Shown here: positions 1 through 45,135 of the stretch, one piece after another
Position numbering within the stretch: the stretch's first letter is position 1
Layout of the letters: every line of letters starts with the position of its first letter
DNA from: Escherichia phage BMA1
Strand: one strand, 5' to 3'
DNA length: 45,135 nt
Sequence record: PQ178821.1
Made by a program: the position numbers and the translations under genes
The notes under the pieces: model-generated
The model's database searches: none
Told to the model about the DNA's origin: nothing
Seen by the model: only the letters and a program-made list of their open reading frames with translations

Positions 1-39
1 CAGCAGATAGCGATCAACTTTTTCATGCGCGTGATTAAT

Positions 40-80
40 ATTGGTTGCGTCCGTGCCAGCACCCTGATATATTGGTTGCA
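40..80 (+). promoter_or_regulatory. Two direct copies of ATTGGTTGC motif (40..48, 71..79) upstream of first + strand gene
   Basis: Same 9-10-mer recurs in many intergenic regions of this window; GAGGA RBS follows at 88..92. Confidence 0.4.
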
Positions 81-103
81 CATCAACATGAGGACTGAAC
101 AAA

Positions 104-580
104 ATGAAATTTCCAGTAATCATCAAAGACGGTAAATCAACTATCACCTTCACCAGCAACGACCACGGCACTTACGAGAGCGGCGCGGCTTGCATGTCCC
201 CCCTGGAAGATATGATGATTCGTGTTAATTCAGGTAAAGCCTCAATTATTACCACCCTCGCGGAGAGTACCAAAATGAAAGCATTAATCTGGAATTACAC
301 AATGGCGGTGGCGAAGCTGTACGAAGCGAAGCACACAAACGGCAACGCAGACGACGCGCGCCAGGTTGTTATCCTGGCCCAGCAGGGTATCATGCACGCG
401 TTCGACAATATGTTTGCCAGCCTGGACGAACTGGAGCCGTTGCGGGTGGCAATCTGCGAATATGCGATGGCTTTTGCCCGCGAGCGCCTGGCGTATCGCT
501 TCGGGGTCGGTGAGACGGCAGCGACAAACGTCGCCCGGATTGCCGCCCAGCGCGAACTAGTCGCCCAGCTTGCGAAATAA
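104..580 (+). CDS. hypothetical protein (158 aa)
   Basis: ORF with GAGGA RBS 12 nt upstream; no recognisable motif. Confidence 0.6.
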   Translation: MKFPVIIKDGKSTITFTSNDHGTYESGAACMSPLEDMMIRVNSGKASIITTLAESTKMKALIWNYTMAVAKLYEAKHTNGNADDARQVVILAQQGIMHAFDNMFASLDELEPLRVAICEYAMAFARERLAYRFGVGETAATNVARIAAQRELVAQLAK

Positions 581-589
581 GGGGCCAAA

Positions 590-859
590 ATGAGCCGTAG
601 ACGAGCAAAACAGCTTTCGTGGCATATTCCACTGCATTGCATACGAATATGGGCTGAGAATGCGGTTGAGGGCGATTCTGTGTTCTGGTGTTATCGCGAT
701 GATGTGAAGCCACTGACACAGACTCGCTATTTGCACCAGTTCGCAGCACAACACGATTTCAGGGTGCGGGCTTCCTTGCAACCAATGGGGATTCGTATTA
801 CATTACGCCGGAAGCCCGCCGTTGAGCGGGTAGGAAAACACTGGAGACTGAGCAAATGA
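590..859 (+). CDS. hypothetical protein (89 aa)
   Basis: ORF tightly packed after previous gene with AAGGGG RBS. Confidence 0.5.
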   Translation: MSRRRAKQLSWHIPLHCIRIWAENAVEGDSVFWCYRDDVKPLTQTRYLHQFAAQHDFRVRASLQPMGIRITLRRKPAVERVGKHWRLSK

Positions 860-999
860 CACCAGCACTAATGGCGGGCTTCTCGCAGAAGTTTATTTCT
901 GTTGATGCCTGCATAGCAGATTATGAGATGGACGGCATCGCTACTGTGTGCGATGGCGACACGAAAACTGCCGATGAGATTGAGGAGACTGAGCAATGA
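856..999 (+). CDS. small hypothetical protein (47 aa)
   Basis: ATGA stop/start overlaps at both ends (856 and 996); GGAGACTGAGCAA sequence precedes both this and the next start codon. Confidence 0.3.
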   Translation: MTPALMAGFSQKFISVDACIADYEMDGIATVCDGDTKTADEIEETEQ

Positions 1000-1553
1000 A
1001 ATTACTATTCCGCCGTAAGCACGATGGTCGCATCCTGAAGCCGATCCAGACCCTGGATTCCTACGTCCGCCTACAAAACGCGGCAGGCAATCGGGTCTGG
1101 TGGGCAAAGAAGGACAAGCTGCCAGAAAACTTCGATATTGTCACGCATGATATAGAGCGCGGCGATGTGCTGCGTGATATTCGCGACGGTAGTATGTGGA
1201 TCGTTGAATATGTCGGTCTTCATGGCCTGCGTATGCAATCCCGCAAGGATGGCGTAGCAGGTATGACTTACTTCGGGCTGGTCAACTACGAGCGAGTGGG
1301 CCGCAAATACAGCCTGCGCGACCGCCAGCCGCATGAGCGCGTTGAGTTCCGCAAGACCCAACACGCCTACGCAACCTACGACGCCCACCAGGTGCAAGCG
1401 AAGATGGGCCGCGCCGTACACCAAATCGTCAATCGCTTTGATGCCGTGACAAACGCACAGCGCCATGCGCAGGAATACGGCGTTGGATTCATCCGGGTAG
1501 AACGAGACGGCAGCATGAAGGCCATCGACCCGCGCTCGGTGATTCTGAAATGA
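996..1553 (+). CDS. hypothetical protein (185 aa)
   Basis: ORF with GGAG RBS, translationally coupled to neighbours. Confidence 0.6.
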   Translation: MKLLFRRKHDGRILKPIQTLDSYVRLQNAAGNRVWWAKKDKLPENFDIVTHDIERGDVLRDIRDGSMWIVEYVGLHGLRMQSRKDGVAGMTYFGLVNYERVGRKYSLRDRQPHERVEFRKTQHAYATYDAHQVQAKMGRAVHQIVNRFDAVTNAQRHAQEYGVGFIRVERDGSMKAIDPRSVILK

Positions 1554-1760
1554 GTGCGACGATCCGAGATATGCTTCAGCATAACCGCTTTGAGATAGGC
1601 GGTCGGGTATTTCGCAATTACTTCGTGGCGCGTGCATGGGCGCGCCATATTGGCAAACCGGAAGGGGCAATTCGATGTTATACGTCTTCGCGGTAGTATG
1701 TGGCGGTAGTCTGGCGGCCCTGGTGCTGTTGGCGTCGGTTATTAGTCTGGTTAAATACCT

Positions 1761-2060
1761 ATGGGGCAGATTATGATTCATGATGTGATTTATTGGTTTG
1801 GTATGGTCAGCATGTTATGCCTGGTTACGGGAGTGCTGGGCGCAATATGGGTATTCCTGATTTGGCCCGCGGTGGAAGCTGCCAGCATTACCCGCATGAC
1901 GTTCCAGATATACAAACGCCGCGGCATAACGGAGCACCCGACCAGGCTGCGCATGTGGTGGCTGTGGTATCGGGATATGATTGGGGGCCGGATGTTCGAG
2001 GCCGTCCGATCGGAAGGATGGGAGTGGAAAGGCGTCGGCAAGTGGTCCGTTTTCGATTAA
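1761..2060 (+). CDS. hypothetical membrane protein (99 aa)
   Basis: N-terminal hydrophobic segment in translation; start uncertain (alternative ATG at 1773). Confidence 0.45.
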   Translation: MGQIMIHDVIYWFGMVSMLCLVTGVLGAIWVFLIWPAVEAASITRMTFQIYKRRGITEHPTRLRMWWLWYRDMIGGRMFEAVRSEGWEWKGVGKWSVFD

Positions 2061-2077
2061 TTATGCAAGCGTGATAT

Positions 2078-2112
2078 AGTCCCAGTGAGATAAAACTTAC
2101 TGGGACTTTTTT
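2078..2112 (+). terminator. rho-independent terminator candidate
   Basis: AGTCCCAGT ... ACTGGGACT stem followed by TTTTTT. Confidence 0.55.
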
Positions 2113-2403
2113 ATGGATAAGCTAAACGAGTGGCTATTCGCCCTGGCATGTCTGGCGGGTGGCTTCGTAGGCGCACGCATTCATGGTGAGGCTACGAAGG
2201 GGCCGCTAAACTTCGTTTTGTATGTTGTAGTTGGCTTCCTGTGTGCCATATTTGGCGCACCGGCTATCGCTGAGGGGGCTGGTTTGTCGGGTGAGCGCAC
2301 TGTCGCCGGTTTGGGGTTTGTAACCGCGATCTTCTGGATGCCAATCGCCGACCGGATCAGGGAGACTATTGCGTCGTTCCGACTTCCGGGGGGTGCAAAA
2401 TGA
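2113..2403 (+). CDS. putative holin (membrane protein, 96 aa)
   Basis: Multiple hydrophobic helices; immediately upstream of the lysozyme gene. Confidence 0.5.
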   Translation: MDKLNEWLFALACLAGGFVGARIHGEATKGPLNFVLYVVVGFLCAIFGAPAIAEGAGLSGERTVAGLGFVTAIFWMPIADRIRETIASFRLPGGAK

Positions 2404-2645
2404 TTATCTCCGTCCTGTTGTTTGTTATCATCGGGGCTTCGTCCCTGTTTAACGTGTATGCGCCGTCCGTCCGGGATGGCTTTTTCGGTAGGGTGCTGTA
2501 TCTGCTAACAGCAATGACCTGTATTGTCGGGCTGTTGCAAACAGGAGACGTATCTGATACCACCTGGACCGCGTTAATCTGGCTGTTTGCATTGCGCACC
2601 CTGCGTAATGCTGTTTTGAATGGGGTAAAACATGCGATTCAGTGA
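2400..2645 (+). CDS. membrane protein, holin/antiholin candidate (81 aa)
   Basis: Two hydrophobic segments; ATGA overlap with previous gene; overlaps endolysin start. Confidence 0.45.
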   Translation: MIISVLLFVIIGASSLFNVYAPSVRDGFFGRVLYLLTAMTCIVGLLQTGDVSDTTWTALIWLFALRTLRNAVLNGVKHAIQ

Positions 2646-3123
2646 TAACGGTCTACGATTTACGGCAGCATGGGAGGCTTTCAGCCCGGTGCCGTATTTC
2701 GCGACCAAGAAAGAGCAGGCCCGCGGCCTGTACACCTGGGGCTATGGGCATACTGGCACTAACCCGCCTCGAAGCATTACCCGCGCGGAAGCGCTGGAGC
2801 TACTCAAGCGAGATGTGGCGTATGCTGAAAACTGGGTGAACAAGTACGCACACCCGAGCATCAATCAGGCGCAATTCGACGCGCTGGTGGATCTGGTCAT
2901 CAATGCCGGTCCTGGTCCGATCATGCCGGACGACGTCGCCGGTGACTTCGACGATGCGGTCCGACTGGGAGACTGGGCGAAGGTCCGTGCTACTCTGCCA
3001 CAGTTCCGCAAGCAAGGCGGGGAAGTGCTGAAGGGGTTAGTCCGTCGATCAATCGGCAGACAGGCGTTGTTTGATGGTAAGCAGTGGGACGTTGCCGAGC
3101 GAATCGGTCGTAACGCGGTATAA
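2632..3123 (+). CDS. endolysin, T4-type lysozyme-like (163 aa)
   Basis: N-terminal E...YTWGYGHTG segment resembling the lysozyme catalytic region; position after holin candidates. Confidence 0.8.
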   Translation: MRFSDNGLRFTAAWEAFSPVPYFATKKEQARGLYTWGYGHTGTNPPRSITRAEALELLKRDVAYAENWVNKYAHPSINQAQFDALVDLVINAGPGPIMPDDVAGDFDDAVRLGDWAKVRATLPQFRKQGGEVLKGLVRRSIGRQALFDGKQWDVAERIGRNAV

Positions 3124-3139
3124 TACGGGGTGACACGAT

Positions 3140-3307
3140 ATGTTAAAAAGTATTCTTGATCATAATGCGGACGCGCTTGCCGCACTGGCTAAAACCGAAG
3201 ATCCGGGCGCTCGCGCTATCATCGCGGACTCTATCAACCACGCTGGGGTCTTCGATGCGAAGCTGCCAAGCCCACCACCGCAGGAGGAATCTGGTCCTGC
3301 AGCGTAA
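3140..3307 (+). CDS. small hypothetical protein (55 aa)
   Basis: Short ORF between endolysin and terminator; no TM segment. Confidence 0.3.
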   Translation: MLKSILDHNADALAALAKTEDPGARAIIADSINHAGVFDAKLPSPPPQEESGPAA

Positions 3308-3314
3308 ACAATCA

Positions 3315-3339
3315 AGCCCGGTATTATCCGGGCTTTTTA
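3315..3339 (+). terminator. rho-independent terminator candidate
   Basis: AAGCCCGG ... CCGGGCTT stem plus TTTTT. Confidence 0.5.
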
Positions 3340-3399
3340 TTGCCCACCTCAATAAGTCCCATGATATATTGTCCCCGGACCCATAATCAGGAAGTAATT

Positions 3400-4542
3400 A
3401 TGCACCCGCAAACTAAAATCACAGACGAGCAATTGATTGCTGAATTACAATCCGGCGCTACATCGAAAGATATTGCGAAGAAATACGGGATTGCCCTACG
3501 CAATGTTTATATGCGGAAAGCCCGCCTATCGAAAAAAGGCATTGGACACGGCAACGATGCCGTAATCCGCAAGCGCGTTGCCGATGGCTTTGGGGTTAAG
3601 CGCGTATCGGCCCTGGTGCGCGGCAATGGTGAAGAGGTCATGTCGTGGGTCATCACTGAGCAGGACAAAGAGCGCCAACTCGAAGCCATGCGCGCTGTTG
3701 TCGAGGGTATGAACAGCGAAATCACACCGGCAGCGCCAGTAAAAGCCCCGCCAGTACCGATCCAGGCGCTCGACTTGCTCAACCTGTACACCGTGTCAGA
3801 CTTCCACCTGGGCATGTTGGCATGGGGCGAGGAGACTGGCGAAGATTGGGATATGGCGATCGCCGAAGACCTGTTCTACCGCTGGTTTGTCGAAGCCTTC
3901 GCACGCGCCCCGGACGCAGGCACTGCCGTAATTAATATCCTCGGTGATATGGCCCACTTTGATAGCCTCGATGCTGTCACTCCGGCAAGTGGTCACATAT
4001 TGGACGCCGACACCCGCTACCAGAAACTGGTCCGATACATGATTCGCATGGTGCGAAACGTCGTCGAACTGGCGCTGCAAAAACACCACAAAGTCAAACT
4101 GCTAATCGTCCAGGGAAATCATGACGAGTCGGGTATGATTTGGCTTGCGGAAATGTTCAATACTCTGTATGAGAACGAGCCGCGCGTCGATGTGGATACG
4201 TCGCCGGATGTCTACAAAATGGTGCAGCACGGTAAAACCACGCTATTCTTCCACCACGGGCACAAAGCGCGCTTCGATGCTATCGAAACCGTCATGATTT
4301 CTAAATTCAGACAGGCTTTCGGGTCCAGCGAGTACAGCTACGCGCATGTAGGCCACTTGCACCACCAGAAGATTGTTGAATCCCGCAACATGATTGTTGA
4401 GCAGCACCGGACCCTAGCCGCGAAGGACGCATATGCCAGTCGTGGCGGTTGGATGTCCGGTCGCAGTGCCAACGTAATCACCTACAGCGCCAACTACGGC
4501 GAAGTAGCGCGCTTAACCATTAGCCCGGAAATGTTGAAATGA
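3400..4542 (+). CDS. HTH domain fused to calcineurin-like metallophosphoesterase (380 aa from ATG 3400)
   Basis: N-terminal helix-turn-helix-like segment; DFHLG, GDMAHFD, GNHD, HHGH, GHLHH motifs in the order typical of metallophosphoesterases; AGGAAG RBS before ATG 3400. Confidence 0.6.
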   Translation: MHPQTKITDEQLIAELQSGATSKDIAKKYGIALRNVYMRKARLSKKGIGHGNDAVIRKRVADGFGVKRVSALVRGNGEEVMSWVITEQDKERQLEAMRAVVEGMNSEITPAAPVKAPPVPIQALDLLNLYTVSDFHLGMLAWGEETGEDWDMAIAEDLFYRWFVEAFARAPDAGTAVINILGDMAHFDSLDAVTPASGHILDADTRYQKLVRYMIRMVRNVVELALQKHHKVKLLIVQGNHDESGMIWLAEMFNTLYENEPRVDVDTSPDVYKMVQHGKTTLFFHHGHKARFDAIETVMISKFRQAFGSSEYSYAHVGHLHHQKIVESRNMIVEQHRTLAAKDAYASRGGWMSGRSANVITYSANYGEVARLTISPEMLK

Positions 4543-4751
4543 TCAGACAAGTATTCATGAGCACGCAGGCGGACCGCCTGAAGGAACTACGCAAGCAACT
4601 CGAAGGCTTACGCCGATTCGAGCGAACGGCAGCGGCAATCGGCATGTCAATCAGTGAGCGGATCGAGATACTATCGCAAATACGCTACACAGAAGGCGCT
4701 ATAAGCGAAGTAGAAAGCATGTTAACCCGATACTACGGTCGCGCCGTTTAA
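4539..4751 (+). CDS. hypothetical protein (70 aa)
   Basis: ATGA overlap with upstream gene. Confidence 0.45.
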   Translation: MIRQVFMSTQADRLKELRKQLEGLRRFERTAAAIGMSISERIEILSQIRYTEGAISEVESMLTRYYGRAV

Positions 4752-4758
4752 CCCTCCT

Positions 4759-4784
4759 AGCCCGCCGATTTGGTGGGCTTTTTT
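4759..4784 (+). terminator. rho-independent terminator candidate
   Basis: AGCCCGCC / GGTGGGCT stem followed by TTTTTT. Confidence 0.5.
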
Positions 4785-4846
4785 GTGCCTGTTATAATCC
4801 CCTTAGATGGCAGGGCCGTCTCCTATGTTGCCGATGGTCGGCGCAT

Positions 4847-5419
4847 ATGCACAAAAGGGCTTATATCATGGCAGAAATTAAAGTTAAAGGCCGTCGCGCT
4901 AAACTGGACGGACGAGTAGCAGTTACCCCGCGCCGTAAACCAGGCGAGCAAACCGAGCATACCAATCTCGGACCTGAAATCGAGTACGGAAAGCGCCGTA
5001 AAGGCGGCAAATGTGGACGCCCTACTGACTACCGATCCGTTTACTGCGACCAGCTTCGCCGCTATTTTGCCGACGCCGACGCCTGGCAGGTAAACTACTC
5101 CGATAAAGGCGCTGCGCAAGTAATCCCCCGCAACAAAATGCCAACCTTCGGTCGATTTGCCGCGGAAATCGGTGTGGGAGTAGCTTGCCTGTATCGCTGG
5201 GCGCGCGCACATGAGGAGTTCGCCGAGGCGATGGCTGACGCGATGGAGTTGCAGAAAACCTTCCTGATGGAAGCTGGCGGCGTGACCATCGCGGCGGGCT
5301 TCGCCACGTTCCTGCTTAAAGCCAACCACGGCGTCCGCGACGATACCCCACTGGATGACGACGAAGATGATAACGGCGACGTCGTTGTCGAACCTACCGG
5401 CAAAGGCCAGGGCGAATAA
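4847..5419 (+). CDS. terminase small subunit candidate (190 aa; start may be ATG 4868)
   Basis: HTH-like segment FGRFAAEIGVGVACLYRW, acidic C-terminus, directly upstream of and overlapping the large terminase gene. Confidence 0.55.
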   Translation: MHKRAYIMAEIKVKGRRAKLDGRVAVTPRRKPGEQTEHTNLGPEIEYGKRRKGGKCGRPTDYRSVYCDQLRRYFADADAWQVNYSDKGAAQVIPRNKMPTFGRFAAEIGVGVACLYRWARAHEEFAEAMADAMELQKTFLMEAGGVTIAAGFATFLLKANHGVRDDTPLDDDEDDNGDVVVEPTGKGQGE

Positions 5420-6804
5420 TGCGTAACTATGTGGCAGAACACCGCGCACTCGAACGCGCGATTGCAAAGCGCAACCGACCGCCGCGCCCTACGCGTGTTG
5501 CGCAGGCTGTCCGCCTTTACCAACCTGATTGCCTTCCGCACCAGGTTGAACTACTGCGTGACACGAAGACTAAAATCCTCGGCCTGTGTTCCGGCTTCGG
5601 TGGTGGAAAGTCGTGGGTCGCGGCGCGAAAGGTCATCCAGCTTTTAACACTGAACCCCGGCCATGATGGCATCGTGACAGAACCTACTATTCCACTTCTG
5701 GTCAAAATCATGTACCCGGAATTGGAAAAGGCGTTTGATGAGGCTGGATTCCGGTGGAAGTTCAATAAGCAGGACAAGATTTATAGCGTGCTGGTGAAAG
5801 GCAAATGGACCCGCGTTATCTGTGAATCAATGGAGAACTATACCCGCCTTATCGGGGTCAACGCCGCGTGGATTGTTGCCGATGAATTCGACACCACTAA
5901 GCAAGACGTCGCGCTGGCGGCATATCACAAATTGCTCGGTCGTCTGCGTGCTGGCTTCGTCCGCCAGTTCGTCATCGTGTCAACGCCTGAAGGCTACCGG
6001 GCGATGTACCAAATTTTCGAGGTGGAGAAGGATAGCCAAAAACGCTTGATCCGGGCGAAGACCACGGACAACCACCATTTACCAGCAGACTTTATCGACA
6101 CGCTGCGCAGTCAGTACCCGGCTAACCTGATTGATGCGTACCTGAACGGCCTGTTTGTTAACCTTACGTCGGGCGCGGTGTACAAGATGTTCAACCGCGA
6201 GGAGAACGCCAGCACCGAAGAAGTGCAGCCGGACGACACGCTGATTATCGGTATGGACTTTAACGTCACGAAGATGGCGGCGGTTGTGTATGTCAGACGG
6301 CAGCGAGTCACCGAGAACAAGGAGTTCCGTGACGAGATTCACGCGGTGGATGAATTTGTGGACCTGTTTGACACCCCGGCTATGATTGAGGCGATCGAAG
6401 AGCGCTACCCGGAACATTGTGCCGCCGGTAGGGTCGTCGTTTACCCGGATAGCAGTGGCAAATCCCGCAAGACGGTCAACGCGTCGTCGTCCGATATCGC
6501 ACAACTGGAAGACGCGGGCTTCGAGGTGGAGTATGACAGTGTTAACCCACCTGTGAAAGACCGATTGATCGCGATGAATACGATGATGTGCAACTCGAAG
6601 GGCGTGCGCCAGTATTTTGTCAACCTGGATAAATGCCCTACACTAGCGAAATGTCTGGAACAGCAGGTTTACGACCTGAAGAAAGGCGAGCCGGATAAAA
6701 CCGCCGGGGTGGACCACATGAACGATGCCGCGGGCTATCCAATTGCGCACCTGTTCCCAGTGATTCGCCCAATCGCCGTTGTTCCAACTGTAGACTTCTA
6801 CTAA
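5419..6804 (+). CDS. terminase large subunit (461 aa)
   Basis: Walker A-like GFGGGKS near N-terminus, size and position ahead of portal. Confidence 0.9.
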   Translation: MRNYVAEHRALERAIAKRNRPPRPTRVAQAVRLYQPDCLPHQVELLRDTKTKILGLCSGFGGGKSWVAARKVIQLLTLNPGHDGIVTEPTIPLLVKIMYPELEKAFDEAGFRWKFNKQDKIYSVLVKGKWTRVICESMENYTRLIGVNAAWIVADEFDTTKQDVALAAYHKLLGRLRAGFVRQFVIVSTPEGYRAMYQIFEVEKDSQKRLIRAKTTDNHHLPADFIDTLRSQYPANLIDAYLNGLFVNLTSGAVYKMFNREENASTEEVQPDDTLIIGMDFNVTKMAAVVYVRRQRVTENKEFRDEIHAVDEFVDLFDTPAMIEAIEERYPEHCAAGRVVVYPDSSGKSRKTVNASSSDIAQLEDAGFEVEYDSVNPPVKDRLIAMNTMMCNSKGVRQYFVNLDKCPTLAKCLEQQVYDLKKGEPDKTAGVDHMNDAAGYPIAHLFPVIRPIAVVPTVDFY

Positions 6805-6814
6805 GGAAACGACC

Positions 6815-8335
6815 ATGACCGTTAACGTTGATAACCAGCACCCACTTTATGCGCGCATCGCGCCAGAGTGGAAGATGATCCGCGATTGTGTAGCAGGGGA
6901 GCGCGCCGTGAAGGCGTGCGGCCCCTTGTACCTGCCACACCCAGCCAGTGGCGACAACACTGACCCGAAAGCACGGGCGCGGTATAAGGCGTACAAGCAA
7001 CGCGCTGTATTCCTGAACGCCACCGCCCGCACACTTAACGCGCTGTTAGGCGTTGCCTTTGCAAAACCGGTAAGTCTGGACCTTTCCGGGGCGATGGCGG
7101 ACCTGATTGATGACGTAGACGGCAGCGGTATGCCTCTGCCGCAACTCCTGCGCGGTGCTATGTCGGAAGTGCTGCAATCAGGACGTGCGGGATTTATGGT
7201 CGACTATGACCGCCAGGCGCATTTTGATGAACTGGGTAACGTAGTGCCGCAGACCGCCGCCGAGATGGCGTCACACCGCCCGCTTATCCGCCTGTACTCG
7301 GCAGAACAGATCATCAACTGGCGGCAGACCCACGGCGTAGATACGCTAATTGTGCTGAAGGAAACGGACGAAATCAGCACCGAAGACCCGGACGATTTCG
7401 CAAACCACGAAGTAACAATCTGGACCGAGCTTCGCATGATTGACGGCAAGGCACACGCCCGCCGCTGGTTTTATAACGCGGACACGTCCGAGGTGCAAAT
7501 GGACTTGCCGCGTGGATTCACCCGCACCGACCTGGTGCCGCTGGTGGATGCCGCCGGTAATGCGCTGACACAACTTCCGTTTTGCTGGTGTGGCGCGGTG
7601 GACAACAACGCGACGCCAGACGCCGCTCCGCTGGCAGATATCGCATCCATCAACATTAAGCACTACAACGCCGAAGCGGACGTCGCCGAGATCGCGCATA
7701 TCGTGGGCCAACCTACCCTGGTTGCGACGGGCTTGACTCAATCATGGGCGGACAAAAACCTGAAAGGCGGCATCGCTCTCGGAGCGACTAAGGGCGTTAT
7801 TCTTGGTCAGAACATGGATGCTAAACTGATCCAGGCCGAGGAGCGCAACTTGTCTGTTGCACTGTGTGAGCGACGCGAATTGCAAATGGCTAAACTGGGC
7901 GCGGCCCTGGTCGAGAAGGGGACCGCACCTAAGACGGCAACTGAAGCGGCCTACGATGCGCAGACTGATAACAGTATCCTGTCGCTGATTGCCGGTAACG
8001 TCGAGAAGGCTTTCAACCGCGCGCTGCAAATCGTCAAGCTGTTCACGGGCGACACAGCAGATCAACGCGTAACGCTGAATAAGTTCTACACCGAAATCAC
8101 GGTTGACGCTCAGCTTATGACCGCAATGATGGCTGGTGTGCAGACCGGTACGGTCCGTCTGGCAGACTTTATCAAGTGGATGATGGCCCAGGGCGTTATT
8201 GACGACTCGCAAACCGTCGAGCAGGTGGAAGACGAACTGCGAAATCAGAATCCATTGCCTCAAATGTCCCCTGATGCGGTAGAATCTACCGAAGAAGACC
8301 CGGACAAGGTAGCGGACAATGGCGAAGACAATTAA
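6815..8335 (+). CDS. portal protein (506 aa)
   Basis: Size and conserved position between large terminase and head morphogenesis gene. Confidence 0.8.
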   Translation: MTVNVDNQHPLYARIAPEWKMIRDCVAGERAVKACGPLYLPHPASGDNTDPKARARYKAYKQRAVFLNATARTLNALLGVAFAKPVSLDLSGAMADLIDDVDGSGMPLPQLLRGAMSEVLQSGRAGFMVDYDRQAHFDELGNVVPQTAAEMASHRPLIRLYSAEQIINWRQTHGVDTLIVLKETDEISTEDPDDFANHEVTIWTELRMIDGKAHARRWFYNADTSEVQMDLPRGFTRTDLVPLVDAAGNALTQLPFCWCGAVDNNATPDAAPLADIASINIKHYNAEADVAEIAHIVGQPTLVATGLTQSWADKNLKGGIALGATKGVILGQNMDAKLIQAEERNLSVALCERRELQMAKLGAALVEKGTAPKTATEAAYDAQTDNSILSLIAGNVEKAFNRALQIVKLFTGDTADQRVTLNKFYTEITVDAQLMTAMMAGVQTGTVRLADFIKWMMAQGVIDDSQTVEQVEDELRNQNPLPQMSPDAVESTEEDPDKVADNGEDN

Positions 8336-9422
8336 TCAATATATGGCGGATCGAATGATTCGCCGACACATCTTCACCCAGCGCCTGAGTAATGACCAGG
8401 CGCGAAGGGTGCTGTCCATGTGGGAGAAGTTCCGGCCTACATTACTGGGAAAGCTGACCGAGTTGCTTGATGGCAAATCGTCAATGAACAACAAGGCACT
8501 TTCCACCCTGCTAACGCAAATCGACAAGACCGTAAAAACGGAACTGCGCACCGAGTTTAAGGCGTTGGCTGAAAGCCTTCAGGAGTTTGCAGACACGGAG
8601 GCTGATTATCTCGCCGACACATTAACGGCAGCGATCCAGCCGGTGGTCGCCGTACCTGCGGTTGAGGTGGTGGGTGTTGTGACAGGCGCGCAGATTGCAG
8701 CGACTGCAATGAAAAACCCGTTCCAGGGAAACACCATGATGCAGTGGCCTGATTCACTTTCTGAGTGGACCAGGACGCAGATCGGTAACCAGGTGCGAGC
8801 GGGATTCATCCAGGGCAAGCCAACGATGGAAATTATCGCGGACGTGAGGCGCGCGCTAGGTGGTCGTAGTGCGCAAGCTATCTCGAGCGTTGTTAAGTCC
8901 GCAGTCAACCACTATGCGGCGACAGCCCGCGAATTAATGGTAAAAGCTAATGACGATATTCTCGAAGGTCGCCAATGGTTATCTACATTGGACACTCATA
9001 CTTCTCCCATGTGCCAGCTACGCGATCGCCTGTTTTATCCGGTTGATGTTACTCCCGACACCAAAGGAAAGCGCGGCGGGAAAGTGGTGGCTGGATCACA
9101 ATATGGCGCTGGTCCGGGCAAGTTGCATTATTGCTGCCGGTCGACGGAGACGTGGAAAGTCAAGGGCATGGAAGATTGGCCCAGTGGTAAGCGTCCGGCA
9201 CTGAAGGCTGACGCGGGTAGATTGCTGAGTGAGCAGGTAGACGCGCAGACTGATTTCTTCTCATGGGTGCAGCGCCAGCCGCGCCATATCCTGGAAGAAC
9301 TATACGGAGTGCAACGCGCCGACCAGATTATGCGCGGCGTGAAAGTGCCGAAGATGTTCACCGATTCAGGTGAACTGATGACTATCGCACAGCTTAAAAA
9401 CCGGGGGTTATGGCGTGATTAA
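8319..9422 (+). CDS. head morphogenesis protein (Mu F / SPP1 gp7-like minor head protein, 367 aa)
   Basis: Position after portal; conserved-looking HYCCRS segment. Confidence 0.75.
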   Translation: MAKTINQYMADRMIRRHIFTQRLSNDQARRVLSMWEKFRPTLLGKLTELLDGKSSMNNKALSTLLTQIDKTVKTELRTEFKALAESLQEFADTEADYLADTLTAAIQPVVAVPAVEVVGVVTGAQIAATAMKNPFQGNTMMQWPDSLSEWTRTQIGNQVRAGFIQGKPTMEIIADVRRALGGRSAQAISSVVKSAVNHYAATARELMVKANDDILEGRQWLSTLDTHTSPMCQLRDRLFYPVDVTPDTKGKRGGKVVAGSQYGAGPGKLHYCCRSTETWKVKGMEDWPSGKRPALKADAGRLLSEQVDAQTDFFSWVQRQPRHILEELYGVQRADQIMRGVKVPKMFTDSGELMTIAQLKNRGLWRD

Positions 9423-9744
9423 ATATGCAGCGATTGGACTGGTTATCGGTCTGGCGGTAGGATTCTGGCTAGGTGACTCCTATCGCGCTGGCGTAGTGGC
9501 GGAGGCGGCGCAAGAAGCGCAAGCCCAAGCCCAACGGCAGCAAACTAAAGTTGTTGAGCGCTCCGTGCAGGCCGAACAGGCCCGCGACGTAGAATACCGG
9601 ACTATCACGAAAGAGGTTGTTAAATATGTTACGCGCCCTAACCGCCCTGATTGTAGTTTTGATGCTGAGCGCGTGCGGATCAAGCAACGTGCCGTTGATG
9701 CCGCTAACGGAGTCGGCACTGCGACCGCCGTGCAAGTTCGATAG
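9415..9744 (+). CDS. i-spanin (Rz-like, 109 aa, GTG start)
   Basis: N-terminal TM helix (AAIGLVIGLAVGFWLG) followed by charged coiled-coil-like region; overlapped by lipoprotein ORF in another frame. Confidence 0.6.
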   Translation: MIKYAAIGLVIGLAVGFWLGDSYRAGVVAEAAQEAQAQAQRQQTKVVERSVQAEQARDVEYRTITKEVVKYVTRPNRPDCSFDAERVRIKQRAVDAANGVGTATAVQVR

Positions 9745-9856
9745 CCCGTCTGCAGACCCCGACGAGGATTTGATGATTGACGTGAAAAATATGGAATGCG
9801 GGGCGAAGCTAAGGGCGCAGGTGCTGGAGTTGCAGCAAATAATTAAGGGGCCGTAA
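9617..9856 (+). CDS. o-spanin (Rz1-like outer-membrane lipoprotein, 79 aa)
   Basis: Signal peptide with lipobox LSAC, Pro-rich mature part; starts inside the Rz-like ORF in a different frame and extends beyond it. Confidence 0.6.
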   Translation: MLNMLRALTALIVVLMLSACGSSNVPLMPLTESALRPPCKFDSPSADPDEDLMIDVKNMECGAKLRAQVLELQQIIKGP

Positions 9857-9868
9857 TGGCCCCTTTTT
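9847..9868. terminator. bidirectional terminator candidate between convergent genes
   Basis: GGGGCC gtaat GGCCCC stem with T-run on + side; sits between + spanin genes and - strand cassette. Confidence 0.6.
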
Positions 9869-9870
9869 CG

Positions 9871-10635
9871 TTAGCGCGGAATACCGCAGATTTCGTTTAA
9901 CGTCTTCACATCCAGCGCCACCGCCGTGGATTTGGGCTTGTCGGGGTATGGAATGAATTGTTCCACTTCAGGCCACGCCTTGATCAGCTTCTTATCGGTA
10001 TTGTGCATATCCAGCACGCCGGTAACAGTTAGTTTGAACGCGTCATACTTAGCACGCAACTCACGGCGGGCCTTGTCGTTACGGTCCAGGCGCTTACAGA
10101 AGTCATGATCTGCCGGTAAATCCACACGGCAGCGTGGCTTATAGATCGGCAGCGATTTTCCGTCCTCGTCCACTTCACACACTGAAGCCAACATAACTGT
10201 CTCGAACCCCGGAACGATATCGCCGAGATCAGGCGAGAGCTTATTCATATATTTCTCTTCCCAGTATCCGCGATGTACGCGGTATTGGCGACCGTCACCG
10301 CTCAAGGACAAGATGCGAACATTGCCGCCTGCGTTGATTTCAAAGGTGGCGTCGTAAACGCTGCCGATACCCTTCGGGCGATCTGTGTCATGGCGATATG
10401 TTGCCTCGTTGGTGTATACGCTGACGCTGTACATCTGCGACTGGTCGTCGCGGATTGCCTTGATATGCTCGCGGAGCGCTGCGAACGTGCGAATGCCTTC
10501 CGGCATACAGTCCAGCGTGATTGCGTACGCCAGGTCGCGAGAGTCCATCATGATTGTTTTGGCTTCGGTAGCGATTTCGTGGTCGCGCAGGATGTTAGCC
10601 AGGATCTGATTTTTAATGTCTTTCGTCAGTCTCAT
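9871..10635 (-). CDS. hypothetical protein (254 aa), antisense insert in head operon
   Basis: Long ORF on opposite strand to surrounding structural genes; no motif I can assign. Confidence 0.6.
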   Translation of the reverse strand: MRLTKDIKNQILANILRDHEIATEAKTIMMDSRDLAYAITLDCMPEGIRTFAALREHIKAIRDDQSQMYSVSVYTNEATYRHDTDRPKGIGSVYDATFEINAGGNVRILSLSGDGRQYRVHRGYWEEKYMNKLSPDLGDIVPGFETVMLASVCEVDEDGKSLPIYKPRCRVDLPADHDFCKRLDRNDKARRELRAKYDAFKLTVTGVLDMHNTDKKLIKAWPEVEQFIPYPDKPKSTAVALDVKTLNEICGIPR

Positions 10636-10674
10636 TTTTATGTCCTCATTTTAGGGGCTTTCGCCCCGATTGGT

Positions 10675-10989
10675 TTAGTTGAATTTGATGTTGCCACCGG
10701 TGGAAGTTAAGCGGGCACATACAGCTTCAACGGCATCGACGCACATGAAATCGTTAAAGGCTTCGACCAGGGCGTTTATGAAAGATGCCGGAACCAGGCC
10801 GCAAGCCGGATTATCGAATGTAGCGGAGTTGATCGCCGCTTTTGCCGCTTCAGAAGCATTCATGCTCTGGCACAGATTCAGCGCTTCCGCGTTACGCATT
10901 GCGTGAAAGGTAAAGGTATTCGCTACGGTAGCTTTATTGAAACGGGCCATTGCGGCGTCTACTGGAGTTGCTACGGTCATGTTAGTCAT
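10675..10989 (-). CDS. hypothetical protein (105 aa from ATG 10989)
   Basis: ORF upstream of the 254-aa gene on - strand, AAGGA RBS; intercistronic GGGGC-GAAA-GCCCC hairpin at 10652..10665. Confidence 0.5.
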   Translation of the reverse strand: MTNMTVATPVDAAMARFNKATVANTFTFHAMRNAEALNLCQSMNASEAAKAAINSATFDNPACGLVPASFINALVEAFNDFMCVDAVEAVCARLTSTGGNIKFN

Positions 10990-11017
10990 TTTGTTTTCCT
11001 TCATATCTCTGTTGGTG

Positions 11018-11041
11018 TGCAACCAATATACTGCAACCAAC
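11018..11041 (-). promoter_or_regulatory. Two direct ATTGGTTGC-type motifs (reverse orientation) upstream of - strand cassette
   Basis: TGCAACCAAT at 11018..11027 and TGCAACCAAC at 11032..11041. Confidence 0.4.
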
Positions 11042-11143
11042 ATACGCAACGCAAGCGAATTTTGCGATTATTTTTATCGCTGATAATATTAAGGCGTGAA
11101 GTCAAGCGGGTGGCCCGCTTTGCCACAATCCCAGGGGGATAGC

Positions 11144-11848
11144 ATGAAACTTACTAAAGCAGAATATGACGCGTTGCCGGAAGGTATGAAGGCGCTTTTT
11201 GTTGCCGATGGTGACGGGTATAAATCAACGTTCATGACCGCAGAAGAAGTACAGGCGGAAATCAAGGGTCTGAAAGACAACAACGCGAAGCTGGTGAGCG
11301 AGAAGAAAGCAGAAGCCGAACGCCGCGCCGAAGCTGAGCGCCTTGCGAAAGAGAAAGAGGAGGCCGCCGCGCGCAAAAATGGCGACCTCGAAGCGATCGA
11401 CAAGTCCTGGAAAGATAAGTTTGCGAAACACGAAGCAGACACATCGGGAAAAATCGAAGCCTACCGCAAGCAGATCCACGATCTAACCATCGGCAGCGCT
11501 GCCAAAGACCTGGCGTCGAAGCTGTTCGGTAAGAATGCGGGAATCATGCAACGCCACGTAATGGACCGCCTGACGCTGGAAGACGGCGAAGACGGCAGCT
11601 TGAAAGTGCGTGTCTTGCAGGATGGTAAACCGTCCGCGCTGACTATGGAAGAGCTTGAAAAAGAGTTCCGTAATAACGCCGATTTTGCGTCCGTCCTGGC
11701 TGGCACGCCAGCCGGTGGCGCGCCTAGCAAACCGACGCAGGTTGTCGAAGATGTGAAGTCGAAAATCACTATGGGCCATAGCTTCGGCATCACTGACCTT
11801 ACGAAACAGGCGGGAGATATCATCGCGAAGATGGGCGACGACGAGTAA
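11144..11848 (+). CDS. scaffolding protein candidate (234 aa)
   Basis: Ala/Glu/Lys-rich coiled-coil-like sequence (AEAERRAEAERLAKEKEEAAARK); directly upstream of capsid gene; GGGGA RBS. Confidence 0.6.
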   Translation: MKLTKAEYDALPEGMKALFVADGDGYKSTFMTAEEVQAEIKGLKDNNAKLVSEKKAEAERRAEAERLAKEKEEAAARKNGDLEAIDKSWKDKFAKHEADTSGKIEAYRKQIHDLTIGSAAKDLASKLFGKNAGIMQRHVMDRLTLEDGEDGSLKVRVLQDGKPSALTMEELEKEFRNNADFASVLAGTPAGGAPSKPTQVVEDVKSKITMGHSFGITDLTKQAGDIIAKMGDDE

Positions 11849-11852
11849 GCAG

Positions 11853-11878
11853 ATCGCCCGCGAAAGCGGGCGATTTTG
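11853..11878 (+). terminator. hairpin / partial terminator after scaffold gene
   Basis: ATCGCCCGC gaaa GCGGGCGAT followed by TTTT. Confidence 0.45.
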
Positions 11879-11945
11879 CGAGCGCGGAAATCTAAGGTAA
11901 CATTAACGTCACTGGGCGAATGCTCACAACTCAAAGGATTTCGAT

Positions 11946-13040
11946 ATGTCTTTAACAGTGTTCCAGCGTAAACTCGTTACCGCGGTTACGCAAATGATCC
12001 CCGACAACCTGAACGTTTTCAACGCTGCCGCCAATGGCGCTGTTGTTCTCGGTACTGGTGAAGTGCTGAAGGATGTTGTAGAAAAAATGTCCGTAGGCTT
12101 GATCGCCAACCTTGTTACCGACCGTAACGCCTACGCCCCTGTCGGTACTCCGGCAACCGCTAAAGTGCTGGCGCGTATGCTGACCAACTCGGTTAACCTT
12201 TCCGCAAAAGTGGGTCCGGTAGCAATCACTAAGGCCATGATGGCTAAGATCGAAACCAACGTTAACAGCGTTGCGGCTGAGATTGCGGCACAGGCTACTC
12301 AAGCGATTATGCTGCATTACCTGAAAGCAGGTATCGGCGCAAGTAAAGCGGCGATCGAGAGCAACGAAGAGGCAAAATACACCCAACCGGCGCGCGTTGA
12401 CGGCGTTGGCGGTCGAACCTTCCCGACCCTCGCAGACTTCCCGCTGGCGGCGTCCAAGTTCGGCGATCAGGCGTCTTTAATTAAATCCTGGTTTATGGAC
12501 GGCGTTACCTGGGCAAACTTCATTGCATACCAGGCGCTCCCGTCTGCCGAGCAGGTATTCGCGATCGGCGATCTGCAGGTAATGGGCGATGGCCTGGGCC
12601 GCCGTTTCATTATCTCCGATGCCGCTGCCGATGCAATGGGTGCGGGTAAAATGTTGGGGCTGGTCCCTGGCGCGGTTGCAGTTACCACCAACGGCCTTGA
12701 TATGCTGGCGCAGGAAAAAGGCGGTAACGAGAACATTGAGCGCTGGTGGCAGGGCGAGTTCGACTTCAACGTGGCTGTTAAAGGCTATCGTCTGAAGGCG
12801 TCCGCTCGTACGCCGATCGAAGGTGTACGCTCGTTCAAGCTGTCCGACATCACCACTTCCGATAACTGGGAACTGGACCAGGGCCAGGTAGACAACGCAC
12901 CGGCAACCGTGCAGGACGTTGGCGGCGATAGCGATACTAAAGGCCGCCGCCGTACGCAGACCGCGCAGGCAGTGCCTACCCGTAACATTAAGGAAACCGC
13001 GGGCGTACTGGTTACGCTGACTGCGACTACCGCGTCTTAA
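11946..13040 (+). CDS. major capsid protein (364 aa)
   Basis: Size and position after scaffold and before head-tail genes; followed by strong terminator. Confidence 0.75.
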   Translation: MSLTVFQRKLVTAVTQMIPDNLNVFNAAANGAVVLGTGEVLKDVVEKMSVGLIANLVTDRNAYAPVGTPATAKVLARMLTNSVNLSAKVGPVAITKAMMAKIETNVNSVAAEIAAQATQAIMLHYLKAGIGASKAAIESNEEAKYTQPARVDGVGGRTFPTLADFPLAASKFGDQASLIKSWFMDGVTWANFIAYQALPSAEQVFAIGDLQVMGDGLGRRFIISDAAADAMGAGKMLGLVPGAVAVTTNGLDMLAQEKGGNENIERWWQGEFDFNVAVKGYRLKASARTPIEGVRSFKLSDITTSDNWELDQGQVDNAPATVQDVGGDSDTKGRRRTQTAQAVPTRNIKETAGVLVTLTATTAS

Positions 13041-13058
13041 CGGGCGCACATCCCAAAT

Positions 13059-13084
13059 GGGCGGGCTTATGCCCGCCTTTTTTA
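13059..13084 (+). terminator. rho-independent terminator
   Basis: GGGCGGGC ttat GCCCGCC followed by TTTTTT. Confidence 0.6.
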
Positions 13085-13098
13085 TAGGAGTGCATACA

Positions 13099-13600
13099 AT
13101 GTNATGGCGACCCGCAAACCTTTGTTATTTATGCCGCTGCGCGAGGCGTTGAAATTACGCCGAGCGACGCAACGCGACACCTTACTATCGTTAATGACTT
13201 CCTTAACGGCATAGACTGGATCGGCGAACAAGCAGACCCGACCGGAATTGACGCATGGCCTCGCGTCAACTACCCGTCAGACGGTAAGCCGGTGCGAAAC
13301 ACGCTTACTGAAGATTTGGCAGTAGTTCCCGCGGGGCAGATTGTAGACTTCGCATCAATCCCTGTCGCCGTTGAGCAAGCCGTTTACCGGCTGGCAATGT
13401 TGGTGGCGGACGAGGTCGATATTTCTCCTGTTGGCAGTGGTAAGGAGACTATCCGCGAAACTGTTGGCCCGATCACGATGGAATATGACCCTGCGACGAT
13501 TGGTAGCGGTGTCTCGTTCCCGTGGTGGGATGGCTTGCTGGGCCACTGGATTGACTCCGACGGCAACGCAGCGGGTAATTTTGACGTATTCCGGGGGTGA
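13099..13600 (+). CDS. head-tail connector / head completion protein candidate, reading frame broken by ambiguous base at 13103
   Basis: AGGAG RBS and ATG 13099; long ORF continues in +1 frame to 13600; removing the N at 13103 joins them into one ~166-aa ORF. Confidence 0.45.
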
Positions 13601-13704
13601 TATGAATCCTGCATTACTGGCGGCTATTATCGCCGCAAATACTAAACGCCAACCAGAACCGGAGCCAGCACCAGAACCAGAACCACCGGTACAGGAGGAT
13701 GATA

Positions 13705-14058
13705 ATGGCGGGCTTTAATTACGCAGGATTAAAGCGGAAAGTGAATCCGCTGATTAAAAAATTCGGCATGACCGTTACGGTTACGCGTCCGGGGTCGGTT
13801 GACCGCGTAGACGGCGACGAAGTGGTAATCCCGCCAACGTCGTTCGACGTCATAGGTCTTCGCGAGGAGTACAAGCCTAGCGAGATCGACGGAACGCGTA
13901 TCGTTGCCGGTGATGTGAAGTTTTTATGTCGGGCGGTTGAGCAATTGCGGGTGGGCGACCTTGTTAACCTGAACGGCACTGACTACCGGGTCGTTAACCC
14001 TAACCCACTGCAACCGGCGGGGACGACCATGCTGTTTCAACTACAGCTAAGGGGCTAA
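13705..14058 (+). CDS. head-tail joining protein candidate (117 aa)
   Basis: AGGAGG RBS; position in head-tail connector region. Confidence 0.5.
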   Translation: MAGFNYAGLKRKVNPLIKKFGMTVTVTRPGSVDRVDGDEVVIPPTSFDVIGLREEYKPSEIDGTRIVAGDVKFLCRAVEQLRVGDLVNLNGTDYRVVNPNPLQPAGTTMLFQLQLRG

Positions 14059-14059
14059 C

Positions 14060-14653
14060 GTGGCTGAAGTCTACTCATTCGCCGCCACTATTGCTACGTG
14101 GGTGGATAAGACGAAGGAGAACAACGATAAGGCGGTGCGGGCGTACGGGATGCAAATACTCGGACGCCTTATTGAGATCTCCCCGGTGGGCGACCCTCGC
14201 CGGTGGAAAATTAACAGGGCTTACGCGCTGGCCCGCCAGCACGCGAACAAGGTGAACGCCGCGCAGCGTCGCAAGAATGGTGGCAAACTGAAGCGTGGGC
14301 AGAAAAAGCACGCCAGCGTGCTGGTATCATTCAAGACTAAAAACGGCAACGTCACGTTCCGCCAGCGTGGCTGGGCTGCGAAGAATTACACCGGCGGACG
14401 CTTCCGGGGAAACTGGCAGGTTACGTTCGACCGACCGGCGGTTGGCGCTATCGACCGCGTGGACAAGGCCGGAACGGCAACATTAGCCGCTGGGCGTGAA
14501 GTGCTGGCGCATTACGATTCCGGTGAATACGGGTCGATCTGGTTTACTAACAACGTGCCATACGCGCAGCGACTTGAGTATGGCTGGAGTAAACAAGCGC
14601 CCGCGGGGATTGTTCGCGTCGTAGCGGCAGAAATTAATTCGAAGGTGAAATAA
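14060..14653 (+). CDS. neck / tail completion protein candidate (197 aa, GTG start)
   Basis: Position between head-tail joining genes and tail terminator-like gene. Confidence 0.5.
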   Translation: MAEVYSFAATIATWVDKTKENNDKAVRAYGMQILGRLIEISPVGDPRRWKINRAYALARQHANKVNAAQRRKNGGKLKRGQKKHASVLVSFKTKNGNVTFRQRGWAAKNYTGGRFRGNWQVTFDRPAVGAIDRVDKAGTATLAAGREVLAHYDSGEYGSIWFTNNVPYAQRLEYGWSKQAPAGIVRVVAAEINSKVK

Positions 14654-15075
14654 TGAGCAATACCGCAATCCGCAAAGCGCTTAACAGCGTGGTTGAAGAG
14701 TTATCGGCAAGCCTGAGCACAAGCCAGCGTCCGATTAGGGTTAACTGGGAGAACGTGAGCGGCGACCACGCAAACGGCAGCGGTGTCTACCTGGAGCCGT
14801 ACCTGCTACCGGCCCCGACCCAGTTTGTGGGCTTACAGCAGAAGGGTCGGATCTATGCTGGCGTATATCAGGTTGCCGTGGTGTTTCCCGCAGGAACTGG
14901 AACACAGTACGCGAGCGAACTGGCAGACGCCATCGCTACGTCTGATAAGTGGCTGGCGGTGAAGATTTCCGGTGCGTCATTTCAGCTTCAGGACGCGCCA
15001 TACACCAGTTCAGTGATTGAAGACGTTGATCGCGCCCGCATCGTGGTTACAGTACCCTACACCTGTTGCGCCTGA
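14653..15075 (+). CDS. tail terminator-like protein candidate (140 aa)
   Basis: ATGA coupling; position immediately upstream of major tail protein. Confidence 0.45.
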   Translation: MSNTAIRKALNSVVEELSASLSTSQRPIRVNWENVSGDHANGSGVYLEPYLLPAPTQFVGLQQKGRIYAGVYQVAVVFPAGTGTQYASELADAIATSDKWLAVKISGASFQLQDAPYTSSVIEDVDRARIVVTVPYTCCA

Positions 15076-15136
15076 TTTGGCGCTATTCTGCGCGTGCTGT
15101 ATCATTAAACCGTATATCTAAACAGGAGCGTTCATT

Positions 15137-15862
15137 ATGGGTTATCAACTTCCTAACGGGTCTAGCGTCCAGATTGGGTCCGTACTGGGCAACGGCATCG
15201 CTGTTACAGCAGCTACCAACGCCGCCGCGTCGATCTCCGACCTTACGCAAGGTTGCGTAATTACCTGCGCGGAGTCTCACGGTCTGGTTGTTGGCGACGT
15301 TGTTATGTTCACTAAAACCCCGTGGGTCCGTGCGCTGAACCGCGCGTTCATCGTTGGTAAAGTATCTGGGAACGACGTTACACTGGCGCGCTTCGATACT
15401 CAAGACGCCACCAAATACCCGACCGGTGCTTTCGGCGTAGGCACACCAGGCGAGGTGGTGAAGGTGTCGAGCTTTATCGACTTCCCGTTTATCACTAACG
15501 TCGCCGTGTCTGGTGGCGACCAGCAGACTACTACCTTCCAGCCGTTGCAGGTGAATACCGCGATTAGTCTGAATACCACGAAAAACCCGTTGGTCCAGAC
15601 TTACACCTTCACCCATGACGAAGAAGACCCGATCCGCCCGATTCTGGAAGACCTGGACGACACACAGAAAACCACTGTGATTAAGTTCACTAACCCGGCA
15701 GCGGCAAGCGGCAAAGGTGAGATCCGCATTTACCCGGCTAAGGTGTCTTTCCAGAAGATTCCATCGGCTGAAGTAAACAACGTGGAGACGGTGGAGTCCA
15801 CTCTGACCATGCAATCCGATATGGTTATTTACCGTAAGGACCTGGTTGAAGCGCTGTCGTAA
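15137..15862 (+). CDS. major tail (tube) protein (241 aa)
   Basis: Position before chaperone/tape-measure; followed by terminator. Confidence 0.75.
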   Translation: MGYQLPNGSSVQIGSVLGNGIAVTAATNAAASISDLTQGCVITCAESHGLVVGDVVMFTKTPWVRALNRAFIVGKVSGNDVTLARFDTQDATKYPTGAFGVGTPGEVVKVSSFIDFPFITNVAVSGGDQQTTTFQPLQVNTAISLNTTKNPLVQTYTFTHDEEDPIRPILEDLDDTQKTTVIKFTNPAAASGKGEIRIYPAKVSFQKIPSAEVNNVETVESTLTMQSDMVIYRKDLVEALS

Positions 15863-15892
15863 TTTGGTCGCTTAAATAGCGGGTGTTAATAT

Positions 15893-15915
15893 GGGGCCGT
15901 ACTGGCCCCTTTTTT
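15893..15915 (+). terminator. rho-independent terminator
   Basis: GGGGCC gtact GGCCCC followed by TTTTTT. Confidence 0.6.
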
Positions 15916-15931
15916 ATTGGAGAATACTACA

Positions 15932-16294
15932 ATGGCTAAAGCACCACTTTTCACACTTGACCCTAAGCCTACCTTTAAGCTGCCGATTGAGATCCCGCGC
16001 CCAGGCGAAAACGAACCGGGCAAAATGACGTTTACAGTACGCCACCGCCCTATCGACGAATTTTCGCAGACCATGCAGGACACGGAGCGCAAGTTGTCGG
16101 AATATGATGACAATGACCCGGACGGCTTTAACGTTATGGTCGAGGCCATCATGCACGTCGCAGAAGGCTGGAATCTGCCAGACGAATTTAACGCGGAGAA
16201 CGTCCGCCGCCTGGTGGTCAACTATCCGCGCGCGTTCGGCGTGTTCCACACTTCGTACTATCTCGAACTGATGGGATTGCGTGAAAAAAACTAA
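15932..16294 (+). CDS. tail assembly chaperone (lambda G-like)
   Basis: Small acidic ORF between major tail and tape measure, ending at a poly-A slippery site. Confidence 0.75.
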   Translation: MAKAPLFTLDPKPTFKLPIEIPRPGENEPGKMTFTVRHRPIDEFSQTMQDTERKLSEYDDNDPDGFNVMVEAIMHVAEGWNLPDEFNAENVRRLVVNYPRAFGVFHTSYYLELMGLREKN

Positions 16295-16608
16295 TTGAGG
16301 CGGCGCGACGCTTTTATGGCCCGCCGCCACCCTCCGAAGATTTAGCCGCTAGTTTATGGGGTGCGGCCCCCGAAGATGTTTGTCCGCCTGTTGCGCTATG
16401 GCCTGACAACGCGAAGATAGTCGCAGTATTCACAGATTGCTCCACGCAATGGCGCACCGGATTTGGTGGCGCATACGGCATCGACTACGGCGTGCTGGAG
16501 TGGTTATTTAAGATGCACGGTATCGAAAACGAGCAGCGCGCGTTTAAAGATATCAAGCTAATGGAACGCATCGCGCTTGATGAAATGGCGCAGCAGAACC
16601 CCGCATAG
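15932..16608 (+). CDS. tail assembly chaperone -1 frameshift fusion (GT-like)
   Basis: Slip at A_AAA_AAC (16285..16291) continues in -1 frame as KKLIEAARRFYGPPPP... to TAG at 16606..16608. Confidence 0.65.
16285..16291 (+). other. programmed -1 ribosomal frameshift slippery heptamer A_AAA_AAC
   Basis: XXXYYYZ heptamer in zero frame of the chaperone gene, 4 nt before its stop; -1 frame stays open for ~105 codons. Confidence 0.6.
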
Positions 16609-16610
16609 TG

Positions 16611-16929
16611 AAGCGGGACAGGCGGGACGTCCCGTTTTGTCCCGCCTCTGTAAAACCACATATCTAATCACTTTTATTGCATAAACTCAAAGCGGGACAG
16701 GCGGGACGTCCCGTTTTGTCACACCCTGTAAATGTGCATACCTATGCAGATTTCGTGCATAAACCAAACGGGACAAAAAGCGGGACAAACACGAGGCGGG
16801 ACAAAGCGGGACAGCACCCCGTCCCCGCCAGTGCTGCCGCGGTTTTTAGCCGATCGGGACAGCGGGACAGCACCCCAGTCTTTCAGACTAGACGGGGGTC
16901 AATGGCCCCCCTCGTCTGAGACTGAATAA
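16611..16929. repeat. GCGGGACA iteron array with tandem ~76-bp subunits and terminal hairpin (copy 1)
   Basis: At least 9 GCGGGACA-like units; palindromes GCGGGACGTCCCG+TTTT at 16622..16638 and 16701..16717; 3' part near-identical to 44851..45025. Confidence 0.7.
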
Positions 16930-16992
16930 GGTTTGTTTTGAAATCGCTGATACAATATCCATCGGCAACTGCATAAAAAAGGGGACTGCATA

Positions 16993-19635
16993 ATGGCAGA
17001 TCAGGCAGCAGGCATCACGCTAAAGGCTGATGTTGCACAAATCAGAACGGCAAATACTGTGCTGGACTCCTTCGCACAGAAATCCGAGAACACAGAAAAC
17101 AAGGTTAAGAAATTAAACGACACCCTCGGCAAATCCAAAAAGGTGACGAGTGACGCCGCGGGCGGAATGGAAAAGCTGGCGAATGAATCGCAGCGCGCCG
17201 CCGATGGCATGACGAAACAGGAGCGACTTGCCAACAGGTTAGGAATGTCGACCAAAAACCTGGGCTTTGCCTCGCGTAACGCCGCATTCCAGTTACAGGA
17301 TATCGCAGTTACGCTTGAGATGGGGATGCCTGTTCACCGCGTCATGCTTCAGCAGCTACCGCAGCTAACTGGGGCGTTCGGTGGACTGGGTAACACGCTG
17401 CGTTATGTTGCGGGCTTCCTCGGGCCAGTAGGGATCGGCCTTGCCGCCGTAACGGCAACGTTAGGCGTGGGAGTGGCAATTACGTCCCGCGCAGAGAACC
17501 AGGTCGCCGCGCTTAACAAGACGCTGGCACTTTCCGGTAACATTTCCGGCCTGACGGCAAACCAGATCCTGGTGCTATCCGAGAACGCAGAGCGCATGGG
17601 CGGGTCGTTCCGCAAGACGCGTGACACAATCCAGGCGCTGGCGGCGGCTGGTGTGAAAGCGGGTGCGGACTTCGGCGCACTGGCGAAGGTGGTGAATGAC
17701 TTCTCGAAGGTGTCCAGCCAGCCGATCGAAGATGTGGTCGCGGCGGTGGCGAAGCTGTCAACCGACCCGGTAGGCGGCTTGCGCGCACTGGCGGATAAGT
17801 ATCACGTTGTAAACGAAGCGCAGATCCAGCAGGTACAATCCCTGGTGGATATGGGTCGTGAGACTGAAGCGGTTGCGTTGGCTAACAAAACCGCCGCCGC
17901 GTCGTTCACCACTATGACCAACGATATCAAGGCGAACATGGGTACGCTTGAGCGTTCTATGAACGTCGTCACATCGGCAGCTAAATCCATGTGGGACGCC
18001 ATCCTGGATGTGGGTCGCGCGCAGTCCTCCAATGAGTCAGAGATGAAAGCGCGTGAATCCTTGCAGCGCATGACCACTGCTTACTATGCCGAGATGAAAG
18101 CGGTAAACGCTGCCGGTGGGGTTATGACCGAAGCGCAGAAAGCACGTATTAACATGCTTTACAGCGAACTGGTCGCCCAGGAAAAGGTAGTGGCGTCGCT
18201 CACCCTGCGTAACCGTGCGGAGCGAGACAACGCCCGCGCCGCAGACGAATCCGCAAAGGCGAACGAGGAGGCCAACCGCACCGCCCGCGACCGCGCCGCG
18301 TTTGAAAAGGAGTACGCAACTAACGCGAAGAAGCGCGCCGACGAGATCGCCCGCCTCAATTTGCTTAATAAGCGCGGCGTTATTGATGAGAAAGAGCTTG
18401 CCGAGGCGGTGAAGCAGGTAAACGAGCGCTACAAAGACCCGGCCCCGAAGAAGGCCGCGGCAGTTCGAGTCGATGCCGGGCTGAAAATGCTGGAAGTCGC
18501 GCGAAGCGAATTAGCCCAGCTTCGTGAGTCTGGAAAGCAGATCGAAGCCAACGCATCGACGCAGACCCGCACGCAACGCGCGCAAGCGGCCCTAAACAAG
18601 CTGATCGCGGATAATGAGCAGTTAATCGCCGCAAGCAAAGAAAGAGCACTAACGGCAGCAGAGAAGCAGCAATTAGTCGAGTTCGGGCGCGTGAAGGAAG
18701 TCCGCGAGCAGATCGTCGAAGAAGCCAAATTGCTGGACGCGAAAGAGAAGCAGGTCAAGGCGCACGCGCAGATCGATGCCTTCGTTAAGAACCAGAACGC
18801 CGAGCTAAAAGCCACCGCTGCGGGCTATGCGCTTTCCACTCGCGAAGCGGCAAACCTGCGTGATGAATTGCAGCTAATTGACCGCCTGAAGCGGGTTGGC
18901 GCTAACGATACCGATATAGACAAGGCGGTGTCTAAGCTGCGTGAAGTGCAGGAAGCACAGACCGGTGCTAACGCCTCGCTATGGGATGGCTTCAGCCGCG
19001 GGCTTAAGGATAGTGTGGATGATATGGGTAACGGATATACGCAGATGACGTCGCTCACAAAATTCACGTTCAGCGCTATGCAAGACACGATGAACGAGTT
19101 TTTCGAGACGGGCAAGCTGAACGCAAAGGATATGGTTAAGTCCATCCTTAGCGAATTAATCAAGCTGGCTACCTCGCAGGCTTTCAAGTCGATCGTTAGC
19201 GCTTTCGGTGGCGACGGCGGCAAAAACGGATTGTTCGGCGCTATCTTCTCGGGCCTCACCAAGAATGCGGACGGCGGAGCGTACGCAGGAGGCAATCTCG
19301 CGGCCTATTCCGGGAAAGTGGTAAGCCAGCCTACCTTTTTCAGTTATGGCGTCCAGGCGTTCGCTAAGGGCGCTGGGTTGATGGGTGAGGCTGGACCCGA
19401 GGCCATCATGCCACTGAAGCGCGGGCCGGACGGGAAACTGGGCGTTGCCGCGTCTGGCGTAGGTGGGGGGATGGTCGTGACGACTAACGTTTACACGGGG
19501 ACCGGTAAAACGGATACCAGTGTCAGCGGGCCGGACCCCCGTACCGCGCAGGCGTTCGGCAAGCAAATCACCGAGGCGGTGAAGTCCGAGATCGTGAAGG
19601 CAACGAAACCGGGTGGTGTACTTTACAAACGATGA
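16993..19635 (+). CDS. tail tape measure protein (880 aa)
   Basis: Long Ala/Gln/Lys-rich helical protein downstream of G/GT chaperone genes. Confidence 0.9.
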   Translation: MADQAAGITLKADVAQIRTANTVLDSFAQKSENTENKVKKLNDTLGKSKKVTSDAAGGMEKLANESQRAADGMTKQERLANRLGMSTKNLGFASRNAAFQLQDIAVTLEMGMPVHRVMLQQLPQLTGAFGGLGNTLRYVAGFLGPVGIGLAAVTATLGVGVAITSRAENQVAALNKTLALSGNISGLTANQILVLSENAERMGGSFRKTRDTIQALAAAGVKAGADFGALAKVVNDFSKVSSQPIEDVVAAVAKLSTDPVGGLRALADKYHVVNEAQIQQVQSLVDMGRETEAVALANKTAAASFTTMTNDIKANMGTLERSMNVVTSAAKSMWDAILDVGRAQSSNESEMKARESLQRMTTAYYAEMKAVNAAGGVMTEAQKARINMLYSELVAQEKVVASLTLRNRAERDNARAADESAKANEEANRTARDRAAFEKEYATNAKKRADEIARLNLLNKRGVIDEKELAEAVKQVNERYKDPAPKKAAAVRVDAGLKMLEVARSELAQLRESGKQIEANASTQTRTQRAQAALNKLIADNEQLIAASKERALTAAEKQQLVEFGRVKEVREQIVEEAKLLDAKEKQVKAHAQIDAFVKNQNAELKATAAGYALSTREAANLRDELQLIDRLKRVGANDTDIDKAVSKLREVQEAQTGANASLWDGFSRGLKDSVDDMGNGYTQMTSLTKFTFSAMQDTMNEFFETGKLNAKDMVKSILSELIKLATSQAFKSIVSAFGGDGGKNGLFGAIFSGLTKNADGGAYAGGNLAAYSGKVVSQPTFFSYGVQAFAKGAGLMGEAGPEAIMPLKRGPDGKLGVAASGVGGGMVVTTNVYTGTGKTDTSVSGPDPRTAQAFGKQITEAVKSEIVKATKPGGVLYKR

Positions 19636-20270
19636 TAAAATGGCCCTCACTACAACGTGGGGGCTTTTTTATGTCACAAGGTACAATCACACTAACGAAC
19701 GGAAGTAAGACCGTCACGGGCGCGGGGACGGCGTTCCTGAGCGAGATTGGGAAGGTCCGCGTATTTGCCCACATCGACGGCAATGACTACACCGGAAAAA
19801 TTGCGGCATTCAACTCTAACACAGTCATCACCCTGGCTGATAACTGGGCAGGTCCGACAAAAGCCGGTGCGGCTTATGAGCTAATAGAAGCGCACGACCC
19901 GCGGTCAAACGAATGGCCTTATTACTGGCACATGCAATTGCAAGGCGGCGGAGACGTGCAGTTGGCTTTCCGGTCCGAGGAATTGCAGTTTGGTAACGGT
20001 TACGGTCAGAACATCGCGGACGGCCCGAACGCCGAAACGAAACAGTTCCCCGTGCAATTCATCGGACTGACTACTGACAAGTGGTGCGACCCTAAACTGG
20101 TTTACAACTTTCTTCGCGGTCACTTCGTCAAGCCGTTTGTTGTCACCGCGCCGGATGGCGAAACGGGTTTATTCGTGGTCGAGCGTTCGAGCTTGTCGTA
20201 CACTGACAACGGGCACTACACGGCAACGGTGTCCGCCACCCTTAAGACAGCTATTGGATTCGTAAGATGA
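19632..20270 (+). CDS. minor tail protein (lambda M-like position); alternative start ATG 19671
   Basis: ATGA overlap with tape measure stop; GC hairpin plus T-run at 19643..19670 lies inside the 5' end. Confidence 0.55.
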   Translation: MIKWPSLQRGGFFMSQGTITLTNGSKTVTGAGTAFLSEIGKVRVFAHIDGNDYTGKIAAFNSNTVITLADNWAGPTKAGAAYELIEAHDPRSNEWPYYWHMQLQGGGDVQLAFRSEELQFGNGYGQNIADGPNAETKQFPVQFIGLTTDKWCDPKLVYNFLRGHFVKPFVVTAPDGETGLFVVERSSLSYTDNGHYTATVSATLKTAIGFVR

Positions 20271-21055
20271 ATAAACTATATCGCGAGGCGACGCGCTTTG
20301 ACCCATCTGGACGCGTTCGCCTGATTCACATTGACGCGCAGGACGTGGAGCCGGGAGACGGCGCTATCGGCGCGGGTCATCACTATTTTCACTATTGCTT
20401 TATTCCGCACACTGCCGAGGATATTGCCGCCGCAGGGGGCGACGAGGACAAGCTAAAACCTAAATCCATCTTCTTCGGCGGGCAGGAGTTCGAATTCTGG
20501 CCCTTCGATCTGTCAGGCCTCAACTTCTCCACATCGACGGCAGCGGAACCGCAACTAACAATCGTCGATGTTGGCGGGATTATCACCAGGCTATCCCTGA
20601 ATCACGACCAGCTACTGGGCGCGAAGGTTGAAATCATCGACACGTTTGCGAAGTTCCTGGACAACGGGCCGGATCCAGACCCAACGCAAAAACGTGTCCA
20701 GGAGTTTTACATCGACTCACAGGTGGGCCGAAATCCGGGCAAACAAATCACCTTCGCATTATCCTCGCCCGCGGATATGGAGGGGCAAGTAGTCCCCCGC
20801 CGCCAGATCATGAACATGTGCGAATGGGCGCTCAATGGGAAGTACGCCAGCGGGGATGGATGCACCTGGAACCTTGCAAAGCCTGGAATAAAGTATTACG
20901 ACGAGCGAGGTAATGAAGTCATCGCGATGAACATGGACCGATGCGGCGGCTGTTTGTCCGACTGTTATCTCCGTTTTGGTCAAGGTCTTGCGGACCCCAA
21001 AGCCGCAGTGTTGGACTTCGGCGGCTTTCCGGGGTCAAGATTAATTAAGGGGTAG
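20267..21055 (+). CDS. minor tail protein L-like (262 aa)
   Basis: Cys-containing C-terminal segments (CEWALNGKYASGDGCTW, DRCGGCLSDC) resembling lambda gpL; gene order. Confidence 0.75.
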   Translation: MNKLYREATRFDPSGRVRLIHIDAQDVEPGDGAIGAGHHYFHYCFIPHTAEDIAAAGGDEDKLKPKSIFFGGQEFEFWPFDLSGLNFSTSTAAEPQLTIVDVGGIITRLSLNHDQLLGAKVEIIDTFAKFLDNGPDPDPTQKRVQEFYIDSQVGRNPGKQITFALSSPADMEGQVVPRRQIMNMCEWALNGKYASGDGCTWNLAKPGIKYYDERGNEVIAMNMDRCGGCLSDCYLRFGQGLADPKAAVLDFGGFPGSRLIKG

Positions 21056-21057
21056 TC

Positions 21058-21798
21058 ATGTTAACGAAGAAGGTTAAACGCGATATCGCCGCACACGTTG
21101 CGGCATGTCTGCCGGAAGAAGCCTGCGGCCTGGTTGTCATGGTGGGTCGCAAACAAGTGTTTATCCCGTGCCAGAACGTCTTCGAAGACCCCACCGGCGC
21201 TCGCTCGCGAAAAGACGCTTTCACGATTAGTGATATGGCCTGGATGGATGCCGAGGATATGGGCGACGTTGTGCGCGTAGTACACTCGCACCCTGGTCAG
21301 CGCGAGTTAACCCCGTCATTGGGCGACGTTAACGGATGCAACGGCAGCGGCGTCGTCTGGGCCATCACTAACGAATATGGCGACTTTATCGAGATCGACC
21401 CGGAAGACCCGCCGCTGGTAGGTCGCCGGTTTGTTCTCGGAATTACGGATTGTTATGGCCTCGTTATGGACTGGCACAAAAAGCAGGGCGTAAACCTGCC
21501 AGACTTCCGCGTACCGTACAACTGGTGGGAGACAGGCGAAAACCTGTATATGGACAATTGGTATGGCGCGGGCTTCCGTGAGTGTGAGGAGAATACGCCG
21601 GGGGCGATGGTCATCATGCAGATTAGCGCGCCAGTGCCTAACCATGCCGGAATCTACATTCCGGGCAACCAACTACTACACCATATCTACGGCAGCCTGT
21701 CGAGCGTGATACCCTTCCGGTCGGGATTTTTCCGGGACAATGTGGTTAAATGGGTACGTCATAAAGACCTACCGGGGAATATAACAGAATGGCAATGA
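21058..21798 (+). CDS. tail assembly protein K-like (MPN/JAMM plus NlpC/P60-like, 246 aa)
   Basis: HSHP...S..D JAMM-like motif and Cys/His segment (DCYGLV, NHAGIY). Confidence 0.8.
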   Translation: MLTKKVKRDIAAHVAACLPEEACGLVVMVGRKQVFIPCQNVFEDPTGARSRKDAFTISDMAWMDAEDMGDVVRVVHSHPGQRELTPSLGDVNGCNGSGVVWAITNEYGDFIEIDPEDPPLVGRRFVLGITDCYGLVMDWHKKQGVNLPDFRVPYNWWETGENLYMDNWYGAGFRECEENTPGAMVIMQISAPVPNHAGIYIPGNQLLHHIYGSLSSVIPFRSGFFRDNVVKWVRHKDLPGNITEWQ

Positions 21799-22406
21799 CC
21801 ACATTTAAATTATACGGCGTTTTAGGACGTCGATTCGGTAAAGTACATAAGCTGGACTGCTTCACTCCGGGCGAGGGTATTACCGGTCTGTGCGTGAAGT
21901 TACCCGGCTTACAGGACTTTCTAATGTCGGCCCACCTGGACAATATGATGTTCAAGGTGCGCAAAGGCGACCACACGATGACCGGATACGACGAGTTGGG
22001 GGAGTTCCACGGCGACCGCGTAGTGACCATCGCACCGGTTATGACCGGCGCAAAACGCGGACTAGGCCAATTACTGGCGGGCGTAGCCATCGTGGTGGCG
22101 TCGTTCTACACCGGCGGCCTTGCGACTGCCGCTTTTGGTGCTTCCGCCGCGACCGCTGCCGCGATTGGTACGGCGACGTTCTCGTTCGGGATGTCTATGG
22201 CGCTGGGGGGCGTTATGCAATTGCTATCGCCGCAACCGAAAGGATTGCAGACACGGCAGGACGTGGATAACAAGGCGTCGTATGCGTTCGGCGGACCGGT
22301 AAACACGACCGCGCAAGGCACGGCACTTGGTGTATTATGGGGCGAACGTGAGATCGGCGGCGCTATTATTTCAGCCGGAATCGTAACAGAGGACTTGAAC
22401 GAATGA
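21789..22406 (+). CDS. tail assembly protein I-like (205 aa)
   Basis: Position between K-like and J-like genes; hydrophobic Gly/Ala-rich C-terminal half. Confidence 0.7.
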   Translation: MAMTTFKLYGVLGRRFGKVHKLDCFTPGEGITGLCVKLPGLQDFLMSAHLDNMMFKVRKGDHTMTGYDELGEFHGDRVVTIAPVMTGAKRGLGQLLAGVAIVVASFYTGGLATAAFGASAATAAAIGTATFSFGMSMALGGVMQLLSPQPKGLQTRQDVDNKASYAFGGPVNTTAQGTALGVLWGEREIGGAIISAGIVTEDLNE

Positions 22407-25400
22407 CGATTATCTACGACGTCACTGGGCATAAAGGCGGCGGCGGCAAACAGCACACCCCACAGGAGACACCAGATAGCCTGCATTCGCTGGCTAAAAT
22501 CCGCATCTTGCTTGCATTGGGTGAAGGGGAATTCGAAAGTATTACCAGCGCAAGCGAATTGCGGCAGCGTGTATACCTGGACGGCACGCCGATCCAGAAC
22601 GCGGACTTGTCCGAAAACTTCCCCGGCGCGCGAGTGGAGTTCCGCCCAGGCACACAGCACCAGGACGTGATCCACGGATTTTCAGCGGTGGAAAGTGAGC
22701 AATCCATCGGTGTAAAACTGGAAAATGGCACGCCGTGGGTGCGCCAGATTAATGACACCAGTCTTGACGCTGTGCGCGTCCGCATCGGCATTCCCGCCCT
22801 GTACACCAACGAAGACAACGGCGACCTGGTGGGCGGGCGCATCGACTACAAAATCGTTGTGTATACGGACAACGCTGATCCGCGTGAGTTTACCTTCGCT
22901 GCCGTTGGTAAAACAATGTCGCTGTACGAGCGCGATCACCGCATCGAGTTACCGCCGAACGCTAATACCGGCTGGCGAGTTGAGGTACACCGCACGACGG
23001 CGGACTCCACATCGGCGAAAGTGGTCAATGATATCCGCGTACAATCCATTACAGAGATTATCGACGCCCGCCTGCGATATCCGCTAACCGCGCTGTTGTT
23101 CGTGGAGTTCGACGCGAAGGCGTTCCAGAACATCCCGCGCGTGTCCATCAAGTGCAAAGGTCGCAAGGTGTTGGTCCCGAACAACTACGACCCAATTAAT
23201 CATACCTATTCAGGTGACTGGGATGGCACTTTCAAACGCGCATGGACGGATAACCCCGCGTGGCACTGGTACGATATTTGTATTACTGAGCGCTTCGGCC
23301 TCGGTCGTAGGATCAAGCCGCAGATGTTAAACCGATATGCGCTTTACCAGATTGCGCAGCGCTGCGATCAACTGGTAAGCGACGGCAACGGTGGTCGCGA
23401 AATCCGCTTTAAGAATGATATGTACATTCAGTCACAGACGGATGCCTGGACCGTGCTTAAGGATTTAGCCGCCATTTTCGCCGGAATGACCTGGTGGGGC
23501 AACCAGATGTTGAATATCGTCAGTGACCAACCGGTCGCAGCAGTGTCGCACACTATCACCAACGCCTCGGTAATTGATGGTAGATTCGACTATGCATCCG
23601 GTAGCCAGAAAACACGGTATTCCACATTCGCGGTAGCATACGGCAACCCGAAGAACCACTACGAGGACGCCATCGCCACGGGCCAGCGCGTCGAACTGGT
23701 GCGCCGCCATAAGATTAACCGCCTCGATATAACGGCGATCGGCTGTACGCGTGAATCAGAAGCGCAACGCCGGGGGCACTGGGCGCTAATCTCCAACCAG
23801 CTTGACCAGCAAGTTAGCTTTAAGGTTGGCATGGAGGGACTATTCTTTATTCCGGGTAGCGTAGTCGCGATCGCCGATACAAACATTTCTGGTGGCTTCG
23901 AGACACGCGGCGGTCGCCTGTTGTCGGACCCTGGCACGCGTACCGTGCTTAACACGGACAGCGAAATCACGTTCCGCCCAGGTGATAAATTCCTGGTACG
24001 CACCGATAGCGGTAATGTGGAGACTCGCGAGATCGCCAGCGTCAACGGCAACAAGGTCACGCTAAAAACTGCACTGGACGCCGACCCGATTCCCGATCAG
24101 CCATTTTGCGTTGATGGCGACGATATCCAGTTGCAGAAGTTCCGCATCACCGACCTGGAATACGACGACTCTACCAGCACTTTTTCAGTGCGCGGGATCG
24201 AATACAACGATAGCAAATATGATGCCGTTGATAATGGCGCTCGCCTTGACCCCGGCATCTTTACGCAAGTGCCCGACGGTGTGATGAAGGGGCCAGAATC
24301 CGTGACCATCACCCCGTCGCAGATTTCATCGCAAGGCCAGCTAATCACCAACGTTGATATTGTATTCCCGCCGGTGAAGGATGCCGTGGTGTATGAAATC
24401 CAGTGGCGACGCACCAGCTTGCAGAATATGGAAATCCAGTGGGGTAACGACTGGGTAAACATCCCACGTACGGCATCGAACGGCGCGCACATCCCTAACG
24501 TGTTTTCCGGTAACTACCAGGCACGCGTCCGCGCGATCGGTATGGGTGAGATTTCATCACCGTGGGTGTCGTCTGCCATCACGCCGGTGGAAGGTCGTCT
24601 CGGCGGTCTTAACGCGCCTATCATCACCAACGCGATTTCGGGCCTTCACCAAATTTTGTGGAAGTGGAACCACAACAACGCCGCGACGGATATTTCGTAT
24701 ACCGAGCTTGAGGTCCGCAAGACGGGCGAAACGGAATGGAAGTTCTTAACCAACGTCCCATATCCTGGGTCGGAGTATGCGCAAACGTCGCTGGAGTTCG
24801 GGATCTACCAGCAGTTGCGCGCTCGCGTAGCGGATAAAATCGGCAACCTATCGGACTGGTCCGCCCCGTTTGAAGGCCAGGTGAGTGACAAAGTTGACGA
24901 GTATATGAAGGGGCTGGACGACGAGTTCTTGACTTCTGAGGACGGTAAACGCTTCCAGGAAGCGATCGATACCATGCCGCAAGGCATTTATGAGGCTATG
25001 CTCACCGACGCACAGCAATTGTTTAACGCCCGCGCCGAGTACAAGGGGATTTATGCAGAAATCTCGGTCGCGTATAACGTGGCGGCAGATGCCCACCAGG
25101 CGGTAGCGCAACTGGAGACGTTGATCGGCACGCGACTTGACGATGCTGAAGCGGCGATCCACACGTTGCAGACGGCGCAGAGTACGCAAGAGCAGGCATT
25201 CGCCCAGTACCAGCAAACTGTTGCCGCTAAGTTTTCGGAACAGGAAGCAGCCATCCAGCAGGTACAAACGGCAACGGCAGACGTAGCGGGCGCACTGGCG
25301 GAGTATAAGACCCAGGTCGCGGCGCAGTTCGGTCAGCAGTCCGCAGCTATCGAGCAGAAGATGACGTCTTCGTTTAACCACGCGGGCGGTAGTGCCACAT

Positions 25401-25822
25401 ACAGCCTTAAGGCTGGCGTGACGTATAACGGGACTTACTACGATGCCGGTATGCAGCTTTCGGTCGTGGCGGAAGGTGGCGCGGTTAAATCCCGCATCGC
25501 GTTCAAGGCGGACCAGTTCTACATCATGCACCCATCTAACGGGTCGCTTTCGTCCGCGTTTATTGTTGACGGCGGGGCGGTGTATATTGACACGGCCCGC
25601 ATCAAGAACGCGTCCATCAACTTCGCGCAGATCACGGACACGCTGCAATCGAATAACTACGACGGCAGCACGCGCGGATGGCGCTTAGGTAAAGATGGAA
25701 CGTTTATCAACCTGGGAGCCGGCAACGGCGGCGCGATGAAACAGACGAACACGCAAATCAGCGTCAGGGATGGAAACGGAGTTCTCCGCGTGCAGATTGG
25801 TGAAATCACGGGTAGTTGGTAG
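22403..25822 (+). CDS. tail tip / host specificity protein J-like (1139 aa)
   Basis: Size and position after M/L/K/I-like genes. Confidence 0.9.
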   Translation: MTIIYDVTGHKGGGGKQHTPQETPDSLHSLAKIRILLALGEGEFESITSASELRQRVYLDGTPIQNADLSENFPGARVEFRPGTQHQDVIHGFSAVESEQSIGVKLENGTPWVRQINDTSLDAVRVRIGIPALYTNEDNGDLVGGRIDYKIVVYTDNADPREFTFAAVGKTMSLYERDHRIELPPNANTGWRVEVHRTTADSTSAKVVNDIRVQSITEIIDARLRYPLTALLFVEFDAKAFQNIPRVSIKCKGRKVLVPNNYDPINHTYSGDWDGTFKRAWTDNPAWHWYDICITERFGLGRRIKPQMLNRYALYQIAQRCDQLVSDGNGGREIRFKNDMYIQSQTDAWTVLKDLAAIFAGMTWWGNQMLNIVSDQPVAAVSHTITNASVIDGRFDYASGSQKTRYSTFAVAYGNPKNHYEDAIATGQRVELVRRHKINRLDITAIGCTRESEAQRRGHWALISNQLDQQVSFKVGMEGLFFIPGSVVAIADTNISGGFETRGGRLLSDPGTRTVLNTDSEITFRPGDKFLVRTDSGNVETREIASVNGNKVTLKTALDADPIPDQPFCVDGDDIQLQKFRITDLEYDDSTSTFSVRGIEYNDSKYDAVDNGARLDPGIFTQVPDGVMKGPESVTITPSQISSQGQLITNVDIVFPPVKDAVVYEIQWRRTSLQNMEIQWGNDWVNIPRTASNGAHIPNVFSGNYQARVRAIGMGEISSPWVSSAITPVEGRLGGLNAPIITNAISGLHQILWKWNHNNAATDISYTELEVRKTGETEWKFLTNVPYPGSEYAQTSLEFGIYQQLRARVADKIGNLSDWSAPFEGQVSDKVDEYMKGLDDEFLTSEDGKRFQEAIDTMPQGIYEAMLTDAQQLFNARAEYKGIYAEISVAYNVAADAHQAVAQLETLIGTRLDDAEAAIHTLQTAQSTQEQAFAQYQQTVAAKFSEQEAAIQQVQTATADVAGALAEYKTQVAAQFGQQSAAIEQKMTSSFNHAGGSATYSLKAGVTYNGTYYDAGMQLSVVAEGGAVKSRIAFKADQFYIMHPSNGSLSSAFIVDGGAVYIDTARIKNASINFAQITDTLQSNNYDGSTRGWRLGKDGTFINLGAGNGGAMKQTNTQISVRDGNGVLRVQIGEITGSW

Positions 25823-25826
25823 CATA

Positions 25827-25848
25827 GGGGCTTCGGCCCCTTTCTTTT
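25827..25848 (+). terminator. terminator candidate after J-like gene
   Basis: GGGGC ttcg GCCCC followed by T-rich run. Confidence 0.55.
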
Positions 25849-25859
25849 GGAGGTATAGC

Positions 25860-26162
25860 ATGGCTTTCGGTGTAGCAACATGGGACGCGCAAGGGCGACC
25901 AAACAACTACGGTATCAAGCCCGTTTCGGTAGCCGGAATTATTAAACTGGCACAAGGTCAAACATCTGGGGCGTGGTCATTCGATATTCCGTCGGGGATG
26001 AAAGTAGGTTTTGCGGTTACGCTGGACGTAGGCGGCACTACGGTCGGTCGGGCGATCCGTGCCAGCGGGAACACGATAACAGTATCTGCCGCAAACAGCG
26101 TCGGTATTGGAAACTACCCCGCATCTGAATGTGAGGTAGTAGTTTTTGTGGAGAAAGCGTAA
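25860..26162 (+). CDS. hypothetical protein (100 aa)
   Basis: GGAGG RBS; shares a WDAxG segment with the next gene. Confidence 0.45.
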   Translation: MAFGVATWDAQGRPNNYGIKPVSVAGIIKLAQGQTSGAWSFDIPSGMKVGFAVTLDVGGTTVGRAIRASGNTITVSAANSVGIGNYPASECEVVVFVEKA

Positions 26163-26164
26163 AA

Positions 26165-26836
26165 ATGGCAAACTTCGGCGCGTTAATCGATAACAACAAC
26201 GGCAACCCATTCGTCACGCCAAACTCAACGCCATTCGTGCTCTATGCTAAGGTGTCCGCAAATTCAGTTGACGCAGGCGCGGGTTATAAGACGGCTAGTG
26301 GCGCAGTGGATATCCCCGCGAACTATCCGGCGATGGTGTTTATGCGGTCAAATAACCGTTGCGTCCTGGCGGCGTCACGATCAGGTAACCGGATTATATT
26401 TAGCGGAAGCATTCAGGGGCAAAATAACCCGCATTTTACCGTCACGGCGTACGTATTCGCGCGATTCCCGCAACCGCTGCCTCGATGGGGATTTGCAATT
26501 TGGGACGCCAGCGGGACTTGCATACTCACCAACGAGAGCAAGGTGCTCACCGATTTAGTCACAGTCGGCAGCTTCGGTAATAACGGAGGGATCAACATAG
26601 ACCAGACGTTGCCGGGTAAGTACGCGGTGTCGCCAATGTTAATGGGGGCTACTCTAATCCAAATATTCGTGCAAGGACAGCCGCAAATAATACAGATTTC
26701 GGCGGGCGCGGGCGCTTATGACAACGGAAGCGGCACTCGTATTAACGCAGTCGCAACGCAGGCGGGGTCTGGTAGCATCGCAGGATATCAAAACACCGGC
26801 GTTGCTCTGACTGCAATTAACGTTGATGGGATATGA
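26165..26836 (+). CDS. hypothetical protein (223 aa), possible tail accessory protein
   Basis: ORF downstream of J-like gene; Gly/Asn-rich. Confidence 0.5.
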   Translation: MANFGALIDNNNGNPFVTPNSTPFVLYAKVSANSVDAGAGYKTASGAVDIPANYPAMVFMRSNNRCVLAASRSGNRIIFSGSIQGQNNPHFTVTAYVFARFPQPLPRWGFAIWDASGTCILTNESKVLTDLVTVGSFGNNGGINIDQTLPGKYAVSPMLMGATLIQIFVQGQPQIIQISAGAGAYDNGSGTRINAVATQAGSGSIAGYQNTGVALTAINVDGI

Positions 26837-26854
26837 TTAAACCCCTTTCGGGGC

Positions 26855-27073
26855 TTATTTGCAGGTTGTGCTTTTGAAGTGGTCCACTGACACATACTGG
26901 AAGTTGAACGGGTATCCCGCCCTAAGCATTTTGTGTCCGCTAAAATCGGCGACCCCAAACACGGGGACTGAGTAATCCATGCCGCTATTCTGGTATGTCG
27001 CGTCGCAGACTTTAGCTGGCATGTTGGCACAACCGGACAAAAGAACCGCACAAATCATAATTAAAGTTTTCAT
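26855..27073 (-). CDS. small lipoprotein (72 aa), superinfection-exclusion candidate
   Basis: AGGAGA RBS, signal peptide with lipobox LLSGC; antisense between J-like and tail fiber genes. Confidence 0.6.
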   Translation of the reverse strand: MKTLIMICAVLLSGCANMPAKVCDATYQNSGMDYSVPVFGVADFSGHKMLRAGYPFNFQYVSVDHFKSTTCK

Positions 27074-27127
27074 GGTATCATCTCCTATATTTGGTTGAGT
27101 TTTAGTATTACACCGCTCAATCAAGAA

Positions 27128-27137
27128 TGCAACCAAT
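27128..27137 (-). promoter_or_regulatory. ATTGGTTGCA motif (reverse orientation) upstream of lipoprotein gene
   Basis: TGCAACCAAT on + strand, 55 nt upstream of the - strand ATG. Confidence 0.35.
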
Positions 27138-27153
27138 TTAAGAGGATTTAGCT

Positions 27154-28893
27154 ATGGCAGCGGGTACTCTATCCGTAACGAATAACAGCAAGGCGGTTGT
27201 AGGGGTAGGCACAACGTTTACCGCGTTTAACGCTGGCGACTTCTTAACGCTGGTTGTAGGACAAGTCCCCTACACCGTGGCAATCGCGTCCATTGAAAGC
27301 GACACGTCGCTTACTCTGGTTCTGCCGTTCGACGGCCCAACGGCAACCGGCCTTGCGTGGGATGGCGTTAAGCGCGACACCATGTCCCTGGCAACTATGG
27401 GCGTGACCGTCCAGGCACAGAAAGCATTGCGCTTGATGATTGCGGATGAAAACAACTGGCGTGCAATCTTCGGCGACGCTGAAGAGATCACCATTACGCT
27501 GCCCAACGGGCAAGTTATGCAGGGTATGTCATGGGGCTATCTGTCGCAGTTGATGAAACAGATCGACCCCGTTGAGATGCGCAACCTGCAACAACAAGCC
27601 GCCGCATCGGAAGCAGCCGCGCAAGGATTTCGTAACGAGGCTGAAGGATTTCGAGACGGCGCGCAAGGATACCGCAACGAGGCGCTCCAATTCCGCACCG
27701 ACTGCGAAGGGCTGAAGAACGAAACGACAAACCTTCGCAACGATGCGCTCCAATTCCGCACCGACTGCGAAGGGCTGAAGAACGAAACGACAAACCTTCG
27801 CAACGATGCTAACACAGCTAAGACTGGCGCGGAGACGGCACGCGATCAGGCGCAGAACATCGCCGACGGTATGGACCCTGGCCAGTATATGCAGAAATCC
27901 GCAAACCTGAGCGATGTCGCTGATAAGGCGCAAGGCCGGGCGAATATGGGACTCGGCCCTACCGATGCCGTGGTGTTCGGAGGGGCTACCCTCAACGGTC
28001 CCTCGCGCGTCGACGGACCGCTGTTGCTCGGCAGGCAGCAGTGGGATGGGTCTAGCTGGGGGAGCTACGGACTACAATCGTCATTCGTCATCATGTCGCC
28101 GGATGGAGACTCCGAGCCGGGATTTTACATCAGGCCGCTATCGGGTGCGCCTGGGTACGCAACGTCGTTCACCTATAATCTCGCGATTAATCTTTTCAGC
28201 ACCGGTGCTCGCATCAAGGCGGTTAACTTCTCATCCAGCACTACGACTATGGGTTATAGCGAGATGTGGTCACGTGCATGTTTCCAGGGGCAGCCATACG
28301 ACGCCCAGGCGGGGGTTGAGAACTACCAATCGCTTGTCGCCGGTGCTTGCGGGACTATCGGACAGGGCTTTTACGGTGGCGTTGCGTTCGGCATGATGAC
28401 TTCTGGCAGGGCTGGGTGGCCTGTCGGTCAGATCTCGATCGGCGCACAAGACCGGGCGGCGGACGGCACTATCGGCCTGCAAATGCACTTCCGGTTTCAT
28501 TCATCCGGTAACATTACGTATACGGGGCCGGCGGGGTCGGGGTCATTCCAGCAAATCCCGGCATCTGACCGCAACATTAAGCATGATATTAAAGACGATA
28601 AATCCAGCACAGCATACGATAACATTCGAGCCATTCGATTCCGTAATTTCGTATTTAATGATGACGAGCAGGAGCGTATTCGTCGCGGGATTATCGCACA
28701 GGAGCTTGAAGAAATCGACCCGCTTTATGTTAAGCACCGCGAATACCACAACATGGAGCTTAACGGGCCGAAGATTACGCGACTGGAGCTTGACACGACG
28801 CCGCTGTTACTGGACACAATGCGAGCGTTGCAGGATACGATTAAGCAGGTGGAGGAGTTGAAGGCAGAGATCGCGGCGTTGAAGCAGGCGTAA
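27154..28893 (+). CDS. tail fiber protein with C-terminal S74-type intramolecular chaperone domain (579 aa)
   Basis: Heptad-like FRNEA/YRNEA repeats; SDRNIKHDI autocleavage-type motif near 28561; coiled-coil C-terminus. Confidence 0.85.
   Translation: MAAGTLSVTNNSKAVVGVGTTFTAFNAGDFLTLVVGQVPYTVAIASIESDTSLTLVLPFDGPTATGLAWDGVKRDTMSLATMGVTVQAQKALRLMIADENNWRAIFGDAEEITITLPNGQVMQGMSWGYLSQLMKQIDPVEMRNLQQQAAASEAAAQGFRNEAEGFRDGAQGYRNEALQFRTDCEGLKNETTNLRNDALQFRTDCEGLKNETTNLRNDANTAKTGAETARDQAQNIADGMDPGQYMQKSANLSDVADKAQGRANMGLGPTDAVVFGGATLNGPSRVDGPLLLGRQQWDGSSWGSYGLQSSFVIMSPDGDSEPGFYIRPLSGAPGYATSFTYNLAINLFSTGARIKAVNFSSSTTTMGYSEMWSRACFQGQPYDAQAGVENYQSLVAGACGTIGQGFYGGVAFGMMTSGRAGWPVGQISIGAQDRAADGTIGLQMHFRFHSSGNITYTGPAGSGSFQQIPASDRNIKHDIKDDKSSTAYDNIRAIRFRNFVFNDDEQERIRRGIIAQELEEIDPLYVKHREYHNMELNGPKITRLELDTTPLLLDTMRALQDTIKQVEELKAEIAALKQA
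27682..27807 (+). repeat. perfect in-frame tandem duplication (2 x 63 bp) inside tail fiber gene
   Basis: 27682..27744 identical to 27745..27807; encodes ALQFRTDCEGLKNETTNLRND twice. Confidence 0.8.
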
Positions 28894-28912
28894 GAGTTGA
28901 AGAAATAGGAGA

Positions 28913-28934
28913 GGGGCCGTGCGGCCCCTTTTTT
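28913..28934. terminator. bidirectional terminator between convergent operons
   Basis: GGGGCCG tg CGGCCCC stem with TTTTTT; separates + tail fiber gene and - strand block. Confidence 0.6.
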
Positions 28935-29508
28935 AGTTTGAGTTTTCCCAGTCCATTTTGCGCCGCACCAGGGGGCTTTCGTAGTATTCCTTCCCTTCCA
29001 CTTCCACTAAAGGCCAGTCATTAACAATCACGTACGGTTCCGCGATATCTTCAATCACGCCGTGCGCGTTATGTTGTCCGAAATCTACGCCCACCAGGAT
29101 AACCCCGGCAACTCGACGGGTTAGATACTCACGAGCGCAACGAGCCTCGACCAGTCCGCGACGGATGCCGCTGGTGGCCTTAACCTCATAGGTCCAGACG
29201 GCATCAATCATGTGTTCCCGGAAGTCGGGACCGGACTTAACCTTGCGCTTACCGACCATGATAATATCGCCGCGGTCGATTGTATTAGCACTAAACAGGC
29301 CGGTACGCATTAGCAAACCTTGCGGGATACAGCTACGCCCGCCCGCCTGCCCTTCGAGGTACATGCCTGCAAACATTTCGCCCAGCACACCGACCAGACG
29401 GCTTTGCTTGCACGCGTCGGACTTATACCGCCACTGGTCAAACTCTATGCTTGCGATCATTGCCGCCAGGTGGAATTGTTTACCAGATATTTCATATTCG
29501 CCGTACAT
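28933..29508 (-). CDS. hypothetical protein (191 aa)
   Basis: ORF with GAGGG RBS; D...EVK segment loosely compatible with a PD-(D/E)XK nuclease. Confidence 0.5.
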   Translation of the reverse strand: MYGEYEISGKQFHLAAMIASIEFDQWRYKSDACKQSRLVGVLGEMFAGMYLEGQAGGRSCIPQGLLMRTGLFSANTIDRGDIIMVGKRKVKSGPDFREHMIDAVWTYEVKATSGIRRGLVEARCAREYLTRRVAGVILVGVDFGQHNAHGVIEDIAEPYVIVNDWPLVEVEGKEYYESPLVRRKMDWENSN

Positions 29509-29550
29509 TGTGTTGCCCTCATTGATGCGGGCCGAAGCCCGCGATTAGAA

Positions 29551-30114
29551 TTATTTCAGTGCGCTACGTACCAGTGTTTTTTCCATGTTACGGAAATCTT
29601 CCGGCGTCATGAGGATTTTGGACCCATCTTCGCCGGTGAGCAAGACCATAGGCTGGACTTCTTGGTCTGCAATGCCGAAATTGGCGGCTTTTACAGTCTT
29701 ACCCACCGATGCAGAAGGATTCCACGTCCCCGCGGTGGCGATGGGCCAACCTTTAAGGCTGTCGTATTGCGCTGCCGTTGTATCGACCTGAATCTCGTCG
29801 TGTACGGTCATGTACGACTCGCCCAGCAGGGCGGAGTACGCTACCAGGTCGACGATATTGTCTTCCTGGTGCTTACGGTGCTGGCGCACCAGCTTCAGGC
29901 AGATCAAGAAGGTCCAGGCTTCTTGCTCGGTCAGGTCGCGACCGGTAAGCGCGTTAAACACGGCAGCGATTTGCTTAGCGCTGCGTTCCTCTTTCGCGTT
30001 GTCATAGCCATTTTCTTTCCCGCGCTGTTCCATAGTGGTGGCGGCGTTTTTACAGTATTCGTATGCTTTCACAGTATTACCTTTTTTAGTGAGGGGGCTG
30101 TATTGCCCCGACAC
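29551..30114 (-). CDS. hypothetical protein (187 aa, GTG start; start uncertain)
   Basis: Long ORF; palindromic motif immediately upstream. Confidence 0.5.
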   Translation of the reverse strand: MSGQYSPLTKKGNTVKAYEYCKNAATTMEQRGKENGYDNAKEERSAKQIAAVFNALTGRDLTEQEAWTFLICLKLVRQHRKHQEDNIVDLVAYSALLGESYMTVHDEIQVDTTAAQYDSLKGWPIATAGTWNPSASVGKTVKAANFGIADQEVQPMVLLTGEDGSKILMTPEDFRNMEKTLVRSALK

Positions 30115-30125
30115 GTTTACTATAG

Positions 30126-30147
30126 TGCAACCAACCTATTGGTTGCA
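30126..30147. promoter_or_regulatory. inverted repeat TGCAACCAA-ccta-TTGGTTGCA (operator-like palindrome)
   Basis: 9-bp arms, 4-bp spacer; overlaps stop of upstream gene and precedes start of downstream gene. Confidence 0.45.
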
Positions 30148-30606
30148 AGTGAATTTCGCAACGTTTATTGCGTAAATATTCGGGACCAAATCGCTACACG
30201 CCCGACGGATAGCTGCAATGTTCTTCGGGCAGTCTTCAATGATGACCAGTTCTGACACGTCCGCGTAGCAGACCATTTTGAACACTGCGCACGCCTTAAA
30301 CTCTGGCGGCGGGGTGTCATCCAGCATGTGGCGCATAAACAACCGGCCCGCCGGGAAGACCTCCAATTGCTCGGCGGTGGTGTCCCAACATTCTCGCTGC
30401 CGGTTTGTCAGATACGCTATCTCGAAGCCTTGCTCTTTGTACATGCGCAGCAGCGGCAGCATATCCATGTTCAGATCTTCGCGGACGTGCGCTTTGTGCC
30501 ACTTTGCCCAAAAGGTTGATTTCGTTTTTATCCCCGGCACCAGGTCGGCACGCGCATCGCTTGAACCGTTAATAACGCCATCCAAATCGCAAATCAGTAA
30601 TTTCAT
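30136..30606 (-). CDS. HAD-superfamily phosphatase-like protein (156 aa)
   Basis: N-terminal CDLDGV (HAD motif I-like), downstream YLTNR and ED segments; GAGAG RBS. Confidence 0.45.
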   Translation of the reverse strand: MKLLICDLDGVINGSSDARADLVPGIKTKSTFWAKWHKAHVREDLNMDMLPLLRMYKEQGFEIAYLTNRQRECWDTTAEQLEVFPAGRLFMRHMLDDTPPPEFKACAVFKMVCYADVSELVIIEDCPKNIAAIRRACSDLVPNIYAINVAKFTCNQ

Positions 30607-30827
30607 TTTAAACTCTCAATAAGGGTGTAACGGGCGCTTCGCGCAGTAAAGGAGTTGCACACGAAATGGCAACGCTGAGTCATGACAAGCCAACCGGTGA
30701 GGTCAAGGCCCAGGATGTATTCGGGGCGAGACGCGCGCACTACACGATTGCGTCGCGGATCAATACAGTAGTCTCTTTGCATTTGGTCTACGACCGCAGG
30801 GTCGCGGTCAACGATTAAGATATTCAA
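30603..30827 (-). CDS. small hypothetical protein (start uncertain, TTG in track)
   Basis: ORF bridging HAD-like and Dam-like genes; no clear RBS. Confidence 0.3.
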   Translation of the reverse strand: MNILIVDRDPAVVDQMQRDYCIDPRRNRVVRASRPEYILGLDLTGWLVMTQRCHFVCNSFTARSARYTLIESLK

Positions 30828-31293
30828 GGAGTTCTCCTTCGCTCATTATTTCAATTTGTGCGCTGCCAATGGGTGGCGCTTCGTCAAAGATTATCAATTG
30901 CTGGCACTTGTTATTGCTCGGACCGACTTCGCCGGTGACAGCATGTATAAATCGTATCCGCCAGTCCAGAAGAATTATCAGGTTTGCAGTCTTCCGGGCC
31001 AGCTTCGCCCACTTCGTCGACGTGTCCTGATTCAGTAGCATGACCGTCCGGCGTCCGTGCGCTGCGCACTTGACCCACGGCAGCGGGTCGGAATACGGCG
31101 GATTGCACCACTTCCACCCTTTCAACTCTGCCCAGTCCGCATCAAGCGCGCTATGTTCTGCCGTGAAGTAACGCGGTAGCAGATGATTGGCGTCGCTTGC
31201 CGCCATATCGTAACGGAATCGGAACTTACGGCGCAGCGGTTTAAATAAAGCTGGCGGCGTGCGCCAGCTATCTTTTTGCTCACTCTTCTGCAT
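30808..31293 (-). CDS. DNA N6-adenine methyltransferase, phage Dam-like (161 aa)
   Basis: WRTPP...LF N-terminus, AASDAN and NPPY (CNPPYSD) motifs. Confidence 0.8.
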   Translation of the reverse strand: MQKSEQKDSWRTPPALFKPLRRKFRFRYDMAASDANHLLPRYFTAEHSALDADWAELKGWKWCNPPYSDPLPWVKCAAHGRRTVMLLNQDTSTKWAKLARKTANLIILLDWRIRFIHAVTGEVGPSNNKCQQLIIFDEAPPIGSAQIEIMSEGELLEYLNR

Positions 31294-31744
31294 GATCTGG
31301 ATCTATCGCATACAGGGCAGTCTTTTCGCCTTTCTTCAGGATTCGCAGCAATCGCTGCGTCTCGGAGTCGCCTAAAGGGCGCGCGTCCGGGTAGAAGCTG
31401 CCGTTAGTGTTATTGCGCCACGCCACAAGCACCAGATCTTTCCGGTCGATCTTAGACTGGCGGCCTTTGGGGCGCACGTACTCCTCGGCCCGTTTGCAAT
31501 GCTCGCGCAGCGCATCGGCAGTTACGCGGTTTAGTGCAACGCTGGTTGTATATCCGGTGCGCTGCATAATCCCCATCAATTCGAAAAGCAGTTCGAAGCG
31601 CTCCTCTAACTCCTTGCGCATCTTTTCCTCTCCTTCATAGCTCGCCAGGTAGGTATCCGCCAGCGCGTTCGCCCGTTCGGCTTGCTCGCGGGCTTCGAGG
31701 CATTGCGCGGCCCAGTAATTTTTCTCTTCTTGTAAAATTTTCAT
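31280..31744 (-). CDS. hypothetical protein (154 aa)
   Basis: ORF with GGAGA RBS; charged helical sequence. Confidence 0.5.
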   Translation of the reverse strand: MKILQEEKNYWAAQCLEAREQAERANALADTYLASYEGEEKMRKELEERFELLFELMGIMQRTGYTTSVALNRVTADALREHCKRAEEYVRPKGRQSKIDRKDLVLVAWRNNTNGSFYPDARPLGDSETQRLLRILKKGEKTALYAIDPDHAEE

Positions 31745-31798
31745 CGTGTTGTCTCCAGGTATTAAAAAGGGCGTCCAAACCGGACACCCTTAAGATAA

Positions 31799-31825
31799 TG
31801 CAACCAATAGGATTATGCAACCAAT
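31799..31825 (-). promoter_or_regulatory. Two direct ATTGGTTGCA motifs (reverse orientation), 17 bp apart
   Basis: TGCAACCAAT at 31799..31808 and 31816..31825, upstream of - strand gene starting at 31744. Confidence 0.4.
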
Positions 31826-32149
31826 TTACGAATAAAAATTTGGGTCGCGCGCTACGTCTACCAGATACAGATTGCTGATCCGGTTGCCGTAGTGCCCTGG
31901 CGTGCGCTGGCGGCATACAACGGCGAAGCCTGGGGGGATTGTATTGCCCGTCTCAATAATCCACGCCACGCGTGCGCCAGACAGCGTCTTGCCGTTGTAT
32001 TCGATACGTGTTCCGCCATCGGCAGTGTTAAGGTTGCCAATCTTGCAGCCTGTGGACTTCAGGCGGATGACGCCGGTCTTACTGTCGTAGGAAAAAAGCT
32101 GATTGGTCATTGCCACTGAAAAGTCGATGGCGTCGAATGTAGTATTCAT
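31826..32149 (-). CDS. small protein with degenerate HNH/NUMOD-like pattern (107 aa)
   Basis: ARVAWIIETGN ... NRISNLYLV resembles the HNH_3 core but lacks the expected His; ATGA overlap with upstream gene. Confidence 0.35.
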   Translation of the reverse strand: MNTTFDAIDFSVAMTNQLFSYDSKTGVIRLKSTGCKIGNLNTADGGTRIEYNGKTLSGARVAWIIETGNTIPPGFAVVCRQRTPGHYGNRISNLYLVDVARDPNFYS

Positions 32150-32841
32150 TTTAAATTTTCCTCGTTAACCGCTATCGCGAAGCCGCGCGGGGTGAGTGAG
32201 CGGATTAATTTTGTACGAGCGGATTTACCACCGAGGCGACTATACTGTTTCGAGTACCCTTTTTCAACGAAAACAGGTTTCTTCTCGGGCATACGGAAGC
32301 CGTTGCCGGTCCATAAGCAGGTCAGCTTCGGATATGAATCGCGGGCGTTGATGTATTCAGGGAATAACGGATGTACGTCATCCTCTGGCAAATAACCGCC
32401 ATACTCATACGGGTTAAACGAGTGGTCCGGCTTACGCCATTGAGTGGCTAGCACGCTGCGCGGATTCTCAATCATATACGGCACTTCAAAGAAATCACCC
32501 AGGTAAGCGGCGATCTTCGCGGTGCGCACCGCCTTAAGCTGAAAGGCCGGGTCTTTAGCCCGCTTGCGCGGGAAAGCTGGCGCACCGCTCACTGCCAGAT
32601 CCGTACACGGAGGGAATGCGTAAATGATATCCGGCGTACCGAAATCGCCATTCATCGCGCGGTCCACGAAGTCCAGATCGATAAACTCATTGCGATACCG
32701 GATTCCGCGACCATAGATCCGGTAGTCAAGGTACGACCCGTGATCGGCTTCGGAGTAGTTAAAGCAATAACACTTATGCCCCATCTCGGCAGCACGCTCA
32801 ATCATCAAGCCGCTGCCGTCAAACAATGACCAGATTATCAT
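32146..32841 (-). CDS. DNA methyltransferase-like protein with C5-cytosine-MTase-type motifs (231 aa)
   Basis: SLFDGSG (motif I-like), FPPCTDLAVSG (PC motif-like), ENP; short for a full C5-MTase. Confidence 0.5.
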   Translation of the reverse strand: MIIWSLFDGSGLMIERAAEMGHKCYCFNYSEADHGSYLDYRIYGRGIRYRNEFIDLDFVDRAMNGDFGTPDIIYAFPPCTDLAVSGAPAFPRKRAKDPAFQLKAVRTAKIAAYLGDFFEVPYMIENPRSVLATQWRKPDHSFNPYEYGGYLPEDDVHPLFPEYINARDSYPKLTCLWTGNGFRMPEKKPVFVEKGYSKQYSRLGGKSARTKLIRSLTPRGFAIAVNEENLK

Positions 32842-34262
32842 TTGCGCGCCTTTTTAGCTTTCATGTATTCCATCAAGTCGTCCTGAATATCTCGCTTACT
32901 GTCGCGACGCTCGGCGACCAATTCGTCCAGTGTCCCGCGCGCCTGGATAATGTAGACGAATACCGGACGGGGGTGTCCTGCTTGCATCTGGCGAACCGGC
33001 CCGATACGTTCAACGATCTGCGAAAAGTGCTCAAAGTTCCAGGTATCGGAGAAGATTGCCAGGTGATGCCCGCCGTCCTGCAAGTTAAGGCCGTGGCCTG
33101 CCGATGCTGGGTGTGCAAACATGATGGGGATCTCGCCCCTGTTCCACGCTTCCATATCCTTATTGCCCTGCTTACCTTTACCCAACGCAACGCCGTGCGG
33201 AAATTTCTTCTTAAGACGTGCCAGGTCATGCTTATACTGATACGCAACGAGCAACGGCGCTCCGTTCAACTCCTCCACGATACTTTCCAGCGCGTCCAGC
33301 TTCGCGTCGTGAATCTTCACCCACTCGTCGGTCCGTTCGCCGTCTTCGTCCACCTTATACACGGCCCCGGATGCAAGCTGAAGGCACTTAATTGTCTTCG
33401 ACGCAGCGTTCGCCGCCTCCACTGTTCCGCTTTCCAGTTCGGCAAATAGCTCGCTTTCAAACTGGTCGTAAATCTTGCGGGCTTTCTTCGGCAGATCCAC
33501 AACAACCGGCGTATATATTGGCTTGTCACATCCGAAGTATTCAGCCGCGTCAACGGTGAGGGATACATCAGACAGGCGTTGTTGTATTTCTTTCTCGGAG
33601 TTCTTTAGCGGGGCGTGCTGCATAGTGAAGCTACCAGGCTTAACAGGCTTGCTAATGAACCAGCGATCGGTAAATGCCTTATAGCTACTGCCGAGGCGTT
33701 CGCCGCCGTCGACAAACCACGTCTGACCCCATAAGTCTTTCAAGCCATTTGGCGCGGGTGTGCCGGTCAGGTTAATCCAGCGCTTGACGTGCTTATGTGC
33801 GATCGCTGCCAGCGCACGGGCGCGCTTACTTCCCTGCTTACTCCTGTAGCCTTTCAGCTTAGTCGATTCATCGGCAACAACGACCGTAAAGGGCCACGCA
33901 TCGCCGTAATAGTCTACCAGCCACTCAACCACATCGTAGTTAACACAAACCACGTTAGCGTCGCTCTCCAGCGCGGCTATGCGGTCTTTTTCTGATCCTG
34001 TGCCGTCTACTACCAGCAAGGCGGGGAATCGCCATTTTTCTTGCTCCGGGGGCCACGTACCTGACGCAACGCGCAGCGGGGCCAGCACCAGTACGCGGTC
34101 CTCCAGGCTGGACAGGATACCAGTCTGGAACATTTTATTCAGCGCCCACATTGTCGCGCCGGTTTTACCGGATCCCATTGTCGCCCAGATATTACATCGC
34201 TTATGCTTGAGGATGAACGCGGTTATCAACTTCTGATATTCGCGACGTCGGAATCTTGCCAT
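32838..34262 (-). CDS. SNF2-family helicase (474 aa from ATG 34262)
   Basis: Walker A GSGKTG, DEST box, LTGTP motif, C-terminal helicase motifs. Confidence 0.8.
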   Translation of the reverse strand: MARFRRREYQKLITAFILKHKRCNIWATMGSGKTGATMWALNKMFQTGILSSLEDRVLVLAPLRVASGTWPPEQEKWRFPALLVVDGTGSEKDRIAALESDANVVCVNYDVVEWLVDYYGDAWPFTVVVADESTKLKGYRSKQGSKRARALAAIAHKHVKRWINLTGTPAPNGLKDLWGQTWFVDGGERLGSSYKAFTDRWFISKPVKPGSFTMQHAPLKNSEKEIQQRLSDVSLTVDAAEYFGCDKPIYTPVVVDLPKKARKIYDQFESELFAELESGTVEAANAASKTIKCLQLASGAVYKVDEDGERTDEWVKIHDAKLDALESIVEELNGAPLLVAYQYKHDLARLKKKFPHGVALGKGKQGNKDMEAWNRGEIPIMFAHPASAGHGLNLQDGGHHLAIFSDTWNFEHFSQIVERIGPVRQMQAGHPRPVFVYIIQARGTLDELVAERRDSKRDIQDDLMEYMKAKKARK

Positions 34263-34266
34263 ATCT

Positions 34267-34485
34267 TTATTCCGCCTTTTTCCAGACTTCTGTCTCACTG
34301 TTCCAGTTCCTTTTTGTGGCGTCGTAGTTGGTGGCGTGTCCGATGTGCACACCGGTAGCCCGGAAGCTCTTAAACTTCTGCCAGCACACCGTCAACGGCA
34401 GCGGGTAACTCATGCCAGCAATAAACCACACGCGATCGCCCGGTTTACATTCGCCCAGCTTGGTGAGCCGGTAATGTTCTTTCAT
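34267..34485 (-). CDS. hypothetical protein (72 aa)
   Basis: GGGAG RBS; preceded on the - strand by a GC hairpin with T-run. Confidence 0.45.
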   Translation of the reverse strand: MKEHYRLTKLGECKPGDRVWFIAGMSYPLPLTVCWQKFKSFRATGVHIGHATNYDATKRNWNSETEVWKKAE

Positions 34486-34496
34486 CGTCATGTCTC

Positions 34497-34521
34497 CCAA
34501 AAATGGCGGGACAAGCCCGCC
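34497..34521 (-). terminator. hairpin plus T-run on - strand (terminator/attenuator)
   Basis: GGCGGG cttgt CCCGCC followed by TTTTT on the - strand. Confidence 0.45.
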
Positions 34522-34535
34522 GTATTTATTATTTA

Positions 34536-34709
34536 TTATTTTTGTTCCGCACGGTAGCGGCGCTGCCGTTCGCGCTCTTTCTTATTGCGGCACGATTTGC
34601 ACTCGGCCCGATACCCGTCGGGGCTACGCGCCGTCTTACCGGTGTACTTGTGGAACTGGGATAGCGGTTTAACGCAACCGCAATTACTGCAGCGTTTCTC
34701 TTCAATCAT
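34536..34709 (-). CDS. small zinc-ribbon-like protein (57 aa)
   Basis: CSNCGC ... CKSCRN Cys pairs; GAGGA RBS. Confidence 0.45.
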   Translation of the reverse strand: MIEEKRCSNCGCVKPLSQFHKYTGKTARSPDGYRAECKSCRNKKERERQRRYRAEQK

Positions 34710-34768
34710 TTCTAAAATCCTCGTTAGTGCTAACCTGCTCACTATACTGTTAAGCGACCAATTCAGCA

Positions 34769-35338
34769 NACAATAAATCNCNGTCGGCTATGTTGTCGAT
34801 GACGGCCGTAATATTCAACAAGCAACTCAACCACATCGTAGTTAACACAAAACACGTTAGCGTCGCTCTCCAGCGCGGCTATGCTGTCATTTTCTGATCC
34901 TGTTCCGACTACAACCACCAAGGCGGGCACTCGCCATTATTCTTCCTCCGGGGGCNAACGGCAGCGGGTAACTCATGCCAGCAATAAACCACACGCGATC
35001 GCCCGGTTTACATTCGCCCAGCTTGGTGAGCCGGTAATGTTCTTTCATCGTCATGTCTCCCAAAAATGGCGGGACAAGCCCGCCGTATTTATTATTTATT
35101 ATTTTTGTTCCGCACGGTAGCGGCGCTGCCGTTCGCGCTCTTTCTTATTGCGGCACGATTTGCACTCGGCCCGATACCCNGTCGGGGCTACGCGCCGTCT
35201 TACCGGTGTACTTGTGGAACTGGGATAGCGGTTTAACGCAACCGCAATTACTGCAGCGTTTCTCTTCAATCATTTCTAAAATCCTCGTTAGTGCTAACCT
35301 GCTCACTATACTGTTAAGCGACCAATTCAGCAACCAAT
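34769..35338. repeat. low-quality chimeric duplicate of 33.9-34.0 kb and 34.39-34.77 kb, probable assembly artifact
   Basis: Contains ambiguous bases at 34769, 34780, 34782, 34956, 35180; near-identical copies of the 34267 and 34536 genes with scattered mismatches. Confidence 0.6.
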
Positions 35339-35592
35339 AAATCACAGTCGGCTATGTTGTCGATGACGCGAACGTCAGCACCGCGGCGGGCCATTCGCTC
35401 ATGTTCTCGCACCTGGTGCGGCTTCGGTTTTCCGCCGGGGCGCTTCACTTCGACGAACACTATTTTGCCGTTGATGATGATAATCAGATCGGGCGCACCC
35501 GCGCGCCCCTCCCATGCCACTTTACGGCAGAATCCGCCTACCTCTTTCACCCGTCGCATCAGGTGGCTTTGAATCCGGCCTTCGGGTGTCAT
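35314..35592 (-). CDS. VRR-NUC domain nuclease (92 aa)
   Basis: GAPDLIII ... VFVEVKRPGGKP...Q pattern typical of VRR-NUC. Confidence 0.7.
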   Translation of the reverse strand: MTPEGRIQSHLMRRVKEVGGFCRKVAWEGRAGAPDLIIIINGKIVFVEVKRPGGKPKPHQVREHERMARRGADVRVIDNIADCDLLVAELVA

Positions 35593-35780
35593 TTTGTTTG
35601 CAACTCCACGTTACGCAGCCGAAGGTCCACCGGTATATCCGATCGACCAGTTAGCGCCAGCGCCAGGTTTTCAGGCGTGACAAGTGCCGTTATGGTCTTG
35701 CCGCGTTCCAGTCTAATGACAATTCGAATCTCGTCATTGTCCGTCGCGCCAGCTCGCATTATGCTCATTTCTGCTTTCAT
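35589..35780 (-). CDS. small hypothetical protein (63 aa)
   Basis: AGGAAA RBS; immediately downstream of polymerase gene. Confidence 0.4.
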   Translation of the reverse strand: MKAEMSIMRAGATDNDEIRIVIRLERGKTITALVTPENLALALTGRSDIPVDLRLRNVELQTK

Positions 35781-35784
35781 AATC

Positions 35785-38076
35785 TTATTTCCTGTACCTG
35801 TACATGATGTCGCCTTCGGCGGCAAGCGGGAAGCCTTTCGCCCAAACAGGCAGGTCGCACATCAGCGCGCACAATTCCTCGGTAGTGTAGTCGTCAGTAT
35901 CCGGAACTTCGGTGATCAGTTCATCGTGTACGGACAGTACGATCTCATAGCCCGCAGCTTCAACGCCTGGCATGGACCATGCGAGAATATCGCGACACAG
36001 CGCCTGCACGATGTTTTCCGTCAGTTTGCCGCCGTAGGTATACTGGAAGCCCCACTGGCGCGTCGTCTGATTCTCGCCCTGGTATTTGATGCGGGTGCTG
36101 GTGCGCTTCTTGCCGGTGTCTTCGTCGATCTCGGTCGTGACAGACAGCGCGATGCCTGGGTAGCTCATGATGCGCCCTGACGGCAACTCAATTTTAAGCC
36201 ACCACCCCGCCGCGTTCGGGTCGTCGCGCTCATCGTCGAAGGTCGGGTCATGCTTCGCCTTCGTTCGAACAATTTTGATCGCTTTCCTGCCATCCGGGCG
36301 AACGTTCGCGCCGGCCCAGTACGCTTTGCCCGGATTGCGGATCGCGCAGAGCACCGCGTCCTCCAGTTCGGCCCAAAATGCTACCGTCATCGGGTGAGAC
36401 TCACGCCACATACGTTTGATCGCGTCACACGTCAACCACACGTTTTTTGGCAGTATGTAAGTTGGGCGCTCGTCTTTCTTGCCAGGCTTCGGCGGGCGCT
36501 TGGCTTCGTTAATGCGGGCATACTCATAACCACGTTTCGCCGCGGCCCAAATATGATCGGGGAATGTGCCCTTCATGACGTCCGCCATCGCATACAGGTC
36601 GAGGCCCAGGTTTTTAGCAAACTGCAGGAACGCTGCAACACCGCCACCATAGCCCAACCCCAATTCGCACGCCTTACCAATCTGGCGCAAGTCTTTGCGG
36701 TTGGCTTTGATGTATTCCGGGTCGAGGCCAAACATCTTACCGGCAGTCTCACAATAGATATCACGACCGGCCTTAAACACCATTAGCGCGGTTTTCTCGC
36801 CAGCGATCCAGGCAAGCCCGCGACCTTCCACGTTAGAATAGTCAGCTACAACAAACTTCTTGCCCTTAGCCGGAATAATGCACCCGCGAACGGTCGAGGC
36901 CGTTAACTTCGATATGTCATACGCCCAGTGTGCAGTCCCGCGTAACAGGGAGTTGATGCCGTTGGTGAGCATGTGCGACCGCACCCAATAAGAAACGTCG
37001 CTCTCGCCATCACGGCGCTTAATCTTCCCTTCGTGGTCGTCGCTATACTCGCCGCGTGCCAGGTTTTGCGGCTGGAATCCCTTACCGGCCCAGCGTAGCG
37101 TGCGCTTTGCCCCACCATACTGAAGACAACCACGGCGGCGACCATCGGCAGACAGCCCATTTACGAGCGGATTGTACTTAGTCGATGCCGTTGATGATGC
37201 CCCGAGGCGCATCTCGATAAGCACTTTGCCCTCGTCGGGGAAGTCTGGATCTTCAAGAAGGTCGTTAAGTGTGGATTTCTGCGCGTTGTGGATTGTGAAC
37301 GCAGGCGCGAGGTCGCGCAGCGCTGGTAGGAAGTCATTGCCGGTCAGCTTACCGCCGAAGCGCTCCCAGGCTTCTTCCTTCAATTCTTCCTTATGCGCCT
37401 GCACCGCTTTGATCGCGGCGTTCGCCAGGTCAACGTCCACATAGAAGCCGCGGTCGTTGATCAACTGGTCAATAAGCAGGATTTCGTCTTCCTTCGGCGT
37501 GTTTCCCCAGTCCGGTATGCGCCAATAGACTTCCCTCATAGCGATGATATCCAACGCGGCATAGCGCAGGAATTTAGCCCACTCCTCGGGGTGCGTCTCG
37601 CGCGTGTAGCGGCGGATTTTGTAGGTCTTAGGGGTTGGCTTACAGAATCGTTTGATCAGCGCCTTGCCCGCCTTATCCTTCGCGTGCTCTGCGTCAACGC
37701 CCAACACCTGGCACTGCATATCGAGGCCACCCGGCAGCGCGTGTCGAAAGGCCATAATCATGGTGTCTTCGATCTGGCACACTGGCAGGTCAATGCCCCA
37801 CTTCTCGCGAATGACCAGGCGGTCAAACAGTAGGCCGTTAGCCATCACTATTTTTGCTTTCTTGCGGGATACCCTGCGGAGCGCCTTGCGCAGTTCACGC
37901 GGCATTGTTGGGGACTCGGTGCAATCCCATGTCTGCACGCGGCCCTCGTCGATGGCGTAGGTGCAAATCATAATCTCGGTGGTTGGGTGCTCTGCGTAGG
38001 CATATGCGCCCACTTTCTTCAGATCCACCCCGCTAAATGTCTCGGTATCGAGAAAAAGTCGTTCGAAGTCTTTCAT
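35785..38076 (-). CDS. DNA polymerase, family A, with 3'-5' exonuclease domain (763 aa)
   Basis: LDTET exo motif; DYSNVEGR (motif A), RQIGKACELGLGYGGG (motif B), VHDE (motif C). Confidence 0.9.
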   Translation of the reverse strand: MKDFERLFLDTETFSGVDLKKVGAYAYAEHPTTEIMICTYAIDEGRVQTWDCTESPTMPRELRKALRRVSRKKAKIVMANGLLFDRLVIREKWGIDLPVCQIEDTMIMAFRHALPGGLDMQCQVLGVDAEHAKDKAGKALIKRFCKPTPKTYKIRRYTRETHPEEWAKFLRYAALDIIAMREVYWRIPDWGNTPKEDEILLIDQLINDRGFYVDVDLANAAIKAVQAHKEELKEEAWERFGGKLTGNDFLPALRDLAPAFTIHNAQKSTLNDLLEDPDFPDEGKVLIEMRLGASSTASTKYNPLVNGLSADGRRRGCLQYGGAKRTLRWAGKGFQPQNLARGEYSDDHEGKIKRRDGESDVSYWVRSHMLTNGINSLLRGTAHWAYDISKLTASTVRGCIIPAKGKKFVVADYSNVEGRGLAWIAGEKTALMVFKAGRDIYCETAGKMFGLDPEYIKANRKDLRQIGKACELGLGYGGGVAAFLQFAKNLGLDLYAMADVMKGTFPDHIWAAAKRGYEYARINEAKRPPKPGKKDERPTYILPKNVWLTCDAIKRMWRESHPMTVAFWAELEDAVLCAIRNPGKAYWAGANVRPDGRKAIKIVRTKAKHDPTFDDERDDPNAAGWWLKIELPSGRIMSYPGIALSVTTEIDEDTGKKRTSTRIKYQGENQTTRQWGFQYTYGGKLTENIVQALCRDILAWSMPGVEAAGYEIVLSVHDELITEVPDTDDYTTEELCALMCDLPVWAKGFPLAAEGDIMYRYRK

Positions 38077-38243
38077 TGCTTAATCCTCACTACGGCGTCA
38101 GCGCTGCCGATCGTAGAGAAGATACCGTCGGAAAGGGTTATCTCCTCGCCGTTGTTACGAACCTCGGCAACGGTGAAATACTCGCCCAGCAGTTTAGACC
38201 ATACTCGCATTCCGACTTTTACTTCGCTGGCTTTAATGCGCAT
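38073..38243 (-). CDS. small hypothetical protein (56 aa)
   Basis: Below ORF-track cutoff; ATGA overlap with polymerase start. Confidence 0.3.
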   Translation of the reverse strand: MRIKASEVKVGMRVWSKLLGEYFTVAEVRNNGEEITLSDGIFSTIGSADAVVRIKQ

Positions 38244-38257
38244 TTTTCATTGTCCTA

Positions 38258-38282
38258 TTAAAAAGCCCGCATTAAGCGGGCT
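38258..38282 (-). terminator. hairpin plus T-run on - strand
   Basis: AGCCCGC ttaat GCGGGCT followed by TTTT on - strand, between SSB-like gene and polymerase. Confidence 0.5.
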
Positions 38283-38301
38283 TGAATAGTGGGCTTTGCC
38301 C

Positions 38302-39081
38302 TTAACGGCGGCGACGTTTACGTGGCGCTTCGTCTTCGTCGTCGTCCTCATCTTCGTCATCGCGTGGCTTACGACGTTTGCGAGGTTTTTCATCTTCCTC
38401 ATCGTCGTCATCGCGGCGCTTGGACTTTTTGGACTTACGCGGCTTGTCATCTTCATCGTCATCGTCACGACGTTTTGACTTCTTAGCCTTGCGCGGGCTT
38501 TCATCTTCATCATCGTCGCCCAGGTCTTCGTCGGAACATGAAGACCCGCCACCGCCGAAGGCTTCGCCGTCTTCCCTGAAGCGCAAACCCAGCAAGCCAG
38601 CGCCGAGTCCCTTGCCGTTGGTGTTGTTCCACGCCCAAATATCCAGGGACACGTTGCAATAGCAACCGGAATAGATTTCCTGGCCTTCGATCTCGTCGCC
38701 TTCTACGGTCAGACCTTGTTCCGTCTGCTTCTCGCCCAGTGACGTTTGGATGTTAGGCTGTTTGAACGATTTAGCGTTGATGTACAACATGCCTTCAAAT
38801 TCTTCGGTTACTTCGTCACGCTCGTCACCGTCGCGAACTGCGCATTCCTTAGAATCCTGGGCGTAGTGGCGGTCCATCCACTTATCGGCGTTCTTCTCGG
38901 ATTTCAGCTTGTCGGTGAGCACTGCGCGCGCTGCCGCTTCCACTTTGTCCACCTGCGGGTCTTCTTTATCAAGAAGAATCACGGCACGGTATGCCGGTTT
39001 TTGTCCATCCTGTTTAGGGGTATCACGTTCCCAAATTTTCAGGAAACATACGCGCACATTTTTCAGGTTGACTTTAGCCAT
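38302..39081 (-). CDS. putative ssDNA-binding protein (DUF2815-like) with charged repetitive C-terminus (259 aa)
   Basis: MAKVNLKNVRV N-terminus; C-terminal tandem acidic/basic repeats; GAGGAA RBS. Confidence 0.5.
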   Translation of the reverse strand: MAKVNLKNVRVCFLKIWERDTPKQDGQKPAYRAVILLDKEDPQVDKVEAAARAVLTDKLKSEKNADKWMDRHYAQDSKECAVRDGDERDEVTEEFEGMLYINAKSFKQPNIQTSLGEKQTEQGLTVEGDEIEGQEIYSGCYCNVSLDIWAWNNTNGKGLGAGLLGLRFREDGEAFGGGGSSCSDEDLGDDDEDESPRKAKKSKRRDDDDEDDKPRKSKKSKRRDDDDEEDEKPRKRRKPRDDEDEDDDEDEAPRKRRRR

Positions 39082-39171
39082 TTTCCAATTCCTCATTTTC
39101 ACATGTATCGGGGTTATTGGAAGCCACCCCGTTCGGCTTGGTTGCTAATCTACTTGGTTGCGCTTAAGCGG

Positions 39172-39414
39172 TCAAGCATTTTCATTAAAAAGATTTCTGG
39201 TCACGTAGTTGGTGGCGTTCTCGATCCAGCTTAACGGCGGGCGGTCGATGTTCTTTTTCACCCAATCGACGGCAACTTCGCGATAGCCGTCATCCAGCCA
39301 GCGGGTCGGATGGCGAATCATCCACGCCACCATTAACACGCCTTGCACGCAATGCAGGGTAAATCCCAGCGCACCGAGCAAAAACATCAATAAGATTGCA
39401 AATACTTTATTCAT
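39172..39414 (-). CDS. hypothetical membrane protein (80 aa)
   Basis: N-terminal hydrophobic helix. Confidence 0.4.
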   Translation of the reverse strand: MNKVFAILLMFLLGALGFTLHCVQGVLMVAWMIRHPTRWLDDGYREVAVDWVKKNIDRPPLSWIENATNYVTRNLFNENA

Positions 39415-40837
39415 TGCTTAAGTCCTCGTCAGTAGCTTCCGACCACGCAGGACGCGGGTCGTCGATCGGTGCTAACACCGGTTTTGCGGGTGCGCGTGTG
39501 ATTTTATCACACAGCTTAGCCCACACTTTCGGTTTTTCATCCTTCAGTACCTTCTCGGCATCCGTAGGGCTGAGCAATGTTTCTTTGTACATCACATCAC
39601 GCTTGATCCGGGCCTTCGTGAAGATTTCAATCACTTCGCTCTCGTCCGCCCACTTGCGGATCCCTTCCTTACCGGCAACCATCTTGAGGCCCAGCGATTC
39701 GCCGTCGCCCGCCATTACCGCCTTAAATACCGCGGACTCGATCGCTTTGATGTGCTGGCGCATTGCGTCCAGGCCTTCATAAGCCTTGCGCAATTCCGCA
39801 GCGCTCATAGCACCGGGGGCCGCTTCTTTCCTACCACGCTTCGCACGTCGTGCCGCCTTCCGGGCTTCGCGGGCCATATTGCGGTCATGGTTGGCGCATT
39901 CTTCCTCTGTTGCAATACTCACGTCGTCGCCCAGGTCTTCGTCGGTTGCCGTTGGTGGTGTCATCGTATCGATTGCGGCCTTCGCCCTGGCGCTACACTG
40001 ATCCGCAAATCGACACCACTGGCACGCATCAACGCTGGGGCGGAAGTCGGCACGGGTAAGCCCCTTCTTGCCTCGGGAATACGCCTCCAGTGCGGAAATA
40101 GCGCGCTTGGATGCAAACTTCGCGAATATCTCCAGGGCTTCTACCGTAATATCCCACTCCGACGCCCCGCCGCAATACGGCTGGAAGATAACCAGGCGCA
40201 CGGTCGTAATGTCGTACATAGTTTTCAGCTTGCGCAGCAGGCCGAGCGCATACAGCATGAGTTGTTTGTTTTCTTTCGCCTCGACCTTATGCCGCCCCGT
40301 CTTCAGGTCGCCAACAATCAGCATGTACGTGCCGTCGGTCTTCTTCATGACCATGACCATATCGGCAGTACCGAACGTCTTAACCCGGTTGCCGTCGATC
40401 TCGAATCCTGAATGAAGGACGCGGGTAAGATCGGCGCGCATCTCAAGCTGAACAAACTCCGCCACCTCGAGGAGTGGTCGCCAGTGGTCGATGTACGCGT
40501 CGCACTGTTTCACCATGTCGTCATTGACCAGTACGCCGCCTTTCGGCGCTTTCGGATGTGCCTTCACTGGCCCCTTGCCTTCGTTCTCGACGTAGCACCC
40601 TTTATACGTCTTTGCGGTTATCAGCTTTTCACCGGCGATAATGCGGTTTAGCACCACTTCAGATACGGTGTGCATACTCGTACCGTTAATCGCGGCTTGC
40701 CCGGATTCGTTCGGGATATCTTTTTCCACCACCAGGGCAGCAGGGCAACCCATCCACTTTTTAGCACCGGATGGACCGAGTAATGAATGTTCCGTATTAC
40801 TACCGGATTGTGTTTTGCGCTTCGGTTTAATCGCCAT
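39407..40837 (-). CDS. PD-(D/E)XK nuclease, DUF2800 / Cas4-like with Cys cluster (476 aa)
   Basis: HSLLGPSGAKKWMGCP N-terminus, GDLKTG...EAK nuclease-like motif, C-terminal CQWCRFADQC cluster. Confidence 0.6.
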   Translation of the reverse strand: MAIKPKRKTQSGSNTEHSLLGPSGAKKWMGCPAALVVEKDIPNESGQAAINGTSMHTVSEVVLNRIIAGEKLITAKTYKGCYVENEGKGPVKAHPKAPKGGVLVNDDMVKQCDAYIDHWRPLLEVAEFVQLEMRADLTRVLHSGFEIDGNRVKTFGTADMVMVMKKTDGTYMLIVGDLKTGRHKVEAKENKQLMLYALGLLRKLKTMYDITTVRLVIFQPYCGGASEWDITVEALEIFAKFASKRAISALEAYSRGKKGLTRADFRPSVDACQWCRFADQCSARAKAAIDTMTPPTATDEDLGDDVSIATEEECANHDRNMAREARKAARRAKRGRKEAAPGAMSAAELRKAYEGLDAMRQHIKAIESAVFKAVMAGDGESLGLKMVAGKEGIRKWADESEVIEIFTKARIKRDVMYKETLLSPTDAEKVLKDEKPKVWAKLCDKITRAPAKPVLAPIDDPRPAWSEATDEDLSNE

Positions 40838-41025
40838 TATTCCACCCTTGAAAATTGAGCAATGTAATAATCGTGTTCAACATTGGCCCGCTTCGCGGCT
40901 TCGTTCATGGTCGATGCCAGTTCTCGGGCTTGCGTCCCGCAGCAATTCCAGTTTTGATTCATAACAATTTCTGGTTGCTCGTCGCCGGTGATACGGCAAC
41001 GAAATAAAACAAAGAATATAGCCAT
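40837..41025 (-). CDS. small hypothetical protein (62 aa)
   Basis: GGGAG RBS. Confidence 0.35.
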   Translation of the reverse strand: MAIFFVLFRCRITGDEQPEIVMNQNWNCCGTQARELASTMNEAAKRANVEHDYYIAQFSRVE

Positions 41026-41277
41026 TTATTTTGTCTCCCAGCGGTCGATTGTTTTTNCTTCGGATGCAACAGCGAAGCGAACAAATTCCAGATTGGAATC
41101 CGCCCAAATATAAAAGTCGGGATTAATGAAGGTGGTGCGCTTAATTTGCGCGGGAGTATTGCGGCGTTTATCTATTACGGCAACGCGTGACTGAAAGTTG
41201 CCGATGCGTTCGAATAGCCAATAATAAGGGCGCTGGTCGCGGGAGTCCACCGCCTCGATTAGCGTGAAACGTGCCAT
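41026..41277 (-). CDS. hypothetical protein (83 aa; contains ambiguous base at 41057)
   Basis: ORF in - strand operon. Confidence 0.4.
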   Translation of the reverse strand: MARFTLIEAVDSRDQRPYYWLFERIGNFQSRVAVIDKRRNTPAQIKRTTFINPDFYIWADSNLEFVRFAVASEXKTIDRWETK

Positions 41278-41325
41278 TGTCTCGTCCTCTAAAAAGAGGC
41301 CCGCAGATTAGCGGGCCGGAATATA

Positions 41326-41748
41326 TTAATCTTCCAGTTCGAAATAGGTTTCTACGATTTCTTTTAACTCTGTGTGGAAGTCTTCTACGTCGTCATCTTC
41401 CAGCTTGGCGATTGATTTGATCTCGAACGATTCCAGCAGGTCGTCGAATTCGTCGTTCGCGTCATCATCATCACCGCCTGCAATAATAGCGGCATACTGT
41501 TTTATTTCGTCGCGCATCTCCGCCAGCGGATCGGCATCTTTCGTACCTTTGCCTTTCGCGGGTGCTTTTTTAGTTTTCGCCGGGGCTTCGGCTTCATCGT
41601 CGTCATCTTCGACAACTTCTTTTTTGGCCTTAGACGGCTTCTTGTCTTCCTGCTTACCAACGGCAGCGCCAACGGTTTCATAATGTTTAGCGATGGTTTC
41701 CAGTGCTACTACGCCGCGAGTGATCAGGTTTACGATTTGCTCAAACAT
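41326..41748 (-). CDS. highly acidic small protein (140 aa from ATG 41748)
   Basis: GGAGA RBS; Asp/Glu clusters (DDDDEAEA, GGDDDDANDEFDD, EDDDVED) separated by Lys-rich linker; first gene of - strand operon. Confidence 0.5.
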   Translation of the reverse strand: MFEQIVNLITRGVVALETIAKHYETVGAAVGKQEDKKPSKAKKEVVEDDDDEAEAPAKTKKAPAKGKGTKDADPLAEMRDEIKQYAAIIAGGDDDDANDEFDDLLESFEIKSIAKLEDDDVEDFHTELKEIVETYFELED

Positions 41749-41952
41749 GGTATATCTCCGATTGGTTAAGTTTAGGTGTCGGCAGTTAACTTCGTCGGTG
41801 GCCTTAACATATTGCCCGGTTGCGCGTTCTCCCGTTCGGGTAGTGGACCGGGTTATATAATCACGGTTGGGAATCCTGACACTTCGATCCGGCCCCTGCG
41901 TTGCCCCTCTCCAGTTTGCGTCCTGCATCCTGTCGACGGGGTNGAATAATAG

Positions 41953-41962
41953 ATTGGTTGCA
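41953..41962 (+). promoter_or_regulatory. ATTGGTTGCA motif in divergent promoter region
   Basis: Between divergent operons (41749..42151). Confidence 0.35.
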
Positions 41963-42091
41963 GGATGGGTGTCAACAACTAATTTCAAAAAAAAAGCGCC
42001 GAGGCAAAATGCACCGGCGCTAACCAATAAGAGACAATGAGACGGGAATTATTATTACACGCGTGCGCGCCCGTTTCAATATCCAAAGGAT

Positions 42092-42120
42092 TTGACACCG
42101 TGCAGTTTTGGGTGTAGTTT
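42092..42120 (+). promoter_or_regulatory. sigma70-like promoter candidate (TTGACA-17-TAGTTT)
   Basis: Consensus -35 hexamer, 17-bp spacer, weak -10; 31 nt before the HTH gene start. Confidence 0.35.
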
Positions 42121-42151
42121 CGTTGGTCATTAACCAACTGGGGGCAGAACA

Positions 42152-42481
42152 ATGAATGTAAACGACGCAATCGAAATGTTAACTAAGACTGTTTGCAGTG
42201 AGACTAGCCGGTCCTGGGCGTATACCGATGCCGTGGGTGCGGTGCTATTTGAAATCGAACGTCTGCGACTTACCGAAAAAGAATTGCGCGCGAAGCTGGA
42301 ATTACTCAACGGTACGGCAGCCAGCAAGCTGCAAAAACACAATGAAGAAATGGAAGAATACAAAAAACAGGTTATCCGTCTACGTGAGGAAGGTAAATCC
42401 TGGGCGATGATTGCCGAGTTGACCGGAATTAATCAGAGCACAGTGCGCTCCTGGGTACGCAATAATAAAACTTCTAAGTAA
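42152..42481 (+). CDS. HTH DNA-binding protein (109 aa)
   Basis: C-terminal SWAMIAELTGINQSTVRSWV helix-turn-helix-like segment; first gene of rightward operon. Confidence 0.6.
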   Translation: MNVNDAIEMLTKTVCSETSRSWAYTDAVGAVLFEIERLRLTEKELRAKLELLNGTAASKLQKHNEEMEEYKKQVIRLREEGKSWAMIAELTGINQSTVRSWVRNNKTSK

Positions 42482-42491
42482 GGCCACGGCA

Positions 42492-44756
42492 ATGAGCTTA
42501 ATTAAATTCGCTGTAACAAGACCCGCTAAAAAAGGCGAAAAAGCCAGGGCGGAAAACTTCCAGATGACGACCGATGAATTTTTCGAATTTATCAAAGATG
42601 CGAAAGAGATATCGTCGGTGCATATCAACAAGACGGAAGATAAAGCCGAGTATGCGCGCCGCAAGCGTAAGGCCGATGGCATCGTAGCGTATACCTGTGA
42701 CGGCTTACGCCGCAAGACCAGTGCGGTGGACCGCTCGATCCTGTTCTTCGATATTGACCGTACCGACACCCGCACCCTACGCCGCTGCCGTAAGGCTTTC
42801 ATCGACGCGGGGCTGGAGCACGTATTTCACACCACAACCGGCGACCGCCACCCGCTGAAAGGCGGCACGCGTTGCGCTCGATTCCTGGTACTCACGGACA
42901 AGCCTGTACCGGCTGAAGACCTGGGCCGTGTCCAGTATGCGCTATTACACCAACTTGGTCTGTCAGATGTGGACTTCGACGATTGCACGAAAGACACAAA
43001 CCGCCTGATGTACCTGCCACACCAGCAGTCTGTTATTAAGTGCCACTACGGCAAGCGTGCCCGCGTCCGTCGTCTGCTTCGCCTGGCGGATAAGTTGGGC
43101 GTGGAGAAGGAGGAAGTACGCCGCGAGCTTACCCAGGGCGACGACGCAGTGGCAGACGGCATTCTGGACTGGTGCTTCCAGGCAGGATTCGAGGAGTTAT
43201 CTTCCGGTCGTGGTTATGAAGTGCCGTGCCCTAACGAACATCTGCACAGCGGCGAAGGGTCCACCGCTATCATGGTTAAGGATGGCGAGATCCGTTTCAA
43301 GTGTATGCACACCGGCAACGAGTGTTGCTCGGAACTGAACAGACACCAGCACCTGGCGCTACGTCTTATCGGGATCCCGGACCACCTGAACGTCGAACCG
43401 CACAATATGTCACGTAAGCAAATCGCCGCCATCCTTCCAGGACTGGACGACGAGGAAGTGGAATCGTGCTATGCGCATATCGTTGATGCGGTCGGAGACG
43501 GCGACGAGTACGGCGGATGTACGGACGCAGACCTGGACAACGAGCCGGTTGCCCTGTTCAGTAAGCACGACCCGATCATCGAGGGGTTGATTAACTTTAA
43601 ATCGACCTGGTATATGGCGGGCGAGTCGAACATCGGTAAATCGTTCTACGTGCTGGGGCAAATGGGCGCTGTTGCCGCCGGTATTCCGTTCGGTGGTGCG
43701 AAGGTTGTCCAGTCGCATTGCTTCTATTTCGATGCGGAAGGTGGCGAAGCCTCCAACCAGCGTAAGGAAGCATTGCAGATTAAATATGAGCACGACCTGG
43801 ACAAGCTGCACATTATCGACCTGCAATCACGCGGCTGGGATATCACCAGCAAATCCGGCTTGCGTGAAGTTATCAGCTTCATCAACCGCACCGCTAACGG
43901 CGAACCGGTTGGCCTGGTGGCGTTCGACTCACTCAACCAGACTGTTGCGTTGCGGTCCGCCGATGCTAAACCGTTCGACGAGAACAACGCCAGCGATATG
44001 GGCGAAGTGGTCAAGGCGCTGAAGGCCATTGCGGAAAACACAGGCGGCAGTGCGGGAGTCATCCACCACCCGGCTAAAGGTGCAAACGGCAGCAGAACCC
44101 CCCGCGGATCCGGCGCGCTGCATGGTGCTGTTGATTCTGCTTTCTTCCTGGAGCAACCAGACGACAACCAGCCCGGACAATTGAACCTGTATCATGAGAA
44201 GTCTCGTAACGGCATCAAGCAAGCGCCGCGCGGCTTCGTCCTGCTCAAGTGCAAGGTTAAGGTGGATCTCCGCAAGTCCGAGGCGTTCGAATCACACCAG
44301 TCCACCAGCGCCGGGCCTGACTTCGGCGATGTGGTTGCCGGTTGGGACGTCAAGCCAATTGCCTCCACGCCACGCGACGAGACGCTTTACCTCGTACCGG
44401 TCGCCCTGGCACCGTTCGCCATCGAACAGGCGAAGGCGGCGGGCAAGACCGCAGTTAAGGAAGAGAACGCCGCAGGCCCGCGCAACGAAAAAGAGAAAGT
44501 GCTTTATGCAGCGCTGGAAAAACTGATGGAAGATAACCCGGACCATACCGGATTCAGTAAATCGGCAATTGTCCGCCAGGCGGGATTGGCAAAAGGTGGC
44601 ACATCGACGAAGGCAATAGACGATATGGTCGAGCGCGGCGTGCTTGGGTTTTACACAGACCCACACACCGGGGCCATCTATGGGTCGTCTAATATCGTCA
44701 TCAAAACGAATATACCCATCACGCTTTCGGCGACCGATGACGACCTGAAAGATTAA
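42492..44756 (+). CDS. primase-helicase fusion (754 aa)
   Basis: N-terminal FFDIDRTD primase-type acidic motif; central Walker A GESNIGKS; size similar to phage primase-helicases. Confidence 0.8.
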   Translation: MSLIKFAVTRPAKKGEKARAENFQMTTDEFFEFIKDAKEISSVHINKTEDKAEYARRKRKADGIVAYTCDGLRRKTSAVDRSILFFDIDRTDTRTLRRCRKAFIDAGLEHVFHTTTGDRHPLKGGTRCARFLVLTDKPVPAEDLGRVQYALLHQLGLSDVDFDDCTKDTNRLMYLPHQQSVIKCHYGKRARVRRLLRLADKLGVEKEEVRRELTQGDDAVADGILDWCFQAGFEELSSGRGYEVPCPNEHLHSGEGSTAIMVKDGEIRFKCMHTGNECCSELNRHQHLALRLIGIPDHLNVEPHNMSRKQIAAILPGLDDEEVESCYAHIVDAVGDGDEYGGCTDADLDNEPVALFSKHDPIIEGLINFKSTWYMAGESNIGKSFYVLGQMGAVAAGIPFGGAKVVQSHCFYFDAEGGEASNQRKEALQIKYEHDLDKLHIIDLQSRGWDITSKSGLREVISFINRTANGEPVGLVAFDSLNQTVALRSADAKPFDENNASDMGEVVKALKAIAENTGGSAGVIHHPAKGANGSRTPRGSGALHGAVDSAFFLEQPDDNQPGQLNLYHEKSRNGIKQAPRGFVLLKCKVKVDLRKSEAFESHQSTSAGPDFGDVVAGWDVKPIASTPRDETLYLVPVALAPFAIEQAKAAGKTAVKEENAAGPRNEKEKVLYAALEKLMEDNPDHTGFSKSAIVRQAGLAKGGTSTKAIDDMVERGVLGFYTDPHTGAIYGSSNIVIKTNIPITLSATDDDLKD

Positions 44757-44767
44757 TTTGTGCGCGT

Positions 44768-44812
44768 ATTGGTTGCCATTTTGAGTGTTTTTATCTGGCC
44801 GCATTGGTTGCC
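44768..44812 (+). promoter_or_regulatory. Two direct ATTGGTTGCC motifs 35 bp apart
   Basis: 44768..44777 and 44803..44812, just after the primase-helicase stop. Confidence 0.4.
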
Positions 44813-44850
44813 GTGTAGTGTAAATATAATGAATAGTTATGCAATAAAAC

Positions 44851-45025
44851 TGCATAAACTAAGCGGGACAAAAAGCGGGACAGACAAGGGGCGGGACAAA
44901 GCGGGACAGCACCCCCGTCCCGCCCCGGATGGCGCGGCCTGGCGAGGAGCGGGACAGCGGGACAGCACCCCAGTCTTTCAGACTAGACGGGGGTCAATGG
45001 CCCCCCTCGTCTGAGACTGAATAAA
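44851..45025. repeat. GCGGGACA iteron array with terminal hairpin (copy 2)
   Basis: About 85% identical to 16756..16929 overall; last ~75 bp identical, including the imperfect hairpin. Confidence 0.7.
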
Positions 45026-45135
45026 ATCCGGGGATTGCAAAATACACGGCAGCATGTTGCGAAGTGCGGTCGCGGATGAACTAGGCAACCAATGCGGGTT
45101 GCATTATGCGGAGTGAAAAACGCAGTTTGCAGATT

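Follow-up and report, generated by a model that had tools for sequence, protein, structure and literature searches.

The window analysed here is the whole 45,135-nucleotide stretch of Escherichia phage BMA1 DNA. It is of complete size (45.1 kb) and Dhillonvirus-like: many Escherichia phages of the genus match it at ~92% identity across >90% of its length. A gpJ-like (lambda-J-like) tip protein is encoded at positions 22403-25822, with Pfam matches to FNIII-A_GpJ, Phage-tail_3, and Phage_Tail_Tip. Small genes matching phrog_557 and phrog_425, and then a Cor-type superinfection-exclusion gene on the other strand, lie between it and a 579-aa open reading frame, and the same gene order was found in phage PS2. 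Profile comparison matched the 579-aa frame to phrog_1980 (“tail fiber protein”) with E = 1.1e-138 over aa 1-578. At E<=1e-20, 309 homologues were found, many of which are Dhillonvirus proteins bearing the name tail fibre or lateral tail fibre; the homologues of PS2, Bas84, Bas85, jat, and Oekolampad all carry such an annotation. Together with a C-terminal Peptidase_S74 domain, these matches back the tail fibre assignment that an earlier note had made for this gene. The gene and its domains were mapped as follows.

27154..28893, + strand: lateral (side) tail fibre gene of the Dhillonvirus type, 579 aa (phrog_1980 and annotated relatives)
27154..27558, + strand: anchor domain at the N-terminus, aa 1-135, conserved genus-wide (amino acid and nucleotide identity, alignments)
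27568..27870, + strand: coiled-coil shaft, one continuous predicted alpha-helix of heptads, aa 139-239
27886..28563, + strand: distal receptor-binding region, mosaic and variable, aa 245-470 (identity comparisons)
28564..28893, + strand: C-terminal intramolecular chaperone (Peptidase_S74), aa 471-579 and stop codon, containing Ser471 and Lys476

The N-terminal 135 residues show 91-97% amino acid identity to homologues that are diverged over the remaining sequence, and the anchor-domain columns were nearly invariant in two homologue alignments. At the nucleotide level, the ~90% identity to many Dhillonvirus genomes is confined to nucleotides 1 to ~510 of the fibre gene. The distal tip is 91-95% identical in amino acid sequence to the homologues P0001-P0005, 75% identical to PS2, and ~50% identical to other Dhillonvirus fibres, and nucleotide identity to PS2 drops to 51-60% in this region. 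The C-terminal domain matches Pfam PF13884 at aa 471-526 (E = 7.7e-11, 42.6 bits against a cut-off of 22), as well as the C-terminus of the L-shaped tail fibre in PDB 8hqz (E = 5e-14). Residues S471 and K476 (S-x4-K) are invariant in 42 aligned homologues, and the domain is putatively self-cleaving. From established knowledge of the K1F endosialidase, we take Ser471 and Lys476 to be the catalytic dyad. The Dhillonvirus lateral fibre has been described as mediating passage through the O-antigen layer, before porin binding by the central fibre, and this O-antigen step was facultative in the Dhillonvirus isolates of the BASEL collection (PMC8594841, PMC11990801).

An AlphaFold2 monomer model of the fibre, built on a 42-sequence alignment, contains a single uninterrupted helix at aa 139-239, with block-mean pLDDT values of 72-93 over aa 151-240. 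The helix is the most confident part of the model; the overall mean pLDDT is 57.5, and only the helix and the intramolecular chaperone (IMC) region are well predicted. When residues are grouped by seven from aa 140 onwards, an unbroken run of fifteen heptads is seen, in which position 3 is occupied by A, C, T, or M (mean hydropathy +1.6) and position 6 by F, L, Y, I, or A (mean hydropathy +2.4), the remaining positions being polar. Tandem Repeats Finder detected a matching 21-nt periodicity at 27618-27685. In a phmmer search of the PDB, residues 155-249 of T7 gp17 aligned to fibre aa 144-237 (E = 1.7e-4), and the isolated shaft segment matched T7 gp17 with modest significance (E = 4.9e-4). The shaft is predicted on these grounds to be an alpha-helical heptad coiled coil, with a 63-bp tandem repeat sitting in mid-shaft. 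The uninterrupted helix, the a/d heptad pattern, and the similarity to T7 gp17 bear out the placement of the repeat in the fibre shaft by the earlier note. S74 chaperone domains act on trimeric fibres. By analogy, on the basis of this domain and of the published multimer model of Bas85 Gp29, the shaft is presumably trimeric.

Direct comparison within the window revealed that positions 27682-27744 and 27745-27807 are adjacent and base-for-base identical, exactly as the earlier note had described.

27682..27744, + strand: copy 1 of the 63-bp unit, three heptads, ALQFRTDCEGLKNETTNLRND, aa 177-197
27745..27807, + strand: second 63-bp copy, 100% identity to the first and extra compared with all relatives, aa 198-218

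The first base of the repeat is in codon phase 0 of the open reading frame 27154-28893 (+), and each unit is translated as ALQFRTDCEGLKNETTNLRND, so that one 21-residue block has been added to the protein, again in agreement with the earlier description. Identity at period 63 spans 128 nt (27682-27809), and the periodicity reaches back to 27673 if one mismatch is allowed (G27681 versus T27744). Accordingly, Tandem Repeats Finder reported an array at 27673-27809 with a period of 63, 2.2 copies, 98% matches, and a score of 267, the top score in the 45-kb window, which contains no other long perfect tandem repeat. Adjacent identical 63-mers are expected by chance ~5e-34 times in 45 kb. Minus-strand open reading frames that overlie the repeat (e.g., 27529-27933 and 27537-27815) were set aside as mechanical by-products; the plus-strand frame is homologous over its full length to hundreds of fibres. 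A phase-variable or contingency locus was also considered and rejected: there are two copies only, and 63 nt is a multiple of three, which keeps the frame.

Repeat counts among related phages, the check that the earlier note had proposed, were obtained from the eight relatives that share the BMA1 shaft type. These are PS2 (L001), which is an isolate, and seven contigs that come from different metagenome samples (L005-L010), with L005 being a partial gene. The 63-bp unit is present once, and with identical sequence, in all eight (8/8). In the aligned shaft blocks, flank identity to BMA1 is 99-100% for L005, L006, and L007, 95-100% for PS2, and ~96% for L008-L010. Since both the nearest and the next-nearest relatives carry a single copy, the two-copy state appears to be derived, and specific to the BMA1 lineage. 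It is this outgroup comparison, and not the identity of the copies, that indicates the derived state. The earlier note had argued that perfect identity implies a very recent duplication; this argument is weak, because the unit is invariant in all eight relatives, and identity between the two copies consequently says little about their age.

The two-copy allele was not sighted a second time in the collections searched (IMG/VR, metagenome contigs, reference genomes, and proteins). The junction between the copies, AACGAT|GCGCTCC, is absent from the 12 loci compared (L001-L012), and a 36-mer across it had no match in IMG/VR. A 28-nt core of the unit had no match in IMG/VR or in 185,579 reference genomes, and a single match, to a single-copy allele, in the metagenome contigs. 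Among the related loci in IMG/VR, all 15 Dhillonvirus loci lacked the BMA1 shaft type, with a best segment identity of 70%. Neither the exact 579-aa protein nor two proteins encoded next to it were found in a collection of 15 billion proteins or in the contig index.

The ends of the repeat coincide with short homologies, which could be read directly from the sequence.

27673..27683, + strand: CGCAACGAgGC at the upstream breakpoint, encoding R-N-E-A in the preceding heptad
27736..27746, + strand: CGCAACGAtGC at the junction, spanning the copy 1/copy 2 boundary
27799..27809, + strand: downstream homology CGCAACGAtGC, end of copy 2

The upstream element matches the other two at 10 of 11 positions, placing the breakpoints within the imperfect short homology CGCAACGA(G/T)GC. 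In the single-copy allele, the two homologies delimit the unit and encode R-N-E/D-A in heptads three apart. The junction retains the T of the downstream copy, which locates the crossover within the GC at 27745-27746. The repeat has the features expected of slippage or exchange at short homology: head-to-tail copies, zero spacer, a single-copy allele with near-identical flanks, and homology at both ends. During replication of a single-copy ancestor, a growing strand whose end was ...CGCAACGATGC would have slipped back by 63 nt, and would have re-paired with the near-identical ...CGCAACGAGGC, three heptads upstream. Alternatively, the same product could have come from sister genomes that exchanged unequally at this short homology. 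By either route, three heptads would end up in duplicate, and the sequence fits slippage and unequal recombination equally.

Because 63 nt correspond to 3 x 7 codons, or three heptads, the coiled coil stays in its a/d register. Between the anchor motifs, the duplication would have brought the shaft segment from 98 aa (14 heptads) to 119 aa (17 heptads). Coiled-coil geometry gives a rise of ~1.5 Å per residue, and the rod is expected to be ~3 nm longer. The anchor domain, the receptor-binding tip, and the chaperone domain would be unaltered.

Comparisons across the fibre family suggested that such changes are common. Shaft length, defined as the distance between the conserved anchor motifs SWGYLS and NLSD, was determined for 41 homologues, and was found to be 98, 105, 112, 119, 126, or 133 aa, i.e., 0 mod 7, in 40 of them. 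In the remaining homologue, from phage jat (isolated on E. coli K-12), the shaft is absent altogether. At 119 aa, or 17 heptads, BMA1 falls inside the family range, and its single-copy relatives (98 aa, 14 heptads) have the shortest shafts among the 40 shaft-bearing homologues; the commonest length is 133 aa. Tandem Repeats Finder analysis of the shaft-coding regions of 27 Dhillonvirus fibre loci revealed periods of 21, 42, and 63 nt only, with copy identities of 58-100%. Older 63-bp shaft repeats (75-80% identity) are present in several Dhillonvirus genomes, and older 42-bp repeats in other lineages. Recent changes were also seen. Within the same 300-nt stretch as the BMA1 repeat, L007 carries an independent, perfect 21-bp (one-heptad) tandem duplication, and PS2 has lost 15 bp in frame, with AAGC repeats on both sides. 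Oekolampad and SO-1 are ~99% identical apart from a 42-bp (two-heptad) tandem copy, which of the two only Oekolampad has. In-frame duplications appear, from these comparisons, to be an ordinary and recurrent kind of change in the Dhillonvirus fibre family, and the BMA1 duplication would be the youngest example of recurrent gain and loss of heptad blocks. A literature search on tail fibres, heptads, and tandem duplication found no paper.

The best explanation, and one that we consider probable, is that the repeat is a real, lineage-specific, in-frame 63-bp duplication in the coiled-coil shaft, which originated at short homology and is nearly neutral for receptor specificity. Evidence on the last point came from the tips. 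Fibres with the BMA1 tip type (at least 91% amino acid identity) have shafts of 98 aa (P0001-P0003), 105 aa (P0004), 119 aa (BMA1), and 133 aa (P0005), and one tip type is thus found on shafts of 14, 15, 17, and 19 heptads. Since the same tip occurs with several shaft lengths, and jat lacks a shaft, shaft length does not seem to be tightly coupled to tip type. The effect of the duplication on host range, which the earlier note had raised as a possibility, is probably small, and the duplication is most probably neutral or almost neutral with respect to receptor specificity.

One alternative is that the lengthening was adaptive, i.e., that a longer stalk was selected for better placement of the tip, for example through a thicker O-antigen layer or capsule, with altered adsorption or host range. 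It is of note here that Dhillonvirus lateral fibres serve to pass the O-antigen barrier (PMC11990801), and that in-frame tail-fibre duplications were selected during experimental coevolution of Enterococcus phage EfV12-phi1 (PMC6365445). The duplication also moved the lineage with the shortest shaft, of 98 aa, to 119 aa, nearer to the commonest length. However, the presence of a single tip type on four different shaft lengths argues against such selection, as does the existence of the shaftless isolate jat, which suggests that length is only loosely tuned. Moreover, the duplication occurred once, with no sign of parallel selection. On balance, adaptive lengthening is unlikely. A broader proposal is that the Dhillonvirus stalk is a heptad-quantised, quickly adjustable spacer, in which tandem blocks expand and contract often, so that reach varies in the population and is selected by O-antigen or capsule thickness. 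This proposal is speculative and rather improbable; if it were true, the BMA1 duplication would be an adaptive step that restored length to the lineage with the shortest shaft.

An artefact of assembly or sequencing, in which a true copy number of one, or of three or more, or a mixed stock, was reported as two, has little probability. Tandem repeats are a classic source of copy-number error, and the two-copy allele was seen in the BMA1 window alone, all eight relatives having one copy. The local sequence, however, offers few opportunities for a false duplication. In the reconstructed single-copy allele, exact repeats over 700 nt do not exceed 11 nt, every 15-mer of the unit is restricted to this site of the genome, and the 128-nt array can be spanned by ordinary reads of 150-250 nt. 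In addition, the duplication preserves both reading frame and heptad register exactly, and arose at short homology, like the independent insertions and deletions in the relatives. A false expansion from one copy to two needs a cycle in the assembly graph, for which the single-copy allele offers no sufficiently long repeat; some templates, at least, must therefore contain the junction. Of the repeat-collapse/expansion error that the earlier note had raised, the expansion part is unlikely, as there is no repeat longer than 11 nt in the region to close a graph cycle; the other part, an undercount (more than two copies) or a mixed population, is possible.

That the two-copy form is ancestral, and that the relatives lost one copy by precise deletion between the repeats, is highly improbable: deletion between perfect 63-bp tandem repeats is mechanistically easy, and recA-independent deletion of tandem repeats is established, but all eight relatives, including the more diverged L008-L010 (~96% in the shaft flanks), are single-copy, which would require either several independent precise deletions or a BMA1 lineage basal to all of them, and the 99-100% identity of the BMA1 flanks to the subset L005, L006, and L007 (95-100% for PS2) indicates that BMA1 is nested within the single-copy sequences.

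Taken as a real, lineage-specific duplication, the BMA1 repeat matters little by itself. It is one more allele of a well-described and highly mosaic fibre gene, and the copied part is structural, not receptor-binding. The more instructive result is the heptad quantisation seen across the family (14-19 heptads), in which a structural constraint channels mutation: the repeat periods in the shaft are 21, 42, and 63 nt only, at all ages, and several independent in-frame insertions and deletions lie at short homologies. In practical terms, the site of the 63-bp repeat is a flag for genome finishing, and a perfect repeat of this length is expected to be unstable in phage stocks for therapy or engineering, where it may collapse or expand.

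Among known systems, the closest counterparts are the lateral fibres of other Dhillonvirus phages (Bas85 RuthEpting Gp29, Bas84 Gp28, Bas18 Oekolampad, and PS2 orf27). These are encoded at the same position, downstream of gpJ and the receptor-binding protein locus, and share the architecture of the BMA1 fibre, with a coiled coil, a T5-like tip, and an IMC. The Bas85 homologue has been described in these terms, as a coiled coil followed by a T5-like fibre tip and an IMC (Humolli et al. 2025, PMC11990801, Fig 12C). By analogy, the BMA1 fibre may have the same role, that of an O-antigen-binding, facultative first-contact fibre. The BMA1 shaft is of the rarer “FR-type” (…GFRNEAEGFRDG…ALQFRTDCEGLKNETTNLRND…), which is common only to PS2 and a few metagenome contigs, and BMA1 is alone among the Dhillonvirus fibres compared in having the three-heptad block twice. 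It also lacks the last five residues (EELKK) of the Dhillonvirus fibres, owing to a GAA-to-TAA change.

The rod of T7 gp17 (residues ~150-260) resembles the BMA1 shaft directly in its heptads, with FRNEAE and FKNE motifs; this similarity is of no more than moderate significance, and may be inflated by compositional bias. The proximal region of T7 gp17 was reported to be a triple-helical coiled coil (bioRxiv 10.1101/2025.10.22.683886). The two proteins differ at both ends: T7 gp17 has an N-terminal adaptor for podovirus tail attachment, as opposed to the siphovirus baseplate anchor of BMA1, as well as a different distal tip, and it lacks the S74 chaperone domain. The L-shaped tail fibre pb1 of T5 and the K1F endosialidase, on the other hand, have a C-terminal Peptidase_S74 chaperone like that of BMA1 (PF13884, S-x4-K, 8hqz), and this likeness concerns the C-terminus of the fibre, not the duplicated segment.

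Duplications within fibre genes have been described in other phages. In Enterococcus phage EfV12-phi1, in-frame tail-fibre duplications of 1.8 kb were found (PMC6365445), and duplications of small domains in the T4 gp37 adhesin were reported by Tetart et al. (1996), as cited in PMC6365445. Like that of BMA1, these are head-to-tail, in-frame duplications within a fibre gene that change fibre length or valency. They differ in what was copied: the T4 and EfV12-phi1 duplications involve receptor-binding or large domains, with a demonstrated change in infectivity, whereas the BMA1 duplication comprises three structural heptads only.

The lateral tail fibre gene (579 aa; window 27154-28893, plus strand) was found to be strongly mosaic by domain when compared with that of the isolate PS2.

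Identity of the fibre gene to PS2, by domain:
Anchor, 84-95%
Shaft, 100%
Part of the tip, 51-60%
Chaperone domain, 96-100%

This domain-wise pattern of sequence identity suggests that recombination has broken the gene where its domains meet. At its N-terminus, over about 73 residues (aa 1-73, window 27154-27372), the fibre matches the N-terminus of PDB chain 23gd_B, named 'Distal tail protein gp20' (E 1.6e-4), and also phrog_9922, 'minor tail protein', which hints at a shared baseplate-docking module. The entire coiled coil is absent from some Dhillonvirus fibres, among them that of phage jat (L003) and the homologue P0018. The jat fibre, in which …LMKQIDP runs directly into SKFLAKSNNLSDV, looks as if a deletion had removed everything lying between a pair of IDP motifs.

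The stop codon of the fibre gene (window 28891-28893) is TAA, and the same codon is GAA in all close relatives, whose fibre reads 4 codons beyond it (…KQA-EELKK*). A single G-to-T change has shortened the chaperone domain by its five C-terminal residues. The stop is followed by a GC-rich, terminator-like hairpin, which is shared with a convergent gene.

28933-29508, minus strand, convergent gene

Repeats were also found outside the fibre gene, within a coding sequence and in two intergenic clusters (window 16590-16900 and 44860-44965) containing the motif (A)GCGGGAC(A).

38302-39102, minus strand, gene for a 266-aa protein with an in-frame tandem repeat at the protein's end
38399-38518, within that gene, 54-bp in-frame tandem repeat, 2.2 copies, 79%
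16612-16868, plus strand, intergenic cluster, five copies of AGCGGGAC
44862-44963, plus strand, intergenic cluster, five copies of AGCGGGAC
16611-16776, part of the intergenic motif clusters, 79-bp tandem repeat, 2.1 copies, 81%

The 54-bp repeat, in whose product acidic blocks alternate with basic ones (DDDDEDESPRKAKKSKRR / DDDDEDDKPRKSKKSKRR / DDDDEEDEKPRKRRKPR), is a further in-frame tandem repeat of this genome, and is older than the fibre-shaft duplication. The 79-bp repeat contains GCGGGACGTCCCG palindromes. The motif clusters may be sites where a regulator binds, or promoter/terminator arrays upstream of the 880-aa gene at 16993.

The locus between the lambda-J-like tip protein gene (gpJ) and the fibre gene (window 25860-27136), compared with metagenome contigs L006-L010 and with L002, L004 and L011, is likewise mosaic. 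In the window genome and PS2, it carries phrog_557, phrog_425 and a Cor-type exclusion gene. Contigs with the fibres closest to the window's instead carry a 321-aa DUF6453 protein and an opposite-strand lipoprotein, as do the Dhillonvirus isolates Bas84, Bas85, and Oekolampad, which shows that the fibre and the RBP locus have been reassorted.

Follow-up and report, generated by a model that had tools for sequence, protein, structure and literature searches.

The Pnkp 3'-phosphatase domain, present in T4 PseT/Pnkp and in Capnocytophaga Pnkp1 (4xrp), is a HAD acyl-phosphatase with a DxDx(T/V) motif and no large cap, while class B/C acid phosphatases and 5'-nucleotidases (the e(P4) family; B. anthracis 2i33) belong to HAD subfamily III and carry a W-x-x-W helical insert after motif I. 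The small PD-(D/E)xK nucleases I-Ssp6803I (2ost), archaeal Hjc (1gef, 2wcw), fusellovirus D212 (2w8m) and influenza PA-N share a core that bears an E...D...ExK set of residues. Finally, Ksap1, a 74-aa protein encoded between genes for a methyltransferase and a phosphatase, is the trigger of the KpAvs2 (Avs2) immune sensor (PMC11564622). Here, we analyzed the 45,135-nt stretch of Escherichia phage BMA1 DNA (PQ178821.1; hereafter the window), in which a ksap1 gene is followed by three genes, C, B and A, that close the leftward DNA replication/recombination operon. All three are ordinary new members of known superfamilies.

Three conserved genes at the end of a replication operon

The source phage, a Dhillonvirus (HK578-like) phage of E. 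coli, encodes in its leftward operon an exonuclease, a gp2.5-like SSB, DNA polymerase I, a VRR-NUC nuclease and a SNF2 helicase, together with Dcm-like and Dam-like methyltransferases and Ksap1. The initial annotation had listed three minus-strand reading frames of 191, 187 and 156 aa at the operon end, and their coordinates proved exactly right (Table 1). It had also placed them directly after the Dam-like gene, which did not hold, as the 74-aa, TTG-started ksap1 gene, overlooked at that stage, intervenes between Dam and gene C.

Table 1. Features of the operon end (window positions)
Feature	Position	Strand	Description
GC-rich hairpin, gene A / convergent tail-fibre gene	28906-28935	both	Terminator-like; terminator scan
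Gene A	28933-29508	-	191 aa; predicted PD-(D/E)xK nuclease fold; ORF as in initial annotation
B-A intergenic region	29509-29550	-	Hairpin and ribosome-binding site
Gene B, from internal GTG (probable start)	29551-30072	-	173 aa; DUF6378; MKAYEY start
Gene B, longer ORF	29551-30114	-	187 aa; ORF as in initial annotation
C-B intergenic region	30073-30135	-	Inverted repeat, promoter-like site, second hairpin
Gene C	30136-30606	-	156 aa; predicted HAD-superfamily phosphomonoesterase; motifs I-IV, phrog_415; ORF as in initial annotation
ksap1	30603-30827	-	74 aa; TTG start; phrog_10685 at 2.6e-45
154-aa gene	31280-31744		Probable anti-Tmn homolog

A, B and C are genuine protein genes: more than 150 sequenced relatives keep them, and purifying selection on them is strong (dN/dS 0.03-0.14). 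The 2.1-kb region shows about 90% nucleotide identity over 158 phage records, 147 of which cover at least 80% of it, and dN/dS values against close relatives were 0.04-0.05 for gene A, 0.03-0.08 for gene C and 0.08-0.135 for gene B. PHROG profiles, which are not curated, matched the region at 6e-120 (phrog_10558), 8e-110 (phrog_9871) and 2e-36 (phrog_415), the last being the gene C match (1.8e-36). A 311-aa antisense reading frame (29320-30255, plus strand) lacks conservation in the relatives and was rejected as a shadow ORF. PADLOC revealed no homology of A, B or C to a catalogued defense component and gave no match for Ksap1 or the 154-aa protein; an Rfam scan of 28500-31500, with E values up to 1, returned no match. 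The functions of the three genes had been called unassigned, in agreement with our literature search, which found no paper testing any of them; it took in work on DUF6378, DUF1599, Nmad1, Dhillonvirus and SECphi18, a proteomics study of phage EE09, and the papers on ApeA, RAZR and escaper phages.

The boundaries between these genes hold several structured elements. The leftward operon ends at the hairpin beyond gene A, which has a fold energy of -14.8 kcal/mol (z -3.98); this bears out the earlier placement of the interval at an operon end. The region between C and B contains a perfect 9-bp inverted repeat inside TTGCAACCAATAGGTTGGTTGCA, reaching 30148 and overlapping the gene C stop codon; this palindrome is unique in the window, where 0 are expected by chance. 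A predicted sigma-70-like site (TTGCAA-18-TATAGT) and a second hairpin (GGGGC-AAUACA-GCCCC) lie there as well, the fold z-score of the region is -3.7, and the palindrome and the promoter-like site are both kept in phage GeorgBuechner. Between B and A, a GCGGGC-UUCG-GCCCGC hairpin, whose fold was not significant against shuffles (z -0.86), is found along with a GAGGG ribosome-binding site before the gene A start codon.

Two neighbors of the trio are of particular interest with respect to immunity. The Ksap1 encoded here is 88% identical to that of SECphi18, and its gene is translationally coupled to gene C, the start of which overlaps the ksap1 stop codon (ATGA). Two genes upstream, the 154-aa protein is probably an anti-Tmn homolog (PMC11846954); its gene is found only in Dhillonvirus and is missing from SM_A8, and no support was found for the 'DNA ligase' label given to it. 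Both genes share an operon segment with A, B and C. Their products are nonetheless different proteins from A, B and C, for which the literature reports no immune interaction.

Motifs and predicted folds of the three proteins

Gene C is predicted to encode a small HAD phosphomonoesterase, and its sequence contains the complete catalytic motif set. The DxDGV motif and HAD-like character proposed initially were both upheld: motif I (C6-D7-L8-D9-G10-V11) shows no variation among 13 sequences, the most distant of them 42% identical, and motifs II to IV follow in the right order and with the expected spacing. Among the same homologs, position 67 of motif II (T67 in YLT/SNR) is T or S, K104 of motif III is invariant, and in motif IV (E124-D125) the first residue is E or D and D125 is invariant. 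Matches to HAD profiles are weak but consistent. Pfam Acid_phosphat_B matched at 3.7e-5 and 23.8 bits, below its curated cut-off of 27; TIGR01662, TIGR01533 and TIGR01509 scored far under theirs, and no HAD family model in Pfam or NCBIfam scored above its curated threshold. In the PDB, the best match of the gene C profile was Pnkp1 (4xrp, E 0.002 over 54 residues), the class C acid phosphatase 2i33 matched at E 0.0046, and hhalign aligned the family with T4 Pnkp (sequence verified) at only 32% probability over 35 columns.

The similarity to the Pnkp 3'-phosphatase includes the motif I pattern, a very similar motif-II region and the lack of a large cap, and phrog_415, the gene C family, bears the label 'polynucleotide kinase'. 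Unlike Pnkp, however, gene C has no P-loop and no N-terminal 5'-kinase domain, its sequence opening directly with HAD motif I, and it has no ligase partner. Since both kinase and ligase are absent, a role in RNA repair like that of T4 Pnkp is unlikely. The W-x-x-W insert of the class B/C acid phosphatases aligns with gene C, which some depositors name 'nucleotidase' or 'acid phosphatase', and N4-like phages encode distant homologs whose annotations read nucleotidase or HAD hydrolase. Gene C differs from these acid phosphatases in being about 100 residues shorter and a phage cytoplasmic protein, with no lipoprotein signal evident at its N-terminus. The gene is deleted in GeorgBuechner and interrupted by a nonsense codon in SM_A8; both isolates are viable, and gene C is dispensable for plaque formation.

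For gene A, the initial annotation had noted a D...EVK pattern loosely compatible with a PD-(D/E)XK fold. The pattern is present, but the conserved aspartate is D81 and not D102; the guess at the fold itself stands up in the model. The catalytic candidates are E44 (helix 34-54), D81 (at the start of strand 82-85) and E108-V-K110 (strand 104-112), with no change at E44, D81, E108 or K110 among 16 sequences that diverge to 23% identity. The predicted structure matches the core alpha-beta-beta-beta-alpha-beta fold, so that gene A can be described as a predicted PD-(D/E)xK protein with an intact and invariant E-D-ExK set for metal binding and catalysis. The profile searches that had been suggested gave the weak HAD matches for C and placed A in no described nuclease family: Pfam, NCBIfam and PADLOC returned no match for it, and PDB sequence and profile matches to spectrin SH3 and a ribosomal protein were dismissed as chance. 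The predicted core is shared with the small PD-(D/E)xK nucleases cited above, with E...D...ExK on equivalent elements in the model, although sequence similarity to them is undetectable (hhalign against Hjc, verified as 1gef, gave 0.15% probability). To this core, gene A adds an N-terminal strand-helix, C-terminal strand and helix elements and a variable-length basic loop that separates the D81 and ExK strands. Gene A is among the region's most conserved genes (95-99% amino-acid identity in more than 150 phages), and an IMG/VR scan with its alignment recovered only Dhillonvirus-like contigs.

The middle protein, B, contains Pfam DUF6378 (PF19905), a domain missed in the initial annotation, which scores 37 bits here (cut-off 27.1) over residues 30-99 of the 187-aa ORF; all ten of the diverse family members examined match it as well. 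The reading frame stays open as far as a GTG at 30114. The start is probably the internal GTG at 30072, to judge from the MKAYEY with which nearly all homologs begin, the ATG at the equivalent codon in GeorgBuechner and an AAGG 8-9 nt upstream. The protein consists of an N-terminal DUF6378 domain of about 86 aa, a middle segment and a 27-aa C-terminal module. Both ends are fixed in length (86 and 27 aa), and the middle segment ranges from 17 to 86 aa and takes 28 lengths across 100 clusters; a tandem-repeat search found nothing to explain this variation. The AlphaFold model is poor (pLDDT 45.7) and shows four helices followed by an unstructured stretch; the DUF6378 part is probably a four-helix domain and the middle segment a disordered linker. 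A PDB match of gene B to Mycoplasma P46 was spurious, lying over the low-complexity half, and DUF6378 profiles found no match in the PDB. What the Dhillonvirus protein has beyond DUF6378 itself is a unique tether of variable length and the 27-aa tail. To our knowledge, no activity has been described for DUF6378. Its genes adjoin dUTPase in phages 9NA and Carvaje and ThyX in phage FP01 and a Vibrio phage; genes for DUF1599 ('nucleotide modification associated domain 1') likewise lie beside dUTPase and ThyX genes. This context suggests a possible family link between the two domains; Pfam gave no DUF1599 match for gene B.

Possible roles of A, B and C

We see an even chance that A, B and C work independently, as accessory enzymes in the nucleic-acid and nucleotide metabolism of the phage, and not as an obligate trio, with substrates and roles that we infer as follows. 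Gene A would cut DNA in a Mg2+-dependent manner, its target being either the host chromosome or branched and aberrant replication intermediates, without serving as the main junction resolvase. Gene C would remove phosphomonoesters from (deoxy)nucleotides or from nucleic-acid 3' ends, and gene B may be a binding or adaptor protein in the deoxynucleotide-metabolism neighborhood typical of DUF6378 genes. In other phage lineages, A-like genes always occupy the distal end of replication operons. Outside Dhillonvirus, the cultured phages with A-like genes are Klebsiella siphophages of 44-48 kb, and those with C-like genes are N4-like phages of about 76 kb. Since the carriers differ, and since gene C has been lost in GeorgBuechner and SM_A8, the three most likely do not form an obligate trio.

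The initial annotation pointed to host takeover or anti-defense, and one or more of the three could indeed neutralize bacterial immunity, although we regard this as unlikely. In such a role, gene C might mend damaged nucleic-acid ends, strip phosphate from them, or break down a phosphorylated nucleotide that acts as a signal or a toxin; gene A might attack host DNA or a defense nucleic acid, and gene B might serve as a decoy or inhibitor, with an arms race behind its variable tether. The idea draws circumstantially on the immediate neighbors, which interact with immunity (Ksap1 with KpAvs2, and the probable anti-Tmn homolog), and on the accessory nature of gene C, lost twice. There is also a precedent in T4 Pnkp, the weak relative of gene C, which counters the PrrC anticodon nuclease; gene C, however, has neither the kinase nor the ligase partner for RNA repair. 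The extreme length variability of gene B, which forms 122 clusters at 90% identity against 7 for gene A, fits an arms race, but the variation is confined to a probably disordered linker between fixed end modules, which neutral indel drift would also explain. The conservation of gene A (dN/dS 0.04) is atypical for an arms-race protein, and no published Dhillonvirus escape mutant or pulldown maps to A, B or C. The original observation is confirmed, and its interpretation is partly supported.

A second possibility concerns gene A, which might be a Holliday-junction or branch-resolving enzyme that debranches concatemers before packaging, like T7 endonuclease I or Hjc. The end of a replication/recombination operon, just before lysis or structural genes, is a typical position for a phage resolvase, and purifying selection on gene A is very strong. 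Nevertheless, BMA1 already encodes a VRR-NUC protein that matches the endonuclease and Holliday junction resolvase PHROG families, and the A-like gene of L021 lies two genes downstream of RusA. The coexistence of A-like genes with VRR-NUC here and with RusA there argues against a resolvase role, as does the lack of sequence similarity to Hjc, and we consider such a role distinctly improbable.

The genes could be functionally linked after all, since the order Dam, Ksap1, HAD, DUF6378, A is kept in relatives at about 55% identity and HAD and A-like genes occur together in two other lineages. The Dam-Ksap1-HAD-DUF6378-nuclease block might then be one unit. In a methylation-guided version, gene A would degrade DNA lacking the phage marks and C and B would process the products; in a counter-defense version, the components would be sensed by host immunity like Ksap1, with the gene B tether evolving under immune pressure. 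We give little credence to such a unit.

It is very unlikely that gene A acts as a restriction-like nuclease that spares DNA methylated by the phage Dam-like and Dcm-like enzymes and degrades unmodified host or competitor DNA. In Dhillonvirus, L007, L008 and L019, a methyltransferase gene does precede the A-like gene by a few genes, and a Klebsiella siphophage has two in such a position; moreover, a comparison with predicted viral structures placed two entries named 'restriction endonuclease' near the gene A model. Phage replication modules commonly contain methyltransferases, however, so the adjacency may be a module effect only, and L020 and L022 show none nearby. E. coli K-12 is itself Dam+ and Dcm+, and these marks would therefore tell host and phage DNA apart only if the phage enzymes differ in specificity. 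In addition, no sequence-recognition domain is evident in the 191-aa protein. Finally, gene A was rejected as a homing endonuclease because, in contrast to such sporadic elements, it is a core gene conserved at the level given above throughout the genus.

Implications for Dhillonvirus annotation and biology

Dhillonviruses are among the most often isolated coliphages, are candidates for phage therapy and serve as model phages in defense-system research (SECphi18, BASEL Bas14-18). In at least 150 Dhillonvirus records, A, B and C are annotated inconsistently, under names such as 'phosphofructokinase', 'polynucleotide kinase', 'acid phosphatase' and 'olfactory receptor', and the motif-based fold assignments presented here improve on these labels. 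The results change no concept; their value lies in the annotation and in three candidate enzymes, located in a segment where two neighbors have immune roles, one published and one probable. As a very conserved putative nuclease, gene A could matter for the fate of host DNA or for genome maturation.

Genes at the end of the leftward operon

The initial annotation had proposed three reverse-strand ORFs of 191, 187 and 156 aa (here genes A, B and C), and all three prove to be genuine genes. In PHROG they have full-length matches to phage protein families (6e-120, 8e-110 and 2e-36 for A, B and C); nearly every sequenced Dhillonvirus carries them, and dN/dS in pairwise comparisons with close relatives comes to 0.04-0.05 (A), 0.03-0.08 (C) and 0.08-0.135 (B). 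By nucleotide comparison, the surrounding 2.1 kb is ~90% identical to 158 phage records, nearly all of them 42-46-kb genomes of Escherichia phages in the genus Dhillonvirus (among them HK578, SECphi18 and BASEL Bas14-18), and the gene order is common to the annotated relatives. In PHROG scans the leftward operon is a replication and recombination module encoding an exonuclease, a gp2.5-like SSB/annealing protein, DNA polymerase I, a VRR-NUC-type endonuclease, a SNF2 helicase, a Dcm-like methyltransferase, an HNH protein, a 154-aa protein and a Dam-like methyltransferase, and then the A/B/C genes. The operon ends at A, as had been proposed, with a GC-rich hairpin between A and the convergent tail-fibre gene. 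That the three genes follow the Dam-like gene holds for the order but not for direct adjacency, since a 74-aa gene (ksap1), overlooked in the first reading, intervenes.

Features of the operon's distal end and related genes in the window
Feature	Position	Strand	Description
Terminal hairpin	28906-28935		GC-rich
Gene A	28933-29508	-	ORF, 191 aa
Antisense ORF	29320-30255	+	311 aa
Gene B	29551-30114	-	ORF, 187 aa (173 aa from GTG at 30072)
Part of gene B with the middle segment	29551-29810	-	variable length
Second spacer hairpin	30090-30110	-	after the inverted repeat
Inverted repeat	30119-30148	-	perfect, 9 bp; TGCAACCAA-TAGG-TTGGTTGCA
Gene C	30136-30606	-	ORF, 156 aa
ksap1	30603-30827	-	74 aa, TTG start; between Dam and C
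154-aa gene	31280-31744	-	variable, 74-91% identity
VRR-NUC-type gene	35314-35592	-	92 aa
Exonuclease	39407-40837		476 aa

The ORF antisense to the three genes exceeds each of them in length, and a naive longest-ORF caller would choose it; in relatives it is shortened to 110-210 codons, and it is thus a shadow ORF. These genes also occur in phage records MG065648.1, OQ221563.1 and NC_024783.1. Records under the names 'Campylobacter phage A144' and 'Acinetobacter phage NJ01' have them at ~98% protein identity to E. coli Dhillonviruses, which makes a wrong host label or contamination likely; for phage EK99P-1, 'olfactory receptor' is the annotation of the gene A region.

Predicted enzymes encoded by genes A and C

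Gene A is the most constrained of the three, with 95-99% amino-acid identity across the genus. Its family is tiny: clustering at 90% identity leaves 7 clusters among 5.8 billion proteins, and a set of 1.84 billion yields 15 representatives; an IMG/VR scan gave Dhillonvirus-like contigs only. No sequence method (Pfam, NCBIfam, PDB sequence and profile searches, hhalign against Hjc) linked A to a known family, so the nuclease assignment rests on predicted structure and motif. The AlphaFold model is confident (pLDDT 82.7, pTM 0.81); Foldseek returned weak matches to Hjc (E 0.014), then HincII and SwaI, and, among predicted viral structures, similar-sized uncharacterised phage proteins, two of them named 'restriction endonuclease'. 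Residues invariant among 16 aligned sequences, down to 23% identity, include E44, on helix 34-54 of the model, D81, which starts strand 82-85, and E108 and K110, on strand 104-112. These placements are canonical for the PD-(D/E)xK fold. The model and motif support a predicted PD-(D/E)xK fold, as first guessed, although the conserved aspartate is D81 and not D102.

In the other lineages examined, A-like genes invariably close the replication operon, just ahead of lysis or convergent tail genes. A DNA methyltransferase gene often precedes them by a few genes, and in two further lineages a HAD gene lies upstream of them. A-like genes occur alongside VRR-NUC (in the window) and RusA (in locus L021), so A is probably not the main junction resolvase. 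The VRR-NUC-type protein matches PHROG families labelled endonuclease and Holliday junction resolvase; with it, the phage would carry at least two small PD-(D/E)xK-type nucleases, plus the larger exonuclease.

The DxDGV motif recognized in C at the outset is D7-L-D9-G-V in an alignment of 13 homologues (down to 42% identity), in which the other three HAD motifs (T/S67 in YL(T/S)NR, K104 and (E/D)124-D125) are also conserved; W33, W36, H37, K38, H40 and E43, after motif I, are invariant. In C as in A, the catalytic motifs, far from being absent, are intact and conserved. Library matches for C are weak but agree with each other: Pfam Acid_phosphat_B (3.7e-5; 23.8 bits, below the cut-off of 27), marginal scores to HAD-IIIA and e(P4) 5'-nucleotidase models, and PHROG 415 'polynucleotide kinase' (1.8e-36). 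Against the PDB, the family profile matched the Pnkp1 phosphatase domain (4xrp, E 0.002) and class C acid phosphatase 2i33 (E 0.0046), to which the W-x-x-W segment aligned; hhalign to T4 Pnkp (sequence verified) gave 32% probability, around motif II only. C has no kinase domain. The four conserved motifs and these weak but consistent matches identify C as a predicted HAD phosphomonoesterase of subfamily-III type, with nucleotides or nucleic-acid ends as candidate substrates.

C has been naturally lost twice. In GeorgBuechner (Bas16; locus L011, 2300-2760), a ~337-bp deletion takes the end of ksap1 and C codons 1-99, joining the ksap1 remnant to C from codon 100 onward, and SM_A8 (locus L017, 3785-4255) has a nonsense codon at 119, before motif IV. 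C is therefore dispensable in the laboratory and not essential.

Gene B and the C-B spacer

The ORF given for B stands, but its start is most likely the internal GTG: MKAYEY begins nearly all homologues, GeorgBuechner has an ATG at that codon, and AAGG lies upstream. Residues 30-99 (long-ORF numbering) score above threshold for Pfam DUF6378, a domain with the invariant pattern R-G..(N)GYD...ERS...F...T(E)...W...LK.VR...D...D...Y..L..E. Across 100 Dhillonvirus clusters (among proteins P0008-P0127), a constant N-terminal part of 86 aa and a constant C-terminal part of 27 aa (GEDGSKILMTPEDFRNMEKTLV...) flank a middle segment of 17-86 aa with 28 different lengths, which is an indel hot spot between fixed-length modules. 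One variant (P0087) duplicates the motif DEIQIDTTAAQ-DSLKG; a tandem-repeat search found no DNA tandem repeat explaining the length variation. In the low-confidence AlphaFold model (pLDDT 45.7), four helices seem to be followed by an unstructured stretch and then by a small strand-strand-helix end. DUF6378 is widespread among phages (338 records), standing alone in an N4-like phage and at the C-terminus of larger proteins in 9NA-like phages, where no known partner domains were detected. Its genes often adjoin dUTPase or ThyX genes, a neighbourhood also described for DUF1599 ('nucleotide modification associated domain 1'). The database label 'phosphofructokinase' for B is supported by no search here.

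In the C-B spacer, the inverted repeat overlaps both the C stop codon and the -35 element of a sigma-70-like promoter, TTGCAA-18-TATAGT. GeorgBuechner keeps both the repeat and the second hairpin, and shuffled sequences fold less well than this region (z -3.7), which could serve as an internal promoter, an operator or a site of RNA processing. Three metagenomic loci of more distant relatives (L003, L004, L006; ~55% identity) carry one or two additional small ORFs (44-101 aa) between HAD and DUF6378, at the site that the palindrome and promoter-like spacer occupy in the window.

Immunity-related neighbours and possible roles

The ksap1 gene overlaps Dam by 20 nt and is coupled to C through an ATGA overlap with the C start. 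Its product is 88% identical to SECphi18 Ksap1 (position 30 is V here, K in SECphi18), which identifies it by sequence as Ksap1. SECphi18 Ksap1 is a direct trigger that binds and activates the Klebsiella pneumoniae Avs2 sensor (KpAvs2), and its gene was described between methyltransferase and phosphatase genes (PMC11564622); Bas16 is among the phages reported without KpAvs2 triggering. The 154-aa gene is confined to Dhillonvirus, absent from SM_A8 and present in SM_A2, SM_S24 and Dru_SM5. It occurs in phages said to carry anti-Tmn homologues (PMC11846954) and is probably that homologue; the 'DNA ligase' label given by PHROG and several depositors is without support. This neighbourhood would fit the anti-defence role suggested initially, which for A, B and C themselves is speculative: the PADLOC defence library gave no match to them, and no escape mutation, pulldown or phenotype for them turned up in a literature search.

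The order Dam, Ksap1-like (76 aa), HAD, DUF6378, A is kept at ~55% identity in the three metagenomic loci, which keeps alive the reading of A, B and C as one module. Independent accessory enzymes are favoured over a single system, since the trio does not travel together in cultured phages outside the genus (A-like genes occur in Klebsiella siphophages of 44-48 kb, C-like genes in N4-like phages) and C can be lost alone. As independent proteins, A may perform metal-dependent cutting of host DNA or aberrant replication intermediates, C may remove phosphomonoesters from nucleotides or 3' ends, and B may serve deoxynucleotide metabolism as a binding or adaptor protein. A, B and C would belong to known kinds (PD-(D/E)xK nuclease, DUF6378 protein and HAD phosphatase), in a phage genus that is well sampled.

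Follow-up and report, generated by a model that had tools for sequence, protein, structure and literature searches.

The window analysed here, the whole stretch of 45,135 nucleotides from Escherichia phage BMA1 (PQ178821.1), belongs to a Dhillonvirus, a virulent siphophage of E. coli. The window is colinear with phage vB_EcoS_WFI from the first base, indicating that it is a complete or nearly complete genome. Genes read rightward run from 42152 to the window end and then from base 1 to 28893, and a leftward set, devoted to replication and DNA metabolism, extends from approximately 41950 to 28933. For the segment 29000-32000, matches were obtained to 157 phage records (80-92% identity), almost exclusively Escherichia phages assigned to Dhillonvirus, including mckay, EK99P-1, HK578, and SSL-2009a. 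Between the genes for a HAD-type phosphatase and a DUF6378 domain protein lies an inverted repeat, whose sequence and coordinates had been predicted correctly (Table 1). The arms are perfect over 9 bp and pairing does not extend beyond them, and the resulting 22-bp palindrome is built from a 9-bp unit that is present twice, in opposite orientations.

As also predicted, the stop codon of the upstream gene (TAG, 30138-30136) falls inside the palindrome spacer, and the distal copy encodes C-N-Q, the last three codons of the phosphatase gene. The intergenic gap had been given as 21 nt, but the most probable start codon of the downstream gene is GTG 30072 rather than the one at 30114, which leaves 63 nt. 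An ATG or GTG with an AAAGG ribosome-binding site is present at this start in all relatives, and the start agrees with the annotated 173-aa gene of mckay. On the - strand the region reads cacT-TGCAACCAA-TAGG-TTGGTTGCA-C-TATAGT-aaacgtgt-CGGGGCaatacaGCCCCC-tcact-AAAAAAGG-taatact-GTG. A stem-loop in the leader begins 2 to 4 nt past the probable transcription start near 30112; no U-tract follows it, and no covariation supporting the hairpin was detected.

A consensus scan reported TTGCAA and TATAGT hexamers separated by 18 bp on the - strand (30148-30119; 9/12 matches). The -35-like hexamer TTGCAA (30148-30143) is made from the distal copy together with the T at 30148, and a single base separates the proximal copy from the downstream -10 hexamer. 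The spacing lies within the 16 to 18 bp of sigma70-type promoters, and the hexamers and their spacing are kept in 18/18 related genomes while neighboring sequence drifts. Consensus promoter matches across the window were not more common than in shuffled sequence, and the promoter call therefore rests on conservation and on the offsets described below. These observations suggest that the palindrome sits in the core of a sigma70-type - strand promoter heading the DUF6378 gene, with one copy over the -35 hexamer and the other at -22 to -14. We found no transcriptome, promoter, or regulator study in the literature for Dhillonvirus, the named relatives, or eiAU.

Table 1. Features of the palindrome locus and other sites discussed in the text
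Feature	Position	Strand	Details
22-bp palindrome	30126-30147	top	TGCAACCAA 30126-30134; spacer CCTA 30135-30138; TTGGTTGCA 30139-30147
Distal copy	30139..30147	-	reads TGCAACCAA on the - strand
Spacer	30135..30138	-	4 bp, TAGG on the - strand
Proximal copy	30126..30134	-	reads TTGGTTGCA on the - strand; about -22 to -14
-10 hexamer TATAGT	30119..30124	-	TATAGT or TATATT in 18/18 related genomes
Stem-loop	30093..30110	-	G+C-rich, conserved; CGGGGC-AATACA-GCCCCC
Ribosome-binding site AAAGG	30080-30084	-	serves GTG 30072
Upstream gene, HAD-type phosphatase	30136..30606	-	stop codon in palindrome spacer
Downstream gene, DUF6378 domain	29551..30072	-	first gene of putative transcript
Sister site	31799..31824	-	two direct copies, 17-bp period, TTGGTTGCAT-N17-TATCTT
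Zinc-ribbon protein, candidate binder	34536..34709	-	57 aa, CxxC-x26-CxxC, basic C-terminal helix
Second, partial zinc-ribbon copy	35099..35273		within 412-bp duplication
Copy in 3' end of VRR-NUC gene	35330..35337	-	TTGGTTGCtg-N17-TATAGT
Two copies, CGCAACCAA and AGCAACCAA	39138..39161	-	bracket the -10 of 39175-39147
Single copy	41954..41962	-	in 18-bp spacer of TTGACA-cccatccTGCAACCAAtc-TATTAT
HTH protein	42152..42481	+	109 aa, long helix and C-terminal HTH
Non-coding region	44769..45092		starts 13 nt past primase/helicase stop codon
Two copies	41..80	+	TTGGTTGCG at 41, TTGGTTGCA at 72
Copy	777..785	+	TTGCAA-N17-TACATT, in 3' part of gene 590..859
Two direct copies, 14-bp period	11018..11040		divergent region
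Single copy	27128..27136		between small - strand gene 26855..27073 and tail-fibre gene 27154..28893

Arrangement of the two copies in related genomes

We compared the locus in 18 related genomes. The 22 bp were identical in 14 of them. In two genomes (L013 and L015) the spacer was flipped to CCTA, equivalent to a loop inversion of the palindrome, with loss of the stop codon. Genome L014 carried a direct repeat with a 3-bp spacer, TGCAACCAA-TAA-TGCAACCAA-C-TATATT, and L017, which is approximately 75% identical, carried a direct repeat in the opposite orientation with an 8-bp spacer, TTGGTTGCA-atccgtat-TTGGTTGCA-C-TATATT. All 18 genomes had two copies of the word, then one base, then TATA(G/T)T. 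The hexamer TTGCAA is itself palindromic, and the distal copy can supply it in either orientation; it was found 17 to 18 bp 5' of the -10 hexamer in the inverted arrangement and in both direct arrangements, in 18/18 genomes. The base between the proximal copy and the -10 hexamer was variable (C, T, or A), as was the 5' untranslated region. From this comparison it follows that the dyad and any RNA hairpin would be dispensable, whereas the hexamers and the two copies would not. The comparison thus indicates that the palindromic arrangement is incidental and that conservation applies to the presence of two copies and to where they stand with respect to the hexamers.

The original prediction had read the 4-bp-spaced palindrome as the geometry of a dimeric operator, and the direct repeats of L014 and L017 speak against this. 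A classic dyad has a fixed half-site spacing that is kept among relatives, which was not the case here, and elsewhere the unit is found as single copies, in tandem, directly repeated, or inverted, at periods ranging from 9 to 35 bp. The operator-like reading survives in part. A protein-binding site acting at the DNA level and overlapping the promoter is suggested by a word that is invariant amid drifting flanks, restricted to intergenic and promoter sequence, and placed at fixed offsets from the -10 hexamer; the dimeric dyad geometry is not retained.

Distribution of the word in the window and in other phages

The claim that the word recurs across the genome was borne out. The 9-mer is present 10 times on both strands against 0.49 expected, a count reached in 0/100 shuffles. 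Its invariant core, GCAACCAA, has 18 copies in the window, 14 of which lie wholly between genes although coding sequence makes up 90.7% of the genome (binomial P = 7e-12), and ranks second in frequency among the intergenic 8-mers of the window. One-mismatch variants of the core showed no intergenic enrichment (4/50 intergenic), indicating that the exact word is what is selected. The consensus of the unit is (T)GCAACCAA(T), with the T present in 10/18 copies.

The exact copies outside coding DNA all lie in promoter-like settings. We measured the distance from 86 copies in five genomes to -10-like hexamers, with approximately 0.5 copies expected per offset. A -10-like hexamer was located at +27 from TTGGTTGC in 15 copies, an offset at which TTGC begins a -35 hexamer with a 17-bp spacer. 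The hexamer was at +10 from TTGGTTGC in 11 copies and at +9 or +10 from GCAACCAA in 13. These peaks place the 9-mer either over the -35 hexamer or, in either orientation, at -22 to -14, and the two copies of the palindrome occupy exactly both of these preferred positions.

The promoter scan also placed the word inside two other - strand promoter-like sites. The site TTGACA/18/TATTAT (41975-41946), with a copy at 41954..41962 in its spacer, is the best sigma70-like promoter of the window, and three genomes of approximately 72% nucleotide identity (L171, L173, and L175) have two tandem copies at the counterpart position. The second site, TTGACC/17/TAGATT (39175-39147), has one copy in its spacer and one just past its -10 hexamer. 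The promoter layout of the sister site at 31799..31824 is kept in L016 and L017. The copy at 35330..35337, directly 5' of a zinc-ribbon gene copy, is kept in L016, L017, L171, and L173, and eiAU has the same layout. At 11018..11040, between the Nmad5 gene (9871..10635, - strand) and the gene at 11144..11848 (+ strand), TATATTGGTTGCAC overlaps a -10-like hexamer. The counterpart of the copy at 27128..27136 in L017 is a pair with a 17-bp period followed by TATATT. The copies at 41..80 form TTGCGT-N17-TATATT 5' of the gene starting at 104 and, if the genome is circularized, continue the non-coding region 44769..45092. This region contains copies of the word at 44769, 44804, and 45085, a conserved box GAATAGTTATGC (44831-44842), and GCGGGACA repeats (44863-44964), and it is likely to be a replication-origin or control region.

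The word was also found beyond Dhillonvirus. Serratia phage Smarc3, which has the gene order of the window and a primase/helicase 45% identical to that encoded there, carries 13 copies of GCAACCAA against approximately 1.2 expected. Nine of the 13 are in coding DNA, four of them, in differing codon contexts, within the 3' end of the gene for the primase, and one copy lies over the start site of a TTGACA/17/TATAGT promoter. Edwardsiella phage eiAU-183 (Eiauvirus) has 23 copies, of which 17 are intergenic, making the word its top intergenic 8-mer; nine are found within 773 bp beginning inside the 3' end of the primase gene, and the TTGGTTGCAT-N17-TATAGT layout is present as well. Other relatives are essentially free of the word, with 0 copies in Cornellvirus VSiP, 2 in Jerseyvirus SETP7, and 1 in the E. 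coli Kagunavirus NTEC3. A search of 185,579 bacterial species genomes for the 22-bp palindrome returned 15 scattered matches, which is the chance level, and no host locus. The existence of related phages that do not carry the motif, together with the chance-level occurrence of the palindrome in bacteria, points to a clade-specific, phage-encoded binder. The word is best explained as the main cis-regulatory word of Dhillonvirus, shared with Eiauvirus and Smarc3.

Viral contigs were also scanned for inverted pairs with a variable gap, and nearly all matches were attributable to chance. The scan yielded one group (L099/L140) with iteron-like clusters adjoining a VapE-type primase. The group was found by means of this very word, and a selection effect is possible.

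Candidate binders and explanations of the word

The original prediction had named two potential binders. The first, the HTH protein at 42152..42481, is a weak candidate, being confined to Dhillonvirus-like phages. At its gene position eiAU-183 and Smarc3, both of which bear the motif, have an unrelated XRE regulator. The protein gave matches above cut-off to HTH_23 and Sigma70_r4_2, its structural model consists of a 55-residue helix followed by the HTH, and its DNA-binding half was invariant in 24/24 homologue clusters, with a variable N terminus. A profile search against solved structures and a Foldseek search with the model returned generic small-HTH matches only, none of them significant. 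The second, described as an HTH-phosphoesterase (3400..4542), matched only metallophosphoesterase and DNA-repair-exonuclease families and no HTH.

The best candidate would instead be the zinc-ribbon protein encoded at 34536..34709. Every genus that carries the motif has it, and in the genera that do not it is weak or missing. In Dhillonvirus and Smarc3 its gene is immediately preceded by a promoter that carries the motif, which in Smarc3 is the TTGACA/17/TATAGT promoter with the word over its start site; in eiAU one further gene stands in between. No Pfam match of this protein rose above noise, the homologue search returned only 3 clusters, and Foldseek found no significant match to a known DNA-binding protein or fold. 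The Dam methyltransferase has the same phyletic pattern, being present in all motif-bearing phages and weak or absent elsewhere. XRE regulators were rejected as the binder, being present in both motif-bearing and motif-less phages, and so was the winged-helix-like domain at the C terminus of the primase, whose alignment revealed no conservation specific to motif-bearing phages; VSiP has an equally similar primase and no copy of the word. A more far-reaching proposal is that the 57-aa zinc-ribbon/basic protein reads the 9-mer as a monomer in any orientation, marking the origin region beside the primase and gating nearly every promoter, so that a single replication-transcription switch would serve Dhillonvirus, Eiauvirus, and the Smarc3-like phages, all virulent siphophages but with different hosts among the Enterobacterales. 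We regard this as speculative and rather unlikely.

We hypothesize that the palindrome comprises promoter-embedded sites for a phage-encoded regulator, probably a repressive one, and we hold this reading with about even confidence. The - strand promoter (TTGCAA/18/TATAGT) would start the mRNA of the DUF6378 gene (29551-30072), on which the gene at 28933-29508 is probably carried too. A sequence-specific phage protein would bind each 9-mer as a separate unit and, once bound, would block RNA polymerase. The same regulator would act on approximately nine other word-bearing promoter regions, and the result would be a timed shut-off of early and middle transcription. That a protein binds, which protein it is, and in which direction it regulates are deductions from sequence, and our preference for repression over activation is a guess from position only. 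It stems from two features: in the strongest promoters, whose hexamers are near consensus, the word lies within the spacer or across the start site, as expected for occlusion, and where the word covers the -35 hexamer the promoter retains TTG, a spacer of 17 bp, and a -10 hexamer with 5/6 matches.

The same placement can be read in the opposite sense. If the 9-mer replaced or extended the -35 element, a bound phage factor could recruit host RNA polymerase, either as a class II activator or by appropriating sigma as T4 MotA/AsiA does, and the palindrome promoter would be a middle or late one that is off until the factor is made. The 15/86 copies in which TTGC stands at the exact start of the -35 hexamer, 17 bp from the -10 and in one orientation, fit this explanation, as do -35 hexamers that match at only 4/6 positions (TTGCAA, TTGCAT, TTGCGT, and TTGCTG); one factor could moreover repress the TTGACA-type promoters, which have the word in the spacer, and activate the others. 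However, with TTG, a spacer of the optimal 17 bp, and 5/6 matches in the -10 hexamer, these promoters should suffice for sigma70 alone, a second copy at -22 to -14 in either orientation would be unexpected, and no MotA, AsiA, Mor, or Ogr-type family was found in any scanned protein, so that we consider a positive promoter-specificity element possible but unlikely. The explanation closest to the original prediction, in which the palindrome is a dyad operator and the HTH protein its dimeric binder, is doubtful. The protein is the only clear sequence-specific HTH protein in the window, its long-helix and HTH model would be compatible with a dimer, and its DNA-binding half is invariant, as is the motif, while the N terminus varies; its gene opens the rightward early operon at a motif-carrying divergent control region, and in L171, L173, and L175 a copy lies 9 nt past the -10 hexamer of the gene's own promoter. 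Yet dyad geometry is not kept even at the palindrome locus, spacings of 9 to 35 bp in both orientations are unfit for a rigid dimer, and both eiAU-183 (23 copies) and Smarc3 (13 copies) use the word without a homologue of the protein.

Replication offers a further frame, in which the word would primarily be an origin iteron of the primase/helicase module and its promoter copies would link transcription with replication or provide secondary loading sites. All three genera have copies at the primase/helicase gene, either within its 3' end or just beyond it (44769 and 44804, from 13 nt past the stop codon, in the window; four in Smarc3; and nine in eiAU), and these are followed by an A+T-rich stretch, the conserved box, and a second repeat family, and a distant phage group has 8 copies of GCAACCAA right after a VapE-type primase, with drifted variants in its relatives. 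Clusters of at least 3 copies beside an initiator gene in A+T-rich sequence, as iterons would form, are seen at 44769-45092 and 41-80, in eiAU, and in Smarc3, whereas the palindrome is an isolated promoter pair 14 kb away. The constant distances from -10 hexamers speak for a role in transcription, motif-bearing phages show no specific conservation of the primase C-terminal domain and VSiP has no copy, and the distant match, obtained via this word, may reflect a selection effect; we judge the iteron explanation improbable. A site for a host factor is very improbable. The example we considered was the E. coli CytR repressor, with half-sites TGCAAC/GTTGCA: the palindrome reads TGCAAC-N10-GTTGCA, which fits the reported inverted spacing of 10 to 13 bp, and the motif-bearing genera all infect Enterobacterales (E. 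coli, Serratia, and Edwardsiella). Against the CytR octamer (AATGCAAC/GTTGCATT, core TGCAA; PMC3454398), however, the overlap is only GCAAC; the invariant CCAA of GCAACCAA falls outside AATGCAAC, and the AA prefix is not kept, with T in 10/18 copies. No CRP-like site (at most 2 mismatches in 10 core bases) flanks the palindrome within 80 bp, and over all copies in the window a single such site falls within that distance, with 0.4 expected. NTEC3, a related phage of E. coli, does not use the word (1 copy), and the palindrome was not found in enterobacterial chromosomes. Sigma54 promoters and FNR, PdhR, and MarA-type sites were provisionally set aside on half-site order or spacing. An RNA hairpin at the 3' end of the phosphatase mRNA, serving as terminator, processing site, or stabilizer, is extremely improbable, although the - strand RNA would form a perfect 9-bp stem with a 4-nt loop and the 106-nt region folds better than 200/200 shuffles (z = -3.5). 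An intrinsic terminator is not what the sequence resembles, since the stem has 4/9 G-C pairs and is followed by CUAUAGUAAACG on the - strand rather than by a U-tract, and the terminator scan had no entry here. Moreover, the hairpin cannot form from the direct copies of L014 and L017, and elsewhere the word is single or directly repeated.

Significance and likeness to known systems

Promoter-embedded sites for a phage regulator would be a familiar kind of element. We found no description of this motif in the literature, and it is common to three phage genera and three hosts. Coliphage collections commonly contain Dhillonviruses, which also serve in work on phage therapy and phage defence. One exact word on most promoters would allow promoters and regulons to be mapped in more than 150 sequenced genomes and would provide an engineering handle for inducible or silenced phage genes and, by DNA-affinity capture, a direct route to the regulator. 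The finding adds a new, testable example and leaves the view of phage regulation unchanged.

In the middle promoters of T4, the MotA box occupies one position in one orientation. The likeness to the present word lies in a phage-specific sequence of 9 bp that occupies the -35 region at many promoters, with the -10 hexamer remaining of the host type. Here, however, there is a second preferred position at -22 to -14, both orientations are used, and some promoters have a perfect TTGACA; the single fixed position of a MotA-type middle promoter was not found, nor did a Pfam scan of 39 window proteins reveal MotA or AsiA homologues. Plasmid Rep proteins (pPS10 RepA, F RepE, and R6K pi) act on direct iterons at the origin and on inverted repeats at the rep promoter. 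In the phage, too, one half-site of unchanged sequence is directly repeated in a cluster beside the putative initiator gene and inverted over a promoter. In contrast to the plasmids, the inverted repeat lies away from the promoter of the initiator gene itself, unrelated promoters carry dozens of copies, and the putative DNA-binding domain of the initiator does not covary with the motif.

CytR is the closest host analogue. It is reported to bind TGCAAC-N10-13-GTTRCA and to accept direct repeats and variable order and spacing, and CytR-regulated promoters are stated to have at least one CRP site (PMC3454398). The TGCAAC/GTTGCA core is common to both, and the inverted arrangement with a 10-bp spacer fits the palindrome. 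The systems differ in their conserved letters (GCAACCAA here, AATGCAAC for CytR), in the flanking CRP sites, which the phage does not have, and in the clade-specific occurrence of the word among coliphages.

The operators OR and OL of lambda resemble the word-bearing promoters in having short conserved sites over the -35 hexamer, spacer, -10 hexamer, or start of sigma70 promoters, several copies per promoter, and a divergent early control region. No protein of the CI/Cro type follows the distribution of the motif here. Lambda operators are 17-bp pseudo-dyads of fixed geometry in two control regions of a temperate phage, whereas the unit described here is a 9-mer that is used singly, in tandem, directly repeated, or inverted in approximately ten promoter regions across the genome of a virulent phage.

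The spacer of the 30126-30147 palindrome and the adjacent hairpin

In two related phage genomes, L013 and L015, the 4-bp spacer of the palindrome formed by two inverted copies of the recurrent 9-mer was found to be flipped at the equivalent of positions 30135-30138, reading CCTA on the gene strand rather than the TAGG of the window. This flip is a signature of palindrome loop inversion, and with it the TAG stop is lost and the phosphatase ORF is lengthened by approximately 16 codons. The stem-loop at the start of the inferred DUF6378 mRNA was kept in 17 relatives with variable stem length, and no covariation was detected in the stem among these 17 genomes; it may serve as an mRNA-stabilizing 5' hairpin.

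Features of the window and of L140, from a distant phage group
Feature	Position	Strand	Context
Nmad5 (nucleotide-modification-associated) domain protein gene	9871-10635	-	E = 1.8e-60
GCGGGACA cluster 2	16613-16869		unannotated gap 5' of tape-measure gene
G+C-rich stem-loop	30093-30110	-	extreme 5' end of inferred DUF6378 mRNA
Hairpin with run of nine T	41996-42020 (hairpin)	-	~30 nt downstream of promoter-like site 42079-42051
Promoter-like site TTGAAA/17/AATAAT, upstream TG	42079-42051	-
Palindrome TTGGTCATTAACCAA	42123-42137		just 3' of the -10 of promoter-like site TTGACA-17-TAGTTT, upstream of HTH gene
Box GAATAGTTATGC	44831-44842		3' of primase gene
GCGGGACA cluster 1	44863-44964		3' of primase gene
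Eight GCAACCAA copies (L140)	12463-12724		directly 3' of primase gene

The control region before the HTH gene, and the leftward Nmad5 gene

Three relatives (L171, L173 and L175) carry an exact GCAACCAA at the position matching palindrome TTGGTCATTAACCAA. The palindrome thus appears to be a copy of the word that has diverged, sited at the promoter of the regulator itself. On the - strand, no ORF was found between the leftward promoter-like site and the hairpin that follows it, and the segment 41996-42079 could encode a short non-coding RNA within this divergent control region or could be a terminator insulating the early promoter. A motif pair (11018/11032) precedes the Nmad5 gene, the only leftward gene within the head module.

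A duplicated segment and the quality of the assembly

A 412-bp segment is present twice, at 34394-34804 and 34957-35368 (98.8% identity; period of approximately 563 bp), and the duplicate holds second copies of both the zinc-ribbon gene and the 35330 promoter. The duplicate contains N bases, and the annotations of the relatives mckay and WFI list a single zinc-ribbon gene at the corresponding place; either the segment was duplicated recently or the second copy is an artefact of assembly. Eight N bases occur in the window (13103, 34769, 34780, 34782, 34956, 35180, 41057 and 41943). In relatives, the homologues of genes 13292..13600 and 41326..41748 are longer, a difference suggestive of sequencing errors in the present assembly.

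Repeats following the primase gene

The window holds 16 copies of a second repeat family, GCGGGACA, 15 of them intergenic and most lying in two clusters; the genuine origin iterons may be the members of this family. The repeat word after the primase gene varies among relatives, being GGTGCCA in L171 and L175, TGTGCGGAA in the Serratia phage Smarc3 and GGGGGAGA in the Cornellvirus VSiP. Box GAATAGTTATGC likewise lies 3' of the VSiP primase gene, although the repeats flanking it differ between phages, with GAATAGTTATG present in L016 and L017 and a GAATAG core in L171 and L175. The box may be a conserved origin element.

A distant phage group, comprising L140 (IMGVR_UViG_3300006133_000038) and its relatives L142-L152, shares the DUF2800/DUF2815/PolA/VRR-NUC/SNF2 module of the window but has a VapE-type primase. 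Close relatives carry ACAACCAA, GTAACCAA or GTTACCAA in place of the iteron-like GCAACCAA copies, so that the specificity of the iterons appears to drift.

Follow-up and report, generated by a model that had tools for sequence, protein, structure and literature searches.

A conserved DNA-methylation, helicase and nuclease gene block in the Dhillonvirus coliphage BMA1, with two predicted methyltransferases and a probable assembly artefact

The window analysed here is the entire 45,135-nt stretch of Escherichia phage BMA1 (record PQ178821.1), and all positions refer to it. By sequence, the source phage is a Dhillonvirus (HK578-like) coliphage. The span 30808-35592 holds a run of genes on the - strand (Table 1), for which an initial annotation had listed a Dam-like N6-adenine methyltransferase with an NPPY motif, a protein with C5-cytosine methyltransferase motifs I and IV, an HNH-like protein lacking its catalytic His, an SNF2-type helicase, a zinc ribbon and a VRR-NUC nuclease. 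Every one of these is present on that strand, at or near the place assigned to it, and has the character claimed, as detailed below. The list was nevertheless incomplete, two further genes in the span having been missed, those for the 154-residue protein and for the 74-residue protein downstream of the zinc ribbon. A homologue of Ksap1 overlaps the left edge.

Table 1. Features at and around the gene block, with positions in the window.
Feature	Position	Strand	Match or basis
HAD-type phosphatase gene	30136-30606		
Ksap1 homologue, 74 aa	30603..30827	-	phrog_10685 E 2.6e-45
Dam-like N6-adenine DNA methyltransferase (predicted), 161 aa	30808..31293	-	PF05869, phrog_111
154-aa protein, core gene of genus	31280..31744	-	155 phage records
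HNH_3-like protein, degenerate active site, 107 aa	31826..32149	-	phrog_99 E 2.3e-16
Short DNA C5-cytosine methyltransferase (predicted), 'Dcm-like', 231 aa	32146..32841	-	motifs I, IV, VI
SNF2-family helicase, 474 aa (probable start)	32838..34262	-	PF00176, phrog_62
74-aa protein	34267..34491	-	phrog_9291 E 2.3e-46; ORF to 34500 upstream
Terminator-like hairpin, GGCGGGC-TTGT-CCCGCC then ATTTTT	34505..34521	-	consensus match only
Stand-alone zinc ribbon (CxxC...CxxC), 57 aa	34536..34709	-	phrog_5558 E 6.1e-18
Chimeric duplication, ~564 bp (probable artefact)	~34769..35332	.	repeats and alignments
Stand-alone VRR-NUC nuclease, 92 aa	35314..35592	-	PF08774, phrog_93

Chance does not account for this arrangement, since 147 of the 157 phage records matched by a 5.2-kb query cover at least 80% of it. 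The same gene order is found in around 150 GenBank phages at DNA identities of 89–92%, the closest matching record having no more than ~92% identity to the BMA1 region, and each of the small genes is core to the genus. [quoted passage not shown] On these sequence comparisons the block is the standard Dhillonvirus DNA-methylation, helicase and nuclease set, already known from more than 150 sequenced coliphages, and sits within the leftward-read genes for DNA metabolism and replication that the genus conserves.

The Dam-like protein matches PF05869 (E 3.4e-36, with 124.9 bits where the cutoff is 28.1) and phrog_111 (E 2.6e-55), and its translation contains the (D/N)PPY motif as N64-P-P-Y67. Its score with the equivalog model TIGR01712, 86.8 bits, falls under the cutoff of 97.05. 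The enzyme probably acts at GATC, of which there are 165 sites in the window. The Ksap1 homologue lies between this gene and that of the phosphatase. Ksap1 itself is a 74-aa Dhillonvirus protein, encoded between methyltransferase and phosphatase genes, that triggers KpAvs2 and for which the escape mutations L47R and T50P are described (PMC11564622); the BMA1 homologue has L47 and T50. To the other side of the Dam-like gene, the 154-aa protein has counterparts in essentially only Dhillonvirus-type phages, where it is mostly annotated as hypothetical, and yields no Pfam match up to E 10 and no NCBIfam match up to E 0.01. We found nothing in support of the name 'DNA ligase' given to it in some records and in PHROG 10530; one record itself reads 'Possible DNA ligase but no evidence'.

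The SNF2-type helicase matches PF00176 (E 3.6e-11; 43.1 bits against a cutoff of 24.9) and phrog_62 (E 8.9e-157), with weak DEAD and Helicase_C matches, the latter lobe scoring 16.8 bits against 23.5. Walker A and DExx motifs are present in the translation as GSGKT and DEST. The open reading frame, 32838-34352, runs upstream to a GTG at 34352; translation probably begins at the ATG at 34262, for a product of 474 residues as in relatives (1425 nt annotated). The 74-aa protein that follows is annotated as hypothetical in relatives and its PHROG carries no function. Between its gene and that of the zinc ribbon sits the terminator-like hairpin, which is conserved in relatives. The zinc-ribbon frame extends over 34536-34742 and relatives annotate its 57-aa portion, a core gene found in 164 phage records. 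The protein also matches the N-terminal parts of the nuclease profiles phrog_1035, 2255 and 2633, and thus appears to resemble the zinc module found at the N terminus of phage EndoVII/HNH nucleases. The label 'Lar-like', implying restriction alleviation, stems only from PHROG 5558; a Pfam search gave no Lar match up to E 10.

The VRR-NUC protein scores 27 bits with PF08774 against a cutoff of 23.8, and matches phrog_93 (E 8.7e-31) as well as the structures 4QBN (E 1.4e-22) and 4QBO (E 9.5e-14) in the PDB. Its PD-(D/E)xK motif is intact, with D35, E48 and K50 aligning with their equivalents in both structures. The paper on those structures reportedly describes such proteins as dimeric Holliday-junction resolvases. 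What is known of the two families suggests that the SNF2 and VRR-NUC genes are best read as serving replication and recombination, not anti-restriction.

Three motifs characterise the 231-aa protein as a C5-cytosine methyltransferase. Motif I, the SAM-binding loop, is seen as F7-D-G9-S10-G11, at least 90% conserved among 30 homologues and aligning with SLFSGAGG of M.HaeIII. Motif IV, P77-P78-C79, is invariant in the same set and aligns with GGPPC of M.HaeIII and with C82 of the K42-type Dcm, making C79 the predicted catalytic nucleophile. The motif VI glutamate of C5-methyltransferases protonates N3; here E125-N126-P127 is again invariant, E125 corresponding to E128 of K42 Dcm. The AlphaFold model is confident and has the C5-methyltransferase catalytic-domain fold, its best structural matches being exclusively DNA C5-methyltransferases. 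Between 175 and 194 residues superimpose on the catalytic domain of M.HhaI/M.HaeIII and, as the protein is also ~100 aa shorter than these enzymes, the canonical large target-recognition domain is apparently missing. A stretch of ~60 aa (residues ~137-200), highly conserved in the homologue alignment, may constitute a minimal target-recognition region.

The short length underlay the proposal, made in the initial annotation, that this protein is truncated and serves as a non-canonical modifier or else as a decoy that binds DNA. A length of 225-250 aa is, however, normal for a phage family with invariant FxGSG, PPC and ENP that comprises 2896 clusters and 1515 phage records, and by sequence the BMA1 protein is a full-length member of this known short family. 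The decoy idea also lacks support, since the protein is 53% identical (E 3e-87) to the 236-aa protein of the Warwickvirus phage tonijn, whose residue numbering matches that of K42 Dcm and through which the link to the latter is drawn: C79, E125 and K172 of BMA1 align with C82, E128 and K175 of the tonijn protein. K42 Dcm makes 5-methylcytosine (5mC) on retron msDNA, as seen by LC-MS, and triggers retron Ec86, an effect abolished in the four-residue mutant C82A, E128A, K175A, K176A (bioRxiv 10.1101/2023.08.16.553469). By analogy, the BMA1 enzyme would use SAM and Cys79 to form 5mC, probably at CCWGG, the target assumed for the short family from the retron work. The window contains 160 CCWGG sites and shows no avoidance of them.

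The same annotation had viewed the cluster as a self-protection/anti-restriction and recombination-processing module. Part of this stands: both methyltransferases appear catalytically intact by motif, and the helicase and nuclease are of recombination and replication type. A dedicated anti-restriction module built around a truncated C5-methyltransferase, non-canonical or a decoy, nonetheless seems improbable to us. Two methylase genes do lie close together, and the 231-aa protein gives no match to PF00145 in a Pfam search even at E up to 10, let alone above the gathering threshold, and none in NCBIfam. The family is, however, linked to PF00145 through 19 of the 30 homologues (E up to 1; best 1.3e-06), and the conserved motifs, family-wide length and 5mC formation by the related K42 enzyme all run counter to the decoy idea. 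'Dedicated' is likewise too strong a term, because the block belongs to the replication set of the genus, beside PolA, SSB and the DUF2800 nuclease. In the BASEL study Dhillonvirus phages were comparatively sensitive to restriction-modification (RM), and in the related Drexlerviridae methyltransferase genes showed no simple link to restriction resistance (PMC8594841). Given the former result any anti-restriction benefit is narrow at most, the two methyltransferases plausibly protecting phage DNA from enzymes that cut at their own target sites.

The 107-aa HNH_3-like protein falls short of the PF13392 threshold (13.1 bits, the cutoff being 24.8), with only profile positions 5-21 matched and the alignment ending ahead of the catalytic His. 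That residue of the beta-beta-alpha-metal site is absent, and the protein has its own Cys79 at the expected position, which on our reading is that of the His in canonical 'DHIDG'. Homologues carry the motif VVCRQRTPGHYGNR without variation and, more specifically, VVC79RQR is invariant in those from Dhillonvirus. The AlphaFold model (pLDDT 50.4) is too poor for its fold to be read. The gene occurs in 161 phage records, is core to the genus, always lies beside the methyltransferase gene and overlaps the stop codon of the latter by 4 nt with its start.

These last facts would suit a catalytically dead protein that binds DNA as a partner of the minimal methyltransferase or of the SNF2 helicase, or that regulates one of them, as would the situation in Eiauvirus. 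In Edwardsiella phage eiAU-183, the SNF2 helicase gene is followed by one for an HNH-like protein without His (gp31, a homologue of 40% identity with RCIDGG at the same place), then by a C5-methyltransferase gene and a PF05869 Dam gene, an order slightly unlike that of BMA1. Were such a partnership real, the protein could supply the target recognition that the short methyltransferase may lack, or could guide the placing or timing of methylation or of helicase activity, and would represent a domesticated homing-endonuclease remnant. We nevertheless regard it as quite unlikely. Drexlerviridae have the short methyltransferase without an annotated adjacent HNH-like gene, and plasmid expression of K42 Dcm by itself sufficed for msDNA methylation and retron triggering (bioRxiv 10.1101/2023.08.16.553469). 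The Eiauvirus C5-methyltransferase, a canonical 330-aa PF00145 enzyme unlike the short one of BMA1, needs no helper, and the structural model is unusable as support.

The remaining feature, the ~564-bp piece, has two parts: an error-laden 151-nt copy of SNF2 positions 33903-34053 at 34805-34955, and a second copy of 34394-34804 at 34957-35368. Repeated in it are the zinc-ribbon gene, part of the 74-aa frame and the SNF2 fragment. It contains five of the eight N's in the window, and an extra N puts the second zinc-ribbon copy out of frame. It is absent from all relatives compared, neither junction being spanned by any of 439 matching records. Since all 15 mismatches between the fragment and the resident SNF2 gene are transversions (natural divergence in that gene gives transition to transversion ratios of 44:26 and 34:19), we consider the piece probably an assembly artefact rather than biology, a call made from sequence statistics and comparison with relatives. 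Duplications do occasionally occur in phage genomes and the given sequence does contain the piece, yet the clustered N's, the want of a single transition, the frameshift and the absence from every relative make it hardly credible that a tandem duplication or a scar of recombination arose naturally here, bringing an SNF2 fragment and another zinc-ribbon gene.

We thus hold with good confidence to the reading as a whole, namely a conserved DNA-metabolism block with methylases predicted to be active and, within it, a ~564-bp assembly artefact. From the gene content, family and fold assignments, conserved catalytic motifs and genus-wide synteny described above, we infer the enzymatic activities, sequence specificities, SNF2 and VRR-NUC roles and anti-restriction benefit that make up the following scheme. 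Read leftward on the - strand, the block comes after the DUF2800 nuclease, the Enc34-type SSB and the family-A DNA polymerase. The VRR-NUC enzyme probably acts on branched intermediates of replication and recombination, resolving or trimming them, and the SNF2 translocase probably remodels forks or branched DNA jointly with this nuclease. The minimal C5-methyltransferase of the 'phage Dcm' family would then form 5mC and the Dam-family enzyme would methylate N6-adenine, together probably keeping the fast-replicating phage DNA methylated, while the HNH_3-like protein would be catalytically dead. Such methylation would give narrow protection against restriction enzymes with the same target sites. 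It may also be a liability, retron-type defences sensing methylation of this kind.

Comparison with known systems bears out how ordinary the block is within its genus. HK578, SSL-2009a, PaulFeyerabend/Bas15 (BASEL) and SECphi4/18 share its order and content, the common sequence of genes being phosphatase, Ksap1, Dam, 154-aa, HNH-like, Dcm-like, helicase, 74-aa, zinc ribbon, VRR-NUC, 63-aa and PolA; BMA1 differs from these relatives in the extra chimeric duplication with its N's. The stand-alone nucleases of 4QBN and 4QBO are of the same size as the BMA1 protein (92-93 aa), align with it end to end and conserve PD...ExK. At the level of sequence the 231-aa protein is distant from M.HhaI and M.HaeIII (PF00145) and from the DNMT3A/3B catalytic domains, with 13-15% identity. 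Its nearest characterised counterpart is the 'Dcm' of K42/KarlJaspers-type phages (236 aa, the trigger of Ec86/Eco1), which belongs to the same short family and has the same catalytic residues, but comes from Drexlerviridae rather than Dhillonvirus and has a second substrate-binding Lys (K176) where BMA1 has Leu173.

The gene block belongs to a family of closely related regions in sequenced coliphages. This was assessed through a megablast comparison of positions 30600-35800 with a database of 50,697 phage records. Matches were obtained in 157 records, nearly all of them Dhillonvirus (HK578-like) phages of Escherichia or Shigella, with at least 80% of the query covered in 147 and a top identity of around 92%. 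In two annotated relatives, PaulFeyerabend/Bas15 and UDS3lw, the minus-strand gene order is the same as here: phosphatase, 74-aa protein, Dam, 154-aa protein, 'homing/HNH endonuclease' and 'Dcm-like C5 methyltransferase', then helicase, a second, distinct 74-aa protein, proteins of 57, 92 and 63 aa, and DNA polymerase I. The shared order and the number of matching records show the cluster to be real, non-random and many times annotated before, and every gene named in the initial annotation is present. The block is an ordinary, widely sequenced and already known Dhillonvirus DNA-metabolism module, of little significance past getting its annotation right.

Coordinates of features in and around the gene block
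Feature	Position	Strand	Remarks
Ksap1 homologue, 74-aa ORF	30603-30827	-	Between Dam and phosphatase genes; overlaps left edge of the span first annotated (30808-35592)
Dam	30808-31293	-	PF05869, 124.9 bits (cutoff 28.1); NPPY at residues 64-67
154-aa core gene	31280-31744	-	Restricted to Dhillonvirus-type records; 'DNA ligase' label
HNH-like, 107 aa	31826-32149	-	
Short C5-methyltransferase, 231 aa	32146-32841	-	
Helicase-adjacent 74-aa gene	34267-34491		
Terminator-like hairpin	34505-34521	-	
Probable duplication artefact	34769-35332		
VRR-NUC nuclease	35314-35592	-	
PolA, family-A DNA polymerase	35785-38076	-	Upstream of block
Enc34-type SSB (ssDNA-binding protein)	38302-39102	-	Upstream of block
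DUF2800/PD-(D/E)XK nuclease	39407-40837	-	Upstream of block
AAA_25 protein	42492-44756	+	Divergently read

No Rfam family or tRNA was detected anywhere in the window, and a promoter scan remained at background level (12 found, 10.5 expected). The zinc-ribbon and helicase-adjacent 74-aa genes are separated by a conserved, terminator-like GC-rich hairpin with a T-run, directly followed by a GGGAGA ribosome-binding site. Given this hairpin, the block may not be a single transcription unit.

The 231-aa protein had been taken for a truncated C5-methyltransferase, a view that its relatives contradict. The protein itself has no match in Pfam or NCBIfam, nor among PDB sequences using phmmer. It does match phrog_757 (E 1.7e-81), and its family is very large: at E ≤ 0.001 there are 2896 clusters, at 50% identity 783 representative ones, and members occur in 1515 phage records that include Dhillonvirus, Drexlerviridae, Salmonella phages of ~40 kb, coliphages of ~136-169 kb and many Klebsiella siphoviruses. 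Nearly all of the best 120 of the 2896 clusters have lengths of 225-250 aa. An alignment of 30 homologues shows conservation, up to invariance, at F7, G9, S10, G11, P77-P78-C79 and E125-N126-P127, and also along a long C-terminal segment, LGGKS..TK.IRSLTPRG. The AlphaFold model, built on the homologue alignment, is confident (pLDDT 91.5, pTM 0.90), and with Foldseek it matches the catalytic domains of DNMT3A/3B (E about 1e-6) and the prophage DNA methyltransferase 3g7u. PF00145 is reached at E up to 1 by 19 of the 30 homologues (best 1.3e-06), and the family profile, searched against the PDB, places motifs I, II and IV correctly on M.HaeIII, in a weak alignment (E 0.8); an hhalign comparison of the profile with the canonical C5-methyltransferase of Eiauvirus was uninformative (probability 0.7%). 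Motifs, model, fold matches and family length together indicate that 231 residues is the full length, and the protein is, as judged from sequence and predicted structure, a complete member of a minimal C5-methyltransferase family. Shortened forms of 148-195 aa occur in some metagenome contigs (P0005, P0011, P0022), and the phage PS2 record has the gene split into two pieces (46% coverage); these may be sequencing errors or variants that naturally lost function.

The deposited sequence probably carries a 564-bp assembly error. Repeat analysis of the window shows that 34394-34804 recurs at 34957-35368, and that 34805-34955 copies 33903-34053, within the SNF2 gene, at 90% identity. Five of the eight N's in the window lie within 34769-35180 (at 34769, 34780, 34782, 34956 and 35180), one such insertion frameshifting the second zinc-ribbon copy. 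The extra ~564 bp is absent from all relatives compared, and neither junction is spanned by any of the 439 records matching the 151-nt SNF2-like fragment. Natural SNF2 divergence from two relatives is transition-rich (44:26 and 34:19). Derivation of the fragment from a second, co-assembled phage may be dismissed, since even its best-matching phage record reaches 90.7% identity, which does not exceed its match to the resident SNF2 gene of the window, and all 15 mismatches to that gene are transversions. The chimeric duplication is thus probably an assembly artefact on the sequence evidence, most likely caused by incorporation of a poor-quality chimeric read, and the false extra ORFs it creates at 34763-35345 should be disregarded. 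The remaining single N's, at 13103, 41057 and 41943, suggest draft-quality sequence.

The SNF2-type helicase and VRR-NUC nuclease were both correctly recognised at the outset. The former matches PF00176 and phrog_62 (E 8.9e-157), its start in relatives being the ATG at 34262 (474 aa) rather than the upstream GTG; the latter passes the PF08774 threshold and aligns end-to-end with the stand-alone structures 4QBN (E 1.4e-22) and 4QBO, keeping D35, E48 and K50. The zinc ribbon, 57 aa in relatives, is a core gene of the genus. Its 'Lar-like' label comes from PHROG 5558 only, the Pfam search finding no Lar similarity, and its residues also match zinc modules at the N-terminus of EndoVII/HNH nuclease PHROGs. 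In eiAU, a relative of Edwardsiella phage eiAU-183, the location of the homologue corresponds to the stretch immediately ahead of the EndoVII-type HNH gene in eiAU-183. With PolA, SSB and nuclease genes as neighbours in a replication region spanning 35785-44756, SNF2 and VRR-NUC sit among replication/recombination genes. From knowledge of their families, SNF2 would most likely remodel forks or branches and VRR-NUC would most likely cleave junctions or flaps.

The N6-adenine methyltransferase is likewise as first described, with a PF05869 match well above cutoff and NPPY in the translation; an NCBIfam search of the small proteins of the block added nothing. The genome contains 165 GATC and 160 CCWGG sites, the latter not avoided, so that both predicted methylases would have many targets. 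In the BASEL collection, Dhillonvirus phages are comparatively RM-sensitive, and methyltransferase genes and resistance show no simple link among related Drexlerviridae (PMC8594841). An anti-restriction benefit of the methylases is plausible but narrow. Of what was first proposed, the gene content stands as observed and the interpretation finds partial support: SNF2 and VRR-NUC are by family recombination- and replication-type enzymes, and a dedicated anti-restriction module is too strong a reading. The 154-aa protein is called a DNA ligase in PHROG 10530 and several GenBank/RefSeq records. This assignment has no support from Pfam or NCBIfam, the protein is far too small, and by sequence the name is probably an annotation error passed on from record to record.

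The 107-aa protein is related to the HNH endonucleases of PHROG 99 (E 2.3e-16), although it scores only 13.1 bits on HNH_3 in an alignment ending right before the catalytic His. At the expected catalytic site its homologues have an invariant VVC79RQRTPGHYGNR, and the sole distant homologue, Eiauvirus gp31 (40% identity), has RCIDGG. Cys thus replaces the expected His, in agreement with the degenerate HNH protein first reported. A large protein search returned only five close clusters, precluding a deep alignment, and the AlphaFold model, from a shallow five-sequence alignment, has a pLDDT of 50; phmmer found no match among PDB sequences.

The 74-aa ORF beside Dam agrees with what is published on Ksap1, a Dhillonvirus protein that activates KpAvs2, the Avs2 defence of Klebsiella pneumoniae. 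Ksap1 has 74 aa, is flanked by methyltransferase and phosphatase genes and has escape mutations at residues L47 and T50 (PMC11564622); the ORF here has both of these residues. The UDS3lw record does not call Ksap1 and instead has a 50-aa ORF antisense to its position (1567-1719, +), probably a gene-calling error.

Retron defences are known to be triggered by phage Dam and Dcm, and the trigger of retron Ec86 is a 711-bp gene of Drexlerviridae phage K42 (bioRxiv 10.1101/2023.08.16.553469). Escapers of K42 have lost or silenced this gene, which when expressed alone is toxic only with the retron present; 5mC on msDNA was seen by LC-MS with K42 Dcm, and its C82A/E128A/K175A/K176A mutant is inactive (bioRxiv 10.1101/2023.08.16.553469). 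Later papers repeat the K42 Dcm/Ec86 result. The 231-aa protein shares 53% identity (E 3e-87) with the 236-aa, 711-bp orthologue of Warwickvirus tonijn, its C79, E125 and K172 aligning with C82, E128 and K175, and by sequence it is of the same, already characterised family as K42-type Dcm. This kinship, to a protein that makes 5mC and with catalytic residues kept, leaves unsupported the suggestion of a decoy or inactive enzyme, and the appropriate annotation is that of a short but intact phage Dcm, not a pseudogene. Its product could trigger retron Eco1/Ec86 and act as an anti-restriction factor of narrow scope. With the Ksap1 homologue, one small block thus holds two proteins of kinds known to be sensed by host defences; in two retron papers no link was found to Dhillonvirus SNF2 or VRR-NUC genes.

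Two known systems bear comparison. Where K42 Dcm has K176, the 231-aa protein has Leu173, and the CCWGG specificity of K42 Dcm is an assumption taken from E. coli Dcm. In Eiauvirus eiAU-183 (852-4382) the order is SNF2 helicase, the HNH-like gp31 that lacks the His, a C5-methyltransferase of canonical type (330 aa) and a PF05869 Dam, an arrangement that hints at a conserved association of HNH-like, SNF2 and methyltransferase genes. A required partnership of HNH-like protein and methyltransferase seems unlikely, however, because K42 Dcm works alone.

Follow-up and report, generated by a model that had tools for sequence, protein, structure and literature searches.

A conserved repeat-and-hairpin element after the helicase-primase gene of Dhillonvirus phages, duplicated ahead of the tape-measure gene, as a putative replication origin

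Just downstream of the helicase-primase gene of Escherichia phage BMA1 (record PQ178821.1) lies a stretch of about 175 nt, at 44851-45025, that recurs at a distant internal position ahead of the tape-measure gene. What kind of element is this, and what would be the role of its two copies? We address the question by comparative analysis of the window, by which we mean the whole stretch of 45,135 nt. The window is a complete genome of a Dhillonvirus (HK578-like siphophage). When 44757-45135 is joined to 1-103, the query aligns to relatives as a single piece of ~481 nt, indicating that the window's end and start are contiguous in those phages and that the window is a circularly permuted whole genome. 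The element is therefore not a terminal repeat, which agrees with the original prediction made from the sequence of BMA1.

The gene map was drawn from the annotation of Bas84, SO-1 and HK578 together with the list of open reading frames. A + strand block from the window start to ~28.9 kb carries small genes and the lysis, terminase, head and tail genes, a − strand block at ~28.9-42.0 kb carries the genes for replication and nucleotide metabolism, and a short + strand operon follows with the gene for a 109-aa HTH protein (42152-42481) and then that for a 754-aa helicase-primase (42492-44756). Copy B of the element is placed after this operon, with 94 nt between the stop codon (ending at 44756) and 44851, and terS lies ~5 kb downstream of it. 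Copy A lies within the 385 bp that separate the tail chaperone gene from the tape-measure gene (start codon 16993). Both copies are immediately upstream of gene blocks and have the same orientation as those blocks. The cumulative GC skew over the genome turns at 41-42 kb and 29 kb, tracking gene orientation, and has no signal at copy A or copy B. The protein-coding features that concern the element are:

42152..42481, + strand: gene for the small HTH protein, 109 aa, HTH_23 / Sigma70_r4_2-like, first gene of the helicase-primase operon
42492..44756, + strand: helicase-primase gene, 754 aa, AAA_25, PHROG 3228
44487..44702, + strand: predicted C-terminal winged-helix domain of the helicase-primase, ~residues 666-737, from AlphaFold2 and Foldseek

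By blastn, 44851-45025 and 16756-16929 are 87.9% identical over 174 nt, and 89% of the columns are identical in a pairwise alignment of copies A and B over 211 nt. The exactly shared block measures 75 bp (44950-45024 = 16855-16929) and includes the hairpin GACGGGGGTCAATGGCCCCCCTCGTC. The original prediction of a ~175-bp second copy, ~85% identical and just past the primase-helicase gene, whose final ~75 bp with the hairpin would be the same in both places, was thus accurate. It located the copies correctly, although their boundaries lie further out: similarity begins upstream at a palindromic box (44830 in B, 16735 in A), and the element also has a conserved block downstream (45044-45054; 16961-16969). 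The full extents are 44830-45054 for copy B and 16735-16969 for copy A, and locus A additionally holds two extra partial units that the prediction did not list. As for the repeat, whose count against expectation the prediction had put forward as a check, GCGGGACA occurs 16 times genome-wide compared with a mean of 1.9 (maximum 6) in 100 dinucleotide-preserving shuffles; the two intergenic loci account for 13 of the 16 occurrences.

Conservation of both copies in relatives is likewise extensive. Matches occur in 158 phage records at 340 places in total, usually two to three per record; nearly all of these records are Escherichia or Shigella Dhillonvirus, at 80-99% identity, and essentially all 158 Dhillonvirus records carry both copies. 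The observation of a paired element is not new, since both loci already appear as repeat_region features in the GenBank record of Sodalis phage SO-1 (NC_013600), 'region A' at 11214-11597 and 'region B' at 40178-40657. These are the same two loci, and an annotation note in the record mentions their direct, inverted and palindromic repeats and their mutual similarity. Our literature search found no paper analysing the element. Open reading frames run over both copies (44760-45014 and 16677-16919) and are labelled 'hypothetical protein' in several records. A coding reading was rejected because close relatives differ by 1-nt indels that do not preserve the frame, and because it is the repeats and stems that conservation tracks.

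The anatomy of the element was derived from an alignment of 41 distinct copies, and eight whole genomes were aligned. In the 5′ to 3′ direction the element consists of AT-rich boxes, repeats R1-R4, hairpin 1, a linker, repeats R5-R6, hairpin 2 and a conserved block, and in every lineage the repeats and the two hairpins all run in the direction of transcription. The features of copy B are:

44830..44864, + strand: AT-rich boxes, box 1 and a degenerate box 2 with a 21-bp period
44830-44843, + strand: box 1, the 14-bp palindrome TGAATAGTTATGCA
44851-44864, + strand: box 2, a degenerate copy of box 1, TGCATAAACTAAGC, 21 bp later
44863..44908, + strand: direct repeats R1-R4 (GCGGGACA at 44863, 44875, 44891 and 44901)
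44888..44926, + strand: hairpin 1, GGGGCGGGAC...GTCCCGCCCC, formed by R3 and an inverted repeat copy
44927..44948, + strand: copy-specific linker, shared by B copies across phages and unlike the A linker
44949..44964, + strand: direct repeats R5-R6
44971..45019, + strand: hairpin 2, a 49-nt imperfect palindrome
45044..45054, + strand: conserved block ACACGGCAGCA

At locus A the corresponding features, with the additional ones found there, are:

16613-16646 and 16692-16725, + strand: two extra partial units, each GCGGGACAGGCGGGACGTCCCGTTTTGTC..., with repeats and a hairpin-1-like palindrome
16735-16748, + strand: box 1, TGCATACCTATGCA
16756-16769, + strand: box 2, TGCATAAACCAAAC
16768-16813, + strand: repeats R1-R4
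16795-16829, + strand: hairpin 1
16854-16869, + strand: repeats R5-R6, after the A-specific linker
16876..16924, + strand: hairpin 2, identical to hairpin 2 of copy B in this genome
16948-16956, + strand: extended -10-like sequence TGATACAAT, downstream of copy A
16961-16969, + strand: ATCGGCAAC block, downstream of copy A and just ahead of the tape-measure start

The boxes and their 21-bp period are kept in all copies and in distant lineages, and both their sequence and their spacing resemble ArgR operators. Dhillonvirus genomes are ~46% A+T (54% G+C) (PMC6563267); the stretch adjoining the repeats of copy B (44812-44862) reaches 75% A+T, and the matching stretch of copy A is weaker at 59%. 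Successive CGGGACA units of R1-R4 are spaced by 12, 16 and 10 nt. Hairpin 1 folds as RNA or as DNA, with a DNA z-score of -3.5 on either strand, and hairpin 2 as DNA scores -3.8, equally on both strands. In the 41 copies 97.9% of cells of hairpin 2 are paired: its lower part, CAGTCTTTCAGACTAGAC / GTCTGAGACTG, is invariant, and the apical stem of G5-6/C5-6 keeps its pairing around a variable loop, with U.G pairs on the + strand and a change from G-C to G-U. The core ACGGCA(G/A)C of the conserved block is found 25-45 nt past hairpin 2 in every lineage examined, and CTGATACAA(T) is kept in 8/8 aligned A copies.

The sequence directly after hairpin 2 reads GAAUAA. Scans of both loci revealed no consensus sigma-70 promoter on the + strand and no intrinsic terminator at hairpin 1 or hairpin 2 on that strand; the HK578 site that matches the extra units of locus A is annotated as a rho-independent terminator. 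A sigma-54 promoter built on two TGCA motifs, 11 nt apart, was rejected because the GG is missing, and a sigma-70 reading of TGAATA/17/CATAAA is weak.

The linkers and the region that follows them record the history of the pair. The linkers of A copies are alike across phages, as are those of B copies, and the A linker differs from the B linker. Because these copy-specific linkers are conserved among orthologs, the duplication that gave rise to A and B must be old. From R5 to hairpin 2, the same rare variant often appears in both copies of one genome, as in EP23, where AACTCC and the loop CAGCGG are present in both, suggesting that A and B exchange sequence now and then; in other genomes the two copies differ in this region.

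A same-build element also follows the helicase-primase gene in distant relatives, and this observation is new here. Phages whose helicase-primases are 37-48% identical carry one such element directly 3′ of that gene's stop codon, among them Pantoea phage AH01 and Hafnia phage TS33 (both Guernseyvirinae) and several metagenomic contigs, and at least 10 lineages have the same architecture directly 3′ of the homologous gene. It comprises 21-bp-period boxes, 3-4 repeats, hairpin 1, a linker, 2 repeats, a long GC-centred hairpin and ACGGCAGC. The repeat itself comes in at least 8 variants across lineages: CGGACAA in AH01, CCGACA in L092, GGGATAA in L093, AGGGAT in TS33 and L200, GGGGATGA in L097, TTGCGAGT in L198 and TTGCGAAT in L199. 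Readings of the repeats as a CsrA sponge or as G-quadruplexes were rejected because the repeats are without the A-N-GGA context and L092 and AH01 are without G-runs.

Within Dhillonvirus, covariation is uninformative since hairpin 2 is near-invariant and the hairpin-1 alignment shifts, so that the informative comparison is the one across lineages. There the lower arms of hairpin 2 change compensatorily (AGTCT/AGACT, TCCTC/GAGGA, TCTCC/GGAGA and ATCATC/GATGAT). Each phage has two arm pairs with unequal loops, which argues for a hairpin or cruciform and against two double-stranded sites of a protein dimer.

The complete genomes of AH01 and TS33 contain a single cluster only, after the helicase-primase gene. 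From this we conclude that these phages have no general need of a second, distant copy and that B is the ancestral one, with A apparently a duplicate specific to Dhillonvirus. The element is absent at this position in L088-L091, L095 and the E. coli record CP088689, despite a homologous helicase-primase. A plasmid search returned one 34%-identical homologue, without the element, and an IMG/VR search with the tape-measure protein returned unrelated prophages. Elsewhere, the 19-mer CGGGACARAAAGCGGGACA is also present in unrelated viral contigs, and three contigs (L186, L188 and L194) carry CGGGACA arrays with an 11-nt period inside lambda-O-like or DnaD-like initiator genes. A location inside such a gene is the classic position of a lambdoid origin, and these arrays thus provide an independent hint.

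The comparison of AH01 with L092 connects the element to one part of the adjacent protein. Their helicase-primases are ~97% identical over residues 1-660 and ~40% identical over the last 100 residues. In the DNA, a block of 40-70% identity runs from the start of the C-terminal domain through the end of hairpin 2, and the flanking DNA is 84-100% identical on both sides. Since the divergent block spans the C-terminal domain and the element, we conclude that the two behave as one cassette. A single clean swap underlies this co-variation of domain and repeat; between L092 and L093 the winged-helix sequences are rather alike, yet the repeats differ.

The core of the helicase-primase is a RepA/DnaB-like AAA_25 ATPase (Pfam AAA_25, E 2.4e-19), the protein belongs to PHROG 3228 ('replicative helicase-primase'), its N-terminal domain carries a DxD motif (FFDIDR) and its C-terminal end is an acidic tail. 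Pfam identified no domain in it besides AAA_25, leaving the C-terminal domain without a match, and a PDB sequence search gave a weak match only, to RSF1010 RepA (1G8Y). An AlphaFold2 model of the C-terminal domain built from 42 sequences has a mean pLDDT of 72, with 77-90 in the core blocks, and an H-H-H-strand-strand topology. Every top Foldseek match in the PDB is a winged-helix protein (ArsR-type, linker histone H1, MarR family, LexA and ORC WH), at weak E values of 0.05-0.5. From the single sequence the AlphaFold2 model is of low confidence (pLDDT 44), and a homologue search with the C-terminal fragment alone gave one match. The C-terminus thus models as a winged helix, and we propose this predicted domain as the reader of the repeats; the 109-aa HTH protein is an alternative candidate for binding the element.

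We lean towards the interpretation that each element is an iteron-plus-hairpin replication origin read by the C-terminus of the helicase-primase. The lineage-specific direct repeats, CGGGACA in this phage, would be iterons bound by the C-terminal winged helix. The bound protein would assemble beside the AT-rich boxes and hairpin 2, a palindrome that may extrude or melt, and the opened region would offer single-stranded DNA for loading of the ring helicase and a start site for the primase. The universally conserved ACGGCAGC block is the candidate for that priming start. Copy B, which follows the helicase-primase gene directly, would be the ancestral site, and copy A, the Dhillonvirus-specific duplicate in the tail-gene operon, would be kept B-like partly by gene conversion and could act as a second origin or an auxiliary binding site. 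Some observations sit less easily with an origin: the GC skew gives no signal at either copy, some lineages with a homologous helicase-primase are without the element at this position, copy A lies in the middle of a late operon, which is an unusual place for an origin, and the + strand G.U pairs and the co-orientation of the repeats with transcription would also suit an RNA. The iterons, the role of the primase-helicase C-terminus and the analogy to phage P4 had all been part of the original prediction. These ideas have gained comparative support from the at least 10 lineages, the domain swap and the winged-helix model, although the protein is not a homologue of P4 alpha. The bipartite pair modelled on the ori/crr arrangement of P4 gains no support as a general feature, given the single cluster in the complete genomes of AH01 and TS33.

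Control of transcription at the level of DNA is an alternative that we consider unlikely. A phage protein, either the small HTH protein or the helicase-primase, would bind the repeats and activate, repress or insulate downstream promoters, namely that of the lysis/head operon after B and that of the tape-measure and tail genes after A, with hairpin 2 blocking transcription that runs on from the genes upstream. Both copies are indeed immediately upstream of gene blocks and co-oriented with them, and promoter-like sites past both copies allow for a regulatory role: the conserved extended -10-like TGATACAAT 25 nt past copy A, TTGCGT-17-TATATT at 44-72, past copy B, and in AH01, L092 and L093 a near-consensus sigma-70 promoter ~50 nt past the element. 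The ArgR-operator-like sequence and 21-bp spacing of the conserved boxes would also fit. However, it is the helicase-primase gene and the C-terminal domain it encodes that the element stays with, while the downstream genes differ between AH01 and L092, and relatives manage with one copy despite having separate head and tail gene blocks. Hairpin 2 is without a U-tract and has no terminator score, and six to eight repeats with two conserved hairpins would be elaborate for an operator. The promoter past the element in AH01, L092 and L093 also indicates that the element is not the transcribed leader of the downstream operon. This bears on the possibility, which we regard as quite improbable, that the element acts as a structured + strand RNA, whether within the 3′-terminal part of the helicase-primase mRNA (B) and of the late transcript (A) or as a separate small RNA. 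Such an RNA might serve in processive antitermination of the HK022 put type, in RNase III processing and mRNA stabilisation as in T7, or as a sponge titrating a protein with affinity for GGA-containing repeats. The putL and putR sites have a two-stem layout and are present as two copies in one genome, which the element recalls; the consistent orientation of repeats and hairpins with transcription, the RNA-fold z-scores of -2.1 (B) and -3.6 (A), the U.G pairs and G-C to G-U change of the apical stem and the GGA core common to most repeat variants are also what an RNA would predict. Against this, both DNA strands fold equally well, the boxes with their 21-bp period are palindromes and hence a feature of double-stranded DNA, the L092 repeats (CCGACA) have no GGA, and the lineage-wide joint change of the repeats and the adjacent protein domain points to a sequence-specific DNA-binding partner. 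Rfam gave nothing meaningful in a gathering-threshold scan of the whole window or, with E up to 10, in scans of both loci. The antitermination-like alternative of the original prediction accordingly fares poorly, lacking both the leader position in AH01, L092 and L093 and an Rfam match.

That the element is a packaging signal, marks a genome terminus or is a MITE-like mobile mini-element inserted twice seems to us very improbable. Several GenBank records begin, as the window does, ~105 nt past copy B, but this shared start is most simply a convention of co-linearisation. In most records copy B lies within the sequence, in contiguous DNA, and the small terminase gene is 5 kb off. Inverted TGAATA/TATTCA-like motifs bound the element in some lineages, as might be expected of a mobile unit; this alternative, also raised in the original prediction, is contradicted by the fixed positions of the two copies in 158 genomes and by the ortholog-conserved, copy-specific linkers, which mark the copies as old and not recently mobile. 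The hairpin-2 18-mer, moreover, is restricted to Dhillonvirus contigs, at two per genome.

If the element is an origin, as we favor, it might tentatively be extended to a widespread and previously uncharacterised class of origins for PHROG 3228 helicase-primases in Dhillonvirus, Guernseyvirinae and related small siphophages. Members of this class would combine a swappable winged helix and lineage-specific iterons with an invariant scaffold for loading and priming, made up of ARG-box-like sites for a host factor 21 bp apart, a double-palindrome hairpin and the ACGGCAGC block, and in Dhillonvirus only there would be two gene-converted origins. The tail-operon copy could then be a meeting place of replication initiation and late transcription. 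Dhillonvirus and Guernseyvirinae rank with the coliphages and Salmonella phages that are isolated most frequently, and they find use in the BASEL collection, in studies of defence systems and in phage engineering. For these phages a cis element of ~230 bp with a candidate protein reader represents a directly testable putative origin, accounts for the conserved 385-bp non-coding gap ahead of the tape-measure gene, and defines a region to keep intact, or to exploit, when their genomes are engineered. The natural swap of domain and repeats would provide a compact system for the evolution of origin specificity. Should the origin interpretation be wrong, the element would still be a conserved structured module that is now covered by spurious 'hypothetical protein' ORFs.

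Several known replication systems share parts of this organization. Bacillus phage SPP1 has two distant initiator-binding repeat regions, oriL and oriR, one of them in the late region, and so resembles Dhillonvirus in having two far-apart copies of a repeat region in one phage genome. Lambdoid phages have iteron arrays next to or inside the initiator gene, which is also like the arrangement here. The initiators of SPP1 (G38P) and of lambdoid phages (O) are, however, of another type, without a helicase-primase fusion.

The origin of the IncQ plasmid RSF1010, oriV, contains iterons, GC-rich and AT-rich segments and the ssiA/ssiB hairpins for the RepB′ primase, and its helicase is RepA (PMC4234260). 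An origin with iterons and priming hairpins would be common to both systems, as is a helicase core of the RepA type. RSF1010 uses three separate proteins, of which RepC binds the iterons, whereas we propose one polypeptide here, and the oriV DNA has no sequence similarity to the element.

In the satellite phage P4 the alpha protein binds ori and crr through a C-terminal winged-helix domain. P4 resembles the present case in joining primase, helicase and C-terminal winged helix, the last of these a prediction here, in one polypeptide, and in having short, octamer-like direct repeats clustered at two sites far apart, one of which directly follows the gene (PMC4234260 and general background). P4 alpha differs in combining a Toprim primase with an SF3 helicase, in contrast to the RepA/DnaB-like AAA_25 core and N-terminal DxD motif found here, and searches of Pfam, PDB sequences and PHROG detected no homology to P4 alpha in the helicase-primase. 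Unlike P4, relatives of this phage have a single site, and the element described here also includes palindromic boxes and a long hairpin that is conserved.

The archaeal plasmid pRN1, with its ORF904, and the Bordetella phage BIP-1 have as their essential cis element a long stem-loop that comes right after the replication gene (PMC4234260). As in the operon here, a gene for a small DNA-binding protein precedes one for a multidomain replication protein (PMC4234260), whose C-terminal winged helix is in the present case a predicted one, and hairpin 2 is likewise a long conserved stem-loop directly 3′ of the replication gene. Their replication protein (AEP prim-pol, SF3 helicase and winged helix) is not matched by the AAA_25 / RepA-like core of the phage enzyme, and because its helicase core is of another superfamily we place the helicase-primase outside both the P4 and the pRN1 protein families. 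pRN1 has an SF3 helicase and is without iterons, while iterons, a hairpin and an SF4-like core are combined here, and in Dhillonvirus, unlike pRN1 and BIP-1, the element is duplicated. Taken together, pRN1, BIP-1 and P4 alpha provide a precedent for an origin directly 3′ of a gene for a primase-helicase-winged-helix protein (PMC4234260).

We considered the sequences around the two repeat-and-hairpin elements, copy B, the putative origin 3′ of the helicase-primase gene, and copy A, between the tail chaperone and tape-measure genes. A second motif, ATTGGTTGC, occurs in 14 exact copies in the window, and when up to one mismatch was allowed 27 copies were found, compared with 12.7 expected. The sites are as follows:

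40-48, 71-79, 44768-44776, 44803-44811 and 45085-45093 (minus strand): ATTGGTTGC near the window ends
11019/11033 (minus strand), 30127/30138, 31800/31817 (minus strand), 35318/35330 (minus strand) and 39137/39153: paired ATTGGTTGC sites
41953 and 27129 (the latter minus strand): further ATTGGTTGC sites

Copies of ATTGGTTGC are mostly paired, intergenic and in the same orientation as the downstream gene, and the TTGC of the motif is often the start of a -35-like hexamer located 17 nt upstream of a -10-like hexamer. ATTGGTTGC probably acts in promoters or as an operator, and a candidate for its binder is the 109-aa Sigma70_r4-like HTH protein encoded first in the helicase-primase operon. Five copies flank copy B, and at the same junction Hafnia phage TS33 and the lineages L097, L185, L096 and L198-L200 carry related repeats, either TTGG(T/C)TG or GCAACCAAC.

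Next to copy A, an extended -10-like sequence, TGATACAAT, is located at 16948-16956, 37 nt upstream of the tape-measure start codon. It is kept in all eight aligned A copies and could represent a separate tail-gene promoter. Upstream of copy A are two tandem partial units:

16613-16646 and 16692-16725: partial units of the form GCGGGACAGGCGGGACGTCCCGTTTTGTC...

The HK578 annotation places a rho-independent terminator at the site matching these units, and the divergent LM40P1 genomes lack TTTT there. The window contains eight ambiguous bases (13103, 34769, 34780, 34782, 34956, 35180, 41057 and 41943), none of which is inside copy A or B.

A further block lies at the 3′ side of the elements:

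45044-45054 and 16961-16969: ACGGCA(G/A)C block in the window
L092 5385, L093 6502, L097 6486 and L183 11146: the block in other lineages

ACGGCA(G/A)C is found 25-45 nt 3′ of hairpin 2 in all lineages examined despite their differing repeats, with a few additional sites elsewhere in some relatives, and could serve as a priming or loading site. About 105 nt 3′ of copy B is the start of the window and of several Dhillonvirus records (MK373789, ON548431, NC_073058 and others), probably a co-linearisation convention. Ordinary Dhillonvirus sequences also appear under the record titles Campylobacter phage A144 and Acinetobacter phage NJ01.

The heptamer CGGGACA also forms arrays with an 11-nt period within O-like or DnaD-like replication initiator genes of unrelated phages (L186, L188 and L194, IMG/VR contigs of 52-55 kb plus one fragment). 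A period of 11 is not divisible by 3, so these repeats are a DNA-level feature, and they are probably lambdoid-type origins that share the window's heptamer.

The helicase-primase ends in an acidic tail, DDDLKD (44739-44756; D.DLE in relatives), reminiscent of T7 gp4 and gp2.5, whose acidic C-terminal tails touch DNA polymerase. Each element also carries palindromic boxes:

44830-44843 (copy B) and 16735-16748 (copy A): TG(A/C)AT-N4-ATGCA
starting at 44851 (copy B) and 16756 (copy A): second, degenerate boxes

The boxes have a 21-bp period, are retained in relatives whose protein identity is as low as 37-45%, and agree with the conserved ARG-box positions G4, A6, T7, A12, T13 and C15. One idea is that ArgR may be a host factor acting at these boxes; E. 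coli ArgR operators have an 18+3-bp design, which the boxes of copies A and B match (PMC6640053).
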